Of a stretch of 64,000 nt of DNA, positions 1-64,000 are shown in pieces. The translations under genes and the position numbers were made by a program. Under the pieces are notes generated by a model. That model was not told the DNA's origin and searched no databases. It was given only the letters and a program-made list of their open reading frames with translations. Source of the DNA: Spirochaetia bacterium (lineage in GTDB: Bacteria; Spirochaetota; Spirochaetia; CADAEX01); contig CAXXHA010000036.1 of NCBI GenBank assembly GCA_963662265.2, positions 96,001-160,000 on the forward strand, written 5' to 3'. Position 1 is the stretch's first letter. Each line of letters opens with the position of its first letter.

Positions 1-161
1 ATACTGTTATATTGTTTTCATCAGCTATTCTGCTGATTGTTTCTGAAAGGTGTGATTTGAAGCTGCCTATTTCAGGATAATCTGCAGTAGGAAAACTGTC
101 TCTTCCGACAATTTCCCCTTCATGTGAGACTATGCCGACTTTCGTGTTTGTTCCTCCGATA

Positions 162-2075
162 TCAATTCCAGCTGAATATTTTTTCATCTTTGTCTCCCGA
201 CTTCAAACTTGATTTTTTGTCTTCATAAAGGGCACAGCAGTTTTTTCGCGTCTTTGCTTTATAAAGAGCATAATCAGCTTCTTTCAGAGTTTTTTCCCAG
301 TTTGTCTGCTTCTCAGAAGGGTTGTAGTAGCTTATGCCTACACTGATTGTGACATATTCGTTATAGAGGGAATTCCTGTTGGGTATTTTCAGATTTTCCA
401 CATTTGATCTCAGTTTTTCTGCAATATTATAACTGTCTTCCAGGCTTATGTTTGAAATAATTATTGTGAATTCCTCACCGCCGTACCTGAAAAGCATATC
501 ATTTTCCCTGTTAAGTTCCCTGTTCATTGCATCTGTTACTTTTTTGAGACAGATGTCCCCTTCCTGGTGGCCGTATGTATCGTTAAATATTTTAAAATTA
601 TCTATATCGATCATAAAAACTGAAGTTGATTCGCCAATGAAGTTGTTTCTCTCCCAGTGAAGTTTTATGTATTCATCAAAATGTCTCCTGTTGGAAACTT
701 CTGTAAGCGGGTCAATATATGACAGTTTTCTCAAATTTTCCTTGTCTTTTTCAGAAGTTATCAGGGCATTATGCAGCTGCTTGAGTTTGTTGAATGCTCT
801 GATTGAGAGTATTGTGTTTCCTGCTGTCAGGTAGAGTATAAAACCTGTAAACAGCAGAAACGGAGCATCTGACGGGAGTGCCAGGTTATCGTCAAGGACT
901 GCCGCGATAAAAGCTGTTACAAATATATACATTCCGATAAGCTGTGTCAGCGGGGTTGTGTTGCGGGTCGTAATAAACAGGTATAAAAGCCTTGTTACCA
1001 GGAACAGGGCAAGAACCAGGTTTGCAGCTTCAAGATAAAGAAGGTACCTTGAAAATATATTGCTTCTGAAAAACAGGATAAAGCAGGTAAGCAGGAGGGC
1101 CAGGGATATTATTGCTATATATGTTTTTCTTCCGAATATTCTTGAATAAATGCTTTTTACATAACATGAGAAAACAGGAAACGGCAGGAGAAAGGATAGA
1201 TATATCATTTTCGCCCTTATTTCTCCGGTAAGCCCTGTAAAAACTGTTTTCAGTATCATTTCCTGCTTAAGCCCGCAGAATGTGATAATTGTACAGCAGA
1301 GTATTATCAGAAGGAAATTATTAGTTCCGCCCCGCTTTCTGTTAAGGAAGAGGAAAAGTATGTTGTAGAAGATTACAGTGAGGGATATTCCATGCAGGAT
1401 ACTGTTGTAGACAAGCTTTTTCTCCCTGTAATTTTTAAGGGTATTGTATTCTCCGAAATAGACAGGCCTGTTAAGTCCACCCCGTTTTTCTGTGAGGTTC
1501 CCGACCATGATAGTAAGTTCAATATCATTCCCGCACCCTGTTATAGGTATTACACCCGGGCGGCTTTCATCCCTGTATATATCCGGGTCGGGTGAAATTG
1601 TACCTACAGAATAATATTCGTTTCTGTTAATAAACAGCTTGTAGGTATCCATAACATTTGTAAGTTTCAGAGCAGGTATTCTTATATTACCATCGTGGCT
1701 GATTCTGATCCTGTATATTCCCAGGCCCCGGCTCCCTGATTTCCAGTATCCCGGGACAGCTTCTTTCCTGCTGAATGTATCAGGTATCAGGGTGCTGTCA
1801 ACTGTTTCAGGGATTTCAGGATACCATTCAAAATCCCAGTCTCCGTTAAGCTGAATAAAATCCGCATCATTTGAATTTATATATAGAACACTGTCTGATA
1901 TCCTGTGCCGGATATCCGGTTTTTCCTCTGAAAATATTGTGATTACTATAACAGCGGCAATCATTATGTTGACGAGAATAAATGATATAATCAGCTCTCT
2001 GGCTGTGAAATAACGTTCCGGATCGCTTTCCAGACAGAATTTCCCTCCGGTAATACTGGCTTGGGGTAATGACAT
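162..2075 (-). CDS. Membrane diguanylate cyclase: extracytoplasmic jelly-roll sugar-binding-like domain, ~7 TM segment (7TM-DISM-like), GGDEF domain
   Basis: IQLNGDWDF..VPGYW..GIYRIRI N-terminal motifs, a run of hydrophobic helices, DPLTEVSNRR, DIDNFK, RxxD I-site (REND) followed by RYGGEEF; start may be slightly downstream. Confidence 0.9.
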   Translation of the reverse strand: MSLPQASITGGKFCLESDPERYFTARELIISFILVNIMIAAVIVITIFSEEKPDIRHRISDSVLYINSNDADFIQLNGDWDFEWYPEIPETVDSTLIPDTFSRKEAVPGYWKSGSRGLGIYRIRISHDGNIRIPALKLTNVMDTYKLFINRNEYYSVGTISPDPDIYRDESRPGVIPITGCGNDIELTIMVGNLTEKRGGLNRPVYFGEYNTLKNYREKKLVYNSILHGISLTVIFYNILFLFLNRKRGGTNNFLLIILCCTIITFCGLKQEMILKTVFTGLTGEIRAKMIYLSFLLPFPVFSCYVKSIYSRIFGRKTYIAIISLALLLTCFILFFRSNIFSRYLLYLEAANLVLALFLVTRLLYLFITTRNTTPLTQLIGMYIFVTAFIAAVLDDNLALPSDAPFLLFTGFILYLTAGNTILSIRAFNKLKQLHNALITSEKDKENLRKLSYIDPLTEVSNRRHFDEYIKLHWERNNFIGESTSVFMIDIDNFKIFNDTYGHQEGDICLKKVTDAMNRELNRENDMLFRYGGEEFTIIISNISLEDSYNIAEKLRSNVENLKIPNRNSLYNEYVTISVGISYYNPSEKQTNWEKTLKEADYALYKAKTRKNCCALYEDKKSSLKSGDKDEKIFSWN

Positions 2076-2114
2076 GTTAATTATGATATTTTAATATCAT
2101 CAAATTAGCAAGAT

Positions 2115-3365
2115 TTATCCTGCATATTTCATCAATCTATGCCACCATCTGTATTCAGATGTCTTGTATTTTAATGCTTCTTCATATGATACATGCCGGA
2201 GGTTTTTTCTTATTTCATCAAGACTCCTGTTCATGATGTAAAAAGATTTCCTGTCAAAAAACATTATATTGGCCTCATCGGAAAGTTCCAGGGACCTCTT
2301 GTTGAAATTTGCAGAGCCGACAGAAAAGAATTTATCATCTACTATGAAAGCTTTGAAATGGAGCGGTGAGTTTTCATAAATAAAGACATCGGCTCCCGCA
2401 TCCATCAGATCCTTTATCCCGTAGAAAGAAGCAAAGTGATATTTTTCATGGTTTACTAGTTCTGACAGTACAATAAAGACTTCTACTCCCCTTTCTTCCA
2501 TTTCCCTGACATAGAGAATTATTTTTTCATCAATAAATGTGTAGGGCTGAATAATCCATACTTCTTTTTCAGCATACCTGAACATTGTGTTAACCATAAA
2601 TTCCATTACCGGTTTTTCTTTCGATGTGTCCTGGTTGAAAAGTACGATATTGGTTTCAAATATTTCTGTTTCAGGTATTGCAAAGTAATCTTTTCTTATA
2701 TCGTATGGGGAATATTTGTTCCAGTTTGTGACAAAGGAATCAAGGAGCTGCTCAGCTGTTCCCGGGGATTCAACAAGAACCATTCCGTCAGTATTTCCCC
2801 TTTCATCAGACGGCTGAAGTGATGTGTTTATTATATTACACCCGCCAAGCAGAACATACCTGCCGTCAATTATCCAGTATTTTCTGTGATCTCTGAACAG
2901 CAGTTTTACCGGGTCCAGGAATTTTATGAACCTGATGGGATTGTATTCAACAAAAGGGATATGATGCTTGTGGAGATAAATAAACCCTGATTCCTTTCCC
3001 ATGAAGTGACTGGATGAATCCGCCATTATATAGACGCTTATTCCCTCTTCATATTTTTTTCTCAGTGCTTCAAGAATAATATGGCCGTATTCATCATTGA
3101 GAATAAGGTATGTGTTGACAATAATATATTTTTCCGCCCTGTTTATCAGTTCAAGCATCCCGTTTCTGACTTCATTTCCCTTGAAGTAAAGAACCGGATA
3201 GGAAGATGCAAAAGGGGGCTGAAGCCCGTATTTTTTTGCATATTTTTTTACTATTTTAAAATCGCTTTTATCATCAAGCGGAACAGATTTTACAGAAGTT
3301 GAACATGATGTTAAAATTATTGGAAGTATTATTAAAATTGTTAAAAAAAATTGTTTCTTTTTCAT
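2115..3365 (-). CDS. Phospholipase D / cardiolipin synthase-family lipoprotein
   Basis: Two HxKxxxxD motifs (HRKYWIID, HFKAFIVD), GSANF motif, lipobox-like LTSC after a hydrophobic leader. Confidence 0.88.
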   Translation of the reverse strand: MKKKQFFLTILIILPIILTSCSTSVKSVPLDDKSDFKIVKKYAKKYGLQPPFASSYPVLYFKGNEVRNGMLELINRAEKYIIVNTYLILNDEYGHIILEALRKKYEEGISVYIMADSSSHFMGKESGFIYLHKHHIPFVEYNPIRFIKFLDPVKLLFRDHRKYWIIDGRYVLLGGCNIINTSLQPSDERGNTDGMVLVESPGTAEQLLDSFVTNWNKYSPYDIRKDYFAIPETEIFETNIVLFNQDTSKEKPVMEFMVNTMFRYAEKEVWIIQPYTFIDEKIILYVREMEERGVEVFIVLSELVNHEKYHFASFYGIKDLMDAGADVFIYENSPLHFKAFIVDDKFFSVGSANFNKRSLELSDEANIMFFDRKSFYIMNRSLDEIRKNLRHVSYEEALKYKTSEYRWWHRLMKYAG

Positions 3366-3668
3366 AAAATATAAATATTATTAATAATATAGGAAATCAA
3401 GTGTATATTTTTTTTATTTCCTGTGGATGGAGGATATGCTCTGTTTTATACTGTCCGGGATTGCACATAGAGGGATGAGCCGCTGTTTTGTTTTTCAGGC
3501 ATTATATTTTTTATGTTTTGAAATATAAGTATGATTTTCTTGTGTAAAAAGATACTAAGTTTTTTTAAATGTGTAAAAAGTTATTAAAAACAAATTAATC
3601 ATTAAAAAAGTTATTATTATTGTAGTAATAATATAAAAACATTAGTATATTTTGTGTGAATAAACAGG

Positions 3669-4160
3669 ATGAGAGAGGTAAAGGTTTTGGTAATACGTAG
3701 AGGTCGGGTTGTAACAATAGAGTATTCTCTCAAGGATGAGCACGGAAACGTTATTGATTCAAGTGAATCTAACGGACCGCTTTCGTACCTGCACGGATAC
3801 AAAAATATTGTTCTTGGTCTGGAAGAGGCGCTTGAGGGAAAAGATGTGGATGATAAAATTTCTGTTTCTGTTCCCCCGGAGAAAGGTTATGGTGTAAGGG
3901 ATGAAGCGATGGTTTTTACAGTACCTGCTGAAAATTTCAGAAATGAAGAGGGTACTCTTGAGCCTGGTATGGAGTTCGACACAGCTGTAAATGGTACCCC
4001 TTATGTGCTCACAGTACTCGAGGTACTTGGTGATAATGTTAAAGTTGATGCTAACCATCCGCTTGCCGGAAAACCGCTTTATTTCGATGTGAAAGTACTG
4101 AAAGTCAGAGAATCCTATACTGAAGAAAAAGTAAAAGGTCATCCACTGGAAGATCTCTGA
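3669..4160 (+). CDS. slyD: FKBP-type peptidyl-prolyl cis-trans isomerase (SlyD-like)
   Basis: VVTIEYSL, YLHG, LEEALEG, PPEKGYG, VDANHPLAGK motifs. Confidence 0.9.
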   Translation: MREVKVLVIRRGRVVTIEYSLKDEHGNVIDSSESNGPLSYLHGYKNIVLGLEEALEGKDVDDKISVSVPPEKGYGVRDEAMVFTVPAENFRNEEGTLEPGMEFDTAVNGTPYVLTVLEVLGDNVKVDANHPLAGKPLYFDVKVLKVRESYTEEKVKGHPLEDL

Positions 4161-4201
4161 TTCCAGACAATGATGAAATGTGAAAAAAGATGGAAATTGA
4201 T

Positions 4202-4234
4202 AAGCTGCGGGATAATATGACTGCAGCTTTTTTT
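4202..4234 (+). terminator. Probable intrinsic terminator after slyD
   Basis: AAGCTGCGG...CTGCAGCTT stem (one G-U pair) running into a T tract, ~40 nt after the stop. Confidence 0.65.
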
Positions 4235-4543
4235 ATTTGTGTGTCCTTCTGGGCCGCATCCCGCATGGACGAGAGAGTCCTCTAATATCTGTTATCAGTG
4301 TAATTTTTCAGGATTGAATATGGCTGTTCGTGTATTTAATACACTGTGGTACATTGTGACCCTTTTGTACAGTGAACCCTTTTGGGTACCTTTGGAATAT
4401 CATTTCACTTCACAATGCTCTGAGCCGGCAGTATACAGGCGGTTTATATGTTCCTGTATCATGATGCAGTTTGTAATCACAGGTATTCTAAAACTTATTA
4501 TGGTTTCTAAAGAAAAAACTGAATAAGTTTTAGAATACTCTGA

Positions 4544-4747
4544 TTATGTGAGCATGAATGTGAGTCCAAGAAGAAGACAGATCCTTCCTGTCATCTTTAT
4601 GCCTCTGTAGTATCTTGCATGAAGTTCATCCCATTTTTCAGGATTTTTCGGGTTATGGGGGAGTGCCTTGTATTCCACCAGAAAAAAAACTATGCCGACT
4701 AGTATTAATACTGCAGCTGCGGCTTTTTTAAGTATTACTGATTCCAT
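4544..4747 (-). CDS. Small two-TM membrane protein, unknown function
   Basis: 67-aa ORF with two hydrophobic segments; AAGGAAG RBS-like sequence upstream. Confidence 0.55.
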   Translation of the reverse strand: MESVILKKAAAAVLILVGIVFFLVEYKALPHNPKNPEKWDELHARYYRGIKMTGRICLLLGLTFMLT

Positions 4748-4816
4748 TATTCTTCCTTATTGTCGAGTTCTAAGGTGCATAGAATACAGTAAATGCTGTT
4801 TTTGTTAAAGAGCTGG

Positions 4817-6154
4817 TTATATCCTGTTGCCGGATGAATGCAGCATGATTTCACTGTCTATCTTATTTTTTTCCACGAAGAATCTTTCAAGTTCAGATTC
4901 TGAGAGTTTCCTTTCAGGCGGTGTTTTTATTGTGGACGGGTTGATTTTTCTTCCCCTGAATATTACCTCATAATGTAGGTGGTATCCTGTGGAAGTACCT
5001 GTTGTCCCTACATAGCCTATTACCTGCCCCTGCCTTACTCTGGTCCCTTTCCTTATGCTGTTTCCATATAAATTCAGATGGGCATAAAGAGTCTTATACT
5101 GGTTTGCATGCCTGATTATTACACATTTTCCATATCCGCCGTTCCATGCTGCAAGTTCGACTGTTCCGTTCCCTGAAGCCATTATAGGGGTGTTTTTCGG
5201 AGCTGCAAAATCAAGTGCCCTGTGTACGTGTGAATAGCCTGATATTGGATGCTTCCTTCGCCCGTATCCTGATGAAATTCTTGCTCCATAGATAGGGGTC
5301 TTCAGCAGGGTTTTCCTGACGCTTTTCCCCTCTTCGCTGAAATAATCAGTTTTATCGTCATCAGTTTTAAAACGGTAGATGTTGAGAGGTTTATTTCTAA
5401 GCTGCATGTCAAGTTTTGCATAAATAATATCGCCTTTTGAAATAATTTCCCCGTCGCTGTTCATAATGTTTTCATAATATACCTTGAATGTATCTCCCTG
5501 GTATATATCTCTCTGAAAGTCTACATCAAATGAACACAGATGAAAAAAATCCATGATAGCGGAATCTGGAAGGCCTGCTCTTTTTGCATCCAGATAAAGG
5601 CTGTCGGTAATGGTTCCTTCTGCCGTCTTTTTTATTTTTATTGTTTTTACAGGTACTGTCCTTGCAGCATATGTTCCGTTACGCAGCGATACTCTTGCTT
5701 CTGTTCCCGGGTTTTTTTCGATTCTCAAGAGTTCAATAAACGGGTACTGGTTGTTTTCCCCTTTGTACATTATCAGTTTTATTTTCTGACCCGGCTTCAG
5801 GTATCTGGGATTATAAAGAGGGGTGAGGTGTTTTACGATATCAGATATATCATCTGATCTTACTCCTGTTGATTCAAGAATTGAGAGCAGTGTTTCTCCT
5901 CTCTTTACAGTAATTTCCTTTTCATATCTGTTAACTTCGAGTTCAAAGACATTATCCACATCTTCAGGTGCTGCTTTTTTTATCTGCTGCCTGCTTTCCG
6001 CGTACTGTATGGTTATTATTGAAAATACCAGAAATGTGCTTAAAAAAACCGGAAAAAATTTCCATGCAGTTATTTTTTTCAGAATATATATAAAATCAGT
6101 GTTTGAGATTTTTTTTAATTTTGCAGGCAGTTCGGTGATCATACAACTCCTCAT
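4817..6154 (-). CDS. M23-family peptidoglycan DD-endopeptidase (MepM/Csd3-like) with N-terminal anchor and LysM/OapA-like segment
   Basis: HRALD (HxxxD), YAHL, TSTGYHLHYE (HxH), DVDFQRDI, VKRGETL. Confidence 0.9.
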   Translation of the reverse strand: MRSCMITELPAKLKKISNTDFIYILKKITAWKFFPVFLSTFLVFSIITIQYAESRQQIKKAAPEDVDNVFELEVNRYEKEITVKRGETLLSILESTGVRSDDISDIVKHLTPLYNPRYLKPGQKIKLIMYKGENNQYPFIELLRIEKNPGTEARVSLRNGTYAARTVPVKTIKIKKTAEGTITDSLYLDAKRAGLPDSAIMDFFHLCSFDVDFQRDIYQGDTFKVYYENIMNSDGEIISKGDIIYAKLDMQLRNKPLNIYRFKTDDDKTDYFSEEGKSVRKTLLKTPIYGARISSGYGRRKHPISGYSHVHRALDFAAPKNTPIMASGNGTVELAAWNGGYGKCVIIRHANQYKTLYAHLNLYGNSIRKGTRVRQGQVIGYVGTTGTSTGYHLHYEVIFRGRKINPSTIKTPPERKLSESELERFFVEKNKIDSEIMLHSSGNRI

Positions 6155-6430
6155 TTAAGCATGCTGCAGCCGGATATGCTGATAAAATATTCTGAAATCC
6201 GGTACTGAGTGACTGGTTTCTTTTGCGTTATTCAAAACAAAAAAAGCAAAAAATTCCGGCAGATAACTGTATCAGAATACATGAATATCCAAAATCAGTA
6301 ATATAAGTATCGGAATAAAATATTGTATAATTAATGATAACATATGTGCAGAACGGCAGCAACAAAAAAGTGTTGCATCCAGACATCTTAAGGTGTAACA
6401 TTTTAAGTATCTAATAATGGAGGAAGTCTA

Positions 6431-8137
6431 ATGACAACATTAATTATCATTATTGGTGCTGCAATTTATGTTGGTCTTTACCTGAAATACGGTAAAAGAC
6501 TGGAATCAACTGTGCAGGCATCAAATGACAAGGATGCTCCGTCTAAAGCTTTTTATGACGGTGTTGATTATGTTCCAAGCAAGGCGCCTGTTCTGTTCGG
6601 GCATCACTTTGCTTCTATTGCTGGAGCTGCGCCGATTATCGGCCCTGTTCTTGCAATGGCATGGGGTTGGGTTCCTGCTTTGCTGTGGATCTGGTTTGGT
6701 AACGCTCTTATCGGCGCAGTGCATGATTATCTTGCAGTAATGGCATCTGTAAGATATGACGGTAAATCAATCCAGTTTGTTGCTTCAGATATTATTACAA
6801 AAAGATCTGGTAAGCTTTTCTACTGGATAGTTTTCTTCCTGCTTATTCTGGTCGTAGCTGCATTTGCTGCAGTCTGCGGAAAAATGTTTGTCGGGAATCC
6901 TGCTATACCAACTTCTTATATCCTTAAAATTTGTGCAGCTCTTGTCCTTGGTGTCCTGATCTACAGGGTAAAGATGAATTTCACACTTGCAACTGTTATA
7001 GGTATTATAATGCTTATTCTTGCTCTCTGGGGAGGGGCTCTCATGCCTATTACAGCAAGTTATAAGACCTGGCTTGCCGTCTTTTTCTTTTATATAATCA
7101 TAGCAGCAGCTATCCCGGTCAATGTACTGCTTCAGCCGAGAGACTACCTTAACTCCTTTCTCCTTTATGCAGGTCTCATCCTGGGAGCTCTTGGTGCTAT
7201 CTTCAGTTTCCAGGGATTCTCAGCACCTGCATTTACATCTTTCTCTCCAATCGTAATGGGCGGAAAAACAACTCCTTTCTGGCCTGCAATTCCTCTTGTA
7301 ATTGCATGCGGATCTCTTTCCGGTTTCCATTCACTTGTTGGTTCAGGAACAACATCAAAACAGATAGAAAAAGAATCAGATGCCCTTCCAATCGGATATG
7401 GTGCAATGCTTACAGAAGGTTTTCTGTCAACAATCGTTGTAGTTTCTGTAGCCGGGTTCGGTTTCGGAATTATGAAAGATGCAGGACAGACTATAACAGC
7501 TGCCGGATGGGGAACTGAATATACAAAAGCAATGATGGGAAGTTATCCAAGTGCTGCAATGTTCACAGAAAGCTATGCAGTCATGATTGCATCCACATGG
7601 CTTAAGTTTATCCCTACAAATGCTGTAAAACTTCTTGCAGGAATGTGGGTATCCTCATTTGCTATGACAACTCTCGATACAACAAACAGACTGGGAAGAT
7701 ACTGCTTTGCGGAAATCATGCTTCCAATTAAGGATAAGAATGAATCTGCCTATAATTTTCTTACAAATAAATGGGTCGCATCAATTGTTCCTGCAGCTAT
7801 AGGTATATGGCTTGCATGGAGCGGAAGCTTCACAGTTGTATGGCCTTCATTCGGTTCTGCAAACCAGCTTATTGCTTCAATGGCTCTCATTACAGGCGCT
7901 TCATGGGTAACATCAAAACTCGGAGCAAAAGGTTCCGCAGTTCTTATACCGGCATATGCTTTATGGGTTACAGTTACTGCTGCTATTATCTGGTTTTCCG
8001 CAGTTATTCTCCCTGCATCAATTGCAAAGAATGCTGCTACAGGAATAACACTGCTTTGTATTGAGATAATCATGCTTCTCATGAATGTCATATTTATTAT
8101 TGATTTCATGAAAACAAGAAAAGAGGCTGCAAAGTAA
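6431..8137 (+). CDS. cstA: Carbon starvation protein A family transporter
   Basis: DGVDYVP, FGHHFASIAGAAPIIGP, LLQPRDYLN, IACGSLSGFHS, MTTLDT signatures; many TM helices; GGAGG RBS. Confidence 0.93.
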   Translation: MTTLIIIIGAAIYVGLYLKYGKRLESTVQASNDKDAPSKAFYDGVDYVPSKAPVLFGHHFASIAGAAPIIGPVLAMAWGWVPALLWIWFGNALIGAVHDYLAVMASVRYDGKSIQFVASDIITKRSGKLFYWIVFFLLILVVAAFAAVCGKMFVGNPAIPTSYILKICAALVLGVLIYRVKMNFTLATVIGIIMLILALWGGALMPITASYKTWLAVFFFYIIIAAAIPVNVLLQPRDYLNSFLLYAGLILGALGAIFSFQGFSAPAFTSFSPIVMGGKTTPFWPAIPLVIACGSLSGFHSLVGSGTTSKQIEKESDALPIGYGAMLTEGFLSTIVVVSVAGFGFGIMKDAGQTITAAGWGTEYTKAMMGSYPSAAMFTESYAVMIASTWLKFIPTNAVKLLAGMWVSSFAMTTLDTTNRLGRYCFAEIMLPIKDKNESAYNFLTNKWVASIVPAAIGIWLAWSGSFTVVWPSFGSANQLIASMALITGASWVTSKLGAKGSAVLIPAYALWVTVTAAIIWFSAVILPASIAKNAATGITLLCIEIIMLLMNVIFIIDFMKTRKEAAK

Positions 8138-8142
8138 AAGCT

Positions 8143-8433
8143 ATGATTAAAAAGATAAAAAAGATTTATAAATCCATAGTCTTTTTTATATCTTCAATAG
8201 ACCAGGCGCACAGAATGAAAGCTGTGGAAGTTACTGAATATGAACTTCGTGAGCTTGAAAATCTTTTTGTGCTACTTCTGATGGGATCCTTTACAGGGAT
8301 CCCGTCACCTTCCACCCTTGTTTCTGCTGAACTCATTCCCCATCTTACAAAGGAAATAGAAGTCCTTAACAAGAGGGCTGAAGATGCATTTGATGCATTC
8401 AATGAACTGGCAGGAACAATAGGTATAGACTAG
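8143..8433 (+). CDS. Small cstA/ArsA-associated protein (cory-CC-star-like)
   Basis: 96 aa between cstA and the ATPase with tight spacing; ELENLFVLLLMGSFTGIPSP resembles the small proteins recalled from cstA-arsA loci. Confidence 0.65.
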   Translation: MIKKIKKIYKSIVFFISSIDQAHRMKAVEVTEYELRELENLFVLLLMGSFTGIPSPSTLVSAELIPHLTKEIEVLNKRAEDAFDAFNELAGTIGID

Positions 8434-8440
8434 AGAAAAC

Positions 8441-9364
8441 ATGAAATCATTATTTTTCACAGGAAAAGGGGGAGTAGGTAAATCGACACTCTCATCTGCA
8501 TTCGGATACCAGCTTTCGGAAGCCGGGTATAAGGTTCTGGTTGTTTCTCTTGACCCTGCGCATAACTTGGGGGATATCTTCAATGTGAAGCTTAACAGCG
8601 GGGATGTGAAATTTACAGGAAATCTTTTTCTTTCCGAAGTCGATCTTGCTAAAGCATCGAAAAAATATCTTAAGGAAAATACAAAAGTATTTGAAGAGGT
8701 CTACGGTTACCTCAAGGTTCTGAACCTTGACCGTTATTTCAATATCCTCAAATACACTCCCGGAATGGAGGAGAATGCTGCGTTAATTGAGATTGAAAGG
8801 ATATATTCTGAAGGGGAAAAATATGATTACATCATATTTGATACACCGCCTACAGGTATAACATTGAGAATCCTTGCTCTCCCTTCAATAACAATTAACT
8901 GGCTCGAGCAACTTATTGGAATAAGGAAACAGATTCTTGATAAAAGATATACAATAAGAAAAGTACGTGACGGAAAGACAGAATCAGAAAAACTTAATTA
9001 TGATGAAAGTGATGATAAAGTCATAATGAAGCTTTACAAAATGCATGAGAAATACAGAAAACTCGAGTCAGTCCTCAAGGGAGAGGATAATACTGTTTCT
9101 GTTGTTTTTAACCCCGATTTCCTGTCGATGAAGGAATCAGAGCGGCTGATAGAAAGCCTTGATGAACTTAATATCCCTTTAAGGCTTACATTTAACAATA
9201 AATATGATAACTGTATGGCTGAAGATGCTGAAAAAATTGAAAAGCATCTTCTTTCCGGCAGAAGCGGTGTAATAAACCAGCGTGTAGGATTTTCTGATCA
9301 TAAGAATATTCCTGGGTATATGATTCCGGATAACCTGACAGAAAACTATCTTAAGGAGTACTGA
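8441..9364 (+). CDS. ArsA/Get3-family ATPase (single domain)
   Basis: Deviant Walker A GKGGVGKS, switch I SLDPAHNL, PGMEE, switch II FDTPPTG. Confidence 0.9.
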   Translation: MKSLFFTGKGGVGKSTLSSAFGYQLSEAGYKVLVVSLDPAHNLGDIFNVKLNSGDVKFTGNLFLSEVDLAKASKKYLKENTKVFEEVYGYLKVLNLDRYFNILKYTPGMEENAALIEIERIYSEGEKYDYIIFDTPPTGITLRILALPSITINWLEQLIGIRKQILDKRYTIRKVRDGKTESEKLNYDESDDKVIMKLYKMHEKYRKLESVLKGEDNTVSVVFNPDFLSMKESERLIESLDELNIPLRLTFNNKYDNCMAEDAEKIEKHLLSGRSGVINQRVGFSDHKNIPGYMIPDNLTENYLKEY

Positions 9365-10035
9365 TGTTTAATAATACGCAGATTGTAACCCAGCCTATAT
9401 TTCACCTTTTTGTTGCTTTTTCACTGATTCTCACAATAATATATTTCCGGGGAGCCAGGAAAAACAAGAGGATTTATCTTTCAGCGTTCAACAGCTTAAA
9501 GGATATTATAAAACCAAATGATGAAGTTTATACCAACATAGGCGGATTTACAGGCTATCATGCAAAATTCAGCATGAAGGGAAACAGCAGGTTTAAATCT
9601 GCTGAAGCTACAATAACAATGCTGCCCCGACAGTCAGGCCTTTATTATCCTGTAAGCAGAATGCTTATGAAGTTTGACAGGCTTTTTGTAAGTTTTACCC
9701 TGAGAGAAAAACTCCCTGAGGCAGTTACAGAATCCCATCTGATAGAGAAGAATTTTTCGACTTTCAAAACACTCAAAATTCATAATCATGAAGATTTTCA
9801 GATAGAAGAAATCAGATGGGGAAGGAATGAATTTCTCGTTTATTTCAAGGATGAAGAGGGGCGCAAGCGCTTTAACAGCCTTATGAAATCTATGCCGGAT
9901 CCGGGGGAGATAAGGCATGTTGCTGTAGTCCCTGAGCATAACAGGATATTCGCATTTATGGTGCCTGTTTACGGAAAAGTCGGGGAATGGTTTGCTCCTG
10001 TATTTCCGTGGATAAAGGGAATTGCTGCAGGTTAG
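9364..10035 (+). CDS. N-terminally membrane-anchored protein, possible CCDC47/DUF1682-like fold
   Basis: TGATG overlap with the ATPase stop; single TM followed by YFRGARKNKRI; family call is from recalled similarity only. Confidence 0.6.
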   Translation: MFNNTQIVTQPIFHLFVAFSLILTIIYFRGARKNKRIYLSAFNSLKDIIKPNDEVYTNIGGFTGYHAKFSMKGNSRFKSAEATITMLPRQSGLYYPVSRMLMKFDRLFVSFTLREKLPEAVTESHLIEKNFSTFKTLKIHNHEDFQIEEIRWGRNEFLVYFKDEEGRKRFNSLMKSMPDPGEIRHVAVVPEHNRIFAFMVPVYGKVGEWFAPVFPWIKGIAAG

Positions 10036-10085
10036 ACTTTCTTACAGCCCGGGAGATCAGATGAATAAAAGAGAATAAAGTTTAT

Positions 10086-10694
10086 TTAACCTGCTGTCCA
10101 TGCAGCTGAGGCTACTGTTTCCTTACCGTCAAGAATCAGCCCTTCAAAAAGATCACCCTTTGATATAGTTCCCACTCCTGAAGGTGTTCCTGTCATTACA
10201 ATATCCCCGTCATTCAGTGTGAAATGTTTCTTTATTTCCTTTAGAATTTCATCTGGTTTATGTATCATATGTTCTTCGTCAGATGCCTGAACAATATTCC
10301 TGTTGATTTTAAGTACAACAGACAGGTCTATTGTGCAGTCAGTCTCAATAAACGGACTGAAAAGAGCAGAACCGTCAAACGCTTTTGCCTTTTCCCATGG
10401 AAGACCTTTCTGTTTCAGCCGGCTCTGAAGCTCTCTCTTTGTCAGGTCAAGTCCGAATGCAGCAGCCCTGAATCCTCCGTCAAAATACATCAATGACAAT
10501 TCCCCCTCATAGTGCAGCTGCTCTCCTGAGAAGGAGATGAGAGTATCTGAAATTGATGAATTAGGTTTTATGAAAAGAACAATCTCATCAGGTATTTCGT
10601 TGTTCAGTTCTCTGATGTGGTTTACAAAGTTTCTGCCCACACATACAATTTTAGAAGGAGTAATTTTTTCATTGTTAAATACTACTGTATTCAT
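10086..10694 (-). CDS. Fumarylacetoacetate hydrolase family protein
   Basis: KIVCVGRNF, FIKP, HYEGEL, GLDLTKR, PWEKAKAFDGS, GDIVMTGTPSGVG. Confidence 0.92.
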   Translation of the reverse strand: MNTVVFNNEKITPSKIVCVGRNFVNHIRELNNEIPDEIVLFIKPNSSISDTLISFSGEQLHYEGELSLMYFDGGFRAAAFGLDLTKRELQSRLKQKGLPWEKAKAFDGSALFSPFIETDCTIDLSVVLKINRNIVQASDEEHMIHKPDEILKEIKKHFTLNDGDIVMTGTPSGVGTISKGDLFEGLILDGKETVASAAWTAG

Positions 10695-10815
10695 CCGGAT
10701 AAACCTCTTTTAATTTAAAACTTTATATTTTCAATACACATATAATGTGTATTCTTTAATTTCTATTCATAAACTATATAAACAGCAGGAACAATAAATC
10801 CCTGTTTAATCTATT

Positions 10816-12513
10816 TCAGTTTTCAGTCTCGATTATTACCGGTTTGACTTTTTTATAATCAGGCATTGTCATTCCTACTGATGCATTTATATAGGTCGGA
10901 TCACAAACTGTGTATTTTTTCCCATTGTAAGTGAAGTTATCACCCTTTACCTTTGAACTAAAATTTACAGCAGCAGCAATATGTCCCGGATAGTCAAGCG
11001 CGACTGCATCAAGGCCAGTGAGTTCCTTTACAATTGATATAAAGAGGGCTGACCTGTCTTCACAGTCTATGTAAGGGTAATGAAGTGTTTCATCGGGAAA
11101 CATCGGTTTTTCATACCCGAACTGGCTGTCGTCTGTCCTGTATTTAAAGCCTTTCTGAACAAATGTGAGAATGAACTGTACAGCATCTTTTTCATCCATC
11201 CCTTTTATATAAGGATAGAGGCTTTTCCTGTAAGATTCTGAAGCCTTCTCAGATACATTTTTCCTGAAGTAATATGAAATATCCACTTGGGGATACTCAT
11301 TGTAGTAATTTATAAGGCTGTTGTTGTATTCGAGGCTTACAGGGTATTTCTTCCTCTTGTAGGTGAATGATGTATTTCTTTTCTGCGTATCAGATTTGAA
11401 AAGCTCCGGGTTTTCAGGCGTCAGCCTTACAATTTCCGGTTTTTTAACAAAATCCCCTGAATAAGTCCTGATTTTTTCATTCTTTGATGATGTTTTGTTA
11501 TAAAAATAGTAGTGCTTGTTTTTCTCTGTAATGTAGGGGGCAGCATATACTTTTACTTCAGGTACATAGAGAAGATAAACGTTCCAGTCGGAATATGCGA
11601 TCTTAACATCATAACCTGATTTAATAAGCAGAAACCATGTCATAAGAATTCTGTCTTTTTCAGCGCTGTACAGCTTAGCTGAAGTTTTTTCTGCTATTTT
11701 AAGAACAGACCATCCGTTCATTTTGTAATCGGTATTCAGTGATTTCAGCCAGTCAGATGTGGGATCCATTTTCTGCTCTGAATAATACTCAAAGAATTCC
11801 GATATTGATTTATTATTTACTCTGCCTGTTTTCCCTTTTAGCCTGAGATCTGAAGGAAGCGGGACAGAGAGCGGTGAGCCGTAAAAATCAATATTCAAAT
11901 ATTTGATTCCCATTTTATTTTCCGCAGCAGGGAGTTTTACAGGTCTTTCTGCTGGTTTTTCTCCTCCGGGAGAGGGAAGTGCTTTTTCTGCAGGTACAGA
12001 TGCAATTTTTCCTGATGTACCGGGGGATATACTTTCTGATTCTTTATTGCTGTCTTTTTTGGGTGAATCTGATTTACCGGGACTTTCTGAAGTCTTTAAT
12101 CCCGGCTCTTTTAAACCTGTCTCTTTTACAACTTTTGCAGGGTTATCAGCTGCAATTGATCCCGGTTTTAAATCCGGTTCAGGTCTGCTGTCTGAAGAAA
12201 GATTTTCCGGTTTTCCCGGTTTTGTCAGTTTTGGATCATCCCGGTCAGGACTTATCTCTTTTTCCGAAGCTCCTTCTTCCGGCGCTTCCGGCTGCTTAAC
12301 AGGTTTCGGTTCTGTATCAATTATAAATCCTGCCTGGGTCTGGAATTCCTCCCATTCCTTTTTAAGCATGTCGGAAAAGGCTTTTTCCTGTTCAGATAGA
12401 AAGCTTTTGAAAGCTTTCTTCTGTTTTTTCTTCCACTTATCAAAATCATTTTCTGCGTATGCAGATGAAGCGGAAACTGCAGCAATTAAAATAATCAATA
12501 CTGTTTTTTTCAT
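10816..12513 (-). CDS. Exported protein with Pro/Ser/Lys-rich linker and C-terminal transglutaminase-like (Cys-His-Asp) domain
   Basis: Signal peptide from MKKTVLII (start moved to 12513); DCEDRS, YPGHIAAAV, CDPTY. Confidence 0.75.
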   Translation of the reverse strand: MKKTVLIILIAAVSASSAYAENDFDKWKKKQKKAFKSFLSEQEKAFSDMLKKEWEEFQTQAGFIIDTEPKPVKQPEAPEEGASEKEISPDRDDPKLTKPGKPENLSSDSRPEPDLKPGSIAADNPAKVVKETGLKEPGLKTSESPGKSDSPKKDSNKESESISPGTSGKIASVPAEKALPSPGGEKPAERPVKLPAAENKMGIKYLNIDFYGSPLSVPLPSDLRLKGKTGRVNNKSISEFFEYYSEQKMDPTSDWLKSLNTDYKMNGWSVLKIAEKTSAKLYSAEKDRILMTWFLLIKSGYDVKIAYSDWNVYLLYVPEVKVYAAPYITEKNKHYYFYNKTSSKNEKIRTYSGDFVKKPEIVRLTPENPELFKSDTQKRNTSFTYKRKKYPVSLEYNNSLINYYNEYPQVDISYYFRKNVSEKASESYRKSLYPYIKGMDEKDAVQFILTFVQKGFKYRTDDSQFGYEKPMFPDETLHYPYIDCEDRSALFISIVKELTGLDAVALDYPGHIAAAVNFSSKVKGDNFTYNGKKYTVCDPTYINASVGMTMPDYKKVKPVIIETEN

Positions 12514-12845
12514 ATTATTAATATAACACATTAAGGCTTGTGATAAAAATATAGAATAAAAATAATTCAATTGGAAATTACAATTCAACTATTAAAGGTA
12601 TCTCTTTTCTGCGAGATAGTCTGTGCTGTTCTCTTTTTGTGTCAATCCTGAATTTAATACTGTTTTAAACAGCAAAACCCGATAGCATACAAATAACTTC
12701 CTGTATTTTTTATATAATAAGTGTATAATGGCAGAACTGCTTACAGAGGATTACCATTCGGGAAAATCCAGGCGGATATATAGAATTTAAAATATGCAGC
12801 AATTAAAAATGTATCTATTTCAGCTGAACAGAAAGAGGAAGAGTA

Positions 12846-14273
12846 ATGGCTAAAACTTTTAAAATTATATTATTGTTGATTTTCACATCTCTGCTTGTAT
12901 TATCCTGTGGGAAAAATGAAAAAGCATTCCAGGCAGATTTCGATACAGCTGTTAAAGGCAAACAGGGCGAGCAGCTTCTTAATGCCCTCAAAGAACTGGA
13001 TGTTAAATATGAGGATAAACTCATACTCAAGATTAACCTTTCAGCTCTTTATCTTTCTGTAGGTGAGCTTGAAAAAGCAGTTGCCTATCTGAATGACGGT
13101 CTTCCCCTTGCTGAAAAAAGCAAAAAACCTGAAGAAAAATATATGTTTTATGCAAATTATGCGGAATACCTTCTGAGGGACGAAAAATACAAAGAATGTG
13201 AAAAATATGCCAGAATCTCTCTTGAAAACACAGAACAGGATACCCTCGGGGTTTCCCTGACTCTTGCAAAATCAATGACTGCCCTGAAAAAATATACAGA
13301 AGCATACAATATCTTTAAAGAGAGCTGGAAAAATATTGGCCTTCTGTTTTCGGAAGAAGACATCAATGCATTTATCTTTATTCTTTCCCAGGTCCCCTCA
13401 AGTCAGGAAAACCTTGTGATCCATGTAACTCTTCTTGATGAACTCAGGGTGAAAAATCCCCAGCTCAACAAGCTTGGACTTGATCAGGCAAGGCTGCTTG
13501 AAAGGGCAGGTGCGCCATTAAGCGCGCTTGTTGCAATACTTTCAGAAATTGAATTTTCCCGCTATAAAGGCACAATAGACAACGCTGGAATTGAAAGAAA
13601 CCTTAATGCTCTTGCCGCAAAATTTAACAATCCTGATTTCAAGGAAAGGGGGCAGGCAGGGCTCAAGATGATTGAAGGATATGCAGATTTCATTAATGAA
13701 CGGTGGGACAGAGCAGATGCTGTTTTTACTCAGCTTAATCCTGAACTCCCTATGACCTTCTATTACTACCTCAGACTTGCATCAAGGCTACAGACAGGTT
13801 TCGGCACGAAAGAGGACTTTGGAGCATATGTATCACTCGAACGAAACTATTCCACCATGCAGGGATATTATTATCATTTCTGGAAGGGGCTTAAAAAAGC
13901 GGGAACTGACTATACCAAAGAAGCTGCAGAACCTGCTCTCAGGGGCTGTATAATTGCATCCCCATATACAGGATATGCAGAGCAGTCCCGTGTTGAACTC
14001 GGGAACCTCTACGGTGTAGATGGGGGGGAGAAAATAATCCTTCCCGAGGAGCTTGTATTCTTTTACCAGAGTATTTTAAACGGTGCTCCCCTTGAAATAC
14101 TCGAACCTGTTGCCTCTTTCCTGAGCATGGAGGACAATGTATTTGTACAGGATGCAATGGTACTCATGAAAGAAGCTTTCACTAATGAAAAGATATCTGA
14201 GTGGTTTAAAAACAAGGCTGAAAAAGAGGGGAACGAAATATTCAAAAAACGGGTTGAATCGCTTCTTTCTTAA
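12846..14273 (+). CDS. TPR-like alpha-helical lipoprotein
   Basis: Lipobox VLSC; TPR-like helix pairs (LSALYLSVGELEKAVAYL, LAKSMTALKKYTEAYNIF). Confidence 0.7.
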   Translation: MAKTFKIILLLIFTSLLVLSCGKNEKAFQADFDTAVKGKQGEQLLNALKELDVKYEDKLILKINLSALYLSVGELEKAVAYLNDGLPLAEKSKKPEEKYMFYANYAEYLLRDEKYKECEKYARISLENTEQDTLGVSLTLAKSMTALKKYTEAYNIFKESWKNIGLLFSEEDINAFIFILSQVPSSQENLVIHVTLLDELRVKNPQLNKLGLDQARLLERAGAPLSALVAILSEIEFSRYKGTIDNAGIERNLNALAAKFNNPDFKERGQAGLKMIEGYADFINERWDRADAVFTQLNPELPMTFYYYLRLASRLQTGFGTKEDFGAYVSLERNYSTMQGYYYHFWKGLKKAGTDYTKEAAEPALRGCIIASPYTGYAEQSRVELGNLYGVDGGEKIILPEELVFFYQSILNGAPLEILEPVASFLSMEDNVFVQDAMVLMKEAFTNEKISEWFKNKAEKEGNEIFKKRVESLLS

Positions 14274-14327
14274 GCAGCTTGAAAATCTGGAAATAAGAAT
14301 AATCTATTCTGATATTGGAACTTTTTT

Positions 14328-14771
14328 ATGAAATGGGAAATCACCGGATCTGAATATCTGGTCAGAGATAAATGGCTCAAATTGAGAGCTGATTCCTGCA
14401 GAATGCCTAATGGCAATATTGTTGAACCTTATTATGTGTTTGAATATTCGCCATGGGTAAATGTGCTTGGAATAACAGAAAACAACGAAGTTATTCTTGT
14501 CAGGCAGTACCGCCATGGAATTCAGGATATAGTGCTTGAACTGCCCGGGGGATGTGTTGATGAGAATGAAGAACCTATTGATGCAGTCAAGAGGGAACTT
14601 CTTGAGGAAACCGGATATACGGGAGGTGATTTTACACAGACATGCACGATATCTGCAAATCCTGCAAGCCATACAAATAAAACATACTGCTTCCTCGCTA
14701 CCGGTCTTGTAAAAGTAAGTGATATTTCTCTATTCTCACAACTGTTTAAATATTTAAAAATTTTTAATTAA
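14328..14771 (+). CDS. NUDIX hydrolase (ADP-ribose pyrophosphatase-like), apparently C-terminally truncated
   Basis: LVRQYR and Nudix box ELPGG...AVKRELLEETGY; usual C-terminal segment missing. Confidence 0.85.
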   Translation: MKWEITGSEYLVRDKWLKLRADSCRMPNGNIVEPYYVFEYSPWVNVLGITENNEVILVRQYRHGIQDIVLELPGGCVDENEEPIDAVKRELLEETGYTGGDFTQTCTISANPASHTNKTYCFLATGLVKVSDISLFSQLFKYLKIFN

Positions 14772-14874
14772 ATTCCTGAATATATCAGGTTCCGTAAAAT
14801 AATAAAAATACATTCTGAAATTATTAACCTGTTATTTCTGAAGCATTTTCTCCTAATAATCAGTCATATTATAT

Positions 14875-15489
14875 ATGATTATTTTACTCATTATTATTTT
14901 AACCTCATGTTCTCAAGGTGACAGTCCGGAAATCCTCACTGAATTAAAAAATGCGAAATCCCTTTATATAAAAGGTGAGACAGATACTGCGCTTTCATTG
15001 CTTGAAAGGATTGAAGTAGAAAAGCCTGATTTTATACCTGCTCTTTATCTTTCCGGAAAGATATACATTTTGAAAAACAATCCTGATAAAGCAGATGAAA
15101 AGTGGCGGAAAATTATTAAAGAGTCTCCCTGTCATATTCAGGCAGGTAAGCAGCTGATAAAACTCTGCACCAATCAGAAAAGATATGAAGAGGCGGAGGC
15201 TATTCTGATAAGGCTTTTTGAGTTTTCTGCTGATGACCCGGAATTGCTGATTCTTGCAGGAAAGCTTCGGAAAAGCGAAGGGAGATTTCTTGAGGCAATA
15301 GAATACTACAGCAAATCATTTCTGTTTGAAGACAGGATTATGGATGCCCATATTGATATTGCAGAAATCTACGGAAGATACGGTCTTTCAGATAAATCAG
15401 AATTACATCTGGAAAAAGCTGCTGCAATAGGAGGAGGGGAACATGAGTTATATGAACCTGTCATGTCTGTTCTTGAAAAGAAGAAATAA
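14875..15489 (+). CDS. TPR-repeat lipoprotein, first gene of the RND-type operon
   Basis: Lipobox LTSC; several TPR motifs. Confidence 0.8.
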   Translation: MIILLIIILTSCSQGDSPEILTELKNAKSLYIKGETDTALSLLERIEVEKPDFIPALYLSGKIYILKNNPDKADEKWRKIIKESPCHIQAGKQLIKLCTNQKRYEEAEAILIRLFEFSADDPELLILAGKLRKSEGRFLEAIEYYSKSFLFEDRIMDAHIDIAEIYGRYGLSDKSELHLEKAAAIGGGEHELYEPVMSVLEKKK

Positions 15490-15499
15490 TAAAAAACTG

Positions 15500-15943
15500 A
15501 TGCATTGCAGATATCTGCTGTCAGCTTTTCTATGTGTTTTTACTGCCGGCTGTGTCTTTTTATCAGGCCCGATAAAGACTTCTTATGAGAGAGATGAAGG
15601 CACAGAAAAGCTTATACAGGAAAAAGGTCTTAGTATTGAAAACATAACTGTAAAAAAGAGTTTTGACAGCGAAGCTGTTAAGGAAAATGCATTCTATGCT
15701 TTTAATGTCCTGCTTGGCCCTTATACAGGTAAAGGACTGAAGACTGATGTTGTCCTTAAAGAGGACTCATTTATAAAGGGTTTTGATCAGCTTAATACAG
15801 TTTCACTCGAGATTAAAGTAAAAGATAGAAATAACAGGATTTTTAAAATAGTTCTTATTACTGAAGAGTCAGAAAACACCCTCTCATCCTACAGCTATCT
15901 TTATAGAATTATTGAAAAGGGGATAAAGGAGACCGGCCTTTAA
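15500..15943 (+). CDS. Putative lipoprotein, unknown function
   Basis: MHCRYLLSAFLCVFTAGC lipoprotein-like leader (start moved from 15443 to 15500); operonic spacing. Confidence 0.6.
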   Translation: MHCRYLLSAFLCVFTAGCVFLSGPIKTSYERDEGTEKLIQEKGLSIENITVKKSFDSEAVKENAFYAFNVLLGPYTGKGLKTDVVLKEDSFIKGFDQLNTVSLEIKVKDRNNRIFKIVLITEESENTLSSYSYLYRIIEKGIKETGL

Positions 15944-15955
15944 ACAGGTGGATGT

Positions 15956-17389
15956 ATGAAACTGTTTTATATTTATTCAGCAGTTTTTATTTTTATCTCG
16001 CTTCCTGTTTATTGTGATAAAGCAGTTAAACCGGATTCTGAAAGGGCTGTTAAACTGTCTTTTAAAAAAATAATTAAACTGGACCTGGAAGAGGCTGTTT
16101 ATACAGGTCTTAAAAACAACAGGGATCTTCTTTTCAGGGGAAAAGAAAACAGACTGGCTGAAAAGAATTTATATCTTAAATACAGGGATTATTTTCCTGA
16201 ACTTATACTCTCGTATTCTGATTCAGCATCTGTTGTGTATTATAACCCGGATTCTCATATAAAAAAAATTGGCCTCTCCCTTACACAGGAAATTTATGAC
16301 AGGGGAAAGCGAAGATCTGCAATTGATCTCAGGAAAAAACAGCTCCAGCTGGAAAAATTGAAAATTGATGATTCTGAAGAGGATTTTACATTTCAGGTTA
16401 TTTCATCTTTCAAGGATATTCTGAAACTGGATATGGAAATATCTATTCTTGATGATACAAACCTGAATACATCACAACAGCTTGAGATAGGTCGCAGGGA
16501 AATGGAGCTGGGCGAGATTACTTCCTTAAACTATCTTGAAATGGAAATTGCCCATAGGAATATTGAGCTTCTCCTTGAAAGGAAAAATAATGAAAAGAAA
16601 AAAATGATATTTTCTTTTTCCAGGCTTCTAAGCCTGAAGTCAGATATAAAGCCTGAAATTACCGGATTAATAAACACAGATTACTGCGGATTCATCAAAG
16701 AGAATGATGATTTTTTTATTAAAACAGCAGCGGAGAAAAGTTCTAACTATAAAGAAAAATATCTTGAGCGTGAATCAGCATATCAGAATTATAAAATAAC
16801 GGAAAAGGAAAATATCCCGGATGTTAAGGCGGATTGCGGGTTTTCAATGTCGGGAGAAGAGTTTCCCCTTACCAGGCCGGGATTTGATATGTCAGTTACA
16901 TTTTCATTTGACAAGCCGGGACTTCCTTCGTCTTTCACAGCTGGAATAAACAAGGAAGAGTATGAAAGGTCCCGTACCCTGACTGCCCAAACAGGCCCTT
17001 TTTCAAATCTTGAAAATATCCACACAAGGGAAGCAGCACGACTCAATCTTGATAAAAAAGGCTGGGAGATAGAAGAGTTTAAGACTGTAAATGATTTTAA
17101 TATAAGGGAGCTGCTGCTTGATATTGATTCTCTTAAACGGGAACTCATTCTTGTCAGGGAGAAACTTGAACTGCAGGAAAAAAAGACAGAAATAGAAAAA
17201 CTTCAGCTTAAACTTGGTGAAATAAAACGGCTTGATTATATGGAAAGTACAATAGAGCTCTCGAAAGAAAGAATAAATATAATCAACAGCATTGCTTTGC
17301 TTTATCAGAAAGAAATATCGCTTCTAAGGTTGTGCGGAATAAAAAATATAGTTGCGACAGGTCCAAGTCTCATTATCAGGAAAAAGTAA
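15956..17389 (+). CDS. TolC-family outer membrane protein
   Basis: Signal peptide, LDLEEAVYTGLKNNRDL, YFPELILS, two LGEI..L(N/D)Y repeats; adjacent adaptor gene. Confidence 0.85.
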   Translation: MKLFYIYSAVFIFISLPVYCDKAVKPDSERAVKLSFKKIIKLDLEEAVYTGLKNNRDLLFRGKENRLAEKNLYLKYRDYFPELILSYSDSASVVYYNPDSHIKKIGLSLTQEIYDRGKRRSAIDLRKKQLQLEKLKIDDSEEDFTFQVISSFKDILKLDMEISILDDTNLNTSQQLEIGRREMELGEITSLNYLEMEIAHRNIELLLERKNNEKKKMIFSFSRLLSLKSDIKPEITGLINTDYCGFIKENDDFFIKTAAEKSSNYKEKYLERESAYQNYKITEKENIPDVKADCGFSMSGEEFPLTRPGFDMSVTFSFDKPGLPSSFTAGINKEEYERSRTLTAQTGPFSNLENIHTREAARLNLDKKGWEIEEFKTVNDFNIRELLLDIDSLKRELILVREKLELQEKKTEIEKLQLKLGEIKRLDYMESTIELSKERINIINSIALLYQKEISLLRLCGIKNIVATGPSLIIRKK

Positions 17390-17417
17390 GACATTGAAAA
17401 AACAGATGGAGAATGTG

Positions 17418-18791
17418 ATGGATAATATAAAACATAATAGGGTAATTCAGGGAAAAATTGTTGTAACAATATTTATTATTATGAGCCTTATCACTATCTC
17501 CTCCTGTCGTGAAAAGGAGGATGAGGTTTTTAAAGTTTTTCCCTTATCTGTAAAAGCCGGAAAAGTTACAAGAAAAAAAATTGCACCTGAAATATCCTCG
17601 TTCGGAACAGTTCTTTATTATTCCAAGGCAGATGTTTATCCAACCACAGAGGGGTATATCGATACTGTTGAAGCTGCAGAGGGTGATGAAGTTTGTAAGG
17701 GGCAGCTGCTTGCACGCTTGAGACAGGAAAAGCTTTTCATAGAAAAAGAAAAAAGCGTTTCCGATGTTAATTCAAAAAAATCACTTTTAAGACTCTCGGA
17801 AGAGAAACTTTTAAGCGGAAAGAAAGAAGCAGAAAAAAAGATAATTTCAATAAACGGAGCACTGAAATCATTAAAACAGAAAAAACTTGAGCTTGAAAAT
17901 ATAAAGAGAATTTACCGCAACAAGCAGGCACTTTTTGATGCCGGAGGACTTTCCCGGGAGGAGCTCGAATCAGTAAAAATGAGTTATCTGAAAAGTGAAT
18001 ATGAATATGAAAAAAGTCTTAATGATCTTGAACTTATTAAAACCGGGTACAGGGAGTGCGATATACAGGAAAGAGGATATGAAGTTCCTGAAGATGAAAG
18101 AGAAAGAAACAGACTCCTTGTGAAAATAAATACATCTATTCTGGAGGCTGAAAAGGAGGTCGCAATATCGGAGCTTATGTCATCAGAAGCTGAACTGGAA
18201 AGAATAAACCTCCTTATCAAAGAGACGGAAATATGTTCTCCCATATCAGGCATTGTGGGAAAGAAAAACTTTGACATAGGGGAAAAGGTGAAACCTGATT
18301 CAAATATGTTTACAGTTTTCAGGAGCAGCAGAGTCTATGCAGTATTTGAAGCCGGAGAGAATCTTTCAACAGAAATTGAAAAAGGGATGAGGGCAATAGT
18401 TTCAGCAGGAGGGAAATCTGAAGCAGGGGAGGTGAGTATTATATCCCCTGTAATAAATCCCGGGACAAGGACCCGCGAAATTAAAATCATACTCGACAAC
18501 AGAAACGGAAGCTTTATTCCGGGAAGCTTTGCGCGCATTACTGTAAAAACAGGAAAAGAAAGAGACCGGCTTGTTGTTCCTGAAAGCGCGTTGCTTGAAA
18601 ATAAAGATGAATGTAAATCCGGTGTATTTATCTTAAGGGATAATGCTGCATTCAGAAAAGAGGTGAAAGTTCTTTATAAAACAGATGAGAGTGCTGTGCT
18701 TGCAGAAGGTGAACTTGAAGAGGGGGAACTTGTATGCCTTGACCCTCCTGTTTCTCTTTCTGACGGCCGGGAGGTGAGAATAATCCAATGA
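17418..18791 (+). CDS. RND periplasmic adaptor (membrane fusion protein) with long alpha-hairpin
   Basis: EGDEVCKGQLLARL and ICSPISGIV lipoyl halves, SPVINPGTRT, PGSFAR, VVPESAL; start chosen after GGAG RBS. Confidence 0.88.
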   Translation: MDNIKHNRVIQGKIVVTIFIIMSLITISSCREKEDEVFKVFPLSVKAGKVTRKKIAPEISSFGTVLYYSKADVYPTTEGYIDTVEAAEGDEVCKGQLLARLRQEKLFIEKEKSVSDVNSKKSLLRLSEEKLLSGKKEAEKKIISINGALKSLKQKKLELENIKRIYRNKQALFDAGGLSREELESVKMSYLKSEYEYEKSLNDLELIKTGYRECDIQERGYEVPEDERERNRLLVKINTSILEAEKEVAISELMSSEAELERINLLIKETEICSPISGIVGKKNFDIGEKVKPDSNMFTVFRSSRVYAVFEAGENLSTEIEKGMRAIVSAGGKSEAGEVSIISPVINPGTRTREIKIILDNRNGSFIPGSFARITVKTGKERDRLVVPESALLENKDECKSGVFILRDNAAFRKEVKVLYKTDESAVLAEGELEEGELVCLDPPVSLSDGREVRIIQ

Positions 18792-20344
18792 AAGGTTTTT
18801 CTGTAAAATATAAAAAGCGCTGTAATTTATCATATGTAACAGTGACATCAGAAATTCCAATCAGCAGGTTTGCTTTATTTTTTTCTGAATTATCTTTTAA
18901 AAAATCATCCAGGCTGTATTCTTCAGTGTTTTTCCTGTTGTTCATCACATCATGTTCTCTTGTCGATTTTTCTCCGGGAGATGGTATCCGTACAAATCCT
19001 TCAAGGGAAAACCAGATTATTGGGGAAAATGAAGCAATATATGTTTCTTTTGATTTTGCTCCTGAGAAAACATCAGCAGAAAGTCTTTTTCTGGTAAATG
19101 ACTATAAAGGCAGAGTGTCTGGAAGTTTTTCATGGGAAGGAAGCAGGCTGCTTTTTACATCTGATGAAAAGATGATTAGGGGCAGAAGATATGTTCTTGA
19201 TTATTCAGGCTCTGTCTCAAAAAAAGATGGCGGGGAGGTGAAGAGTGAAATAGTAATTCCCTTTTTCTATATGACATCTTCATGCAGTGTTCCCTTACTT
19301 TCTTCCGTATCTCCGCCAGCCGGAAATCTCATCGGCCGTGATGAAGTACTTATATTTGCATTTTCTAAACAGATGGACTTTTCTTCTGTAGAGAAGGGGT
19401 TCAAAATCAGTCCCGATACTAAACACAATACTGAATGGAATGCTGATTTTTCTGAGCTTAAAGTTACTCCTGATGATGGGTGGAAGAATCTGACATCATA
19501 CACTTTCAGTTTTTCAGATGATATCTGCTGCTGTGATAACATTCCTCTTGAAGCAGAATACAGCTTTACATATTACTGCGACAGTTCCCACGTTAAACCG
19601 GAAGTCCTGGCTGTTTATACTGTGCTTGATAATATCTCTCTTTCGTGGCCGAGGATTTCCGATAATCTCAATACTCTGAAATACCGGGAAGGTCTTGAAG
19701 TCCTGTTTTCTGTTGAAATGGATAACGAGTCTGTTGAAAGAAGTTTATCTGTTACTCCCTGTACTCCTGGGAGAAAATTCTGGAAAGATGAAAAATCTCT
19801 GATATTTATCCCTGATAACGGGTGGCAGTGGAACGAAAATTATTCCCTGAAAATATCAGAGACAGCAGAGTCTGCAGATGATGTTGCAGCAGGCAGCGCT
19901 TATAAAGCAACTTTCAATCCTGATATAAATGAGCTTACCCTCTCATCCATCGGCGGAAAAGCTGCAGACGGATTTCCTGTAACCACCTGTTCTGAGAATT
20001 TATTTTTAAATATTGATACAGGTCCCGCTCCTCCCCATATATACAGTTTTACTTTCAATTTTTCTGAAAGCTTTATGACTGATACTGAAAAAGAAAAACT
20101 TCAGAGTAATATAAATATAACAGCTCTCTTTCCCCCCGATATATCAAGCCCGTTTCCTGTTTCATATACATGGATAGGAGACAATTCGCTGACAGTAAAG
20201 TATTCAGGTTTCACTGCTTATGACAGCGGAAATAATATTTATTATCACTATATGCTGACACTGAACGGGGGAGATTCCGGAATAAAAAATAACAGGGGAT
20301 GCTTTTTTCAAGAAGATGTTAAACAGGCCTTGAGGACGAAGTAG
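18788..20344 (+). CDS. Lipoprotein with tandem bacterial Ig-like (Big_5-type) domains
   Basis: Repeated FSxxMDxxSVE...W...L.F.P...W...Y.L pattern; FITSC lipobox; ATGA overlap with the adaptor. Confidence 0.75.
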   Translation: MKGFSVKYKKRCNLSYVTVTSEIPISRFALFFSELSFKKSSRLYSSVFFLLFITSCSLVDFSPGDGIRTNPSRENQIIGENEAIYVSFDFAPEKTSAESLFLVNDYKGRVSGSFSWEGSRLLFTSDEKMIRGRRYVLDYSGSVSKKDGGEVKSEIVIPFFYMTSSCSVPLLSSVSPPAGNLIGRDEVLIFAFSKQMDFSSVEKGFKISPDTKHNTEWNADFSELKVTPDDGWKNLTSYTFSFSDDICCCDNIPLEAEYSFTYYCDSSHVKPEVLAVYTVLDNISLSWPRISDNLNTLKYREGLEVLFSVEMDNESVERSLSVTPCTPGRKFWKDEKSLIFIPDNGWQWNENYSLKISETAESADDVAAGSAYKATFNPDINELTLSSIGGKAADGFPVTTCSENLFLNIDTGPAPPHIYSFTFNFSESFMTDTEKEKLQSNINITALFPPDISSPFPVSYTWIGDNSLTVKYSGFTAYDSGNNIYYHYMLTLNGGDSGIKNNRGCFFQEDVKQALRTK

Positions 20345-20346
20345 TA

Positions 20347-21954
20347 ATGAAAAACTTAACCTCGGCAATCGATAAAAACTTTTCCGGAATTATTCATTAT
20401 AAACTCCAATCATCTGTAAAAATCAACACAAACGGATTTCTGCCGACAGTTAATTCCTCCAGCGCGGGATATATGTCTGTGAAATATAATCCCTGCGCCA
20501 GGTTTGATAATATAAAAAATGTTTGCAGATCTATTTTGATTTTATCATTGCTTGTGTTCTGTTTTGTATTTCTTTTTTCAGGGTGTAAGGCAATAGAAGA
20601 GTTTACCCATATGAAAGCTCTTGAAATAAGTTCGTTTTCACCCTCTTCATCAAGAGTAAACATCAGCTCACTGAATTTTGTAAAAATAACATTTTCTGAA
20701 GAGATGGATAAAAGCAGGACAGAACAGGCGTTTACTCTTAAAAACAATTCATCAGAAGTTAACGGAATATTTTCATGGAACGGGAATACCCTTTCCTTTA
20801 TCCCTTTTGCCGGATTTAAAATAAACTCGAATTATTCAATAGAAGTCTCTGTAACAGCTGAAGATATTTACGGCAATTCTCTTCCCGAAAAGTTTGTGTT
20901 CCCGTTTTCAACATCAGAGGAATCTGATATCCCGTACTTTATTTCATCTGTTCCCGCAGACCATGATGAGATATCGGATTCGGAACAGATTATAAATCTG
21001 GAGTTTTCTGAACCGCTGATGCCTGATTCTGTTTATTCATCCTTTTCAATCTTTCCCGATATAAAAGGACATCTCGCATTAGATAATGGAAAAACTAATA
21101 TTGTATTCACCCCTCTCGAAAAATATACACCAGGTTCTGATTATACAGTTACTGTATCAGATGAGCTTTCTGACTTATCAGGAAACAGGATCAGTTCCGG
21201 AAAGGAAATATTTTTCCGGGTTGCCGAAGAGGATAAGGCTATTCTCACCTGGTTTGGGAGCAGTGGAGGGACAGAGTTTCAGGACACAGCAATTATATGT
21301 GTCAATTCAGGACTTGAGAAAAATGAAAAGCTTAAGCTGGTATATGATTCTGCAGTTCCAGATAAAGTCAGGGAAACCCCTTTTTCCATATCACCTGATG
21401 TTGAATATACTTCCGAATGGAATACTTCATCCACCGAAGCTGTAATCACATTCAGGGAAAGCCTTAAATACAATGAAATATATGAAATTACTTTAGAAGA
21501 AAAAAAATACAGGCTTCTTGTTAACGGCTCCTCTTCAAAACCTCCTGTTTTAAACAGAATAGTATACTGCGAAGATTCCGAAGCTCCTGTTTTTGTGGAA
21601 CTTACACTGAATAAGGGAATTCCTTTCAAAACATCAGAAAATGCATTCTTTGACTTTTACTTCACACTTGCAGATACTGCCTGCCTGAATGACTCTGATA
21701 TATTCAGCTGCATAAGCTTCAGGACTGTAAATGGAGACCTTTCCGTAAACCCCTTAAGAGTTGAAAATCCTCAAAGCGGAAATCCGGCCCCTTCTCCGGA
21801 TCCTGTGGCAGGCGAGTATGTTTTCCGGATCGAGTGTTCTGTAACTGACGGTACTGAAGTGTCTCCTTTCAGGATTGAAATAAGTTCCGACTTCAGAGAC
21901 TCTCTTTCCAACAGGGTTGAAGAGGAAATCAGCATTCAGGTGACGTCATTATGA
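20347..21954 (+). CDS. Second lipoprotein with tandem Ig-like (Big_5-type) domains
   Basis: ITFSEEMD, AEDIYGNSL, LEFSEPL, LSDLSGN; LFSGC lipobox. Confidence 0.75.
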   Translation: MKNLTSAIDKNFSGIIHYKLQSSVKINTNGFLPTVNSSSAGYMSVKYNPCARFDNIKNVCRSILILSLLVFCFVFLFSGCKAIEEFTHMKALEISSFSPSSSRVNISSLNFVKITFSEEMDKSRTEQAFTLKNNSSEVNGIFSWNGNTLSFIPFAGFKINSNYSIEVSVTAEDIYGNSLPEKFVFPFSTSEESDIPYFISSVPADHDEISDSEQIINLEFSEPLMPDSVYSSFSIFPDIKGHLALDNGKTNIVFTPLEKYTPGSDYTVTVSDELSDLSGNRISSGKEIFFRVAEEDKAILTWFGSSGGTEFQDTAIICVNSGLEKNEKLKLVYDSAVPDKVRETPFSISPDVEYTSEWNTSSTEAVITFRESLKYNEIYEITLEEKKYRLLVNGSSSKPPVLNRIVYCEDSEAPVFVELTLNKGIPFKTSENAFFDFYFTLADTACLNDSDIFSCISFRTVNGDLSVNPLRVENPQSGNPAPSPDPVAGEYVFRIECSVTDGTEVSPFRIEISSDFRDSLSNRVEEEISIQVTSL

Positions 21955-24900
21955 GTCTCTCAAAAATCTCTGCAAAACATCCAGTATCTGTATTGATGAT
22001 TTATACAGCTGTTGCTGTTACCGGTATAATCTCTTTTCTCAAACTGGAAATAAACATGTTTCCCGATATCAGCATACCTGCGGCATATATCATAACTGAA
22101 TGCGCTTCTCTTTCTGCAGAAGATATTGAAAAAATGATAACAGAACCTGTCGAAAATACCCTCTCTTCAGTAAGCGGGATAAAGGAAATATCCTCAGTTT
22201 CCAGGGAGGCGCTGAGTACTGTTAAACTCACTTTTTCCTGGGATGAAAACATGAAAACTGTTTCAGGAGAGATCAGGGAAAAGATTGATACCGTTTATCC
22301 TGTTCTCCCATTTGAATCAGAGAAACCGCTTCTTCTATTTTCCGACCTTTCTGAAAGAACTCTTGTTACGCTTGCTTTAGTTCCTTCTGAAGGACGTTCA
22401 GTAAGCGATATAAGCAGGATAGCGGAAACTGATCTTAAAAGCAGACTCATTTCAATTGAAGGAGTATCCGAAGTCCGTATTTCCGGCCTTGTCAGGGATG
22501 AGATAAAAATAGATGTCGATTACCCGTCATTAATTAATACCCGGCTTACCCTGGATGCTGTTATATCTGCTGTCTCTTCATCGGTTTTTTCCAGGCCTGC
22601 CGGCAAGATCTATAAAGGCAACAGGGAATACAGAATCAGGGCCGGTACAGATGTTGAAAATATTTCTGATATCGGAGAAATCCCTCTTTCCGGAAGAGAG
22701 GGGCTTAAAATATATGATATAGCTGAAGTATACACAGGTGAGAAGGAGAGAACCTCATATTTTCATTCAGACGGTAAAGACTGCATAGGTGTTGAGATAA
22801 TTAAAACCGGAAACAGCGGGCTTATAAATACTGCACAGAGGGTGAGGGATGAGCTTGAAGGGATAAAGGGTGTTTTCAGGAATGACTTCTCTGTTACCGT
22901 GATTGATGATTCTTCAGTCGAGCTTGAAAATACCCTGAAATCACTTATCTTTGCAATTCTGGCAGGCACTGTATCTGCCGCGACTGTTCTCACTCTTTTC
23001 TTTCGGAATTTTAAAACTTTGCTGACCGTTATAGTATCCCTTCCTGTTTCTCTTGCCATGGTTTTTATCTATATGTACTTTTCCGGGATCTCGTTAAACC
23101 TGATTTCCATGACAGGTCTTATAATAGGTACTGGAATGGTTTTTGACAACACAATTGTCGTTCTCGATAAACTGATTGCTGAGAGACCGAAAGACGGAGA
23201 GAGTGCTGGAATAACAGCATCAAAAACTTTTCTTCCTGTCACAGGTTCAACACTTACAACTGTACTGATCTTTCTGCCGCTTGTTTTTATACCGGGGATA
23301 TCGGGGAAACTGTTTAAAGACCTTGCTTTCACAGTTATTGCTTTTGTATCAGCAAGCGCAATAGTCTCAGAGACTGTTCCTCCGGCATTTTATATGCTTC
23401 CTGGAAAGGGTGATTATGATGCAGCTTCAATTTTGGTTTTAAAGCTTAAATCTGTTTATAAAAAATATCTTTCATTAAAAAGAATCAGAACAGGTTTCCT
23501 ATTATTTATATTTTTATCACCCCTTTCTCTGTTGATTGTCATTGATAAGGAAATTGTTCCTCCCGGGTACGGTAAAAAAGTGAGTTTGTTTGCAGAATAT
23601 CTTCCCGGATATTCCTCTGAATACTATTCTGATAAATCACTTTTGATAGAGAAGATGCTCCTTGAAAATGGAATTGCAGGAAAAGTTCATGTGAGGGGAG
23701 GTGTTAACAGGAACTCTCCCGGGGACATAAAAAGCGGGAATGCTGATATAAATACAGCTTATTTTACAATTACAGGGAAAAGCAGTTACAGGGGGAACAG
23801 CAGGAAATATGAAGCATATATAGAAAACTCTGTTTCAGAATTAATGGATTTATATTCTCTGAAAAGAGTTGAAGCCAGAAGTGATGACAGCTTTCTTGAC
23901 AGTATAACAGGCAGCAGCAAATCACTGAAATGTATCCTGCTGCTTTCCGATAGAAAAAAAGCAGATTCTCTGTTATCTGAACTTGGAAATGAATTAACAG
24001 AAAATAAGTGTTTAAAGAGTGTCAGCGGCAATTATGAAAAAGATAATCCGGAATACACTCTTCTCTTTAATAAGGAGGGATTTGCCGCATCTTCATTAAC
24101 TCCATTTGATACTGGGAAAATTCTTTACAGTTCAGTGAAAGGGGTAAAAGCAGCATCTCTTGATACAGGCAGGACAGGTGATACAGATATTCTTGTAAGG
24201 TATAAAAATAAATATACTGATTCAGCTGAAAAAATATCCTCTTTAAGAATTAATGCGAAAGAGGGGATATTTGACCCGTCATCTTTTACTGAAATCGAAT
24301 TCAATAAGAATTTCAGGACCCTGACCCGTATGAACAGAAAGAGCTGCTTTTACCTTAATATTGTCCCCTTTCCCGGGATGCATGATAAAGCGCTTTCTCT
24401 TCTTCTTAAATACAGGGACAGGGGACTTGAAATCTTATCTGTGAAAGAAATGGAAGAAAACAAGAGCCAGATAATACTCTTATTTCTATCCGCCCTTGTT
24501 CTTATCTACTTTTTCCTCGGTGCCCAGTTTGAGTCATTTCTCATACCGCTTTTTCTGATGTTTTCAATACCTCTTTCTGTGTCCGGAAGTTTTGTTATGC
24601 TTTTCCTTACCAGTCAGAGCCTTAATATAAGTTCATTTCTCGGAATACTTATTCTGACAGGAACCACAGTAAATACTGCAATAATGATTTTTGCAGGCAG
24701 AAAGAACAGGGAGTTTTCTCCTGCAGGAAACTCTGAAAAACTAATAATTTTTCAGAATCAAAAAACTCTTTCCCTATGCGATAGACAATCACGTTGCCTA
24801 CCTTCAGCAGGTGCCCGGGATGAGTCCCTTCCGCAGGTATATGGAAGTTCTCTTAAAACATCTGCTGAAAAAAGGCTTGTCCCCGCGTCAGCTGCAATCT

Positions 24901-25181
24901 TTACAACAGTCGCAGCCCTTGTTCCCTCTGCATTACAGATAAACAGCCCCCTTCAGTCATCTTCCGCTGCTGTTTTAATAGGCGGCCTTTTATCAGGAGG
25001 TGTTTCAGTGCTTATAATTTACCCGTTTCTGTTTGAAGAAAAAAATGAACCTGTAAAAATAAAAAACAGTCCGGATGTTATCCTGTCAGAACCAGGGACA
25101 AATATAAAAATGCCGACAGAGAAACCCGGCGGCAGAGTTGAAACAGTGTCAGATCTTTATGATGAAGACAGTGAACATTGA
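21951..25181 (+). CDS. RND-family permease (AcrB/SwrC-like), divergent
   Basis: HPVSVLM, FPDISIP, ITEPVEN, GMVFDNTIVV, QFESFLIP; two-repeat TM/periplasmic architecture. Confidence 0.88.
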   Translation: MSLSKISAKHPVSVLMIYTAVAVTGIISFLKLEINMFPDISIPAAYIITECASLSAEDIEKMITEPVENTLSSVSGIKEISSVSREALSTVKLTFSWDENMKTVSGEIREKIDTVYPVLPFESEKPLLLFSDLSERTLVTLALVPSEGRSVSDISRIAETDLKSRLISIEGVSEVRISGLVRDEIKIDVDYPSLINTRLTLDAVISAVSSSVFSRPAGKIYKGNREYRIRAGTDVENISDIGEIPLSGREGLKIYDIAEVYTGEKERTSYFHSDGKDCIGVEIIKTGNSGLINTAQRVRDELEGIKGVFRNDFSVTVIDDSSVELENTLKSLIFAILAGTVSAATVLTLFFRNFKTLLTVIVSLPVSLAMVFIYMYFSGISLNLISMTGLIIGTGMVFDNTIVVLDKLIAERPKDGESAGITASKTFLPVTGSTLTTVLIFLPLVFIPGISGKLFKDLAFTVIAFVSASAIVSETVPPAFYMLPGKGDYDAASILVLKLKSVYKKYLSLKRIRTGFLLFIFLSPLSLLIVIDKEIVPPGYGKKVSLFAEYLPGYSSEYYSDKSLLIEKMLLENGIAGKVHVRGGVNRNSPGDIKSGNADINTAYFTITGKSSYRGNSRKYEAYIENSVSELMDLYSLKRVEARSDDSFLDSITGSSKSLKCILLLSDRKKADSLLSELGNELTENKCLKSVSGNYEKDNPEYTLLFNKEGFAASSLTPFDTGKILYSSVKGVKAASLDTGRTGDTDILVRYKNKYTDSAEKISSLRINAKEGIFDPSSFTEIEFNKNFRTLTRMNRKSCFYLNIVPFPGMHDKALSLLLKYRDRGLEILSVKEMEENKSQIILLFLSALVLIYFFLGAQFESFLIPLFLMFSIPLSVSGSFVMLFLTSQSLNISSFLGILILTGTTVNTAIMIFAGRKNREFSPAGNSEKLIIFQNQKTLSLCDRQSRCLPSAGARDESLPQVYGSSLKTSAEKRLVPASAAIFTTVAALVPSALQINSPLQSSSAAVLIGGLLSGGVSVLIIYPFLFEEKNEPVKIKNSPDVILSEPGTNIKMPTEKPGGRVETVSDLYDEDSEH

Positions 25182-25201
25182 AATAATCAGGTGAGTGAAA
25201 A

Positions 25202-28200
25202 ATGACTCTTCAGGAAAGTTCGGTAATATATTCCAGGCACCGGGTAAGGGGTATCTTTGTTTTACTCATTTCTTTATGTTTCATCATTCCTCCTGCTTTT
25301 AATCTTTCCCCTCATTTTTATCCGGAGACTTGTGAAAAAAATATCACGGTTCAATTTGAATACGATGGAGCTTTTGAAAATGATATTGAAAAACTGATTG
25401 ATAAGCTGGAACAGAGTCTTTCTTCCCTGTCAGGACTTGAGTCGATTTATTCAGTCTCGGAATCTGAAAAAGGCACAGTCTACTGCTCTTTCTCTGAAAA
25501 GAAAGATTTTGATGAGGCATACATGGAGGTACGGGACTGTGTAAGGAGAGTATATAGTCTTTTCCCTGAAAATGTTCAGAGGCCGGTTTTTCTGAAAAGC
25601 GGTTTTAATAATTCCCCTGTATTTGCCTCCTCGTTCAATACAGATACATTCAAAGACAGTGAAGAACTTGAAAGGGCTTTCAGGGAAATAAAGGGGTGCA
25701 GCGACGCGGAAACCGGGGGAGAATTGATCAGTGAAATCATTGTAATTCCCGATGCTGAAAAAATACATTCATCAGTTTTTAATTTCAGCAGCATTATCAG
25801 CAGAATAAGATCTGAAAATACTTCTGCAGTTGTTACTCCTCCCGGCAGAAAACAGATTAAGGCAGGAGTAAAAATTAAAAATGTCAGAGATATTGAGAAA
25901 ATATATTTATCAGATTTAAATAAGATTGCTGATTATAATTCAATAAGACTCCGTAAAAAGGAACCGGATTCTGAGGGGCGTATTGACGGGGAAAAAAGAC
26001 TGATTCTCTATGCCATGAAAGAGGGGGAAAGCAGTGTTATTGAAGTCTGCAGGGATTTTGCAGAATTAACAGAAAAACTGGGAGGAGATATAGTTTTCAA
26101 CAGAGGCGAAGAGATAGAAAAAGCTCTTTTTGAAACAGCTCTGTCTGTTTCTGCCGGTATAATTGCAGTCATTATTACAGCGCTTCTTTATTTCCGGAAT
26201 ATTTCGTTTTCACTCCTTGTCATACTGAATATTCTCTTTTCAATAACAGCATCTGCTGCCTGCCTTGAAATAACTCATCACAATCTTGATGTGATAACCC
26301 TCTCAGGAATGGCTGTTGTCTCAGGTCTTGCTATAGATAATTCAATAATTTTTCTTGAAAAATATAAAAGAAAAAAGTGCTGCATTGGGAAAGCTGTTTC
26401 AGAAACAATATATTCTCTTCTTTTCTCTTTATTAACAACCTGTATTGTGTTTGTCCCGTTGATATTTGCATCATTAAAACTCAAAACAATGTTCAGCGGC
26501 ATGGCAGTTTCTGTTTCATCCGGCTTACTTGCATCATTCCTGTTTACCTTTTATTTTGTCCCTCTCTTTTTAAACCGGGAAAGCAGTATTTCAGAATATA
26601 AAGCTTCTGGAAATATTATTGATCATGGCATATTTGAAATAAAAAGTTTAAATAATAATCCGGTCAATAATATTTATAACGATAAAACCGAAACATCTGA
26701 TAAAACAGTAATCAGTAATTTTATAAACAGCATAAAGGGAATGCTGAGTAAAATATTTCGTAAAACAGTTAAAATACTTTCCTTTAATAAATTTTACCCG
26801 GTAATGCTTCTTGCCGCGCTTACCTGTATATCTTGCCTTATGTTTTCCCTGACTGAATACAGCCCTTTCAGTTTTGAAAGCAGAAACAGATTAACCCTGT
26901 TACTGGAATTCCCGGCAGGTAGCAGTTTCCAGAGCCTTAAAAAAACAGCATTTTCCGTTGAAAAAGAGCTTCTTGATTATATAAGCGAAATAAATGTAGA
27001 TAACGCAGAGTCTTCGATATCCCCGGACAACAGGGTTAGAAGTGAGTTCCATGATTCATCGGCTGCACAGATTGCCGGAAATAAAGAGAATGTACAGGAT
27101 GGAATATCTCTTGTTCTGAAAACAGGTAAAGAAAGAGCCCGGTTTGATATTAAGGCTCCTGATAGAAAATATCCTGGTTTAATCCGCCTGAAAACTGATG
27201 AAATATCATTGAAATACCCTGATCTTTATTTCCATTATCCCTCTTCTTCAGAATCTGTTAATTATTATGATATAACCATATACGGAAGAAATATTGAGAA
27301 CACAGCATATGATGCGTACAGGATTGGGAAAGCGATTGAAGCAAAATGCGGGAACCTTAAAACAGTCTACCATTTCAAACAGCCTTCTGAAGGGCTGAAA
27401 GTTGTTTTCAACATAGATAAGGCTTTTTCCTCTTCAATATCCCCGGATTCAGGGGCGAAATATATTTATACCCTGCTTACTTCCCCTGTTATAGCCAGGT
27501 ATTACTCAAACGGAACTGAACAGGATATAAGGTTCGGCTCATCAGTTTTTTATACACCAGAGACTCTGAAAAAACTGACACTCTCCGGTTCTAACTCCCC
27601 TGATAATAAAAGTGTAAAAACACTGGAAGATATCGCGGATTTTGTTCAGGATTCTCCTCCGGGCAGGATTTATCACAGGAACAGGCAGAGAGCACTGTCA
27701 ATGTCTGTGACAGGAGTGGGAGGGAAAAAGGAAGCCGCTGTAATAGAAAGAATCCTGTCTGAATTTGATTTTAAAGACGGCTGCCGTGGGGAAGGGGGCG
27801 TTATATATAATGAAAAAAAAGGGGAAAGGGGAGAACTTCTGCTTTTAATCTCTCTGTCATTCTTTTTCATAATTACCGTGCTTGTTGTTCAGTTTGAATC
27901 ATGTAAGATCCCTCTTCTCATAACTGCAGGGATCCCCTCATCTTTCCTCCTTCCTCTTTCTGTTATCCTTGTAACTGGAATGGATTTAAATGCATCCACA
28001 GCTCTTGCGCTTATTCTCTCATCCGGTATCTGTGTTAATAATTCAATTCTTGTCTTGAGCCCTTTTAAATGTAAAAAGATAATTACTCATGAAATGCTTA
28101 TATCCTCCTTATCCGGTAAAACCTGGGCAATACTGACAGCCTCATTTACAACAATCTTAAGCATCTTCCCTTTAATTATAACAGGTCCAGGCAGTATACT

Positions 28201-28300
28201 CGCACCTTTTTCAATTGTTCTTTCCTCTGGTATTCTCGGTTCACTGCTGATTCTGCCTGTTATAATTTCTTCATGCTGTACAGAAATGAAAATTAAATAA
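25202..28300 (+). CDS. Second RND-family permease, highly divergent
   Basis: GLAIDNSII, TTCIVFVPL, RIYHRNRQR, QFESCKIP, GICVNNSIL. Confidence 0.82.
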   Translation: MTLQESSVIYSRHRVRGIFVLLISLCFIIPPAFNLSPHFYPETCEKNITVQFEYDGAFENDIEKLIDKLEQSLSSLSGLESIYSVSESEKGTVYCSFSEKKDFDEAYMEVRDCVRRVYSLFPENVQRPVFLKSGFNNSPVFASSFNTDTFKDSEELERAFREIKGCSDAETGGELISEIIVIPDAEKIHSSVFNFSSIISRIRSENTSAVVTPPGRKQIKAGVKIKNVRDIEKIYLSDLNKIADYNSIRLRKKEPDSEGRIDGEKRLILYAMKEGESSVIEVCRDFAELTEKLGGDIVFNRGEEIEKALFETALSVSAGIIAVIITALLYFRNISFSLLVILNILFSITASAACLEITHHNLDVITLSGMAVVSGLAIDNSIIFLEKYKRKKCCIGKAVSETIYSLLFSLLTTCIVFVPLIFASLKLKTMFSGMAVSVSSGLLASFLFTFYFVPLFLNRESSISEYKASGNIIDHGIFEIKSLNNNPVNNIYNDKTETSDKTVISNFINSIKGMLSKIFRKTVKILSFNKFYPVMLLAALTCISCLMFSLTEYSPFSFESRNRLTLLLEFPAGSSFQSLKKTAFSVEKELLDYISEINVDNAESSISPDNRVRSEFHDSSAAQIAGNKENVQDGISLVLKTGKERARFDIKAPDRKYPGLIRLKTDEISLKYPDLYFHYPSSSESVNYYDITIYGRNIENTAYDAYRIGKAIEAKCGNLKTVYHFKQPSEGLKVVFNIDKAFSSSISPDSGAKYIYTLLTSPVIARYYSNGTEQDIRFGSSVFYTPETLKKLTLSGSNSPDNKSVKTLEDIADFVQDSPPGRIYHRNRQRALSMSVTGVGGKKEAAVIERILSEFDFKDGCRGEGGVIYNEKKGERGELLLLISLSFFFIITVLVVQFESCKIPLLITAGIPSSFLLPLSVILVTGMDLNASTALALILSSGICVNNSILVLSPFKCKKIITHEMLISSLSGKTWAILTASFTTILSIFPLIITGPGSILAPFSIVLSSGILGSLLILPVIISSCCTEMKIK

Positions 28301-28465
28301 ACTCACCATTCATTCTGTTAATGAGATGTTTGTATGCCGCATTTTAATCAGAATTTAAAATTATAGAAAAAACAGTTAAATAAAGTTATTATATATAAAT
28401 ATTGGTTTAAAACTGCTGAAATAATTACTGATGCATTTTTTGTCTGGTCTTGCAAGGGGGCATTT

Positions 28466-30070
28466 TTGGAAGAACTGTACAGGATGATTCTTGTCGATGA
28501 TGAAGATGAGGTCCGGGGACGGATATCGTCAAAGATCTCGCTGGAAAGCGGGTTTTCTGTAGTGGGAACTGCAGGGAACGGATATGATGCTATAGAACTT
28601 ATCGAAAAATACTCACCTCACATCGTTCTTACAGATATAAAAATGCCTTTTATAGACGGTATTGAACTTGCCTCAATAATCAAGCGGGATTATCCGACAA
28701 TAAGGGTTGCTTTTATTACAGGATATGATGAGTTTGATTACGCAAGGGAGGCAATTGACCTTGGTGTTGTCAGTTATCTTACCAAGCCTCTTACCCAGAA
28801 CGATGTTTCAAAATTCCTTAAGAAGCTGAAAGTAGATCTTGATAATGAATTCCAGGAAAAGTACAGCCTTGAAAAGCTGAAGAAAAAATATGAGCAGAGT
28901 ATTCCGCTTGTTATAGACAACTATTTCAGTTCATGCCTTGTTTCTTCTCGCTCCGAGAGAGGGGATGATATTGAAACTCTCAAGAATTACGGTGTATCGC
29001 TTGATGATGCAAGTTATCTGCTTTCTTTTATCAGGATTGACCGGTCTGATAAGGGAGATGTTGTGGAACTTGAGAAACTGAAACTTTCTGTAAGGTCTGT
29101 GATTAATTCAATCCTGGAAAGGCACAAGTATGATCATTACAGTTTCATGTTTGCCGATGGAATTGTCTTTGTTATAAAGGAGAAGGGAAAGCTTTTTCTT
29201 AAAGATATAGACAGTGTATTCTTTGAAATGGTTAAAATGGCTGAAAAATATCTATCTACGAATATAGATATTGGTGTGAGTTCTCTTCACAGGGAATTCT
29301 CTGAACTTTATTCAGCATATGAAGAGGCTTCAAACGCTATTGCATACAGCAAATTCCTCAATGCGGGAAGAATTGTCTATATTGACCAGCTTGAGAAAAA
29401 AACTCCGAGTTACCTGAGTCTTGGGGAAGCTGATATCAAGAATATTGAATACACTGCAAGATTCGGTACTGATTCTGAAATCAGGAACGTGATGGAAACA
29501 CTTAAGCTGAATGCTTTAAGGGATAATAAGACTATTACAAATTATCAGCTCTATATCATAAATATGATGAATGTTCTTGTTAATTTCGCGAATTCAATCG
29601 AGGCTGATCTTACCGAGATTGCGGAAGGTGATATTCTGGAGCGAATAACCAGGTTCAGGAGTCTTGACCAGCTTTTTGACTGGGTTCTTTCTGTACTGAT
29701 CAAGCTCAGGGAACGGAACCTGCATACAAAAATGAGTAATTCAAGAAAAATGCTTGAAAAGTCTGTAGCATATATTGATTCAAATTTTCAGGATCCCGGG
29801 ATTTCCATGGACAGGGTTTGCGAGGAGTTCGGGATAAGTGTTTCCTATTTGAGCCTGCTTTTCAAGAAAGATATGGGAACCACATTTGTCAAATATCTTA
29901 CAGGCCTGAGAATAGATAAAGCGAAAGAGCTTCTGAAGCTTACAGGCGACAGGATTGTTGAAATTGCAGAGCAGTGCGGTTTCAATGATGTATATTATTT
30001 CAGTCACTGTTTTAAAAAACATACAGGAGTTTCCCCGAAGAAATACCGTGAAGAACAGAATACTCTATAA
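28466..30070 (+). CDS. Two-component response regulator, receiver + AraC HTH (YesN-like)
   Basis: LVDDE, TDIKMP, YLTKP; C-terminal SYLSLLFKK..IAEQCGF..YFSHCFKK; TTG start. Confidence 0.92.
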   Translation: MEELYRMILVDDEDEVRGRISSKISLESGFSVVGTAGNGYDAIELIEKYSPHIVLTDIKMPFIDGIELASIIKRDYPTIRVAFITGYDEFDYAREAIDLGVVSYLTKPLTQNDVSKFLKKLKVDLDNEFQEKYSLEKLKKKYEQSIPLVIDNYFSSCLVSSRSERGDDIETLKNYGVSLDDASYLLSFIRIDRSDKGDVVELEKLKLSVRSVINSILERHKYDHYSFMFADGIVFVIKEKGKLFLKDIDSVFFEMVKMAEKYLSTNIDIGVSSLHREFSELYSAYEEASNAIAYSKFLNAGRIVYIDQLEKKTPSYLSLGEADIKNIEYTARFGTDSEIRNVMETLKLNALRDNKTITNYQLYIINMMNVLVNFANSIEADLTEIAEGDILERITRFRSLDQLFDWVLSVLIKLRERNLHTKMSNSRKMLEKSVAYIDSNFQDPGISMDRVCEEFGISVSYLSLLFKKDMGTTFVKYLTGLRIDKAKELLKLTGDRIVEIAEQCGFNDVYYFSHCFKKHTGVSPKKYREEQNTL

Positions 30071-32066
30071 TTTTTCAATAGGCCAGAATATCCTTATAAC
30101 AACTCTCGGAATTGTAATGACAGTTCTTTTTGTTACAAGCACTGTCTACTACACAGTTTTTTCAAACAGGATTAATTCACTTATAGAAAGCCAGTCACGG
30201 GAAATCAACAAACAGATTGTTCTTAATTATGAAAGTTATATAAACAGTGTAATTGAAACATCCAATTATATTCAGGCTTCCTCTCTGAACCTGGATGTTG
30301 AAGATTCCTATGACGAGCTTCAGGATATTTATCACTATAATTCCGAGATAAAGAAAGATGTTGTTTCTATTTTCCTTTTTGATGAGAATGGCGAGAAAAT
30401 CCTGGGAAACAGCCCTGACAATTCCCGTTTTTATGATATTTCTGATGAGAATTGGTTTTATAAAGCGCTCAGGGAAAAGACAACATTCCATTTTTCAGCT
30501 CCCCACAGGCAGAGTCTTGTCAATAACGGAGACGAAGAGGTGATTTCTGTTTCAAGATCAGTAAAATACAGCGAATCCGGAATTGAAAAAGATGGTATTC
30601 TCCTTATTGAGCTTAACTTCAGAAACCTGACCGATCTTGCCGACAAGACCAATCTGGGTATAGGCGGTCATATCCTTATTCTCAATGATGAGGATTCAAT
30701 AATATATCTTTCCGGAAAAAGGAACAGGGAGGAAGTTCCTGAAAGCATTGATATTGCTGTTAATAATTATCTAGGCGGGTTCAAAACCAGGATTGATTCG
30801 ATGGAGATGTATGTAAACATCAATACACTTATCCAGACCAGGTGGCGTATTGTCACAATAAACAATGTTAATGAACTTTCCCTTGCCCGAAATGAGATGC
30901 TTATTATTCTTTTTGCTATTTTTATACTCAGTTTTGCAGGAACTGCTTTTGTCTCATTTGTTATTTCAAGAAGAATTACAGAGCCTCTTTTTCAGCTTAA
31001 AAAGAGCATGCTTAAGATAGAAAGAGGCGATTTTCATACGACTGTTGAAGTAAGCGGCCAGAAAGAGGTTGTCCGCCTTTCCATGGCATTCAACAGGATG
31101 CTTGAAGAGATAAGCCGGCTTATGAGCAGGGTTGTAAATGAGCAGAAGGAAAAGAGAAAGACTGAATTAAAGGCGCTGCAGAACCAGATAAATCCCCACT
31201 TTCTCTACAATACACTTGATTCCATAGTGTGGCTTGCAGAGAACAAGAGGACTGACGATGTAATTACAACAGTCATAGCACTTGCAAGGTTTTTCAGGAT
31301 AAGTATTTCAAAAGGGGCCACATATATCCCTGTCAAAGATGAAATTTCCCATATCAAGAATTATCTGACAATTCAGAAAATCAGGTATGTCGATAAATTC
31401 GAATATACTTTCGAGATAGACCCTGAAGTCTATGACTTCAAGGTTATGAAGCTTATTCTTCAGCCTATTGTTGAGAATGCAATCTATCACGGCGTGGGGG
31501 ACGAAACAGAGCAGATAACAATAAGGTCATATCTAGAGGGTGATTTTCTTGTATTTGAAGTTGAAAATTCCGGTTACGGTATTACTGATGAACGTATTGA
31601 GGAGATTTACCAGGTCCTTAAAGGGGAGCACTCGAAAAGCAGCGTTGGTATGCGGAATGTTTATCTGCGGCTTAAGCTTTTTTACGGGGATGAAGCAGAT
31701 ATCAGGATAACAAGCGAGCTTGATGAAATGACTCTTATCAGGCTGCTTATACCTGTCGGCTCAGCTGTCCGGGAATCTTTTCTAAGCAGCAGTCCTGATT
31801 CTTCAGGCTCATCGGCGGAAAAAATTAAGCCTTCTTCAGGTTCAGATGGAAGTGCGGGCAGGGGAGTTGATAGCCATTATTCTGAATCTGCTCCGGCTGA
31901 AAACAGCAGGGGAAGCAGTCCTTCCAGCTCAGGGTCAGGAAGCCCTGAAGGGGAAAAAGATCCTGTTTTACATGATGAGGCCGGCAGTGAAAACACTAAT
32001 TCGGATAATGAGGATGACGGAGGCGATTCCGGTTCCCGCAGTGCAGGTCATAAGGCTGATGATTGA
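30048..32066 (+). CDS. Sensor histidine kinase (YesM/LytS-type: Cache, HAMP, His_kinase, HATPase) with long low-complexity tail
   Basis: LQNQINPHFLYNTL, LQPIVENAIYHG, two TMs; GTG start at 30048 preferred over 29955. Confidence 0.92.
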   Translation: MKNRILYNFSIGQNILITTLGIVMTVLFVTSTVYYTVFSNRINSLIESQSREINKQIVLNYESYINSVIETSNYIQASSLNLDVEDSYDELQDIYHYNSEIKKDVVSIFLFDENGEKILGNSPDNSRFYDISDENWFYKALREKTTFHFSAPHRQSLVNNGDEEVISVSRSVKYSESGIEKDGILLIELNFRNLTDLADKTNLGIGGHILILNDEDSIIYLSGKRNREEVPESIDIAVNNYLGGFKTRIDSMEMYVNINTLIQTRWRIVTINNVNELSLARNEMLIILFAIFILSFAGTAFVSFVISRRITEPLFQLKKSMLKIERGDFHTTVEVSGQKEVVRLSMAFNRMLEEISRLMSRVVNEQKEKRKTELKALQNQINPHFLYNTLDSIVWLAENKRTDDVITTVIALARFFRISISKGATYIPVKDEISHIKNYLTIQKIRYVDKFEYTFEIDPEVYDFKVMKLILQPIVENAIYHGVGDETEQITIRSYLEGDFLVFEVENSGYGITDERIEEIYQVLKGEHSKSSVGMRNVYLRLKLFYGDEADIRITSELDEMTLIRLLIPVGSAVRESFLSSSPDSSGSSAEKIKPSSGSDGSAGRGVDSHYSESAPAENSRGSSPSSSGSGSPEGEKDPVLHDEAGSENTNSDNEDDGGDSGSRSAGHKADD

Positions 32067-32172
32067 GCTGTCAGCATGTTTAAAATGCAGCATGATGCTT
32101 TCATATCAGGTGCCTGTAGGCAGATGTTTCAGCTTTTTCAGGTAAAAAGGTGTTTGAGGATTGGAGGAATAA

Positions 32173-33180
32173 ATGAGAAAAGTATTTGCAGCTGTTTTGA
32201 TTTCAACTGTTTTATTAACAGGCTGCGGTATCAAGGAAAAAACTGCGGGGCTTTTCCTGTACAACAGATCAGATCCTTATGTTGATGTTTTTGCCAGGCA
32301 TATAGAAGATTTTGCATCAGGCATTTTTTCAGTCGAATCAATGGACTGTCAGAATTCACAGATAATCCAGAATGAATATATTGAAAAGCAGATAAAAAAG
32401 AAAAGTGATCTGATGATTATTAATCCTGTGGACAGGCTGGGTGCTTATTCTGTAATCAGGAAACTGAAATCTGTTGATATCCCTGTGATTTTCTTCAACA
32501 GGGAACCCCTTGCCGAGGATCTTGATCTCTGGGAAAAAGCTTATTATGTGGGAGCAAAGGCTGAGCAGTCGGGGCGTCTCCAGGCTGAGATGATTATGGA
32601 GCTTTTCGGAGGAGATCCTGAGAATCTAAATAAATATGACAGAAACAGTAACGGCTTTATCGAAACAGTCATTCTCAAGGGGGAACAGGGGCATCAGGAT
32701 GCAGAGATCAGAACAGCGGAAGTTGTAAAGGCATTTAATGAGAATAATTTCCGTCTTGATATTCTTGTAACAGAGGTTGCCAACTGGAAGCGGGATGAAG
32801 CCTATGAAAAGATGAAGTATCTCATTGATATTCATGGGGATAGAATAGAGCTTGTTATTTCAAACAATGATGCAATGGCGCTCGGTGCAATAAGTATAAT
32901 GAGGCAGTCAGGTCTTTTCCGTGATACAAACGGAAATAATTCAATAGACAGGGATGATGATTTCTGGATACCTGTTGTCGGAATTGACGGGCTTGATGAG
33001 GCGGTTGAGATGATTAAAGAGGGGTATCTCTACGGTTCTGTTCTGAATGATTCATATTCCCAGGCAAGGGCAATAGCGGAACTTGCAGATGTTATACTTA
33101 ATAAGAGAAAACCTGATAAAATGAATTTTCCCCTGGTGGACGATAAGTATATCTGGATTGATTACAAGCCTCTCAAGTGA
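32173..33180 (+). CDS. MglB-like sugar-binding lipoprotein associated with the two-component system
   Basis: LLTGC lipobox, INPVD, FFNREP, LKGEQGHQDA, SNNDAMALGA, VGIDG. Confidence 0.85.
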   Translation: MRKVFAAVLISTVLLTGCGIKEKTAGLFLYNRSDPYVDVFARHIEDFASGIFSVESMDCQNSQIIQNEYIEKQIKKKSDLMIINPVDRLGAYSVIRKLKSVDIPVIFFNREPLAEDLDLWEKAYYVGAKAEQSGRLQAEMIMELFGGDPENLNKYDRNSNGFIETVILKGEQGHQDAEIRTAEVVKAFNENNFRLDILVTEVANWKRDEAYEKMKYLIDIHGDRIELVISNNDAMALGAISIMRQSGLFRDTNGNNSIDRDDDFWIPVVGIDGLDEAVEMIKEGYLYGSVLNDSYSQARAIAELADVILNKRKPDKMNFPLVDDKYIWIDYKPLK

Positions 33181-33305
33181 ATTATCTTCCTGTCTAAGTG
33201 TCTTCCTTTCTGTTTACCATGTCTCTGTTTTAGTCTTTTTATAAATAACTGCTTCCAATATGCAACAGTTTTACTTCTTTCTATCTCATTTCCAGCAATT
33301 CTGAA

Positions 33306-33346
33306 GTTTTGTAAAAATCTCGAATAATATCTCCTGTTTTGTAAAA
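33306..33346 (+). promoter_or_regulatory. Direct repeat GTTTTGTAAAA x2 upstream of mglB, candidate regulator site
   Basis: Identical 11-mers at 33306 and 33336 in the intergenic region. Confidence 0.4.
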
Positions 33347-33446
33347 TCGCACAAATTTTGGATAGGATATTACATTGTTTTACGGAATCAGGCTGTTAGA
33401 ATTGATAACATCGATATTTTTCATATTTTATAAAAGGAGATTTTAA

Positions 33447-34463
33447 ATGAAAAAATCAATTCTGATTGCTTTAATCATTATGATGGTTCCTGCTCTTATT
33501 TTTGCAGGCGGTAAAAAAGAAGATGACAAAATTGTAATTGGTGCCAATATCTACACTTTTGCTGATAACTTCATGAACGGTGTTATGAAACCTGAACTTG
33601 AAAGTTATGCAGCTGAAAAAGGTGTTGAAATACAGGTTGTTGACTCAGAAGGCCAGCAGGCGAAACTCAACGACCAGGTAGATGTTTTTATTACAAAAAA
33701 AGTTGATGTTCTTGCTATCAACCTTGTTGACCCTGCTGCTGCGCAGGCAATTATCGACAAAGCAAAAGCTGCTGATATTCCTCTTGTTCTTTTCAACAAG
33801 GAAGCAACAGAAGCAGGTGCTATGACTTCTTATGATAAAGTATGGTATGTAGGTACAGATTCAGCTGAATCAGGAATTATTCAGGGCCAGATGATGGTTG
33901 CTGACTGGAAAAAGAATCCTGAATGGGATAAAAACGGCGATGGAGTTGTACAGTATGTAATGCTCAAAGGTGAACCCGGACATCCTGATGCTGAAGCAAG
34001 AACAAGAGAATCTGTAAAAGCTTTTGTTGATGCAGGTATCAAAGTAAAACAGCTTGCTCTTGAAGCTGACCCCAACTGGTCAACAGCACACGGCAATGAC
34101 AAAATGGCTGCATGGCTTACATCAAGCTTCGGCAATGATATCGAACTTGTAATCTGCAACAACGACGGAATGGGATTCGGAGCAATTACTGCTATGAAAG
34201 CTGCAGGCGTAAGACTTCCTATTTACAGTGTTGATGCGCTTGACCAGGCTCTCACACATATTGCTGACGGCGAACTTGATGGAACAGTTCTCAACGATGG
34301 TGTAAACCAGGCAAGAGCTACTGTAGACCTTGCAGTTAACGCAGCTATGGGAAAAGATGTAACTGAAGGTACAGACTGGAAAATTGACGGACCAAAAACT
34401 AAAGCTGTCAGAGTTCCTTATGTAGCAGTAACTCCTGAAAACTATCAGGATTTCCAGAAATAA
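33447..34463 (+). CDS. mglB: Galactose/glucose ABC transporter substrate-binding protein
   Basis: AINLVDP, FNKE, YVGTD, Ca-loop DKNGDG, LKGEPGHPDAEART, GTVLND; AAAGGAG RBS. Confidence 0.9.
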   Translation: MKKSILIALIIMMVPALIFAGGKKEDDKIVIGANIYTFADNFMNGVMKPELESYAAEKGVEIQVVDSEGQQAKLNDQVDVFITKKVDVLAINLVDPAAAQAIIDKAKAADIPLVLFNKEATEAGAMTSYDKVWYVGTDSAESGIIQGQMMVADWKKNPEWDKNGDGVVQYVMLKGEPGHPDAEARTRESVKAFVDAGIKVKQLALEADPNWSTAHGNDKMAAWLTSSFGNDIELVICNNDGMGFGAITAMKAAGVRLPIYSVDALDQALTHIADGELDGTVLNDGVNQARATVDLAVNAAMGKDVTEGTDWKIDGPKTKAVRVPYVAVTPENYQDFQK

Positions 34464-34473
34464 TAATCTAATA

Positions 34474-34555
34474 CCGGAGCTTTATTCAGCTTTTCAAGAA
34501 AGATAATTTAAAGTTCCGGATCAGGTCAGGCAGGGAAGAATGTTTCCCTGCCTGA
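34474..34555 (+). promoter_or_regulatory. Two stem-loops between mglB and mglA (mRNA stabiliser or partial terminator)
   Basis: CCGGAGCTTTA/TAAAGTTCCGG (34474-34519) and perfect 12-bp TCAGGCAGGGAA/TTCCCTGCCTGA (34526-34555). Confidence 0.7.
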
Positions 34556-34571
34556 ATCTATAATAAGAGAG

Positions 34572-36104
34572 GTGTTCCTTTTGGAAACAGAATATCTGTT
34601 AAGTATAAAGAATGTTAACAAGTCATTCTCCGGAGTAAGAGTACTTAAAGATGTATGTCTTGATGTAAAACCCGGAACAGTTCATTCCCTGATGGGAGAA
34701 AACGGTGCTGGTAAATCCACTCTCATGAAATGCCTGTTCGGTATTTACAGACAGGACTCAGGAGAGTTTTTTCTTCAGGGAGAAGAATTTAATTTTACCG
34801 ATCCAAAGCATGCACTGGAAAACGGCGTATCAATGGTTCATCAGGAGCTTAACCAGGTTACAAAGAGAACTATTACAGACAATATATGGCTGGGAAGGTA
34901 CCCTGTAAAAAGCGTGTTTATTGATGAAAAGAAAATGTATACAGATACCATTGACCTTTTCAAACGTCTTAATATACACCTTGATCCCAGGATAAGACTG
35001 GATAAACTTTCAGTGTCCCAGAGGCAGATGGTTGAAATTGCAAAAGCTGTTTCATACAACGCAAAAATAATAGTGCTTGATGAGCCTACATCCTCGCTTA
35101 CTGCTCATGAAGTCCAGATGCTTTTCGATATAATGAAGGTCCTGAAAGAAGAGGGTGTGGGAATTGTTTATATCTCCCATAAGATGGAAGAGATTTTTGA
35201 AGTCTCAGATGAAGTAACAGTTCTCAGGGATGGCACATATATCGGAACCGAAGCAATAGAAAATCTGACAATGGAAAAGATTGTTAACATGATGGTCGGA
35301 AGGGAACTTGAAGACCGCTTCCCTCCCAAGACAAATGAACCGGCAGGAATACATATGGCAGTCAAGAACCTGACGACAAGATACAAGCCTGTTGTCCATG
35401 ATGTTAATTTTGACCTGAGAAGAGGTGAAATCCTTGGAATTGCAGGTCTTGTAGGGGCAGGAAGAACTGAGCTCCTTGAAGCTCTCTTCGGCGCAAGAAC
35501 GCTGCAGAGCGGTGAAATATATATAGACGGAAAACTGATTAATAATTCAGATCCTCATAAGGCGATAAACAACAGTTTCGCACTCCTTACAGAGGAAAGG
35601 CGTGAAACAGGAATTTATCCTATAGCAGACATTACTTTCAATTCATGTATATCAAATATCCAGTCATATAAAAACAGCATCGGCCTTCTTGGCGAGAAGA
35701 AGATGAAAGATGATACAGACCTTCAGATAAGAAATATGAGAATAAAAACTCCTCACAGAAGGGAGAAGATCCGGGCATTGAGCGGCGGTAATCAGCAGAA
35801 AGTTATCATAGGCAGATGGCTACTGACAAATCCTGATATTCTGCTTCTTGATGAACCTACCCGGGGTATTGATGTCGGAGCGAAATATGAAATCTATCAG
35901 CTTATAATCAATCTTGCCAAAGAGGGGAAATCAATAATTGTTGTATCCTCGGAAATGCCGGAACTTCTCGGTATTACCAACAGGATAATGGTTATGAGTA
36001 ACGGTTTTGTCTCAGGCATAGTAAATACAGATGAAACAACACAGACAGAAATATTTAACCTGTCGACAAAATATTTGAATAATAACAGAGAGGCGGAAGT
36101 ATGA
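34572..36104 (+). CDS. mglA: Galactose/methyl-galactoside ABC transporter ATP-binding protein
   Basis: [21 protein letters not shown] twice, LSGGNQQK; two ABC domains. Confidence 0.92.
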
Positions 36105-37135
36105 GCGATTTAACAGATATACGAAAAACCCTTTTATCAAAAGATAAGGAATGGTGGAAAGAACAGCTGATCAATAATGCAATTTATATTGTCATATTTG
36201 CAATTATTGTATTTATAATTATAAGGGAACCTGCATTTGTTTCATTTGCAGTATTCAAAAATATTCTTACACAGTCATCTGTAAGGCTTATACTTGCATT
36301 CGGTGTTGCGGGAATTATTATACTGCAGGGAACAGACCTTTCGCTCGGGCGAATGGTAGGCTTTGCTGCAGTAGTTTCAGGATCTCTTCTTCAGAGAGTG
36401 GATTATGCAAACCGGTTCTACCCTGATATGGATCCTCTCCCGATATTTCTTCCCATGCTTGCAGCAATATTAATCTGCTCATTCTTCAGTGCGATAAACG
36501 GTTTTGTTGTCGCAAAATATAAAATACACCCTTTTCTTGCAACAATGGGTATGATGATAACCCTTTATGGTATTCTTTCAATCTATTTTGCATCCGGGGC
36601 TCCCGGTCCCCAGCCTATCGGCGGATTCGATGAGAGATATACACAGTTTGTAATCGGATCAACATTCGGTATTCCAAATCTTGTTTTAATAGCCGGCATC
36701 ATAAGTATACTGGTCTGGATTCTGTGGAACAAGACGACATTTGGAAAGAACATGTATGCAGTAGGGGGTAATCCTGAGGCTGCAAAAGTATCAGGTGTAA
36801 ATGTAATGAAGACATTTCTCCTTGTTTATATTCTTGCAGGTGTTCTCTACGGTGTCGGCGGATTTCTGGAAGCAGCACGAATAGGGAGCGCAAACAACGG
36901 TACAGGGTTCGGATATGAGCTTGATGCAATTGCGGCCTGCGTAGTAGGGGGAATTTCATTCAGCGGAGGTATCGGCAAGGTATCAGGCGCTATTGTCGGC
37001 GTACTCATGTTTACAATTATCAGTTATGGCATGACATTCATGGGGCTTGATATGTACTACCAGTACATAATTAAAGGGATAATTATTGTAGCTGCGGTAT
37101 CTCTTGATACAAAGAAATACCTCAAGAAATCATAG
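36101..37135 (+). CDS. mglC: Galactose/methyl-galactoside ABC transporter permease
   Basis: [40 protein letters not shown]. Confidence 0.92.
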
Positions 37136-37317
37136 TAAAATCTATATAAACGATTTTGCTATTTGGGCGCATATATAAAACCTGAAGAATGAAGGTTTTC
37201 ATGCGATTATAACAGAATTTATATAAATAATTCCGGAATTCGGGAGTATATTTTAAGAAATCTAAGCATTGCAAAGATTTATTATACTCCCCAATCCCAC
37301 CTTTTCATAATGTCTCC

Positions 37318-37357
37318 AGGCTGTCCGGCAGAAAATCCCCTTTTTTCCGGACAGCCT
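37318..37357. terminator. Probable bidirectional terminator between convergent mglC and uxs-like gene
   Basis: Perfect 11-bp inverted repeat AGGCTGTCCGG / CCGGACAGCCT. Confidence 0.65.
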
Positions 37358-37363
37358 CTTTAA

Positions 37364-38311
37364 TTAAGAATGATTTTTAAAATACCCAATTGTTTTTCTT
37401 AATCCTTCTTCCAGACTTACTTTTACTTTCCAGTTGATTTCTTTTTCTGCCAGATCAGTAACAGGACACCGCCTTTTGGGATCATCCTGAGGCAGGGGCA
37501 TAAATGTTATTTCTGATTTGCTTCCGGTTATTCTAATTACTATTTCAGAAAGCTCTTTTATTGTAACCTGATCCGGGTTTCCTATATTTACAGGACCCGT
37601 GAAATTATCCCGAGTCTCCATTAAGCTAATCATTCCAACTATTAAATCATCCACATAGCAGAAACTCCTGCTCTGGCTCCCATCGCCGTAAATTGTGATA
37701 TTTTTATTTTTAAGAGCCTGCATTATAAAATTACTTACAACACGGCCGTCATCAGGGCGCATTTTTGGGCCATAAGTGTTGAATATTCTCATTACTTTGA
37801 TTTTTACATTATCCTGTCTGAAGTAGTCAAAGAACAATGTCTCTGCGCATCTTTTACCTTCATCGTAACAGGCCCTTATTCCTATTGGATTTACAGATCC
37901 TTTATAATTTTCAGGCTGAGGATGTATTTCAGGATCTCCATATATTTCCGAAGTTGATGCCTGGAGGATTTTTGAATTTGTTTTTTTTGCAAGTTCAAGC
38001 ATGTTAACGGAACCTATTACAGATGTTTTTGTTGTCTGTACCGGATCATATTGATAATGTACCGGAGAAGCGGGACAAGCCAGATTATATATTTCATCAA
38101 TTTCCATATTCAGGGGCTCTGTAATATCATGTTGGAGTAATTCAAAATTAGGATGTTCCAGCAGAGCCTGAATATTTTTTTTATTGCCTGTTGAAAAATT
38201 ATCAACACATATTACATTGTGCCCATTATCTACAAGTTTTCTGCAAAGGTTGCTCCCTAAAAAGCCTGCACCGCCTGTGACCAGTATTTTCTTTTTCATT
38301 AAATTTCTCAT
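37364..38311 (-). CDS. uxs: UDP-glucuronate decarboxylase (UDP-xylose synthase) family SDR
   Basis: [62 protein letters not shown]. Confidence 0.92.
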
Positions 38312-38424
38312 TCTGTAAATTAAATATTGAATTTAATTTTATCATAAAAACAGCTGGAATTATTATTTTTCTAAATATTCAGTAATTCCTGTTTACCAGG
38401 GTAGAATAAGTCGATAATTAACAG

Positions 38425-39591
38425 ATGAAACAAAAAAAGCTGAAAAACAATATAAATATTTTTTCATTTCTAATAATCATGTCTTTCATTTTTGCTGTAT
38501 TATTGCCGGCATCTGTATCTGCAAAGGAATATTTTCTCGAAGACTGGCAGTGCTATGTAGATATGCCGCAGGGACTTGATCCGCTTGGAATGACAAAAAC
38601 AAAAGCAACATTCGGAAACAGCAAGGAAAATGTCTTTTTCCAGGTAAAGGTCTATCCTGCAGACAAGTACAGTACTGCGGATGATATATTCAGGGATATC
38701 AAAAATCAGCTGAGAGCGGAAGGGGATGGATATACGTTCAAGTACAACGGAAATGATTCAGTTTTTGCTGATATAAGTTTCAGTACAGATCTTGCATCTT
38801 ACAGGGCATACAGTGTTTTTATAAACAGCGGCAAATATGATATAGCTGTGCTTTCATTCTGCGAAAAAGAGATTTATGATGATGCCCATTTTTATATACT
38901 ATCTGCGCTTGATTCATTTTCAGATTCATATTCTGCCCTTTATTCACCGGGACCTGTAAGCAGCTTTTTTGAGCAGACCGGGAAAAAATCACCGCTTCTG
39001 GAGATTGCAGTGCCGGTTGGTAATGCAAAGTTTGTATTTGAAGCAGACGGCAGATCGGTAGAGGCTGCCGAGATAACAGCCGAGCGGGAAGCGCGGGTCC
39101 TTGCATTATTTAAACCGGAAGATACTGATGCGTGGAGCCGGTTTTACAGGATGATATACCGGGATAACTACAAGAGGATAGATGCCCTTTTTTATACTTT
39201 AAGAGATAATCTGCTCCGTGGGACTAAAGACCCTGAGGAAATATCAAAAAAGCTTCTTTCATGGCTTCAGAAATTTTCATATTCAAGAACAGGTACTATT
39301 GCGGATTTTTCCCCTCCATTGACAGCGCTTAAGGACTATTCTGCCGACTGTGATTCGCTCGGGATTTTATATATTATTCTTCTCAAAAAGCTCGGGATAG
39401 ATGCTATTCTGATGGTCTCGTCCGAGTATTCCCACTCAATGGCTGCCGTGGATGTTGGGGGTAATGGCGCCCGGTTTCCGTATAAGGGGAAGAAATATCT
39501 TGTGGCGGAGCTCACAAAGGATGTAGCTCTTGGACAGATAAATGCGAAGATGGCTGACCCTGCAAAATGGCTGGGGATTGAGTTTAAGTAG
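38425..39591 (+). CDS. Exported protein with C-terminal transglutaminase-like domain
   Basis: Signal peptide; DCDS, SHSMAAV, YLVAELT (Cys-His-acid triad pattern). Confidence 0.7.
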   Translation: MKQKKLKNNINIFSFLIIMSFIFAVLLPASVSAKEYFLEDWQCYVDMPQGLDPLGMTKTKATFGNSKENVFFQVKVYPADKYSTADDIFRDIKNQLRAEGDGYTFKYNGNDSVFADISFSTDLASYRAYSVFINSGKYDIAVLSFCEKEIYDDAHFYILSALDSFSDSYSALYSPGPVSSFFEQTGKKSPLLEIAVPVGNAKFVFEADGRSVEAAEITAEREARVLALFKPEDTDAWSRFYRMIYRDNYKRIDALFYTLRDNLLRGTKDPEEISKKLLSWLQKFSYSRTGTIADFSPPLTALKDYSADCDSLGILYIILLKKLGIDAILMVSSEYSHSMAAVDVGGNGARFPYKGKKYLVAELTKDVALGQINAKMADPAKWLGIEFK

Positions 39592-40447
39592 GGGGTATAA
39601 ATCCCCGGCCTTCCATGTTAAGCTGTCTTGCTGCTTCCCATATTTCCGGCCACCAGAAAAGCATTTCCCCGCATTTTTTGATATAATGCTGAAATAAAGT
39701 AAGAGCTTTTTTTTTGTTTTCCATTTTCCTGAGTTCAGCGGGGATTACTGATAGATCCGATAAAGCTTCCTGGATTAATAATTCTTTATAATTAAGCATA
39801 TCTTTTATCCACCATTCAGGACTTCGCTCGTGAAAATCAAACAGATAATTTATATGTGTTATTAGACTTTTTATATATCCTAACTGAATCAGCTTTAGTT
39901 GTTCTTCAAAATCTGAAATATTAAGATTTCCGAATTCCTGAAACCTCTTACCTGTTTCTTTCAAACGGTTTTCACCTGGAGGATTCAAAAACTCTGATGT
40001 CATTTTTCTGATCAAAAGTGATGAATAAACTCCTGTATCTAATGAAACATCTTTGAAAGAGCTTTCAGAAAAAGAGAGTTTTTCTGCCGGATTATGAAAA
40101 AGGGCATAGGGAATATGCATAGTCAATCCGTATTCAAAGCATCTGTTGAGAAGTATTCCAAAATTCGTATCTTCTCTTCTTCCAAGAGGCAGACATGGAG
40201 GAGGAATTCTTCTGTTATCAGTTGAATATGTTCCTCCCATGAGGAAATCCCCTCTGTCCATTATATAATCCATTGTTGAATTAATATTAAATCCGTCTTT
40301 TTTGATGTTATTGTAATCATTAATATTATCAAAGAAAATTCTTTCTTCCTCCTGTAAAAGAGGCAGATAAGGATTTTGATACCATCTTCCGCCGCAATAA
40401 CCTGCAGAGATTGTCTGAATAATAAGATTATTTTTCTCAATTAACAT
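39584..40447 (-). CDS. C-terminal part of RRE-like/GT-A-fold enzyme B, copy 1 (frameshifted from 40441..41379)
   Basis: Colinear with the C-terminal half of intact paralog 44895..46706 (AGYCGGRW, GRREDTNF, WWPEIWE). Confidence 0.75.
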   Translation of the reverse strand: MLIEKNNLIIQTISAGYCGGRWYQNPYLPLLQEEERIFFDNINDYNNIKKDGFNINSTMDYIMDRGDFLMGGTYSTDNRRIPPPCLPLGRREDTNFGILLNRCFEYGLTMHIPYALFHNPAEKLSFSESSFKDVSLDTGVYSSLLIRKMTSEFLNPPGENRLKETGKRFQEFGNLNISDFEEQLKLIQLGYIKSLITHINYLFDFHERSPEWWIKDMLNYKELLIQEALSDLSVIPAELRKMENKKKALTLFQHYIKKCGEMLFWWPEIWEAARQLNMEGRGFIPPT

Positions 40448-41379
40448 TGCTGTGTTTGAGGGAATATTATATAATGAAATATCATTTGGATTAATACTTG
40501 ATATGCTTTCCCTGTTATTCTTTTAAATTCATCTATCATATTATAATTACTTTTAATTTTTAATTTATCAGATAGCAGTGTAATTTCCGGAGTAAATAAA
40601 GGTTTTGATTGATATTGTTCAGTTAGTATAAACTGAAATTTACTTTTTTCTTTTTTGGAATAGAATATATATTCAATATCATCATCGCTTGAATAGATTC
40701 TATATCCTGCAGTTGCAAGAAGAAGAGCATTTCTGTTGCTGCCTGTTGATTTGGCATTAAATAATTTCCCGTTTGTTGACATTAAAAAATCTGTGAGTTC
40801 TTTTATTTTATTATTACCAAGCCTTTTTATTATCTCTTGAGACAGATTTTTCTTTTTCCCCATATCAAAATGCAATATTCTACCGGGATAATCTATGCTT
40901 CTGTCTTTTATTATTTTTGTTGTTAAATTTAATTCTTTACTGGAATCTGTATCATCACATATTATAATCGGTATTTTGTCAGCATAATAATGGGGAGAGT
41001 GTATACGGCAATCAAGCCATCTTTTAATCATGTTTGGGCGATTATAAGTAACACAACAGGAAATGAGATCATTGTTTTGATGATATGAAGTATTATTTGA
41101 ACTACCTTTTATTAAGTTATTCTCTTTTCTTAAAAAACCGAATTTTATCCATTTATTTAATATTTCTCCTAATAATGAAGAGGATATTCCGGAGAGTTCT
41201 GATTCTTTTAAAATTTCTCCATGCTGTAATAATGTTTTACATCCGGAAAGTGACATTAAGAGTTCTGCTTCAAAAGCACTTATTATATGAGTAGTATCAT
41301 CATTTAAATTTTCAGCAAAGAATCTGTTTTTACCGGCTTTGATAAAATTGAAATATGCTGAGTAATATTTTTGTTCCAA
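40441..41379 (-). CDS. N-terminal part of RRE-like/GT-A-fold enzyme B, copy 1
   Basis: TYNRP, IICDDT, GSNRN, SSDDD; one frame change near 40505-40512 joins it to 39584..40447. Confidence 0.75.
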   Translation of the reverse strand: MEQKYYSAYFNFIKAGKNRFFAENLNDDTTHIISAFEAELLMSLSGCKTLLQHGEILKESELSGISSSLLGEILNKWIKFGFLRKENNLIKGSSNNTSYHQNNDLISCCVTYNRPNMIKRWLDCRIHSPHYYADKIPIIICDDTDSSKELNLTTKIIKDRSIDYPGRILHFDMGKKKNLSQEIIKRLGNNKIKELTDFLMSTNGKLFNAKSTGSNRNALLLATAGYRIYSSDDDIEYIFYSKKEKSKFQFILTEQYQSKPLFTPEITLLSDKLKIKSNYNMIDEFKRITGKAYQVLIQMIFHYIIFPQTQQC

Positions 41380-43163
41380 TATTTTATTTTCTCCCGGATG
41401 TATTTATTTCTAATGCAGCTTTCCATATAGCTGGCCAGTTTTTTTATTAATGATCCGTAATTACTGAAAAATAATTTATATTGTTTTATTGCTTTCTCTG
41501 TTGAGTATTTTTTTCTGAATTCTGCAGGCAGTGAATTTGTTTTAATTACAGATTGTTTTTCAAGTAATTCAATATATTCTGCAGCATCAGATGCCCAATG
41601 CCGGGGCTTGTGATTATATTGTTCAAGCAGCCTTTCAATCTGTTCAATAATTTTACATACATATTCCATCCATTTTTTATGGCAGAATGCGATGAAATCA
41701 TTATCAGAAAGATTTGAAAATGTTATTAAACTATTTCCAACTTTTTCATAATTGTTTGATACTGGAAATAGATCTCCGTAGTAAATTAAACTATCGATAA
41801 TTAGATTTGTGATAAGTCCAAAATCTGCACTTGTGTCTTGATAGGTTTCATCTGACATTTTTTTCTTATTGGAAAAATCATGAAATATTGAGAAAGGCAA
41901 ATGCCCTATCAAACTGCAGTTATCCAGACCCTGAAGTAAAGATGCCCAGATGCCATCCTGATTTCTTCCGTTTGGAGGAAAAGGAGGTACCATAACTTCC
42001 AGATTAATTCCTGTAAGTGCTGCTGCATAAAACGGAAACCTGCTGAGAAGGATATTATTAGAGTGCAATGTAGTAAAAGGATTTGCTTTCAGCATGGAAT
42101 AATCAGACTTTTTTTTATATTCTTTTTTTCTTGTTGAAGAAGAATTTAAATAAATACCATGGGGGCGGCTGAACCATTTTCCTCCATAAATACCTGTAAT
42201 AACAGTTGTAATCATGCTGCTTTCTTTTACTAAAGCAGATGTCATTTCCGGGGAAGAATCTTTATATTGTACTGATTTCCCCTTTTCAATGTGGCGATTT
42301 AAAAAATCATTGGTTTTTTCCCCAAGAATATCTGATATACTTGATATCAAATCAATTTCAACAGGTTTAAAATGTTTTTTTACTGTTTCCATATTGCTGA
42401 ATATGTTTATATCCGGAATTTTGTTTTTTGCTAATTCAATTTCACTTTTATTATCATTATGCGAAAGCGGCTCAAACAATATATCATCATCAAAACAGAT
42501 TATTTTTTTCCCTGAAAGCTTTAACAGCGAATTATTTCTGTTTCCTCCTGTTGCCGGGAGGAAGGATAGATCAGGATCTCCTGATAAAGCATACTCAATA
42601 AGTTCACTGCTTATACCCTTTTTCGATGTTTGTTTTTTTAGTAAATTTAGAAAATGATTTTTTTCTGATTTCCCGAAATAAAATGTTTTTATTTTATATT
42701 CTTGTCCAATAACTCCAGTAGTTTTTCTGTTCAATGATTGAGTATAAGCGTCCTCCGAATCATCAAAAACATTAATAGTTGAATTTTTATGTCTTGAATA
42801 AATATTTTCAGCTATACTTTTCAATGCACTTTCCAGTAATTCAGGTCTATTACAGGTTATAGCTGCCAGTTCGATATCATGATTTTGATTACCGGTATTT
42901 TTTAAATCAGGCAGCTGAATAATCAGATTATTTCCTGTAATTTCTTCCAATATTTCTTTGCCAATCCCCGTATGAAGATAATCAGATATTTCACTTTTAA
43001 ATTTTTGTATTGGTTTTAATCCTGACAGGCGGGAATATATTAAAGCACTTTCTGTTTTAATAATTGAAGTTTTTTTAGATAGAAAATTATATAAAAAATA
43101 AAAATCAGGATCTGCTGCAAAAAAAGCAGCAGATCCTGGAAGATAATAGTTTTTTTTATTCAT
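41304..43163 (-). CDS. RRE-like/GT-A-fold enzyme A, copy 1 (true stop probably ~41384 after correcting an A7 run)
   Basis: TCNRP, VFDDS, GGNRN, CFDDD, GRNQDGIW; the alternative frame at 41439-41445 restores NWPAIWK, matching the paralog's NWPDIWD. Confidence 0.78.
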   Translation of the reverse strand: MNKKNYYLPGSAAFFAADPDFYFLYNFLSKKTSIIKTESALIYSRLSGLKPIQKFKSEISDYLHTGIGKEILEEITGNNLIIQLPDLKNTGNQNHDIELAAITCNRPELLESALKSIAENIYSRHKNSTINVFDDSEDAYTQSLNRKTTGVIGQEYKIKTFYFGKSEKNHFLNLLKKQTSKKGISSELIEYALSGDPDLSFLPATGGNRNNSLLKLSGKKIICFDDDILFEPLSHNDNKSEIELAKNKIPDINIFSNMETVKKHFKPVEIDLISSISDILGEKTNDFLNRHIEKGKSVQYKDSSPEMTSALVKESSMITTVITGIYGGKWFSRPHGIYLNSSSTRKKEYKKKSDYSMLKANPFTTLHSNNILLSRFPFYAAALTGINLEVMVPPFPPNGRNQDGIWASLLQGLDNCSLIGHLPFSIFHDFSNKKKMSDETYQDTSADFGLITNLIIDSLIYYGDLFPVSNNYEKVGNSLITFSNLSDNDFIAFCHKKWMEYVCKIIEQIERLLEQYNHKPRHWASDAAEYIELLEKQSVIKTNSLPAEFRKKYSTEKAIKQYKLFFSNYGSLIKKLASYMESCIRNKYIREKIKYWNKNITQHISILSKPVKTDSLLKI

Positions 43164-43171
43164 AAAACAAA

Positions 43172-43976
43172 TCAGCAGTAAAATGTGTAATAGGTAAAAG
43201 ATATATCTGTTTTTGTTGCACCTGGAAGGATTTCAAATGTTTCTGATACTGCTACATCTGAGCCGGCAGAGATATATTCAGAGCTCCTTGCAAGTATTTT
43301 CATTTTTCTTCCGGGAAGCATATCAATATATTGATATGGATAAGGAGAAGGTGCTCCGAATAAATATTCTTCCATTTTTATATTAGCTGGTATACTGTAT
43401 CTGTCGAAATTTATACCTGATCCGGTTATTTCAACATAGTTATTGAAAACATATTCATCAAGAAGGAGAAAATAAACTTCTGATCCAAAACTACCTGATA
43501 GATCTACTGATAGAGAAGCATTTGCAGCCTGTTTTAACATAAGTGATACATTTGTGTTTTCTCCTTCTGCTACTGTAAACGGAAAAGATAAACCAGCTTC
43601 TTTCATATACCAATCTTCGTTTGGAGTGCTGTATTCTTCAAAATATTCTGCAAGCAATTCCAGTTCTGTTTCTGAAGGTACTCCTGTTACTGTTACAGAA
43701 CCTCCTGTATCGGTATTGCTGTATGTGAATTCAACAGGACCAGAAACAGAGATCTGTTCAGGGTAATCTGAATCATATGATATTTCTGAAGCTGTTTGAG
43801 TAGTTTTCATATCAGCTGAACTGAAAAATTTTAATTTTAAAGTTATAGTCCCCGGAGCAGATGCTTTACTTACAGGCAGATTAAATGTAATTGTACCGCT
43901 TTTTGAATTTTGTATCTTCGATGTAGCAGGAAAGAAAAAGACTTGAAATTAATAATATTAACAATAATTTTTTCAT
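43172..43976 (-). CDS. Beta-rich lipoprotein of cassette 3 (one frameshift near 43907-43912)
   Basis: Hand translation gives MKKLLLILLISSLFLSC, then after one indel NSKSGTITFNLPVSKA...SADMKTTQ, joining ORF 43172..43810. Confidence 0.75.
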
Positions 43977-43995
43977 AAATGATTAACCCCTTTTA

Positions 43996-44682
43996 TTATG
44001 ATGGTGCATATGTTTCCCAGTCAACCGTAACAGTTCCGGGATCCTGAGTTGTGCTTGTATTAATAGGAGGAATATCAGGATTTGTATTATTAATCTGGGT
44101 TGATGTTTCAACAGTAAATGTTTCATTAACTGTTTCCACAGCTGTAGCAGGGGAAGCATACCCGCTTCCGGAGACAGAAGAAGAATTGCCGCCGCTAACT
44201 AATGTTTTCTGTCCGATTTTGTTTTTCTGTTGTATTTTCCCTTTTTCAACATCAATATCACCTTTAGCGCTGCCTTCAAAAACCGTGCCCCGTACTGCTG
44301 CGGTTGATACAGGTGTCATCAAAGTAAAGTCATGTCTCAGCCCTGTTGAAGTTTTTACATTAGCCTTGATTCTGCCAAGTTTGAGATTCAGCCGGGTGTT
44401 TACAGTATCGCCTGATATAACAAGCTCATCGACAGACATCCTTGTTAGCGGTTTTATGAAAATAGTTGATGACCCGCTTAAATCAAGCTCTGCAGATGAT
44501 TTGAATCCTGTAGAAATAACAGAACCCTGAGGAATTGTGTTGCCGTTTACTGCTGTAACCCAATTTCTCCCCGGTTCCTTTATTTCAACTTTTCCTTTTA
44601 CTTTTGTTATTGTTATAAGATCTGCTGAATATAGAGGAGAAGAAAAAACAATAATTAAAAGTATTAACAAGAAGTACTTCAT
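43996..44682 (-). CDS. Exported FecR-like domain protein, cassette 3
   Basis: Signal peptide MKYFLL..YSA, KVKGKVE, ISTGFKSSAEL, LNLKLGRI, TPVSTAAVRGTVF; Thr/Pro-rich tail. Confidence 0.82.
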   Translation of the reverse strand: MKYFLLILLIIVFSSPLYSADLITITKVKGKVEIKEPGRNWVTAVNGNTIPQGSVISTGFKSSAELDLSGSSTIFIKPLTRMSVDELVISGDTVNTRLNLKLGRIKANVKTSTGLRHDFTLMTPVSTAAVRGTVFEGSAKGDIDVEKGKIQQKNKIGQKTLVSGGNSSSVSGSGYASPATAVETVNETFTVETSTQINNTNPDIPPINTSTTQDPGTVTVDWETYAPS

Positions 44683-44894
44683 TCCTGCCTCCACTTTATT
44701 AATATTAAATAAATATAATTATTATACAAATTTTTAAACTGTTTCAGATATGAAAATTATATAATTGTTTTTCTTAAAATGAAATGTATAAATAATTGTT
44801 TTCTTTAAAAAAACACATTTTATTTATAACATAGGAGGTAATTGCTCTAAAATCCGTTAACTATGGATGTGTTAAAATAAATTACAGTATTTTC

Positions 44895-46706
44895 TTATTT
44901 TAAATTATTCAGGTTTATTATACTCCTTCCTTCCATGTTCAACGTTTTTGCAGTTTCCCAGATTTCCGGCCACCAGTAGAGCATTTCCCCGCATCTTTTA
45001 AGATAGTTCCTGTAAATACAAAGAGCTTCCTTTTTTGTTACGAAGTTTCTGAATTCCTCAGGAATAACTGAATCTGATGAAAGGGCTTCTTTTTTCAGCA
45101 AATTGCAGTAATTTTCCATATCCTCTGCCCACCAGGAAGGTTTTTCTTCATAAAGATCAAGAAGGTAATTTATATGGTTTATTGTTCTTGTGAAATATCC
45201 AATCTGTAAAAGTTTCAGCTGTTCTTCGAAATCTGGCAGGCTGAATTTTCCAAACTCCTCTAATAATGTCCCAAGTTCTTTAATACGGGTTTTCCCGCCG
45301 GGATTGATAAACGATTTTGTCAGTTTTTCAAGGATGAGAGTTGAATATACTCCTGTCTGCAATGACACATTGTTAAAACTCTCTTTTAGAAACGGCGGTT
45401 TTTCATCCGGATTATGATACAACGCATAAGGTATATGGATTGTAAGTCCAGGTTCAAGGCAATTATGCAGTATAATTGCAAAGTTTGTATCATCACGTCT
45501 CCCCCTCGGAAAACATGGCGATAGCAGTTTTTTGTTATCAACACAAAAAGTACCGCCCATTAAATAACTGTCATTGTGAATTATATAGCTGTCAGAAGAT
45601 TTTATATTTAATCCGTTATCTCTGATTTCCCTGTATTTTTCTGAATCATGAAAATAATCTCTTTCAGGTCCCTGCTGAAACAGGGAGAGGTAAGGATTCT
45701 GAAACCATCTGCCTCCGCAGTATCCGGCGCCTATTGCTCTAACAGATAACTTGTTTTTTTCCATCTGCATTGCAGTTTCTTCTGTCAGATCTTCAAGTGA
45801 TATAAAATCCTTTTTCATGATCTCAGAATTCAATAAACTGATATTGGATTCAAAAAAAGTGAGTAGTTTGAAGTCCTTATTTTGAACAGTATTATTTTTT
45901 AATGTATTCATGTCAGGATAAAAAGTGGCATCTGAGTTGAAATCCCTGGCATACTGGTATCTGTCAGGCTGAATATTTTTTCTTGAAAAGAATCTGTATT
46001 CCATATCATCATCGCTTGAATAGAGATTGAATCCTGCAGATGCAAGTATCATTGTGTTTCTGTTGCCGCCTCTTGTATTATGCACGTATAAATCGTTGTC
46101 AACTGCAAGTGTGAAATCCACTATGTACTCAGGCAGTTTATCATTTGCAGCTTCATTTATCAGGTTTGAAAACTGCTTTTTATCATCATAGTTTATAAGT
46201 ACAATTTCTCCCGGATAATCTTTATTTCCATCGAATATAATTTTTTTGTTTTTGTCTGAAATTTTATAATCTGTTGTGTCATCGCATATTATAATAGGTG
46301 TTTTCCGGTTTCTGTATTCATCGTTACTAATTCTTGACCGGAGCCATCTGTCAAGCATACCGGGGCGGTCACAGGTTATACATCCTGATACGATTTTCTG
46401 TTTTGAAGCAAGTGTATTATTGTTGTTTTCAGGTTTGAATAAAAGATTTTCACTTCTGAGAAATTCATTGTTAATCCATTTATTAAAAATATCCATTATT
46501 ACAGATTGAGATAAGTCATGACTGTCAGTTTCCAAAACACTTTCAAGGTGTTGATTCAGTGTTTTGCATCCTGATAAATTTATTAAAATGTCTCCTTCAA
46601 ATCTGCTGATTACATGAGAAGTTTTATCATTGTTATTAATTACAAAATATGTCTCTTCTCCCGCTTTTTTGTATCCCAGAAACGCCGGATAATACTTCTC
46701 TGTCAA
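44895..46706 (-). CDS. RRE-like/GT-A-fold enzyme B, copy 2 (intact, 603 aa)
   Basis: N-terminal 3-strand/3-helix segment; TCDRP, IICDDT, GGNRN, SSDDD, GRRDDTNF, IPYALYH. Confidence 0.8.
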   Translation of the reverse strand: MTEKYYPAFLGYKKAGEETYFVINNNDKTSHVISRFEGDILINLSGCKTLNQHLESVLETDSHDLSQSVIMDIFNKWINNEFLRSENLLFKPENNNNTLASKQKIVSGCITCDRPGMLDRWLRSRISNDEYRNRKTPIIICDDTTDYKISDKNKKIIFDGNKDYPGEIVLINYDDKKQFSNLINEAANDKLPEYIVDFTLAVDNDLYVHNTRGGNRNTMILASAGFNLYSSDDDMEYRFFSRKNIQPDRYQYARDFNSDATFYPDMNTLKNNTVQNKDFKLLTFFESNISLLNSEIMKKDFISLEDLTEETAMQMEKNKLSVRAIGAGYCGGRWFQNPYLSLFQQGPERDYFHDSEKYREIRDNGLNIKSSDSYIIHNDSYLMGGTFCVDNKKLLSPCFPRGRRDDTNFAIILHNCLEPGLTIHIPYALYHNPDEKPPFLKESFNNVSLQTGVYSTLILEKLTKSFINPGGKTRIKELGTLLEEFGKFSLPDFEEQLKLLQIGYFTRTINHINYLLDLYEEKPSWWAEDMENYCNLLKKEALSSDSVIPEEFRNFVTKKEALCIYRNYLKRCGEMLYWWPEIWETAKTLNMEGRSIINLNNLK

Positions 46707-48503
46707 AACTGAGTTTCCTTTTTCTTGTTAAATTTTAAAGCCTTATCCCATATATCAGGCCAGTTTATCAGCAGGTTCCCGTAATCTCTGAAAAAACATT
46801 TATACTGTTTTATTGCGTCATCAAGTGAATAATTTTTTCTTAATTCTTTAGGAAGAGAGTTTTCTGGAACCAGCGACTGTTTTTCAAGGCGCATAATATA
46901 TTCTTCAGTATCCCTTGCCCAGTATTTTGGTTTTCTTTTATTTTCTGCCAGTTTTTTTTCAAGGTCCGCAATTGCATTGCCGGCATACTCGAGCCAGATT
47001 TTATGGAAAAAAAATAAAAAATCTTCATCTGATATCTGTGACAGCCAGACAAGCTGGTTTCCAAGCGCCTGATATGATATTTTATTAAGCTTCGATCCTA
47101 GATTTTTTCTCAAGTGTTCAATTGCCAGGACAGTGATTATCCCGAATCCAGCTGATGTATCAGTGTAATCTTCTTCAGTGAAAAAAGATTTATTACTCAT
47201 TTCATGATAAATTGCCAGTGGTATATGGGATACAAAGGTATTCTGGTTTAAAGCAAGCATTACTGCTATCCAGATACCATCCTGGTTCCTTCCATAGGGG
47301 GGGGTAGGGGGGGAGTATTTCACCTGAATCTATCCCCATTGCTGTTGTGATAAAAAAAGGGGCCCTGCTCAGGGTAAGATGCTCAGGCAGCATCAGGGAT
47401 ATAGGATTTTCCTTTATTTTACTGTATTCTGATTTGTTTCTGAAACCGCAGTATCTGTCCGGTTTGTTGTTGAAATAAACACCGAAAGGCCGGCTGAACC
47501 ATCTTCCGCCGTAGATTCCTAAGAATGCAGCTTTAATCGAACTGTCCCATCTTTTGAGAGAAAAGAAGGAGTCCGGTCTGAAATTGTCAGTTAATAATTC
47601 ATTATTAGATGTTACTGTTTTCTCAATAATTTCTCCGACACTTTTTCCAAGGATATTATTTATATATCGTAAAGGGTCGATTTCAGAAGATATAAGATTT
47701 TTTTTCAGCCTCTGTTGTTTTACAGAAAACATGGCTTTCAGGATCTTTGAAGTTTGATATTTCAAGATCATCTTCTAAATTACTGTGGGTAAAAAAATCG
47801 TATTTAGTATCATCATCGAAACTGATTATTTTACAGCCGGCAAGTTTTAGTAAAAGCAGTATTCCTGTTTCCCCCCCGGACCTTTGAGTATTGGATTGTC
47901 ATGAGACCCCATAACTGCAAATCTGATAATGCTTTTTATCTGTGCCTGTATTTTTCCTTCATACAGTAGCTTTAATAATTGATGTTTCTCCTTAATTCCG
48001 AAGTGTGAAATATTTAATCCGTAATTATTTTTAATATTGATACATAAAATCTTATTTTGCATCGATTATTTTCTGTGAAGATGAGTCGTCAAAAACTATT
48101 ACAGGGAGGTTTTTATAATCCGAATGTATTTTCTCTGCAATGCTGTTTAATGCTGATGAGAGAAGTTCCGGCCTGTCTGATGTGATAATTGATAATGCTG
48201 ATTCCTGTTCTGTTTCTGAAAAGTGTATTTTACTGCTTTCAAGCGGATATAACAGATTGGTTTCCAGTAATGATGAAAATATATAATCAATATCTTTATT
48301 CTCTGATCCTGTATTATATATCTTTTCAAGATCAATTATATGCTGACTGATTGTTTTTATGCCGGTCAGTTGCGAGTAATATATTGGCATCAGTTTTATC
48401 TATGAATGATGTTTTTCCTGTATTGTAATTATAGGAAATAAAACAATCAGGTCCCGTGGGAAAAAATGCCGGCAGAACCTGGTATGTATTTTTTTTTGAC
48501 CAC
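46703..48503 (-). pseudogene. RRE-like/GT-A-fold enzyme A, copy 2, broken by several frameshifts (possibly assembly errors)
   Basis: GTG at 48503 after AGGAG; fragments 48052..48390, 47847..48062, 47202..47771, 46703..47323 are colinear with 41304..43163 (TSDRP, VFDDS, SFDDD, GIYGGRWFSRP, GRNQDGIW). Confidence 0.75.
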
Positions 48504-48532
48504 TTTCTCTCCTGTCTGAAAATCTGAATCTG

Positions 48533-49380
48533 TTAACTTAACCAGGAAAAGCTGGTGCTGTTAGTGTATTGGTAATATGTTACAGGCACTGAATCAGACA
48601 ATCCCGGTCTGAGCTCAAATTCATCGGTTATTCCTAAATAATCGTACTGACTAATTGTTGCACTTTTACTTACAAGTGCACGTGTTTTTCCTTCCCGGAA
48701 GAATCGTCTCTGCAGCATCAAATGTAACAGTTGCAGTATTTCCTGATACAGTTCCGGGTGTTCCTGTGGGATTGTCCAGGTTGAAAGTATAATGAGAATA
48801 GCTTGTATTTATTGATGAGATTTTATTACCGCTGAAATTTACAATTAATAACAAATGATCCGGGTCATAGAGCCTGAAATGGGAAGCTGTATAGGTTGAA
48901 TGTTTGGGGTACACTCATTCCCCCTGCATAACCTGTCGGGATAAGTGGTATTACAACTTCTGTTGAATCTATTCCATTAACTTCAAACACATCGGAAATC
49001 CCTGAGTATGAGTGGAAATAAATACTTCCCTTATCAGATCTGGTGCTGTAACGGTTCTATCAGCAGGGTCAGCGCGCTTGATACAGGAACATTCATAAGA
49101 GATAAATCGCCTGAATCGCCTGTAAACGGAATATAGGAATTAGCAAGAAGCGGTGAAGGGAAATCTTTCAGATATGTTATATCTGATGTCTTCTCGAAAT
49201 ATGAATCAATATTTCCGGAATATACAGCTACTTTTAAAAATGCCGTCAAATCCTGCCGGCGCTCCTTTTGCTGTTGTAGTTAATTTGATTGATACAGTCC
49301 CTGTTGAAGATTCCGGAGCCTGGTAACATGAAAAATGTAAGGACAGAATATACTAAAATAATTATTAAATATCTTTTCAT
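48533..49380 (-). pseudogene. Beta-rich lipoprotein of cassette 2, frameshifted
   Basis: MKRYLIIILVYSVLTF(S)CYQAP after removing one T; fragments share ITYLKDFP, GISDVFEV, LPGRK, GITDEFELRPG with the other two lipoproteins. Confidence 0.7.
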
Positions 49381-49398
49381 TTTATACTCCTTTACAGG

Positions 49399-50065
49399 TT
49401 ACTGTATTTCCCAGGCAACATGTACTGTTCCTGTTGTGGGCGGCGGTGGAACAATTATTGGCGGGGATATCCTGCATCAGGCTGTGTTGATGTCTCAACA
49501 GTAAAGCTTTCTGTGACTGTTTCAACTGCAGTTGCAGGTGCAGTATACCCTGTTCCTGAAACAGACGATGATTCGCCTCCTGAAACAGTTGTTTTCTGAC
49601 CTATTTTTATTTGTAAAACTTATTCTGCCTGTAACAACTTCCAGTTTCCGTACAGATGACTCGAAGACTGTACCTCTTACAGCAGCTGTTGATACAGGTG
49701 TTTTTAATGTGAAATCATGTTTAAGCCCTGATGAAGTTTTTACATCAGCCTTTATTCTTCCCAGCTTGAGGTTCAGCTTTGTATTTACCTTGTTTCCGCT
49801 TATTGCAAGTTTGTCGACAGACATTCTGGTAAGCTGTTTTATGAAAACAGTTGATGAATCCGCTCAGGTCAAGCTCTGCATTAGATTTAAAACCTGTGGA
49901 AATGACAGATCCTTCAGGGATAATTCCCCCTTTTTCAGCTTTTACCCATGCTTTCCCGGGTTCCTTGATTTCTACTTTTCCGTTTACTGTTTTTATTGTT
50001 ATAAGATCTGCCGAATATAGAGGTGTTGCAACAATAATAACCAGTATTAAGAGTATATATTTCAT
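49399..50065 (-). pseudogene. Exported FecR-like domain protein, cassette 2, frameshifted
   Basis: ORFs 49745..50065 and 49522..49824 plus a hand-read tail (..PPPPTTGTVHVAWEIQ*) closely match 43996..44682. Confidence 0.78.
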
Positions 50066-50119
50066 TTATCCCTCCGTCTTAATACATCTAAAGGAAATAA
50101 TTTTATAATTGTATATCAC

Positions 50120-50136
50120 TATTATAGGACTTTTTC
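50120..50136 (-). promoter_or_regulatory. Putative promoter (-10 TATAAT with conserved upstream flank) for cassette 2
   Basis: GAAAAAGTCCTATAATA on the minus strand; 16/17 match to 51849-51865. Confidence 0.5.
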
Positions 50137-50237
50137 CCTATAAATAAAAATAAAATATTAATGACTGCGTTTTAAAGCCTGATGAATCAGTTGGATGGAA
50201 TTTTACTTATTTATTATTATTGCATTTGTTTTAAGTT

Positions 50238-51069
50238 TCAGTCAACTATCGGTTGGTAATAATAGTAGTTAACCGGAACTGTTACTATAACGCCGGGCTT
50301 AACTTCAAACACATCAGATATGCCGAAATATGAGCCGGGAGTAAGGACTGGAGTGTTTACAAGATCTGATACAATTAACTGCATTTTTTTCCCTGCAACT
50401 GCAGTACTGGTAAATGTCATTGTATCGGGAGAACCGTCATTCTCGGAATTCTCATTTACCATAATTTGTTGTTGTCGGTTCACTGTTGAATGTTATATTT
50501 CCTTCAGAAGGTACATTTAAATTAATATATGAGGCCATGTCTTCAGGTGAATAAGCGCTGACAAAATCTTCTCCTGTGAATCCTGAGTGTTTATTTATCT
50601 TCAGAGTAGCTTTAGCTGTTTGTAGTATTGTGATTGAAACATGCAGAGGAGTGCTGTTTTCCAGAGTAAAAGGGTATGAAAGCCCTGCATATGCAAGGTA
50701 ATAGGGGTTATCAATACCTTCGCCGTAAAATTCAGCAAGAAGATTCAGCTCTTTTTCGGGCGGGATTCCTGAAATTAATATCTCTCCTGTATCTCCATCT
50801 ACAGGAATAGTTATTTCATCATGCCCGTTAATAGGTACTGTTTCCGGAAAATCTGAAAGATATGATATCCCGTTTACCGGATCCTGATTAACTTTGAATT
50901 CTCCTGAATTAAAGAGTCTTAAAACTAATTCTGTTTCGCCTCTGACCGGAGGTATTTTGATTACATCTGTGTCCTATTATTACTGATAATAGCCCCCTGA
51001 TTAGAAAACAGGTGCCTGGTAACAGGAAAAAAGTGAGAATATCAGCAGTAATAACAGTGTTTTTTTCAC
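50238..51069 (-). pseudogene. Beta-rich lipoprotein of cassette 1, frameshifted
   Basis: GTG start, MKKTLLLLLIFSLFSCYQAP; hand-read middle frame ISYLSDFPE..GIPPEKELNLLAEF..AGLSYPFT matches the cassette-3 lipoprotein (ISYDSDYPE..GVPSETELELLAEY..AGLSFPFT). Confidence 0.72.
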
Positions 51070-51084
51070 TATATACTCCATATA

Positions 51085-51774
51085 TTATTCCAGCGGGGGA
51101 TCCAGTTTTCCCCAGTTGAGTATTATATAACCTGAAAAGGACGAATCCTTATGATTTGAATCCGGTAGTGAACCTGCCTCTTCCGGAATGGTTGAGATGT
51201 CTGTAGTGAAATCCTCATTGTTTGTGTCATTTTCCGGTTCAGGTGAATTATAGCCTTTGCCTTTTACTTTTGAAGAGTTACCTCCCCTTACAGAAGTACC
51301 CTGGCCGATTTTATTTATAAATTTTATTTTTCCTGTTTTAACTTCGAGGTTTCCATGTGCAGAAGCTTCAAAAACGGTCCCTTTCACAGCAGCCGTGGAA
51401 ACAGGTGTTATCAGTTTAAAGTCATGTTTCAGACCTTCAGATGTTTTTACTTCTGCCTTAATCCGTCCCAGTTTCAGGTTAAGTTTTGTGCTGACTTTTT
51501 CTTTTTTTATTTCAAGTTTATCGACTGACATCCTGGTAAGCTGCTTAATGAGGATAAGCGAAGAATTTCCGAGATCCAGTCTTGTTTCCGATCTGAATCC
51601 TGTTGAAACGATTGTCCCCTCCGGTATGTATGATCCTGAAAATGCTTTTTCCCAGTTTTTCCCAGGTTCTTTTACTTCAACTTTTCCTGTTATATCCATT
51701 ATTTTTATAAGATCAGCCGGAAAGAGAGATGAGGTTGAAATGCAAATAACAAGAAATAAGAAGAAATATTTCAT
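51085..51774 (-). CDS. Exported FecR-like domain protein, cassette 1
   Basis: MKYFFLFLV signal peptide after GGAG RBS; STGFRSE, LNLKLGRI, TPVSTAAVKGTVF. Confidence 0.82.
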   Translation of the reverse strand: MKYFFLFLVICISTSSLFPADLIKIMDITGKVEVKEPGKNWEKAFSGSYIPEGTIVSTGFRSETRLDLGNSSLILIKQLTRMSVDKLEIKKEKVSTKLNLKLGRIKAEVKTSEGLKHDFKLITPVSTAAVKGTVFEASAHGNLEVKTGKIKFINKIGQGTSVRGGNSSKVKGKGYNSPEPENDTNNEDFTTDISTIPEEAGSLPDSNHKDSSFSGYIILNWGKLDPPLE

Positions 51775-51848
51775 TACTGTCTCCATGGAACAGTTTGCTA
51801 TTCTGAATTTCACTCAGCTGTTTGATCGAATTGAGATATTTATGTATA

Positions 51849-51865
51849 TATTATAAGACTTTTTC
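51849..51865 (-). promoter_or_regulatory. Putative promoter for cassette 1
   Basis: GAAAAAGTCTTATAATA on the minus strand, with AAAAAGTCT repeated 10 bp upstream. Confidence 0.5.
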
Positions 51866-51910
51866 AGACTTTTTGGGGCAGATATCGGTTAAAAATATGG
51901 AATAATAATT

Positions 51911-52670
51911 TTATTGTTCCATACTCTTTTCATTTTCAACTTCACTGTTATAAGAATCAATCCCGGGTGTCCAGTCTTCAACTTCATTGAATGAAAATTT
52001 TTCATTCAGCATTTTGTGAAGCCACCTTATCAGGGCTTCTGTTCTCCCGTTGAAAGCGTCTTTTAGCCGTTTCCTCATGAAGAAAAAGCTGCCGGGTGTC
52101 TGCTGTTCCCAGGCCGTAGCATTCCAGCTTTCCGTTTTTTATTTCAGCGGCAAAAAGGATAAGAAGCTTCTGCTTGGTTATGACGGGAAGTATCCACCAC
52201 CTGATATTCTCGATATTTTCAGCCTTGAAGAGAATGAAGTTTTCCTTCTTTTCTATTGTGTATCTTATCTCTGCCGGTTTGAACGGCAGTATTGTCTGAT
52301 CTGCAGTAATTATTCTTTTCCCGTTATTATCGACTATATCATCAAGAACTGAAATATCTCTGAAAAGGGGGTATGTGGAATCATGTCTTCTCGAGTAATA
52401 GGGAATATTAATGAAATTTTCAACATCTGTAAGGATATTCTCTATCTTTAAAATTGAACTACTGTTGCCGGTTTCCGGTATATCAAGTGTGAATGATGTC
52501 TGCGCCTTGAAATTGATTTTTCTTTCCATGAGCCTGTCAATTTCTTTCTGTATTTCCTTCCTGTTTCCGTTGTAGAAAATATCTTCAGAGAAGGAGACAA
52601 CTTTATCTTCCTGGGCAGAAATTCCAGAAACGCATAAAAACAAAATAAGTATTAAATATCCAGATCTCAA
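51911..52670 (-). CDS. Exported protein, spirochaete DUF6675-like; one frameshift near 52095
   Basis: TTG at 52670 after AAGGAG, signal peptide, IPYYSRR; removing one C restores ..DAFNGRTEALIRW.. and a stop at 51911; family call from memory. Confidence 0.55.
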
Positions 52671-52848
52671 ATATAGTCTCCTTAAAACAAGTCTGATAAT
52701 TGTAAGATTATAACTGTTTAAACATTCAATATGCAAAAAAAATATATAAATATACCTGATTTTGAAGCGGCATGATTTTTTCCGGTTATATGTGGTTAGC
52801 AGAATAATAAAATTTCTGCTGTTTGGTTGATATGACCGGGGAGGATGT

Positions 52849-53400
52849 ATGAAACAGGCTGCTTTATCGTTTTTGAAAAAGTTCAATCTGTTTTTTATGC
52901 TTCTTTGCTGTTTTCCTGATGCCGTTCCGGATGATTTCAGGCCTTATTCTGACTTTAATGCTTCAGACATGAAAATCTGGTATGACAGGGCAGACCTTGA
53001 AGAGACAAGGGATATGTGGATGGCCTCTGCCAATATCGGTATGTCAGTTTTAAGCCCTGAAGAACGGGATAAATCACTTCTGGTTATGAAAGAGCGTCTT
53101 GCCTCATGGCAGTGGAACAGAATTGAAGAGAAAGTATGCAGGCCTGATATCCAATCGCTTTTATCAGAAATAGAGAACAAAAAGAAGGACTATCTTTATC
53201 TTGTTGAAGAAGGAAATCTGAAATTCGATGAGAATGGTACCCCGATCTTTAAAGGGCTTTCTGGTCTTGATAGCGATTTGACTTCATGGGAAAACGAAAT
53301 CAGGTTATTTGTTGGTGATCTTTTCAATAACTGGGAGAGATGTGCAAGGATAAAATATGATGAAATTCTATCTCTGGAGAAAAGGTATTGGAAAGGGTGA
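52849..53400 (+). CDS. Giant polymorphic-toxin-like protein, fragment 1 (N-terminus with signal-like leader)
   Basis: GGAGG RBS; joins the next ORF through an A-run indel near 53380-53383. Confidence 0.65.
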   Translation: MKQAALSFLKKFNLFFMLLCCFPDAVPDDFRPYSDFNASDMKIWYDRADLEETRDMWMASANIGMSVLSPEERDKSLLVMKERLASWQWNRIEEKVCRPDIQSLLSEIENKKKDYLYLVEEGNLKFDENGTPIFKGLSGLDSDLTSWENEIRLFVGDLFNNWERCARIKYDEILSLEKRYWKG

Positions 53401-54952
53401 AAAAGCTGTACTTGATGCATCATTCAATGAATATAAAAACAGCATAAAGAAGGAATTTGAATACCTTTATCTTGCCGGCAGAAAGAGCCTTACAGCAATG
53501 AGGAGCAAAGACAGCTTTTCAATGAAAAAGGAGAGCGAAGATAAGGGGGCTGAAGTTGAAGCTGAAAAGAGGATCGGGGAAATACAGAAAAGCTTAAAAG
53601 AAGCATCAGATACCCTGGAGAAAAACCTCACACTCATGAAAAGCTTAAATACTGAAGAAGTGGGAGTAAGGATAAACGAGTGGGAGGATGACTTTAAGAA
53701 AAGCTTTGAAAAGGGGCTCAGAAAATGGGAGGAGGCAGAAAAAGATTTTTTGAGTGAAAGAATCAGATGGGAAGAATACGGCAGGGAAGGATATCTTAAA
53801 GCAGAGAATGAATGGGACAGGGCAATAGAGAAGTTTACCGAAGCAAGGCGATCCTGGTCTGTAGAGATGAAGGGAATAATAGATGAGGGGAGAACGTACT
53901 GGCAGAAAAGAGAAGTAAGCTTTTTTGAAAGCTACAGGGAAGTAACAGAAGGTATGGAAGAGGCTTCATTGAAGGAAAAGATGAGGTTTGAAAAAGAACT
54001 CACCGGTTACCTGTCTGTTTACAGGGAAAGCAGAAACATAGAGGGGCTGGCTAAAGAAAATATTGAGTATCTTACCGAAGAAATAGCACGGATTGAAAGA
54101 TACAAGGCTGATAAGCAGAGAACTGTAAGCAGAGTTAAAAACCGGATTGATGATATTGAAGATGATATAAATGATTATGAAAGATACATAAAAAGAGCGG
54201 TTGATGAAATTGAAAATGATGATGACAGAAGAGGATTTGATTTCAGATTTCTGTTTATAAGAATATATAGACAGAAAATAGATGATCTGAAACCGCTTCT
54301 TCCCCCTCTTTATAATCAGTATAACCTTGCAGTGGAGATAAGGGACAGGAAAAACAGTGAGCTTTCTTCATACAGGACAGAACTTGCATTCTGGGAAAAC
54401 GCATCAGTTAACTACAAAACAGCCCGAGAGGCAGCAGAAAACAGCCTTATATCACTTGAAGAACAAATCAAGAGCGGAGTCTACGGTGGAAATGAGTTTG
54501 ACAGTGAGCTTAATATATTAAAAGAAAAGAGGGATATCTTAAAAAGAAAACTTGATATAGCACAGCATGTCTATGAATACTCACTTGATAATACATCAGA
54601 CAGGAGAGAAAAGCAGATACAGAAAAGAAATACAGTAAAGCACTTTCTCTTTTCAGGGGAAAAGAGGCTGAATATGAAAAAAGTGTTACCGAACTTGATG
54701 ACTTTATTGAAAATATTCTGGGCGAAAATGAAAAAGATCTTGAAGATAAGAAAAACGAGCTTGGTCTTGCTGAAAAAAAGCTTGAAGATGCGAGGATTGA
54801 ATATGAGGCTGCAATGGAGATCTTCCGGCTTAAGGATTCTAGTTTACTCGAGACAGCAATATCAAATCTTGAAGATGAAAATGAGGATTTCTTTGATGAG
54901 GAACTTGACAGCATATGGAGCGACTACTTTCTTCATATGGAAAAGCTTCTGA
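53357..54952 (+). CDS. Giant protein fragment 2 (coiled-coil; correct frame probably ends ~54610)
   Basis: Charged heptad helices with periodic Trp; frame change at GAGAAAAGCAG near 54606-54616. Confidence 0.65.
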   Translation: MMKFYLWRKGIGKGEKAVLDASFNEYKNSIKKEFEYLYLAGRKSLTAMRSKDSFSMKKESEDKGAEVEAEKRIGEIQKSLKEASDTLEKNLTLMKSLNTEEVGVRINEWEDDFKKSFEKGLRKWEEAEKDFLSERIRWEEYGREGYLKAENEWDRAIEKFTEARRSWSVEMKGIIDEGRTYWQKREVSFFESYREVTEGMEEASLKEKMRFEKELTGYLSVYRESRNIEGLAKENIEYLTEEIARIERYKADKQRTVSRVKNRIDDIEDDINDYERYIKRAVDEIENDDDRRGFDFRFLFIRIYRQKIDDLKPLLPPLYNQYNLAVEIRDRKNSELSSYRTELAFWENASVNYKTAREAAENSLISLEEQIKSGVYGGNEFDSELNILKEKRDILKRKLDIAQHVYEYSLDNTSDRREKQIQKRNTVKHFLFSGEKRLNMKKVLPNLMTLLKIFWAKMKKILKIRKTSLVLLKKSLKMRGLNMRLQWRSSGLRILVYSRQQYQILKMKMRISLMRNLTAYGATTFFIWKSF

Positions 54953-57333
54953 GAAACGAGAGAAAGTGGAGTTGTGATGAACTTCTTTCAGATATCATGG
55001 GAACTTCAGCTGAAGATAATGCAGAAGACCTGGCTGTCTATGAAGGGCGAAGTACCTACCTTGAAGATTTAAGCCCTGCCTTCTCAAATCCCGATACAGC
55101 TGATCTGAAAAATGAGTTTGTCCTTAAAGGTTTTGATACTGAAAAAGGTCTCATCCATGAGTTTTTCTCATCCCTTGAAGCCGGAGAAGAGGAAAAAGCT
55201 CAATTTTACTTTAACCTTGTGAAGGTTCAGCATAAAGGAATCTGTGCTACTGTAAACAAGGGAATAGAACTTCTTTCCCTTGATAAGAGTGAGAAAAGCG
55301 CATCAGGTCTGGTTAAGGATATAGAGGATTCTTTAAAGGAGAAGAGAACTGAGCTTTTCGGGGATGATTATGATAGTTCTGATATCCTTTATTTCCTGAG
55401 TAATAATTCCTGTGATGATCTTTCCATAGAACCTTCCGATCCTGATGTTCTTGATAAAATAAAGGAAATTGCGTTTCTTGAAGCAGAAATGATGGGAATA
55501 AATGAATACAGCCGGTACGCTGCTGCATTTACACTTCATGAGAGAAACAACCTGTTTGAAAAACTGTCATCACTTTATTTTCTGGCAGATGACGGGGAGT
55601 CTGCTTCTGTCGGCGTAAGCGCATCTTTTGAGACAAAAGAGGATTTAACCGGTTTTTATAAAGATTTAAAAACACTCAATGTGCCTGTTTACCTTGAAGA
55701 GATAACCGGAAAAGTCCTTGAAAGTGTAATCAAGGATAAGAGTTTTATATTTGATGAGGATCTCTCTTCAATGGAAAACGAACTCAATTCCTACAACAAC
55801 AGAATAGAAAATTTCACACCAGCAGATCATCTTACTCGTGATGAGCTTGAAGAGAAGAGGGATGAACTTGCACTTGAGCTTGATATCTGTAAAGACCTTA
55901 AAGGTTATTACAGCCTCTCGCTGGTTAATGATTATTCAAATACAGAAAAGAGTGTGTATGAAGCTTTAATTGTAAAAGCGCTTAATACACTGAAGGATGA
56001 GTCATCTGTTATTACCGGTGAGGAAACTGTAAAAGAAAAACGAGCTCTAATAGTATCAAAAGAAACTGAATATAAAGAGAGAAATACAAAACTCACAGAT
56101 CTCCGGAATAAATTAAAAGAGTGGGAGAGTGAACAGTCAGAGTATTTCAATAAAAACATCGCTGATAAAAAAGCATCTCTGGAAGATGCAAAAGCTGAAA
56201 TATCTGCCTTGAGATCTGAATATCATGATCTTTTAAATAATTTTACATCTCTTACAGACCAGTACAGAGAAAAAAAGAAAGCAGTAGATGATTTACTTGT
56301 TGAATTTATGGAGAGCAAGTGGAATCTCTATGAGGCTGAGGAGCTTAAAGATTTTGCCTATTCTCCATATCCCCTGAGGAATACCGATCCTGAGGCAATT
56401 CTTAATAGACGCAGGGCAGATTTTGAAAAGGCAGACAGCCTTTACAGTGAAGTTCTTGATATCAAAACTTCACTTTCTCCCAAACCGGTAGAAGAAAGAT
56501 TCAACTCAGAATACCTTGATACTCTCCGGGAAAAGAAACAGCTTATCAGCAGTGTAAATTATCTTGGACATGCTTCTGATACACTTTCCCGTAATGTGAC
56601 AAGAGCTCAGGAAGAGGCTGGCAGATATTATGCAGTAATGAGAGACTCGATTGGAAGTATTTTCAGCTTTACTCTGCCTTTCAAACCTGATGTTGAAAGT
56701 TACAATGCAGGAGAACTTACTGATTTTAGCAGTTATGAGGGAGAAGAGAATATAAAAGCAGCAGTTAGTGATTACTTTAACAGTATGGATGCCTCTTCTG
56801 TTTTCAGTAATGATACCCTCAAATGGGCAAAGTCTGTATCTGAGCATGGGAGTCACTGCTTAAGGGATTTCGGGCTTGCATTCTATGCCGAGTACAAGAG
56901 TAAAATAACAGTCCCTCTGTATTCTGATCAGAACTACAATGAACTGAAACGGGGTAAATATGCAGGCTGTAATCCTGAAGGATATGCAGACAGCGTGGCT
57001 AAAGGAGTTCTTGCAGGTATAAAAAACAATCCTGAACTTTACAGGCATTATTCCTTTTTCAGGGCAATGCACTTATCTGGAAACACAACACTTGACTACT
57101 CATTCATGGGAAAGGATGTAAGTAAAGTTGCACATGACTACCTGTGGAGGGAATCAAAGGATGAAGAGCGACATGTAAAGAAAAAGCACTGGTGGAGTAA
57201 TTTCTGGAAGAGAACTGCAAAGAAGATGAGAAAGATGCGCCATAACATGACAGATGTGAACGGGAGTTATGAGCGGGGGAATAATCTGGGGCGATATTGC
57301 AAAGATATTTTCTGCCCGAATCGATTTTCTTGA
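54814..57333 (+). CDS. Giant protein fragment 3 (helical/coiled-coil)
   Basis: 839-aa ORF whose frame is open upstream to ~54610; joins the next ORF at the G5 run 57275-57279. Confidence 0.65.
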   Translation: MEIFRLKDSSLLETAISNLEDENEDFFDEELDSIWSDYFLHMEKLLRNERKWSCDELLSDIMGTSAEDNAEDLAVYEGRSTYLEDLSPAFSNPDTADLKNEFVLKGFDTEKGLIHEFFSSLEAGEEEKAQFYFNLVKVQHKGICATVNKGIELLSLDKSEKSASGLVKDIEDSLKEKRTELFGDDYDSSDILYFLSNNSCDDLSIEPSDPDVLDKIKEIAFLEAEMMGINEYSRYAAAFTLHERNNLFEKLSSLYFLADDGESASVGVSASFETKEDLTGFYKDLKTLNVPVYLEEITGKVLESVIKDKSFIFDEDLSSMENELNSYNNRIENFTPADHLTRDELEEKRDELALELDICKDLKGYYSLSLVNDYSNTEKSVYEALIVKALNTLKDESSVITGEETVKEKRALIVSKETEYKERNTKLTDLRNKLKEWESEQSEYFNKNIADKKASLEDAKAEISALRSEYHDLLNNFTSLTDQYREKKKAVDDLLVEFMESKWNLYEAEELKDFAYSPYPLRNTDPEAILNRRRADFEKADSLYSEVLDIKTSLSPKPVEERFNSEYLDTLREKKQLISSVNYLGHASDTLSRNVTRAQEEAGRYYAVMRDSIGSIFSFTLPFKPDVESYNAGELTDFSSYEGEENIKAAVSDYFNSMDASSVFSNDTLKWAKSVSEHGSHCLRDFGLAFYAEYKSKITVPLYSDQNYNELKRGKYAGCNPEGYADSVAKGVLAGIKNNPELYRHYSFFRAMHLSGNTTLDYSFMGKDVSKVAHDYLWRESKDEERHVKKKHWWSNFWKRTAKKMRKMRHNMTDVNGSYERGNNLGRYCKDIFCPNRFS

Positions 57334-60300
57334 TAAGAAAGATGAGATAAGAACACTCACTGGTGGATGCGATGGGGAAATTGTATCTTTTGATGATTTT
57401 ATTATCTCACTTGATGCAGTTTCTGGGGAACTCCCGGATGAAGCAGGATCAGGTTTCAGGGATCTTCTTGAAAGCATATATGACTCGCTTACAGACGAGG
57501 ATAAAAATACAAGCTATAACCTGTCTGTAAAGACATTTGAAAAACTCAATGAGTACTTAAGCTGTAAGATATCTGAACTCAACATAATTACCGAGAAGCT
57601 TGAGAAAGAACGGGTAAGTCGTCTCAATAATTACAGGATATCCCTGAACAATCCTGAAGTCAGTTCAGATGAGGTCAAAAATCACTTCATAAATCTCTTT
57701 TTTGAATCAGAATACTCAACTTGCGAATCGTCGCAAATATCACTCTCCGAAGTTTTATTATCATATTCAGATTCTGACGACTTAAAAGGACGGGAAAGGA
57801 CTCTCTCCTTTGCAGCGAACGATGTAATGAAATACTTCTCAACTTCTCTAGATATAAAAAAGAGTGAGAATGATGAAAAGATAAAACTTCAGTACCTTGA
57901 ACTGAAGGATAAACAGGGACTTTTTGAATCTAGAATAGCAGAACTCTATGAGACAGGCGTAATTGAATGGAAGGTTGGTTTTACAAACCTTATCGGAATG
58001 AGGAAGAAGTGGAGAGATAATTTTCAAAGGGAAGCAATTCTTAAAGAAGAACTCTGGAAGAGTAAGTATAAAATATTAAAAGAAAACAGGAATAGCTGGA
58101 TAGAACAAAGTACAGCCGCAGTACAGAGGGGGGAGGCAGGGCGTCTTTCAAGGGAAATCGGGATAAACGCGGATAAACTCCTGTCAGAGAGCGAGATGAT
58201 TATAATACCTGACATTAAGAATTCTCCAGAACTTGATAACATAATTGAAGAGGTGACAGGGGCTGAGAAATTATCCTCTCTCATATCAGCTGCTTCCTTT
58301 TATTCGGCGAAGAAGGAGTCTGATAATATAACTCCTTCATCATACCTTCCTGAGATTGGAAGTTTCGGAGGAAACGATCTCCGGCTTGAAAGCTATGCAG
58401 AGAACTTATCAAGTGAAATAAGAAAAAGGGCAGCCCTGCTTGAGGCCCTGAAAATGGCAAAGACTGTAACAGATGTAGAAGACGGGATTCTTGAGAATAT
58501 AGAATCAGCCAACAGAAGTACAGAAAAGTCACTTGCTGATACGCTTGAAGGGAAAGGGTACAGGAAAAAAGGAAATATCTTCTCCCGGAAAGCTATAATA
58601 GATATGACACTTCTGGGAGGGATAGAAGAAGAGCTTCATGAGATTGAAGCCTATCATTATTTTACAGCGCCTGAATTTAAAACAGGTGCAGACCTTACAC
58701 GGGACTCATTATCCTCAATGAGCCGAAGGGAAATTGAATTAAAGGTTGAAAAAGCTGTTGCCAACCTTAAAAGATACGGAGAGATTATATTCGGAAGCAA
58801 AACTTCAAAGGAAGCTTCAGACTGGAAAGGGTTTGATGAAGAGTTTAAATCCTATGCAGGAAATGCTGAAAAGTCCTTCTCTTTATCGCGTCAGGCAACT
58901 AAATACAGAGACACAAAAGGACTTTTTTACATACACCTGGGATATGCCCCGGTAATGGACAGCAAGTCTCCCGAAGTTGTTAAAACTGAAGGATACGGCG
59001 AATACGGAAGAATCTATGAGCTGTTCTTCCGGAACGAGGCAAGGCTTGGCCGAGGTATTGCAAGCCTTGATCAGCCCTGGTATTCCCAGAAGCTCTGGGA
59101 TGATGACAGGGACAATGATGGGGAATCTGACGGACTATTCGGGGCACCCAGTGTCAGAAGCATGGGAAACATTGCAATGTCAGTTGTTTCAGGCGGGGCC
59201 GGTATGTGGGCTTTCGCAGTTAATATGATTGATGATGCTGCTTTCACTGCAATGGATATCGGAAGCGGAATAACAGACTGGGATGACGGGATGATGTCTC
59301 TGGGTAAGCAGACAACAGCCGGAGCTGTGACCCAGGGGCTTGGAAACCGGTTCAAGATAGAGACAGACTCATTTCTTGCCTCAGCTGCACATACAGGACT
59401 GAAAACAGCATCCACAAACCTTGCGACTACTGCGATAAACTCATTTGACTTTAATTCCAGAGGAATCTATTTCAGTACAGACACATTTAGACGAAACTGG
59501 CAAAGTGATCTTTACGGTAGAGGAGCAGTGCCCGGGTATATAAACAGCATGGGAACTGCAGGACTTGATTCAACACTTACAGGTTTCTACGGCAAGGATC
59601 TTTCTTGCGGTAAAGCGTTAAGCTCAACAATCGCAGGCAGCGCAGCAAGTATATATGAATACAACACTCTAGGTAGTACAAAGCTCAATCTGCTGAATTC
59701 ATCTGACCTCTTTTTCCGGAACAGTGGATTAAAAGACAGATTCGGAGGAACAGGTATCCTGGAAATGGGAATCGGAGACGGGGGAAGTTTATTCGAGTTC
59801 GGGATAAATGGCCAGAATATGAGTGCTTCTCAGATAACATCAGCTTATAAGGGTATAAATACATATTATCAGAATGCACGGATCTATTCATCCGGGCAGG
59901 AAAATATAAAGGATGCTAGAGTCGCGATGAGGGCTCTTTATTCCCGCAGCACTTCAGATGCTGCTGCATCGCTATTATACCGCAACCTGCTGTCAGGTAA
60001 GGATAATCTTGAAATCGACAAGTCTCTTGAAGGAAGAGCGCAGACTGTTAAAAACAGCAGCGGAGGAAGAACTGTTAAAGTTTCATCATTGGGAAATGAC
60101 TATTACAGCCGTCTTCACCTTGGTGTGGTTTTGGGACATGAAGCATACAGGGACGGGACAGATAATGGCAGAGAAGTACAGAAATCCGAGACAGTCGATG
60201 CTGTTTACAATCATACAAAAATGGCCCTTGATATGGAAAACGACTATACCGGGTTTATTGAATCTGATGAAGCATTGATAAAAGATTTATTGAGATTAAG

Positions 60301-61378
60301 CAAAGCAGGTAATACTGGAGATTATGAAAAATCTGTTCTGAGCGAGTATGAATCGGGGAGCGATTACTGGAAAGTTATAAAGCATAAAGATGGGAGTATA
60401 ACAATGCTTGATGACGGAAGCGATGACGTTACTTTGGTTGATGAAGAGACAGGTGCAGAAAAAATCTTTGAATATACCGGAGGAAGCAAGACAGGTTTTA
60501 TTGCGGGTTCTCTTGGTTTAAGCAGGGACGAAGTCAATTACCAGATGGGGCCTGAAGCGGGGTGGAGTTATATTGACGGCAGGTGGGAAAACAAAACTGA
60601 TGATAAAACTGTAAGGTTTTCACAGGCGCAGATAGAAAAGATGAGTATCCGATTCAAAGAGCTGAGACGCATCAGTAAAGCTGAAAATGTTGATGAGGGA
60701 ATTTTCAGGAAAATAGAAAATGCTGTCATTAAAGGAAAAAACTGGGTTTCTGAAAAATATACTGCTGTTAAAAATGTTTTTAATTACAGAAATTATATAT
60801 CAAAGAAAGCTGTATCTGAATCGTCCGCATCTTCATATTACAGTAAAGGTAAAATCCTTCCATCTGAAATTCTTACAGAAGGTTATATCTCCCAGACTGC
60901 GCATGAGGAAGAAACCCATTTTCTTGAAAACTGGTACACAAAAGGGCATCCCGCAGTTGATATCACAGGAAAGGGGAAGGTCCGGTTCCCTTATAATCTT
61001 GAACTTTTAAAAACAGGGAAAAATAACAACCGCCTTCTCTACCGTATAGCAGGTTCTGATGATTATCTTTATTTTACCCATATAAACCCCTCAGAATCTG
61101 AAGCTTTGCAGAAATTACTGGAAAAAAGCAGCGGCAAGAGTGTATCCTATAAAGCAGGGAAAGCTTTATTCAGCTATCCGAAAGTTAAGGATAAATATTC
61201 CACTGATCTTCACATACATGTTGAAATGTACAGGAAAAAGGATGACGGCTCTTACAGTTTTGCTGATCCTCTGACCGGCGAGTTCCTTCCGGATTTTGGG
61301 TATATGCATAGTACAAAAGGTGATATATATAGTGTTTGGCGAATGAAATTACCAAAAAATCAAAAATATTGGAATTAG
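57269..61378 (+). CDS. Giant protein fragment 4: Gly/Ala/Thr-rich hydrophobic region, HEAYRDG motif, C-terminal M23-like peptidase domain
   Basis: 1369-aa ORF; GHPAVD (HxxxD, 60947-60961), YFTHI, STDLHIHVE (HxH, 61211-61219). Confidence 0.72.
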   Translation: MSGGIIWGDIAKIFSARIDFLDKKDEIRTLTGGCDGEIVSFDDFIISLDAVSGELPDEAGSGFRDLLESIYDSLTDEDKNTSYNLSVKTFEKLNEYLSCKISELNIITEKLEKERVSRLNNYRISLNNPEVSSDEVKNHFINLFFESEYSTCESSQISLSEVLLSYSDSDDLKGRERTLSFAANDVMKYFSTSLDIKKSENDEKIKLQYLELKDKQGLFESRIAELYETGVIEWKVGFTNLIGMRKKWRDNFQREAILKEELWKSKYKILKENRNSWIEQSTAAVQRGEAGRLSREIGINADKLLSESEMIIIPDIKNSPELDNIIEEVTGAEKLSSLISAASFYSAKKESDNITPSSYLPEIGSFGGNDLRLESYAENLSSEIRKRAALLEALKMAKTVTDVEDGILENIESANRSTEKSLADTLEGKGYRKKGNIFSRKAIIDMTLLGGIEEELHEIEAYHYFTAPEFKTGADLTRDSLSSMSRREIELKVEKAVANLKRYGEIIFGSKTSKEASDWKGFDEEFKSYAGNAEKSFSLSRQATKYRDTKGLFYIHLGYAPVMDSKSPEVVKTEGYGEYGRIYELFFRNEARLGRGIASLDQPWYSQKLWDDDRDNDGESDGLFGAPSVRSMGNIAMSVVSGGAGMWAFAVNMIDDAAFTAMDIGSGITDWDDGMMSLGKQTTAGAVTQGLGNRFKIETDSFLASAAHTGLKTASTNLATTAINSFDFNSRGIYFSTDTFRRNWQSDLYGRGAVPGYINSMGTAGLDSTLTGFYGKDLSCGKALSSTIAGSAASIYEYNTLGSTKLNLLNSSDLFFRNSGLKDRFGGTGILEMGIGDGGSLFEFGINGQNMSASQITSAYKGINTYYQNARIYSSGQENIKDARVAMRALYSRSTSDAAASLLYRNLLSGKDNLEIDKSLEGRAQTVKNSSGGRTVKVSSLGNDYYSRLHLGVVLGHEAYRDGTDNGREVQKSETVDAVYNHTKMALDMENDYTGFIESDEALIKDLLRLSKAGNTGDYEKSVLSEYESGSDYWKVIKHKDGSITMLDDGSDDVTLVDEETGAEKIFEYTGGSKTGFIAGSLGLSRDEVNYQMGPEAGWSYIDGRWENKTDDKTVRFSQAQIEKMSIRFKELRRISKAENVDEGIFRKIENAVIKGKNWVSEKYTAVKNVFNYRNYISKKAVSESSASSYYSKGKILPSEILTEGYISQTAHEEETHFLENWYTKGHPAVDITGKGKVRFPYNLELLKTGKNNNRLLYRIAGSDDYLYFTHINPSESEALQKLLEKSSGKSVSYKAGKALFSYPKVKDKYSTDLHIHVEMYRKKDDGSYSFADPLTGEFLPDFGYMHSTKGDIYSVWRMKLPKNQKYWN

Positions 61379-61388
61379 AGGTTAAATT

Positions 61389-61769
61389 ATGAAATATATT
61401 TATTTTTTTATTTTATTTATATTTCTCGCAATTTACTGCAATGCTGAAAATAATGATTTAAAAGATCCTTTTGAAGGAGTCTGGGGAGATTTTCCAGGGT
61501 ATGGGAAGATAAATGATTTTCTTATAATAAATAAAATAGGGAATGATTATTTAGTGATTACTGCATTTACTGATGATGACAAATCTCAAAAAAGTATTGC
61601 TAAGAGATTAAATCACAATATTTTAAAGATCATGATTAGAGGAAATCAATATACTTTAAAATGGGATAAAGATGGCGATGAAGAATGGCTTGAAATGTAT
61701 ATCGATCCAAATGTAGAAGAATACCCATATTTTGAACGTATCGAGAAATTTTCCATAGACAAGTTCTGA
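61389..61769 (+). CDS. Small exported protein, candidate immunity protein
   Basis: 10 nt after the giant gene, GAGG RBS, signal/lipoprotein-like leader ending AIYC, visibly more AT-rich. Confidence 0.6.
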   Translation: MKYIYFFILFIFLAIYCNAENNDLKDPFEGVWGDFPGYGKINDFLIINKIGNDYLVITAFTDDDKSQKSIAKRLNHNILKIMIRGNQYTLKWDKDGDEEWLEMYIDPNVEEYPYFERIEKFSIDKF

Positions 61770-61794
61770 TTAATAGACTTCTTCAGCAAAAGTC

Positions 61795-62529
61795 CTACCG
61801 CATCTTCCTGATTCTGACTTCTGTCCCGCTTAGTCCTTTCAGCTTATCAACAAGCAGCATCGGGTCTGTCTCGCCGTAATGGTAGGGGTAGATGATTTTT
61901 GCCTTTATGGTTTTTGCCGCATCGGAAGCCATGTCCGGGTCCATGGTATAGGGGAGGTTCATTGGAATAAATGCTATATCAATGTTTTTGAGCTGTTTCA
62001 TCTCAGGGATATTTTCGGTGTCCCCTGCAATATATATTCTCTTGTCTCCCAGTGTCAGAATATATCCGTTTCCCTCCCCCTTGGGATGGTAGGGAATTCC
62101 GTTGTCCCTTTTGTGAACAATATTATAGGCAGGCACTGCCTCAATATTTATACCCCTTACAGTTTCTGAATCCCCGTTTTTCATCACTGTTCCTGTGCCC
62201 AGTTCAGTGAAGACTTTTTCAGAAACAACAAAGTCTGTATTTGATTTCCTGATTTTATCAATTGCATCTTTATCAAGATGATCCCTGTGCTGATGGGTTA
62301 TTAGAATCATATCTGCATCAGGGAGGAGTGAGTAGTCTGCCAGTTTGCCGTAAGGATCTATGTGGATGCTTATTCCCCTGAACAGGATATGAAGAGTCCC
62401 GTGGCCTATAAAAGTGATTACGATATCTCCTTCAGAACTTTTAATAGTGTCAGATTCAAAATTGTTTTCGCTGAATGTTGAAAAGGGTGTAATCAAAACA
62501 AGTAACGGAAGTATGAATAAATATCTCAT
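61795..62529 (-). CDS. Exported metallo-beta-lactamase-fold hydrolase
   Basis: FIGHG, IDP, THQHRDH (HxHxDH), YIAGDT, PYHY; signal peptide; GGAGG RBS. Confidence 0.9.
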   Translation of the reverse strand: MRYLFILPLLVLITPFSTFSENNFESDTIKSSEGDIVITFIGHGTLHILFRGISIHIDPYGKLADYSLLPDADMILITHQHRDHLDKDAIDKIRKSNTDFVVSEKVFTELGTGTVMKNGDSETVRGINIEAVPAYNIVHKRDNGIPYHPKGEGNGYILTLGDKRIYIAGDTENIPEMKQLKNIDIAFIPMNLPYTMDPDMASDAAKTIKAKIIYPYHYGETDPMLLVDKLKGLSGTEVRIRKMR

Positions 62530-62676
62530 TTTTATCCTCCGGATTTAAAGCTTATTAAGGAATTTTAAGCTATTTAAATTCTGTTAGCAATATACTTCTG
62601 CTGATTTTATTCAGGCTGGTATTGACCTCTTTTTTCGGTACAGAACTAATTTTTCTGTGTTTAACTGTTTTGCCTT

Positions 62677-63999
62677 TTAAGCGCTCCCCTTGAAGTCGAA
62701 GCTTATCTTTTTCTGAAGTTCCCCTATGTTGTTAACCGCATTTTTCAGCATTGCGTTTTCAAGATGTGTCAGGCTTCCCTGCTCTGCAAGGTTGTCCGGC
62801 CGTTTTTCTTCAGATACCGATGCAGCCTGCCTCTTGAGCCTTACCTGGTTCAGAAAGTCGTAGATATGGGTAATCTCTTTATGCGTTGCAGGGTGTATTA
62901 TCCCTTTTTCCATAAGCGCATCTAAGCGGGAGAATGTATTTGTTTCTTCTATTCCGTGTTTAAGCGAATAAAGCCGTGCGAAATTGACTATAGGGAGGAT
63001 GAGCTCCTTTATATCGATGATTTTTTTTGTCCCCTCTGATGAATCGAATATTATGTTTCCGAAAAGGTTTACAGGTACTTTGTAGAGGGCTGAACTGTTT
63101 GCAAGGTGCAGAAAAAACTGGGGGAATGATTTCATTGTATCTGATATGTGCTTCCCGAGATTATCTGTAAGTTCGGAACTTCCGTAAATCATCCGGTAGT
63201 CGAAAAACATATTGAAATGAAGAATCTCCTCCGGTTCCGGTTTTGTTATCCACTTTGTGAAGTATTGTTTCCATTCAGAGAGAGTGCAACACCACTTGCG
63301 GTTTTTTCCCATTATCCCGCCGCTGCAGAACGGAAAACCAGCCTTGTTAAGCTCATCTGAAATAATTTCCCCGAGGCTCAGGAAGTAGTCTCTTGCCTTT
63401 TCAATATCTTCATCTTTATCAGGCTGTTCAAAAATTATCGCGTTATCCTGGTCTGAAGAAAGTGTCTGCTCTCTCCTCCCCAGGCTTCCGGGCGCGATGA
63501 ATGCGAACCTTTCAGGGGGAGTCCCTATTTCTGTAATTGCTGTTTCAATTATTTTCTTTACAAGAATATCTGTAAATGTGGTTACTATTCTCATTATATT
63601 GAGAGACCTGTTTCCTGTTTCAATAAGTGCCTTGATAATGTAGGGGACATGGCTGAATGATTTCTGGAGTTCCCTCATTGTAGATGCGTTTTCGAGTTCC
63701 CCTGCTGTGACAGCTGCCGGGTATTTATGAAATTCAATAAGGTCTTTTGCCCTGACGACATATCCGGTTTCATGATCCCCGTAGTCCAGGATAAGATGGC
63801 GTATATTGTATGTCTTCATAATGGAAACAGCTTCGAAAATAAGTATTCTGCTGTCTGCTTTCCTGACAGGGGAGGTCATTATTGTATAAACAGCATCATC
63901 CGCATTTCTTTCCTCGGCAAGGGCTCTCGACCTGATATCCTTGTCTGTTACAATTCCCAGGATTTCTCCGGAATCAGACTTTACAAGAAAGGAACTCGA
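62677..63999 (-). CDS. CBS-domain / DUF294 putative nucleotidyltransferase, 5' end outside the window
   Basis: Frame open to the window edge (GIVTDKDIR CBS motif); GSLGRREQ..SDQDNA, FFDYR, DIKE..PIVNFARLYSL. Confidence 0.88.
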   Translation of the reverse strand, partial: SSSFLVKSDSGEILGIVTDKDIRSRALAEERNADDAVYTIMTSPVRKADSRILIFEAVSIMKTYNIRHLILDYGDHETGYVVRAKDLIEFHKYPAAVTAGELENASTMRELQKSFSHVPYIIKALIETGNRSLNIMRIVTTFTDILVKKIIETAITEIGTPPERFAFIAPGSLGRREQTLSSDQDNAIIFEQPDKDEDIEKARDYFLSLGEIISDELNKAGFPFCSGGIMGKNRKWCCTLSEWKQYFTKWITKPEPEEILHFNMFFDYRMIYGSSELTDNLGKHISDTMKSFPQFFLHLANSSALYKVPVNLFGNIIFDSSEGTKKIIDIKELILPIVNFARLYSLKHGIEETNTFSRLDALMEKGIIHPATHKEITHIYDFLNQVRLKRQAASVSEEKRPDNLAEQGSLTHLENAMLKNAVNNIGELQKKISFDFKGSA

Positions 64000-64000
64000 G

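Follow-up and report, generated by a model that had tools for sequence, protein, structure and literature searches.

GT75-related glycosyltransferase-fold enzymes with an RRE-like domain and their gene linkage to spirochaete lipoproteins ending in serine or cysteine

What does a glycosyltransferase-fold enzyme modify when it carries a domain resembling the peptide-binding RREs and no precursor peptide is encoded beside it? The question is raised by the window analysed here, a stretch of 64,000 nucleotides that is part of contig C36 of a Spirochaetia genome (G000). Three pairs of genes for a FecR-like exported protein and a lipoprotein lie on its minus strand, and two of them are followed by a pair of enzyme genes in the order B, A. 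Enzyme A2 (44895..46706, TTG start, 603 aa, intact) consists of an RRE-like domain at residues ~5-90 and a GT75-like GT-A core at ~100-590. It is preceded by its paralog B2 (46703..48503, several frameshifted pieces, ortholog of an intact 595-aa gene in L001), by lipoprotein 2 (48533..49380, several frameshifts, intact 288-aa ortholog in L001), which ends in Ser and is the proposed B2/A2 substrate, and by FecR-like protein 2 (49396..50065, frameshifted). The other complete set comprises FecR-like protein 1 (43996..44694, Pfam FecR E 8.2e-10), which has a Ser/Thr/Pro-rich tail and belongs to a general Spirochaetia module; lipoprotein 1 (43172..43976), with a signal peptide and lipobox, an N-terminal frameshift and a terminal Cys, the proposed B1/A1 substrate; enzyme B1 (41384..43163), frameshifted near its C-terminus; and enzyme A1 (39584..41379), split in two near 40507. 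The third pair, FecR-like protein 3 (51085..51813, Pfam FecR E 4.2e-8) and the frameshifted lipoprotein 3 (50238..51069), which ends in Asp, has no enzyme gene after it and serves as an internal control.

A2 is the sole intact ORF among the four enzymes, the others being broken by frameshifts. Since B1 and A1 have intact relatives (P0017, 592 aa, 98% identical, and P0010, 598 aa, 97-98% identical) and the B and A genes of G001 and G009 are intact and arranged as in the window, assembly error probably accounts for the three split enzymes; in G001, the last A ORF has a late start, at the catalytic core. Many frameshifts in AT-rich genes, with near-identical relatives intact, mark the whole region 39584-51813 as well as contig C1 of the same genome, and these are probably assembly indel errors. 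No further enzyme copies were found in G000 beyond the four of the window. The earlier note on this DNA had seen no short precursor ORF in the array, and we find none either: the six gaps printed, of 18-215 nt, are mostly AT-rich, and the remaining short ORFs are gene fragments or overlap genes.

The AlphaFold model of A2, built on a 148-row alignment, has a mean pLDDT of 95.8 and a pTM of 0.94. Residues 100-591 match OsUAM2 4-347 (Z 21.5, rmsd 3.8, 315 aligned) and MtdL 4-374 (Z 20.7, rmsd 3.8, 316 aligned); the next structural match reaches only Z 14.8, and Foldseek is in agreement. On this model, the core of A2 is a GT-A domain closest to the GT75 mutases and not an ordinary GT2 enzyme, SunS scoring Z 11.2 against 21.5 for OsUAM2. 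It has the Rossmann-like fold, a DxD motif (D232-D234) and a putative further metal ligand, H431 (kept at 0.99). A2 has no Pfam match, and a PDB sequence search with the A1 and A2 profiles gave nothing significant. Pfam RGP (PF03214) is found in none of 80 family members at E 0.1 and is also absent from G000, and PF00535 (GT2) matches 28 of the 80 weakly. The GT-A motifs listed in the earlier note are kept well beyond the window: TxxR, DD, NRN and DDD are conserved across the 148 rows (T111 0.95, R114 0.94, D142 0.97, N217 0.99, D232-D234 0.96-1.00), and D232-D234, H431, R403 and D406 together at 0.84-1.00, with R403 substituted in 10 of 18 close A-type rows. MtdL uses D109-D111, H287, R257, D260 (the proposed base) and a self-glycosylated R159 (PMC9937993). 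Mapped by motif spacing rather than by superposed coordinates, A2 D232-D234, H431, R403 and D406 would correspond to MtdL D109-D111, H287, R257 and D260, and the position of MtdL D87 to a conserved Gly (G213, 0.99). T111 is similar to MtdL T13, a GDP-selective residue. Arg at the sequence spacing of R159 is not conserved in the 148 rows. D332 occurs together with R366 in 85 of them and R/K333 with neither in 48, while both Arg positions never occur in the same row (0/148); the R333 type is that of the clade holding A and B of the window (this and the other family trees were built with FastTree). R159 may have a spatial counterpart in R366 or R333. Neither a signal peptide nor a TM segment is present in A2 or in any of the four proteins checked, whose highest 19-residue hydropathy is 0.97-1.44.

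The N-terminal domain of A2 (46437..46706) was described in the earlier note as a three-strand, three-helix unit with an L-[ST]-G-x-K-[TP] turn. The turn does occur at the N-termini of all four window enzymes, the text quoted there being that of A2, and the A2 model displays the layout as a winged-helix topology of ~85 residues at pLDDT 91-97, with strands 10-14, 19-24 and 29-34, helices 35-42, 50-60 and 67-79, and a closing strand 83-85 before the GT-A core. In HHalign, a 123-row N-domain profile matches a PqqD profile of 19 sequences end to end, in 65 columns (E 2.8e-4, probability 41%), whereas six control windows of the same protein reach a probability of 1.7% at most. Because the predicted strand-helix topology and the PqqD alignment, with near-zero control windows, coincide, an RRE fold for this domain is well supported. 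Lead-level Atlas matches to MftB and PqqD (0.78-0.80), Foldseek matches of the A2 model to LynD and McbBCD (E 0.011-0.015) and weak HMM matches of family members to Pfam PqqD (1/80, E 0.094) and TIGR04353 (3/80) were also obtained. A single-sequence model of residues 1-95 was uninformative (pLDDT 55.7, best fold match Z 3.3).

Both A and B types carry the RRE domain in the window, that of B1 being ~10 residues short (75/85 columns). In seven of seven further A/B pairs (G470, G489, G471, G490, G452, G540, G508), B lacks the domain and retains the catalytic motifs, and A carries the domain; in the A-type enzyme of G452 the RRE is kept and the DDD region and catalytic motifs are gone. Solitary enzymes without RRE are found in G339, G448, G464 and G476. 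Judging by domain content, the RRE domain is dispensable in the family. The only hints of a putative A/B heteromer come from the way in which RRE and catalytic motifs are divided over the two enzymes and from the G452 A-type enzyme. On a viral contig, a terminase large subunit gene directly precedes a further RRE-less member (L105:2473-3888).

In genomes of the spirochaete phylum, the constant neighbour of the enzyme is a lipoprotein, usually encoded directly upstream. They belong to several unrelated families (Ig-like/choice-of-anchor D, NHL, cadherin-like, collagen-repeat and unnamed). In 31 of 42 cases, the last residue encoded by the upstream gene is Ser or Cys: 14 of 19 when the bias was first noticed and 17 of 23 in loci gathered afterwards, which were picked by a FecR or enzyme match after the terminal-residue idea had been noted. 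Counted by hand, such a gene is present at least once in 27 of 35 genomes or contigs. Among control genes next to FecR without a family enzyme in sight, 4 of 43 end in Ser or Cys, in a sample that takes in some of the FecR matches, with 4-7 kb of sequence for most of them, and with tallies entered by hand; among all ORFs of G000 the count is 180 of 2323. The window repeats the pattern, lipoproteins 1 (Cys) and 2 (Ser) preceding enzymes and lipoprotein 3 (Asp) not. The tallies exclude eight enzyme loci without a scorable upstream gene (L009, L143, L144, L221, L249, L257, L258, L260), another three from metagenomes that look spirochaetal (L035 Cys, L044 Tyr, L045 Met) and control genes truncated at the end of a locus. 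Fisher p-values for the bias (1e-7 to 7e-10) are overstated because kin are not independent and the tallies were made by hand; the linkage still recurs across many branches of the enzyme tree and with unrelated putative substrates. Selenocysteine read-through after the terminal residue was rejected because the stops are a mix of TAA, TAG and TGA.

These data bear on the suggestion in the earlier note that the substrate is to be sought among the neighbouring exported proteins. The part concerning lipoproteins gains from the terminal Ser/Cys bias: the neighbouring exported lipoprotein is likely the substrate, and its tail is probably the missing precursor. The part concerning FecR does not stand. 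FecR occurs in 165 of 301 genomes of the class, versus 35 of 301 for the enzyme, and is therefore a general module; as a substrate or required part it was rejected, being missing at many enzyme loci and common without the enzyme. Of the 11 upstream genes without terminal Ser/Cys, four form one clade (G055, G405, G507, G547), three have a second lipoprotein inserted, with a Ser/Cys lipoprotein one gene further up, and the remaining four comprise two that end in Tyr, one that ends in Met and one with a penultimate Cys. One enzyme clade (L025:8561-9352, L140:8863-9504, L252, L259) follows lipoproteins that end in Trp, Lys or Phe, two of them with collagen repeats, and may have another acceptor. 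Sulfotransferase or sulfotransferase-like genes adjoin the glycosyltransferase in L143, L144, L080 and L266, so that a sulfated glycan is possible.

The Cys-ended control lipoproteins in G497 and G524 were predicted to be followed by an RRE-GT enzyme, but none was found (completeness 87% and 92%). After both of these, and after one lipoprotein in G507, there lies instead a gene of an unnamed 292-aa family with a GT-B fold, in which PF04101 (GT28 C-terminal) is detected on some homologs while three query-level scans gave no Pfam match. The family is present in 28 of 301 Spirochaetia genomes (loci L265:3775-4755, L266:4110-4997, L283-L312, and G000 contig C1 near 107500-108000) and follows NHL-type lipoproteins, mostly Cys-ended. 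Of the 25 genes scored upstream of its members, 17 encode a terminal Ser or Cys (15 Cys), among them the one on contig C1; five of 30 loci were not scorable or duplicate. Two of the four Ser/Cys-ended controls precede a GT-B family gene, leaving 2 of 40 for controls with neither family. By its gene context, the GT-B family is a candidate second C-terminal S-glycosyltransferase. That two unrelated nucleotide-sugar transferase folds track the same terminal residue points to glycosyl transfer and is the strongest argument for it.

The best reading, to which we give a probability of roughly 60%, is cytoplasmic O- or S-glycosylation of the C-terminal Ser or Cys of the upstream lipoprotein by GT75-related enzymes. 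It builds on the fold, the conserved motifs, the absence of export signals, the gene linkage and the terminal-residue bias described above. The enzyme would be a cytoplasmic, metal-dependent nucleotide-sugar glycosyltransferase that meets the unexported pre-lipoprotein encoded directly upstream and, using an NDP-sugar as donor, glycosylates the side chain of its terminal Ser (O-link) or Cys (S-link). From the motif spacing to MtdL, D234 and H431 would bind Mn, R403 the donor phosphate, and D406 would act as the base; Arg at 366 or 333, never both, may bind the terminal carboxylate, and the RRE would grip the substrate, still unfolded, by one strand. Where A and B are paired, B may be the constant catalyst, with A supplying the RRE or a second sugar. 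A complex prediction for a single-enzyme pair (P0040 alignment, Mn, GDP and the 153-aa lipoprotein of L242) scored 0.00 and speaks neither for nor against. As to the donor, the window encodes an NAD-dependent sugar epimerase/decarboxylase (37364..38311, minus strand) that scores below every NCBIfam cut-off and that we take, from its motif, to be UDP-xylose-synthase-like; it is a possible donor supply for the enzymes. UDP-xylose as the donor is not supported: among the loci examined, close homologs of this epimerase accompany the enzyme in only five genomes, and T111, as noted above, is similar to a GDP-selective residue of MtdL.

The same substrate and site could be served by other chemistry, namely a furanose passed through a GT75-type Arg intermediate, a glycosyl ester on the carboxylate, or a phospho-sugar or nucleotide. 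We regard this as unlikely, although the GT75 fold speaks for it, the D332/R366 pair (replaced by R/K333 in the 48 rows given above) recalls MtdL D195-R159 (PMC9937993), and pseudomycoidin bears a sugar-phosphate on its C-terminal Ser (PMC11912497). The requirement for Ser or Cys, however, indicates the side chain. Moreover, the GT28-like GT-B family has the same linkage, and we know of no mutase activity in it. Glycosylation of internal Ser/Thr, in FecR tails or lipoprotein linkers, or of a distant short RiPP precursor, with the terminal residue serving, for example, export, appears somewhat less probable still. FecR tails are indeed rich in Ser, Thr and Pro, family members do occur beside LanM, YcaO, ATP-grasp and lasso genes, and one enzyme clade has no terminal Ser/Cys upstream. 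Nevertheless, the distribution of FecR does not follow that of the enzyme, and paralogous lipoproteins without a following glycosyltransferase of either family are rarely Ser/Cys-ended.

Among relatives with solved structures, the closest are mutases that self-glycosylate an Arg (PMC9937993), which counts against a transferase. The enzymes might be free-standing NDP-pyranose mutases that supply furanose donors to other glycosyltransferases, with a vestigial N-domain; MtdL and UAM are the top structural matches, many members lack the N-domain, and GT2 genes or sugar epimerases adjoin some loci. We consider this improbable, given the absence of Pfam RGP, the Gly at what would be the MtdL D87 position, and a terminal-residue bias and carrier-domain fusions (below) that it leaves unexplained. 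A sugar-nucleotide-sensing regulator with a DNA-binding winged helix is very improbable. The fold is common to RREs and wHTH regulators (PMC7470986), but in A2 the strands precede the helices, as in PqqD, the median net charge of the N-domain is -1 (123 rows), individual ArsR and PadR sequences can be aligned in only 21-24 columns, and the domain is retained inside NRPS fusions.

The family is unnamed and large: a profile search returns 3155 representatives at E 0.001 and 969 at 1e-30, and the Atlas holds 24 unnamed look-alike clusters at 0.99. A plasmid collection searched with P0044 gave no match, and a search of viral contigs gave one locus. Outside spirochaetes, the analysis covered 78 loci, taken from the 80 best of 337 stretches that patterns of the main clade had retrieved, and a scan of 114 neighbours. 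Here the upstream gene is mostly not Ser/Cys-ended, and many loci have no interpretable neighbour. In L051, L071, L085 and L088 the gene immediately upstream is of the LanM or LanC-like type, and three of these loci have a C39 ABC transporter downstream. The most complete example, L071:4583-13031, is a class II lanthipeptide cluster with the enzyme between LanM and the C39 transporter and two LanA precursors, both ending in Cys. The lack of a precursor noted for the window array thus does not extend to this relative, which has true precursors. The lanthipeptides of L071, as of L051, L085 and L088, are candidate glycosylated products. Other RiPP-type neighbours are YcaO/SagC (L031), a B12 radical SAM protein (L028), an ATP-grasp maturase (L036), lasso B2 (L092) and LanC (L096). 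Candidate peptide substrates have a terminal Cys (L071), a terminal Ser (L053) or a Cys one residue from the end (L043, L103, L036, L084). Small Cys-rich proteins with a Sec signal are encoded beside the enzyme at L053:4747-5286, L043:5024-5533 and L103:3044-3535, an arrangement that recalls the logic of bufferins, here with a glycosyltransferase.

The whole RRE-GT unit also occurs as an NRPS terminal domain right after a carrier domain, in 7 of the best 150 matches (P0081, P0105, P0113, P0116, P0138, P0147, P0157) and in four loci (L058, L070, L099, L100). The carrier contexts are FkbH-T, A-T, A-KR-T or T alone, and two of three A domains preceding the unit have what we take to be a Ser-type signature. 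The NRPS fusions thus predict glycosylated seryl or glyceryl starter units. They would fit C-terminal glycosylation because seryl and glyceryl thioesters on carriers present the same beta-hydroxy-acyl end. In other bacteria, the RRE-GT unit would modify RiPP cores and carrier-bound seryl or glyceryl groups.

Cytoplasmic protein glycosyltransferases whose gene adjoins that of an exported substrate include GtfA/GtfB, an enzyme with a helper, HMW1C and TibC; these are GT-B folds that act on many internal sites and are not known to carry an RRE. Glycocin S/O-glycosyltransferases likewise carry, to our knowledge, no RRE, and the terminal Cys of glycocin F is reportedly glycosylated. The glycocin enzymes SunS, ThuS and GccA resemble the family in that a single cytoplasmic GT-A enzyme makes S- and O-links on a ribosomal peptide (PMC11912497), but they are GT2 enzymes with short bacteriocin substrates, and A2 lacks the Pfam match of a SunS-type GT2. 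An interchange of Ser and Cys, as proposed for the lipoprotein ends, is known for glycocin enzymes (PMC11912497); glycocin F itself ends in Cys (PMC5890784). TfpO/PilO and TfpM glycosylate a C-terminal Ser (TfpO) or Ser/Thr (TfpM), often on a substrate encoded nearby (PMC12645811). They differ in being periplasmic membrane enzymes that transfer lipid-linked glycans to pilins, whereas the family is soluble GT-A, encoded beside lipoproteins, with Cys able to replace Ser; the polytopic membrane architecture of O-antigen ligases is absent from the four proteins checked for hydropathy, and the A2 model has a GT-A fold instead. With the GT75 mutases MtdL and OsUAM2, the family shares the whole catalytic fold including the C-terminal helices, DDD, R-x-x-D and a late His (PMC9937993). 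It differs in sequence (10-11% identity), in the missing RGP match, in a core that is ~130 residues longer and joined to an RRE, and in its proposed acceptor, another protein.

RRE-Finder work reports fusions of RRE and GT as an uncharacterised architecture (PMC7470986, PMC12710340); in the text available, these are described as PF00535, without relation to GT75, lipoprotein substrates or NRPS fusion. The mycofactocin MftF model matches 9 of 80 family members weakly (best E 0.0019). In bufferins, RiPP-type enzymes also modify a precursor with a Sec signal peptide, but by MNIO oxidation of internal Cys in 60-70-residue cores (PMC11626156), and not by glycosylation of 150-770-residue lipoproteins as proposed here. 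No description of an RRE + GT75-like family, of GT75 linked to peptides or RiPPs, or of FkbH-NRPS with a glycosyltransferase domain was found in open-access text, subscription papers being mostly outside this coverage. Within that searchable text, the lipoprotein C-terminal glycosylation system combines features not reported together. That it amounts to an undescribed and widespread route, in which a GT75-derived RRE enzyme reads only a terminal Ser/Cys, a GT-B family has converged on the same residue and the RRE-GT unit is reused on RiPPs and NRPS carriers, is a tentative proposal to which we give slightly less than even odds.

S-linked glycosylation is so far known mainly from small bacteriocins, and C-terminal protein glycosylation from periplasmic pilin O-OTases. 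If the proposal is true, spirochaetes would have S-glycosylated surface lipoproteins and a new surface-protein glycosylation route, in which a soluble enzyme takes the last residue as its whole recognition rule. RiPP machinery would then act on full-size proteins, the GT75 fold would extend from mutases to peptide transferases, and protein glycosylation would be linked with RiPPs and NRPS through a single module. A function could be assigned to thousands of proteins in an unnamed family and to an NRPS terminal domain that lacks annotation, and a one-residue tag would be attractive for site-specific glycoengineering in E. coli.

Several other arrangements were seen in the course of the analysis. 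A recurrent Spirochaetia operon (L001:2839-5870 and 17583-20929; L048, L141, L142, L246, L254) encodes a small exported protein, a 440-aa barrel-like protein ending in Phe, a FecR-like protein and a lipoprotein; two of its parts have no Pfam names. From its sequence, the 440-aa protein looks like an outer-membrane barrel, and the operon is possibly a lipoprotein export or signalling module. Within the window, 15956-28300 holds in one run two outer-membrane-efflux/HlyD-type genes, two Big_5 Ig-domain proteins and two RND transporters. Coiled-coil-like long ORFs of 183, 531, 839 and 1369 aa, overlapping end to end and matching no Pfam family over cut-off, occupy 52849-61378 and are probably a single very large frameshifted gene.
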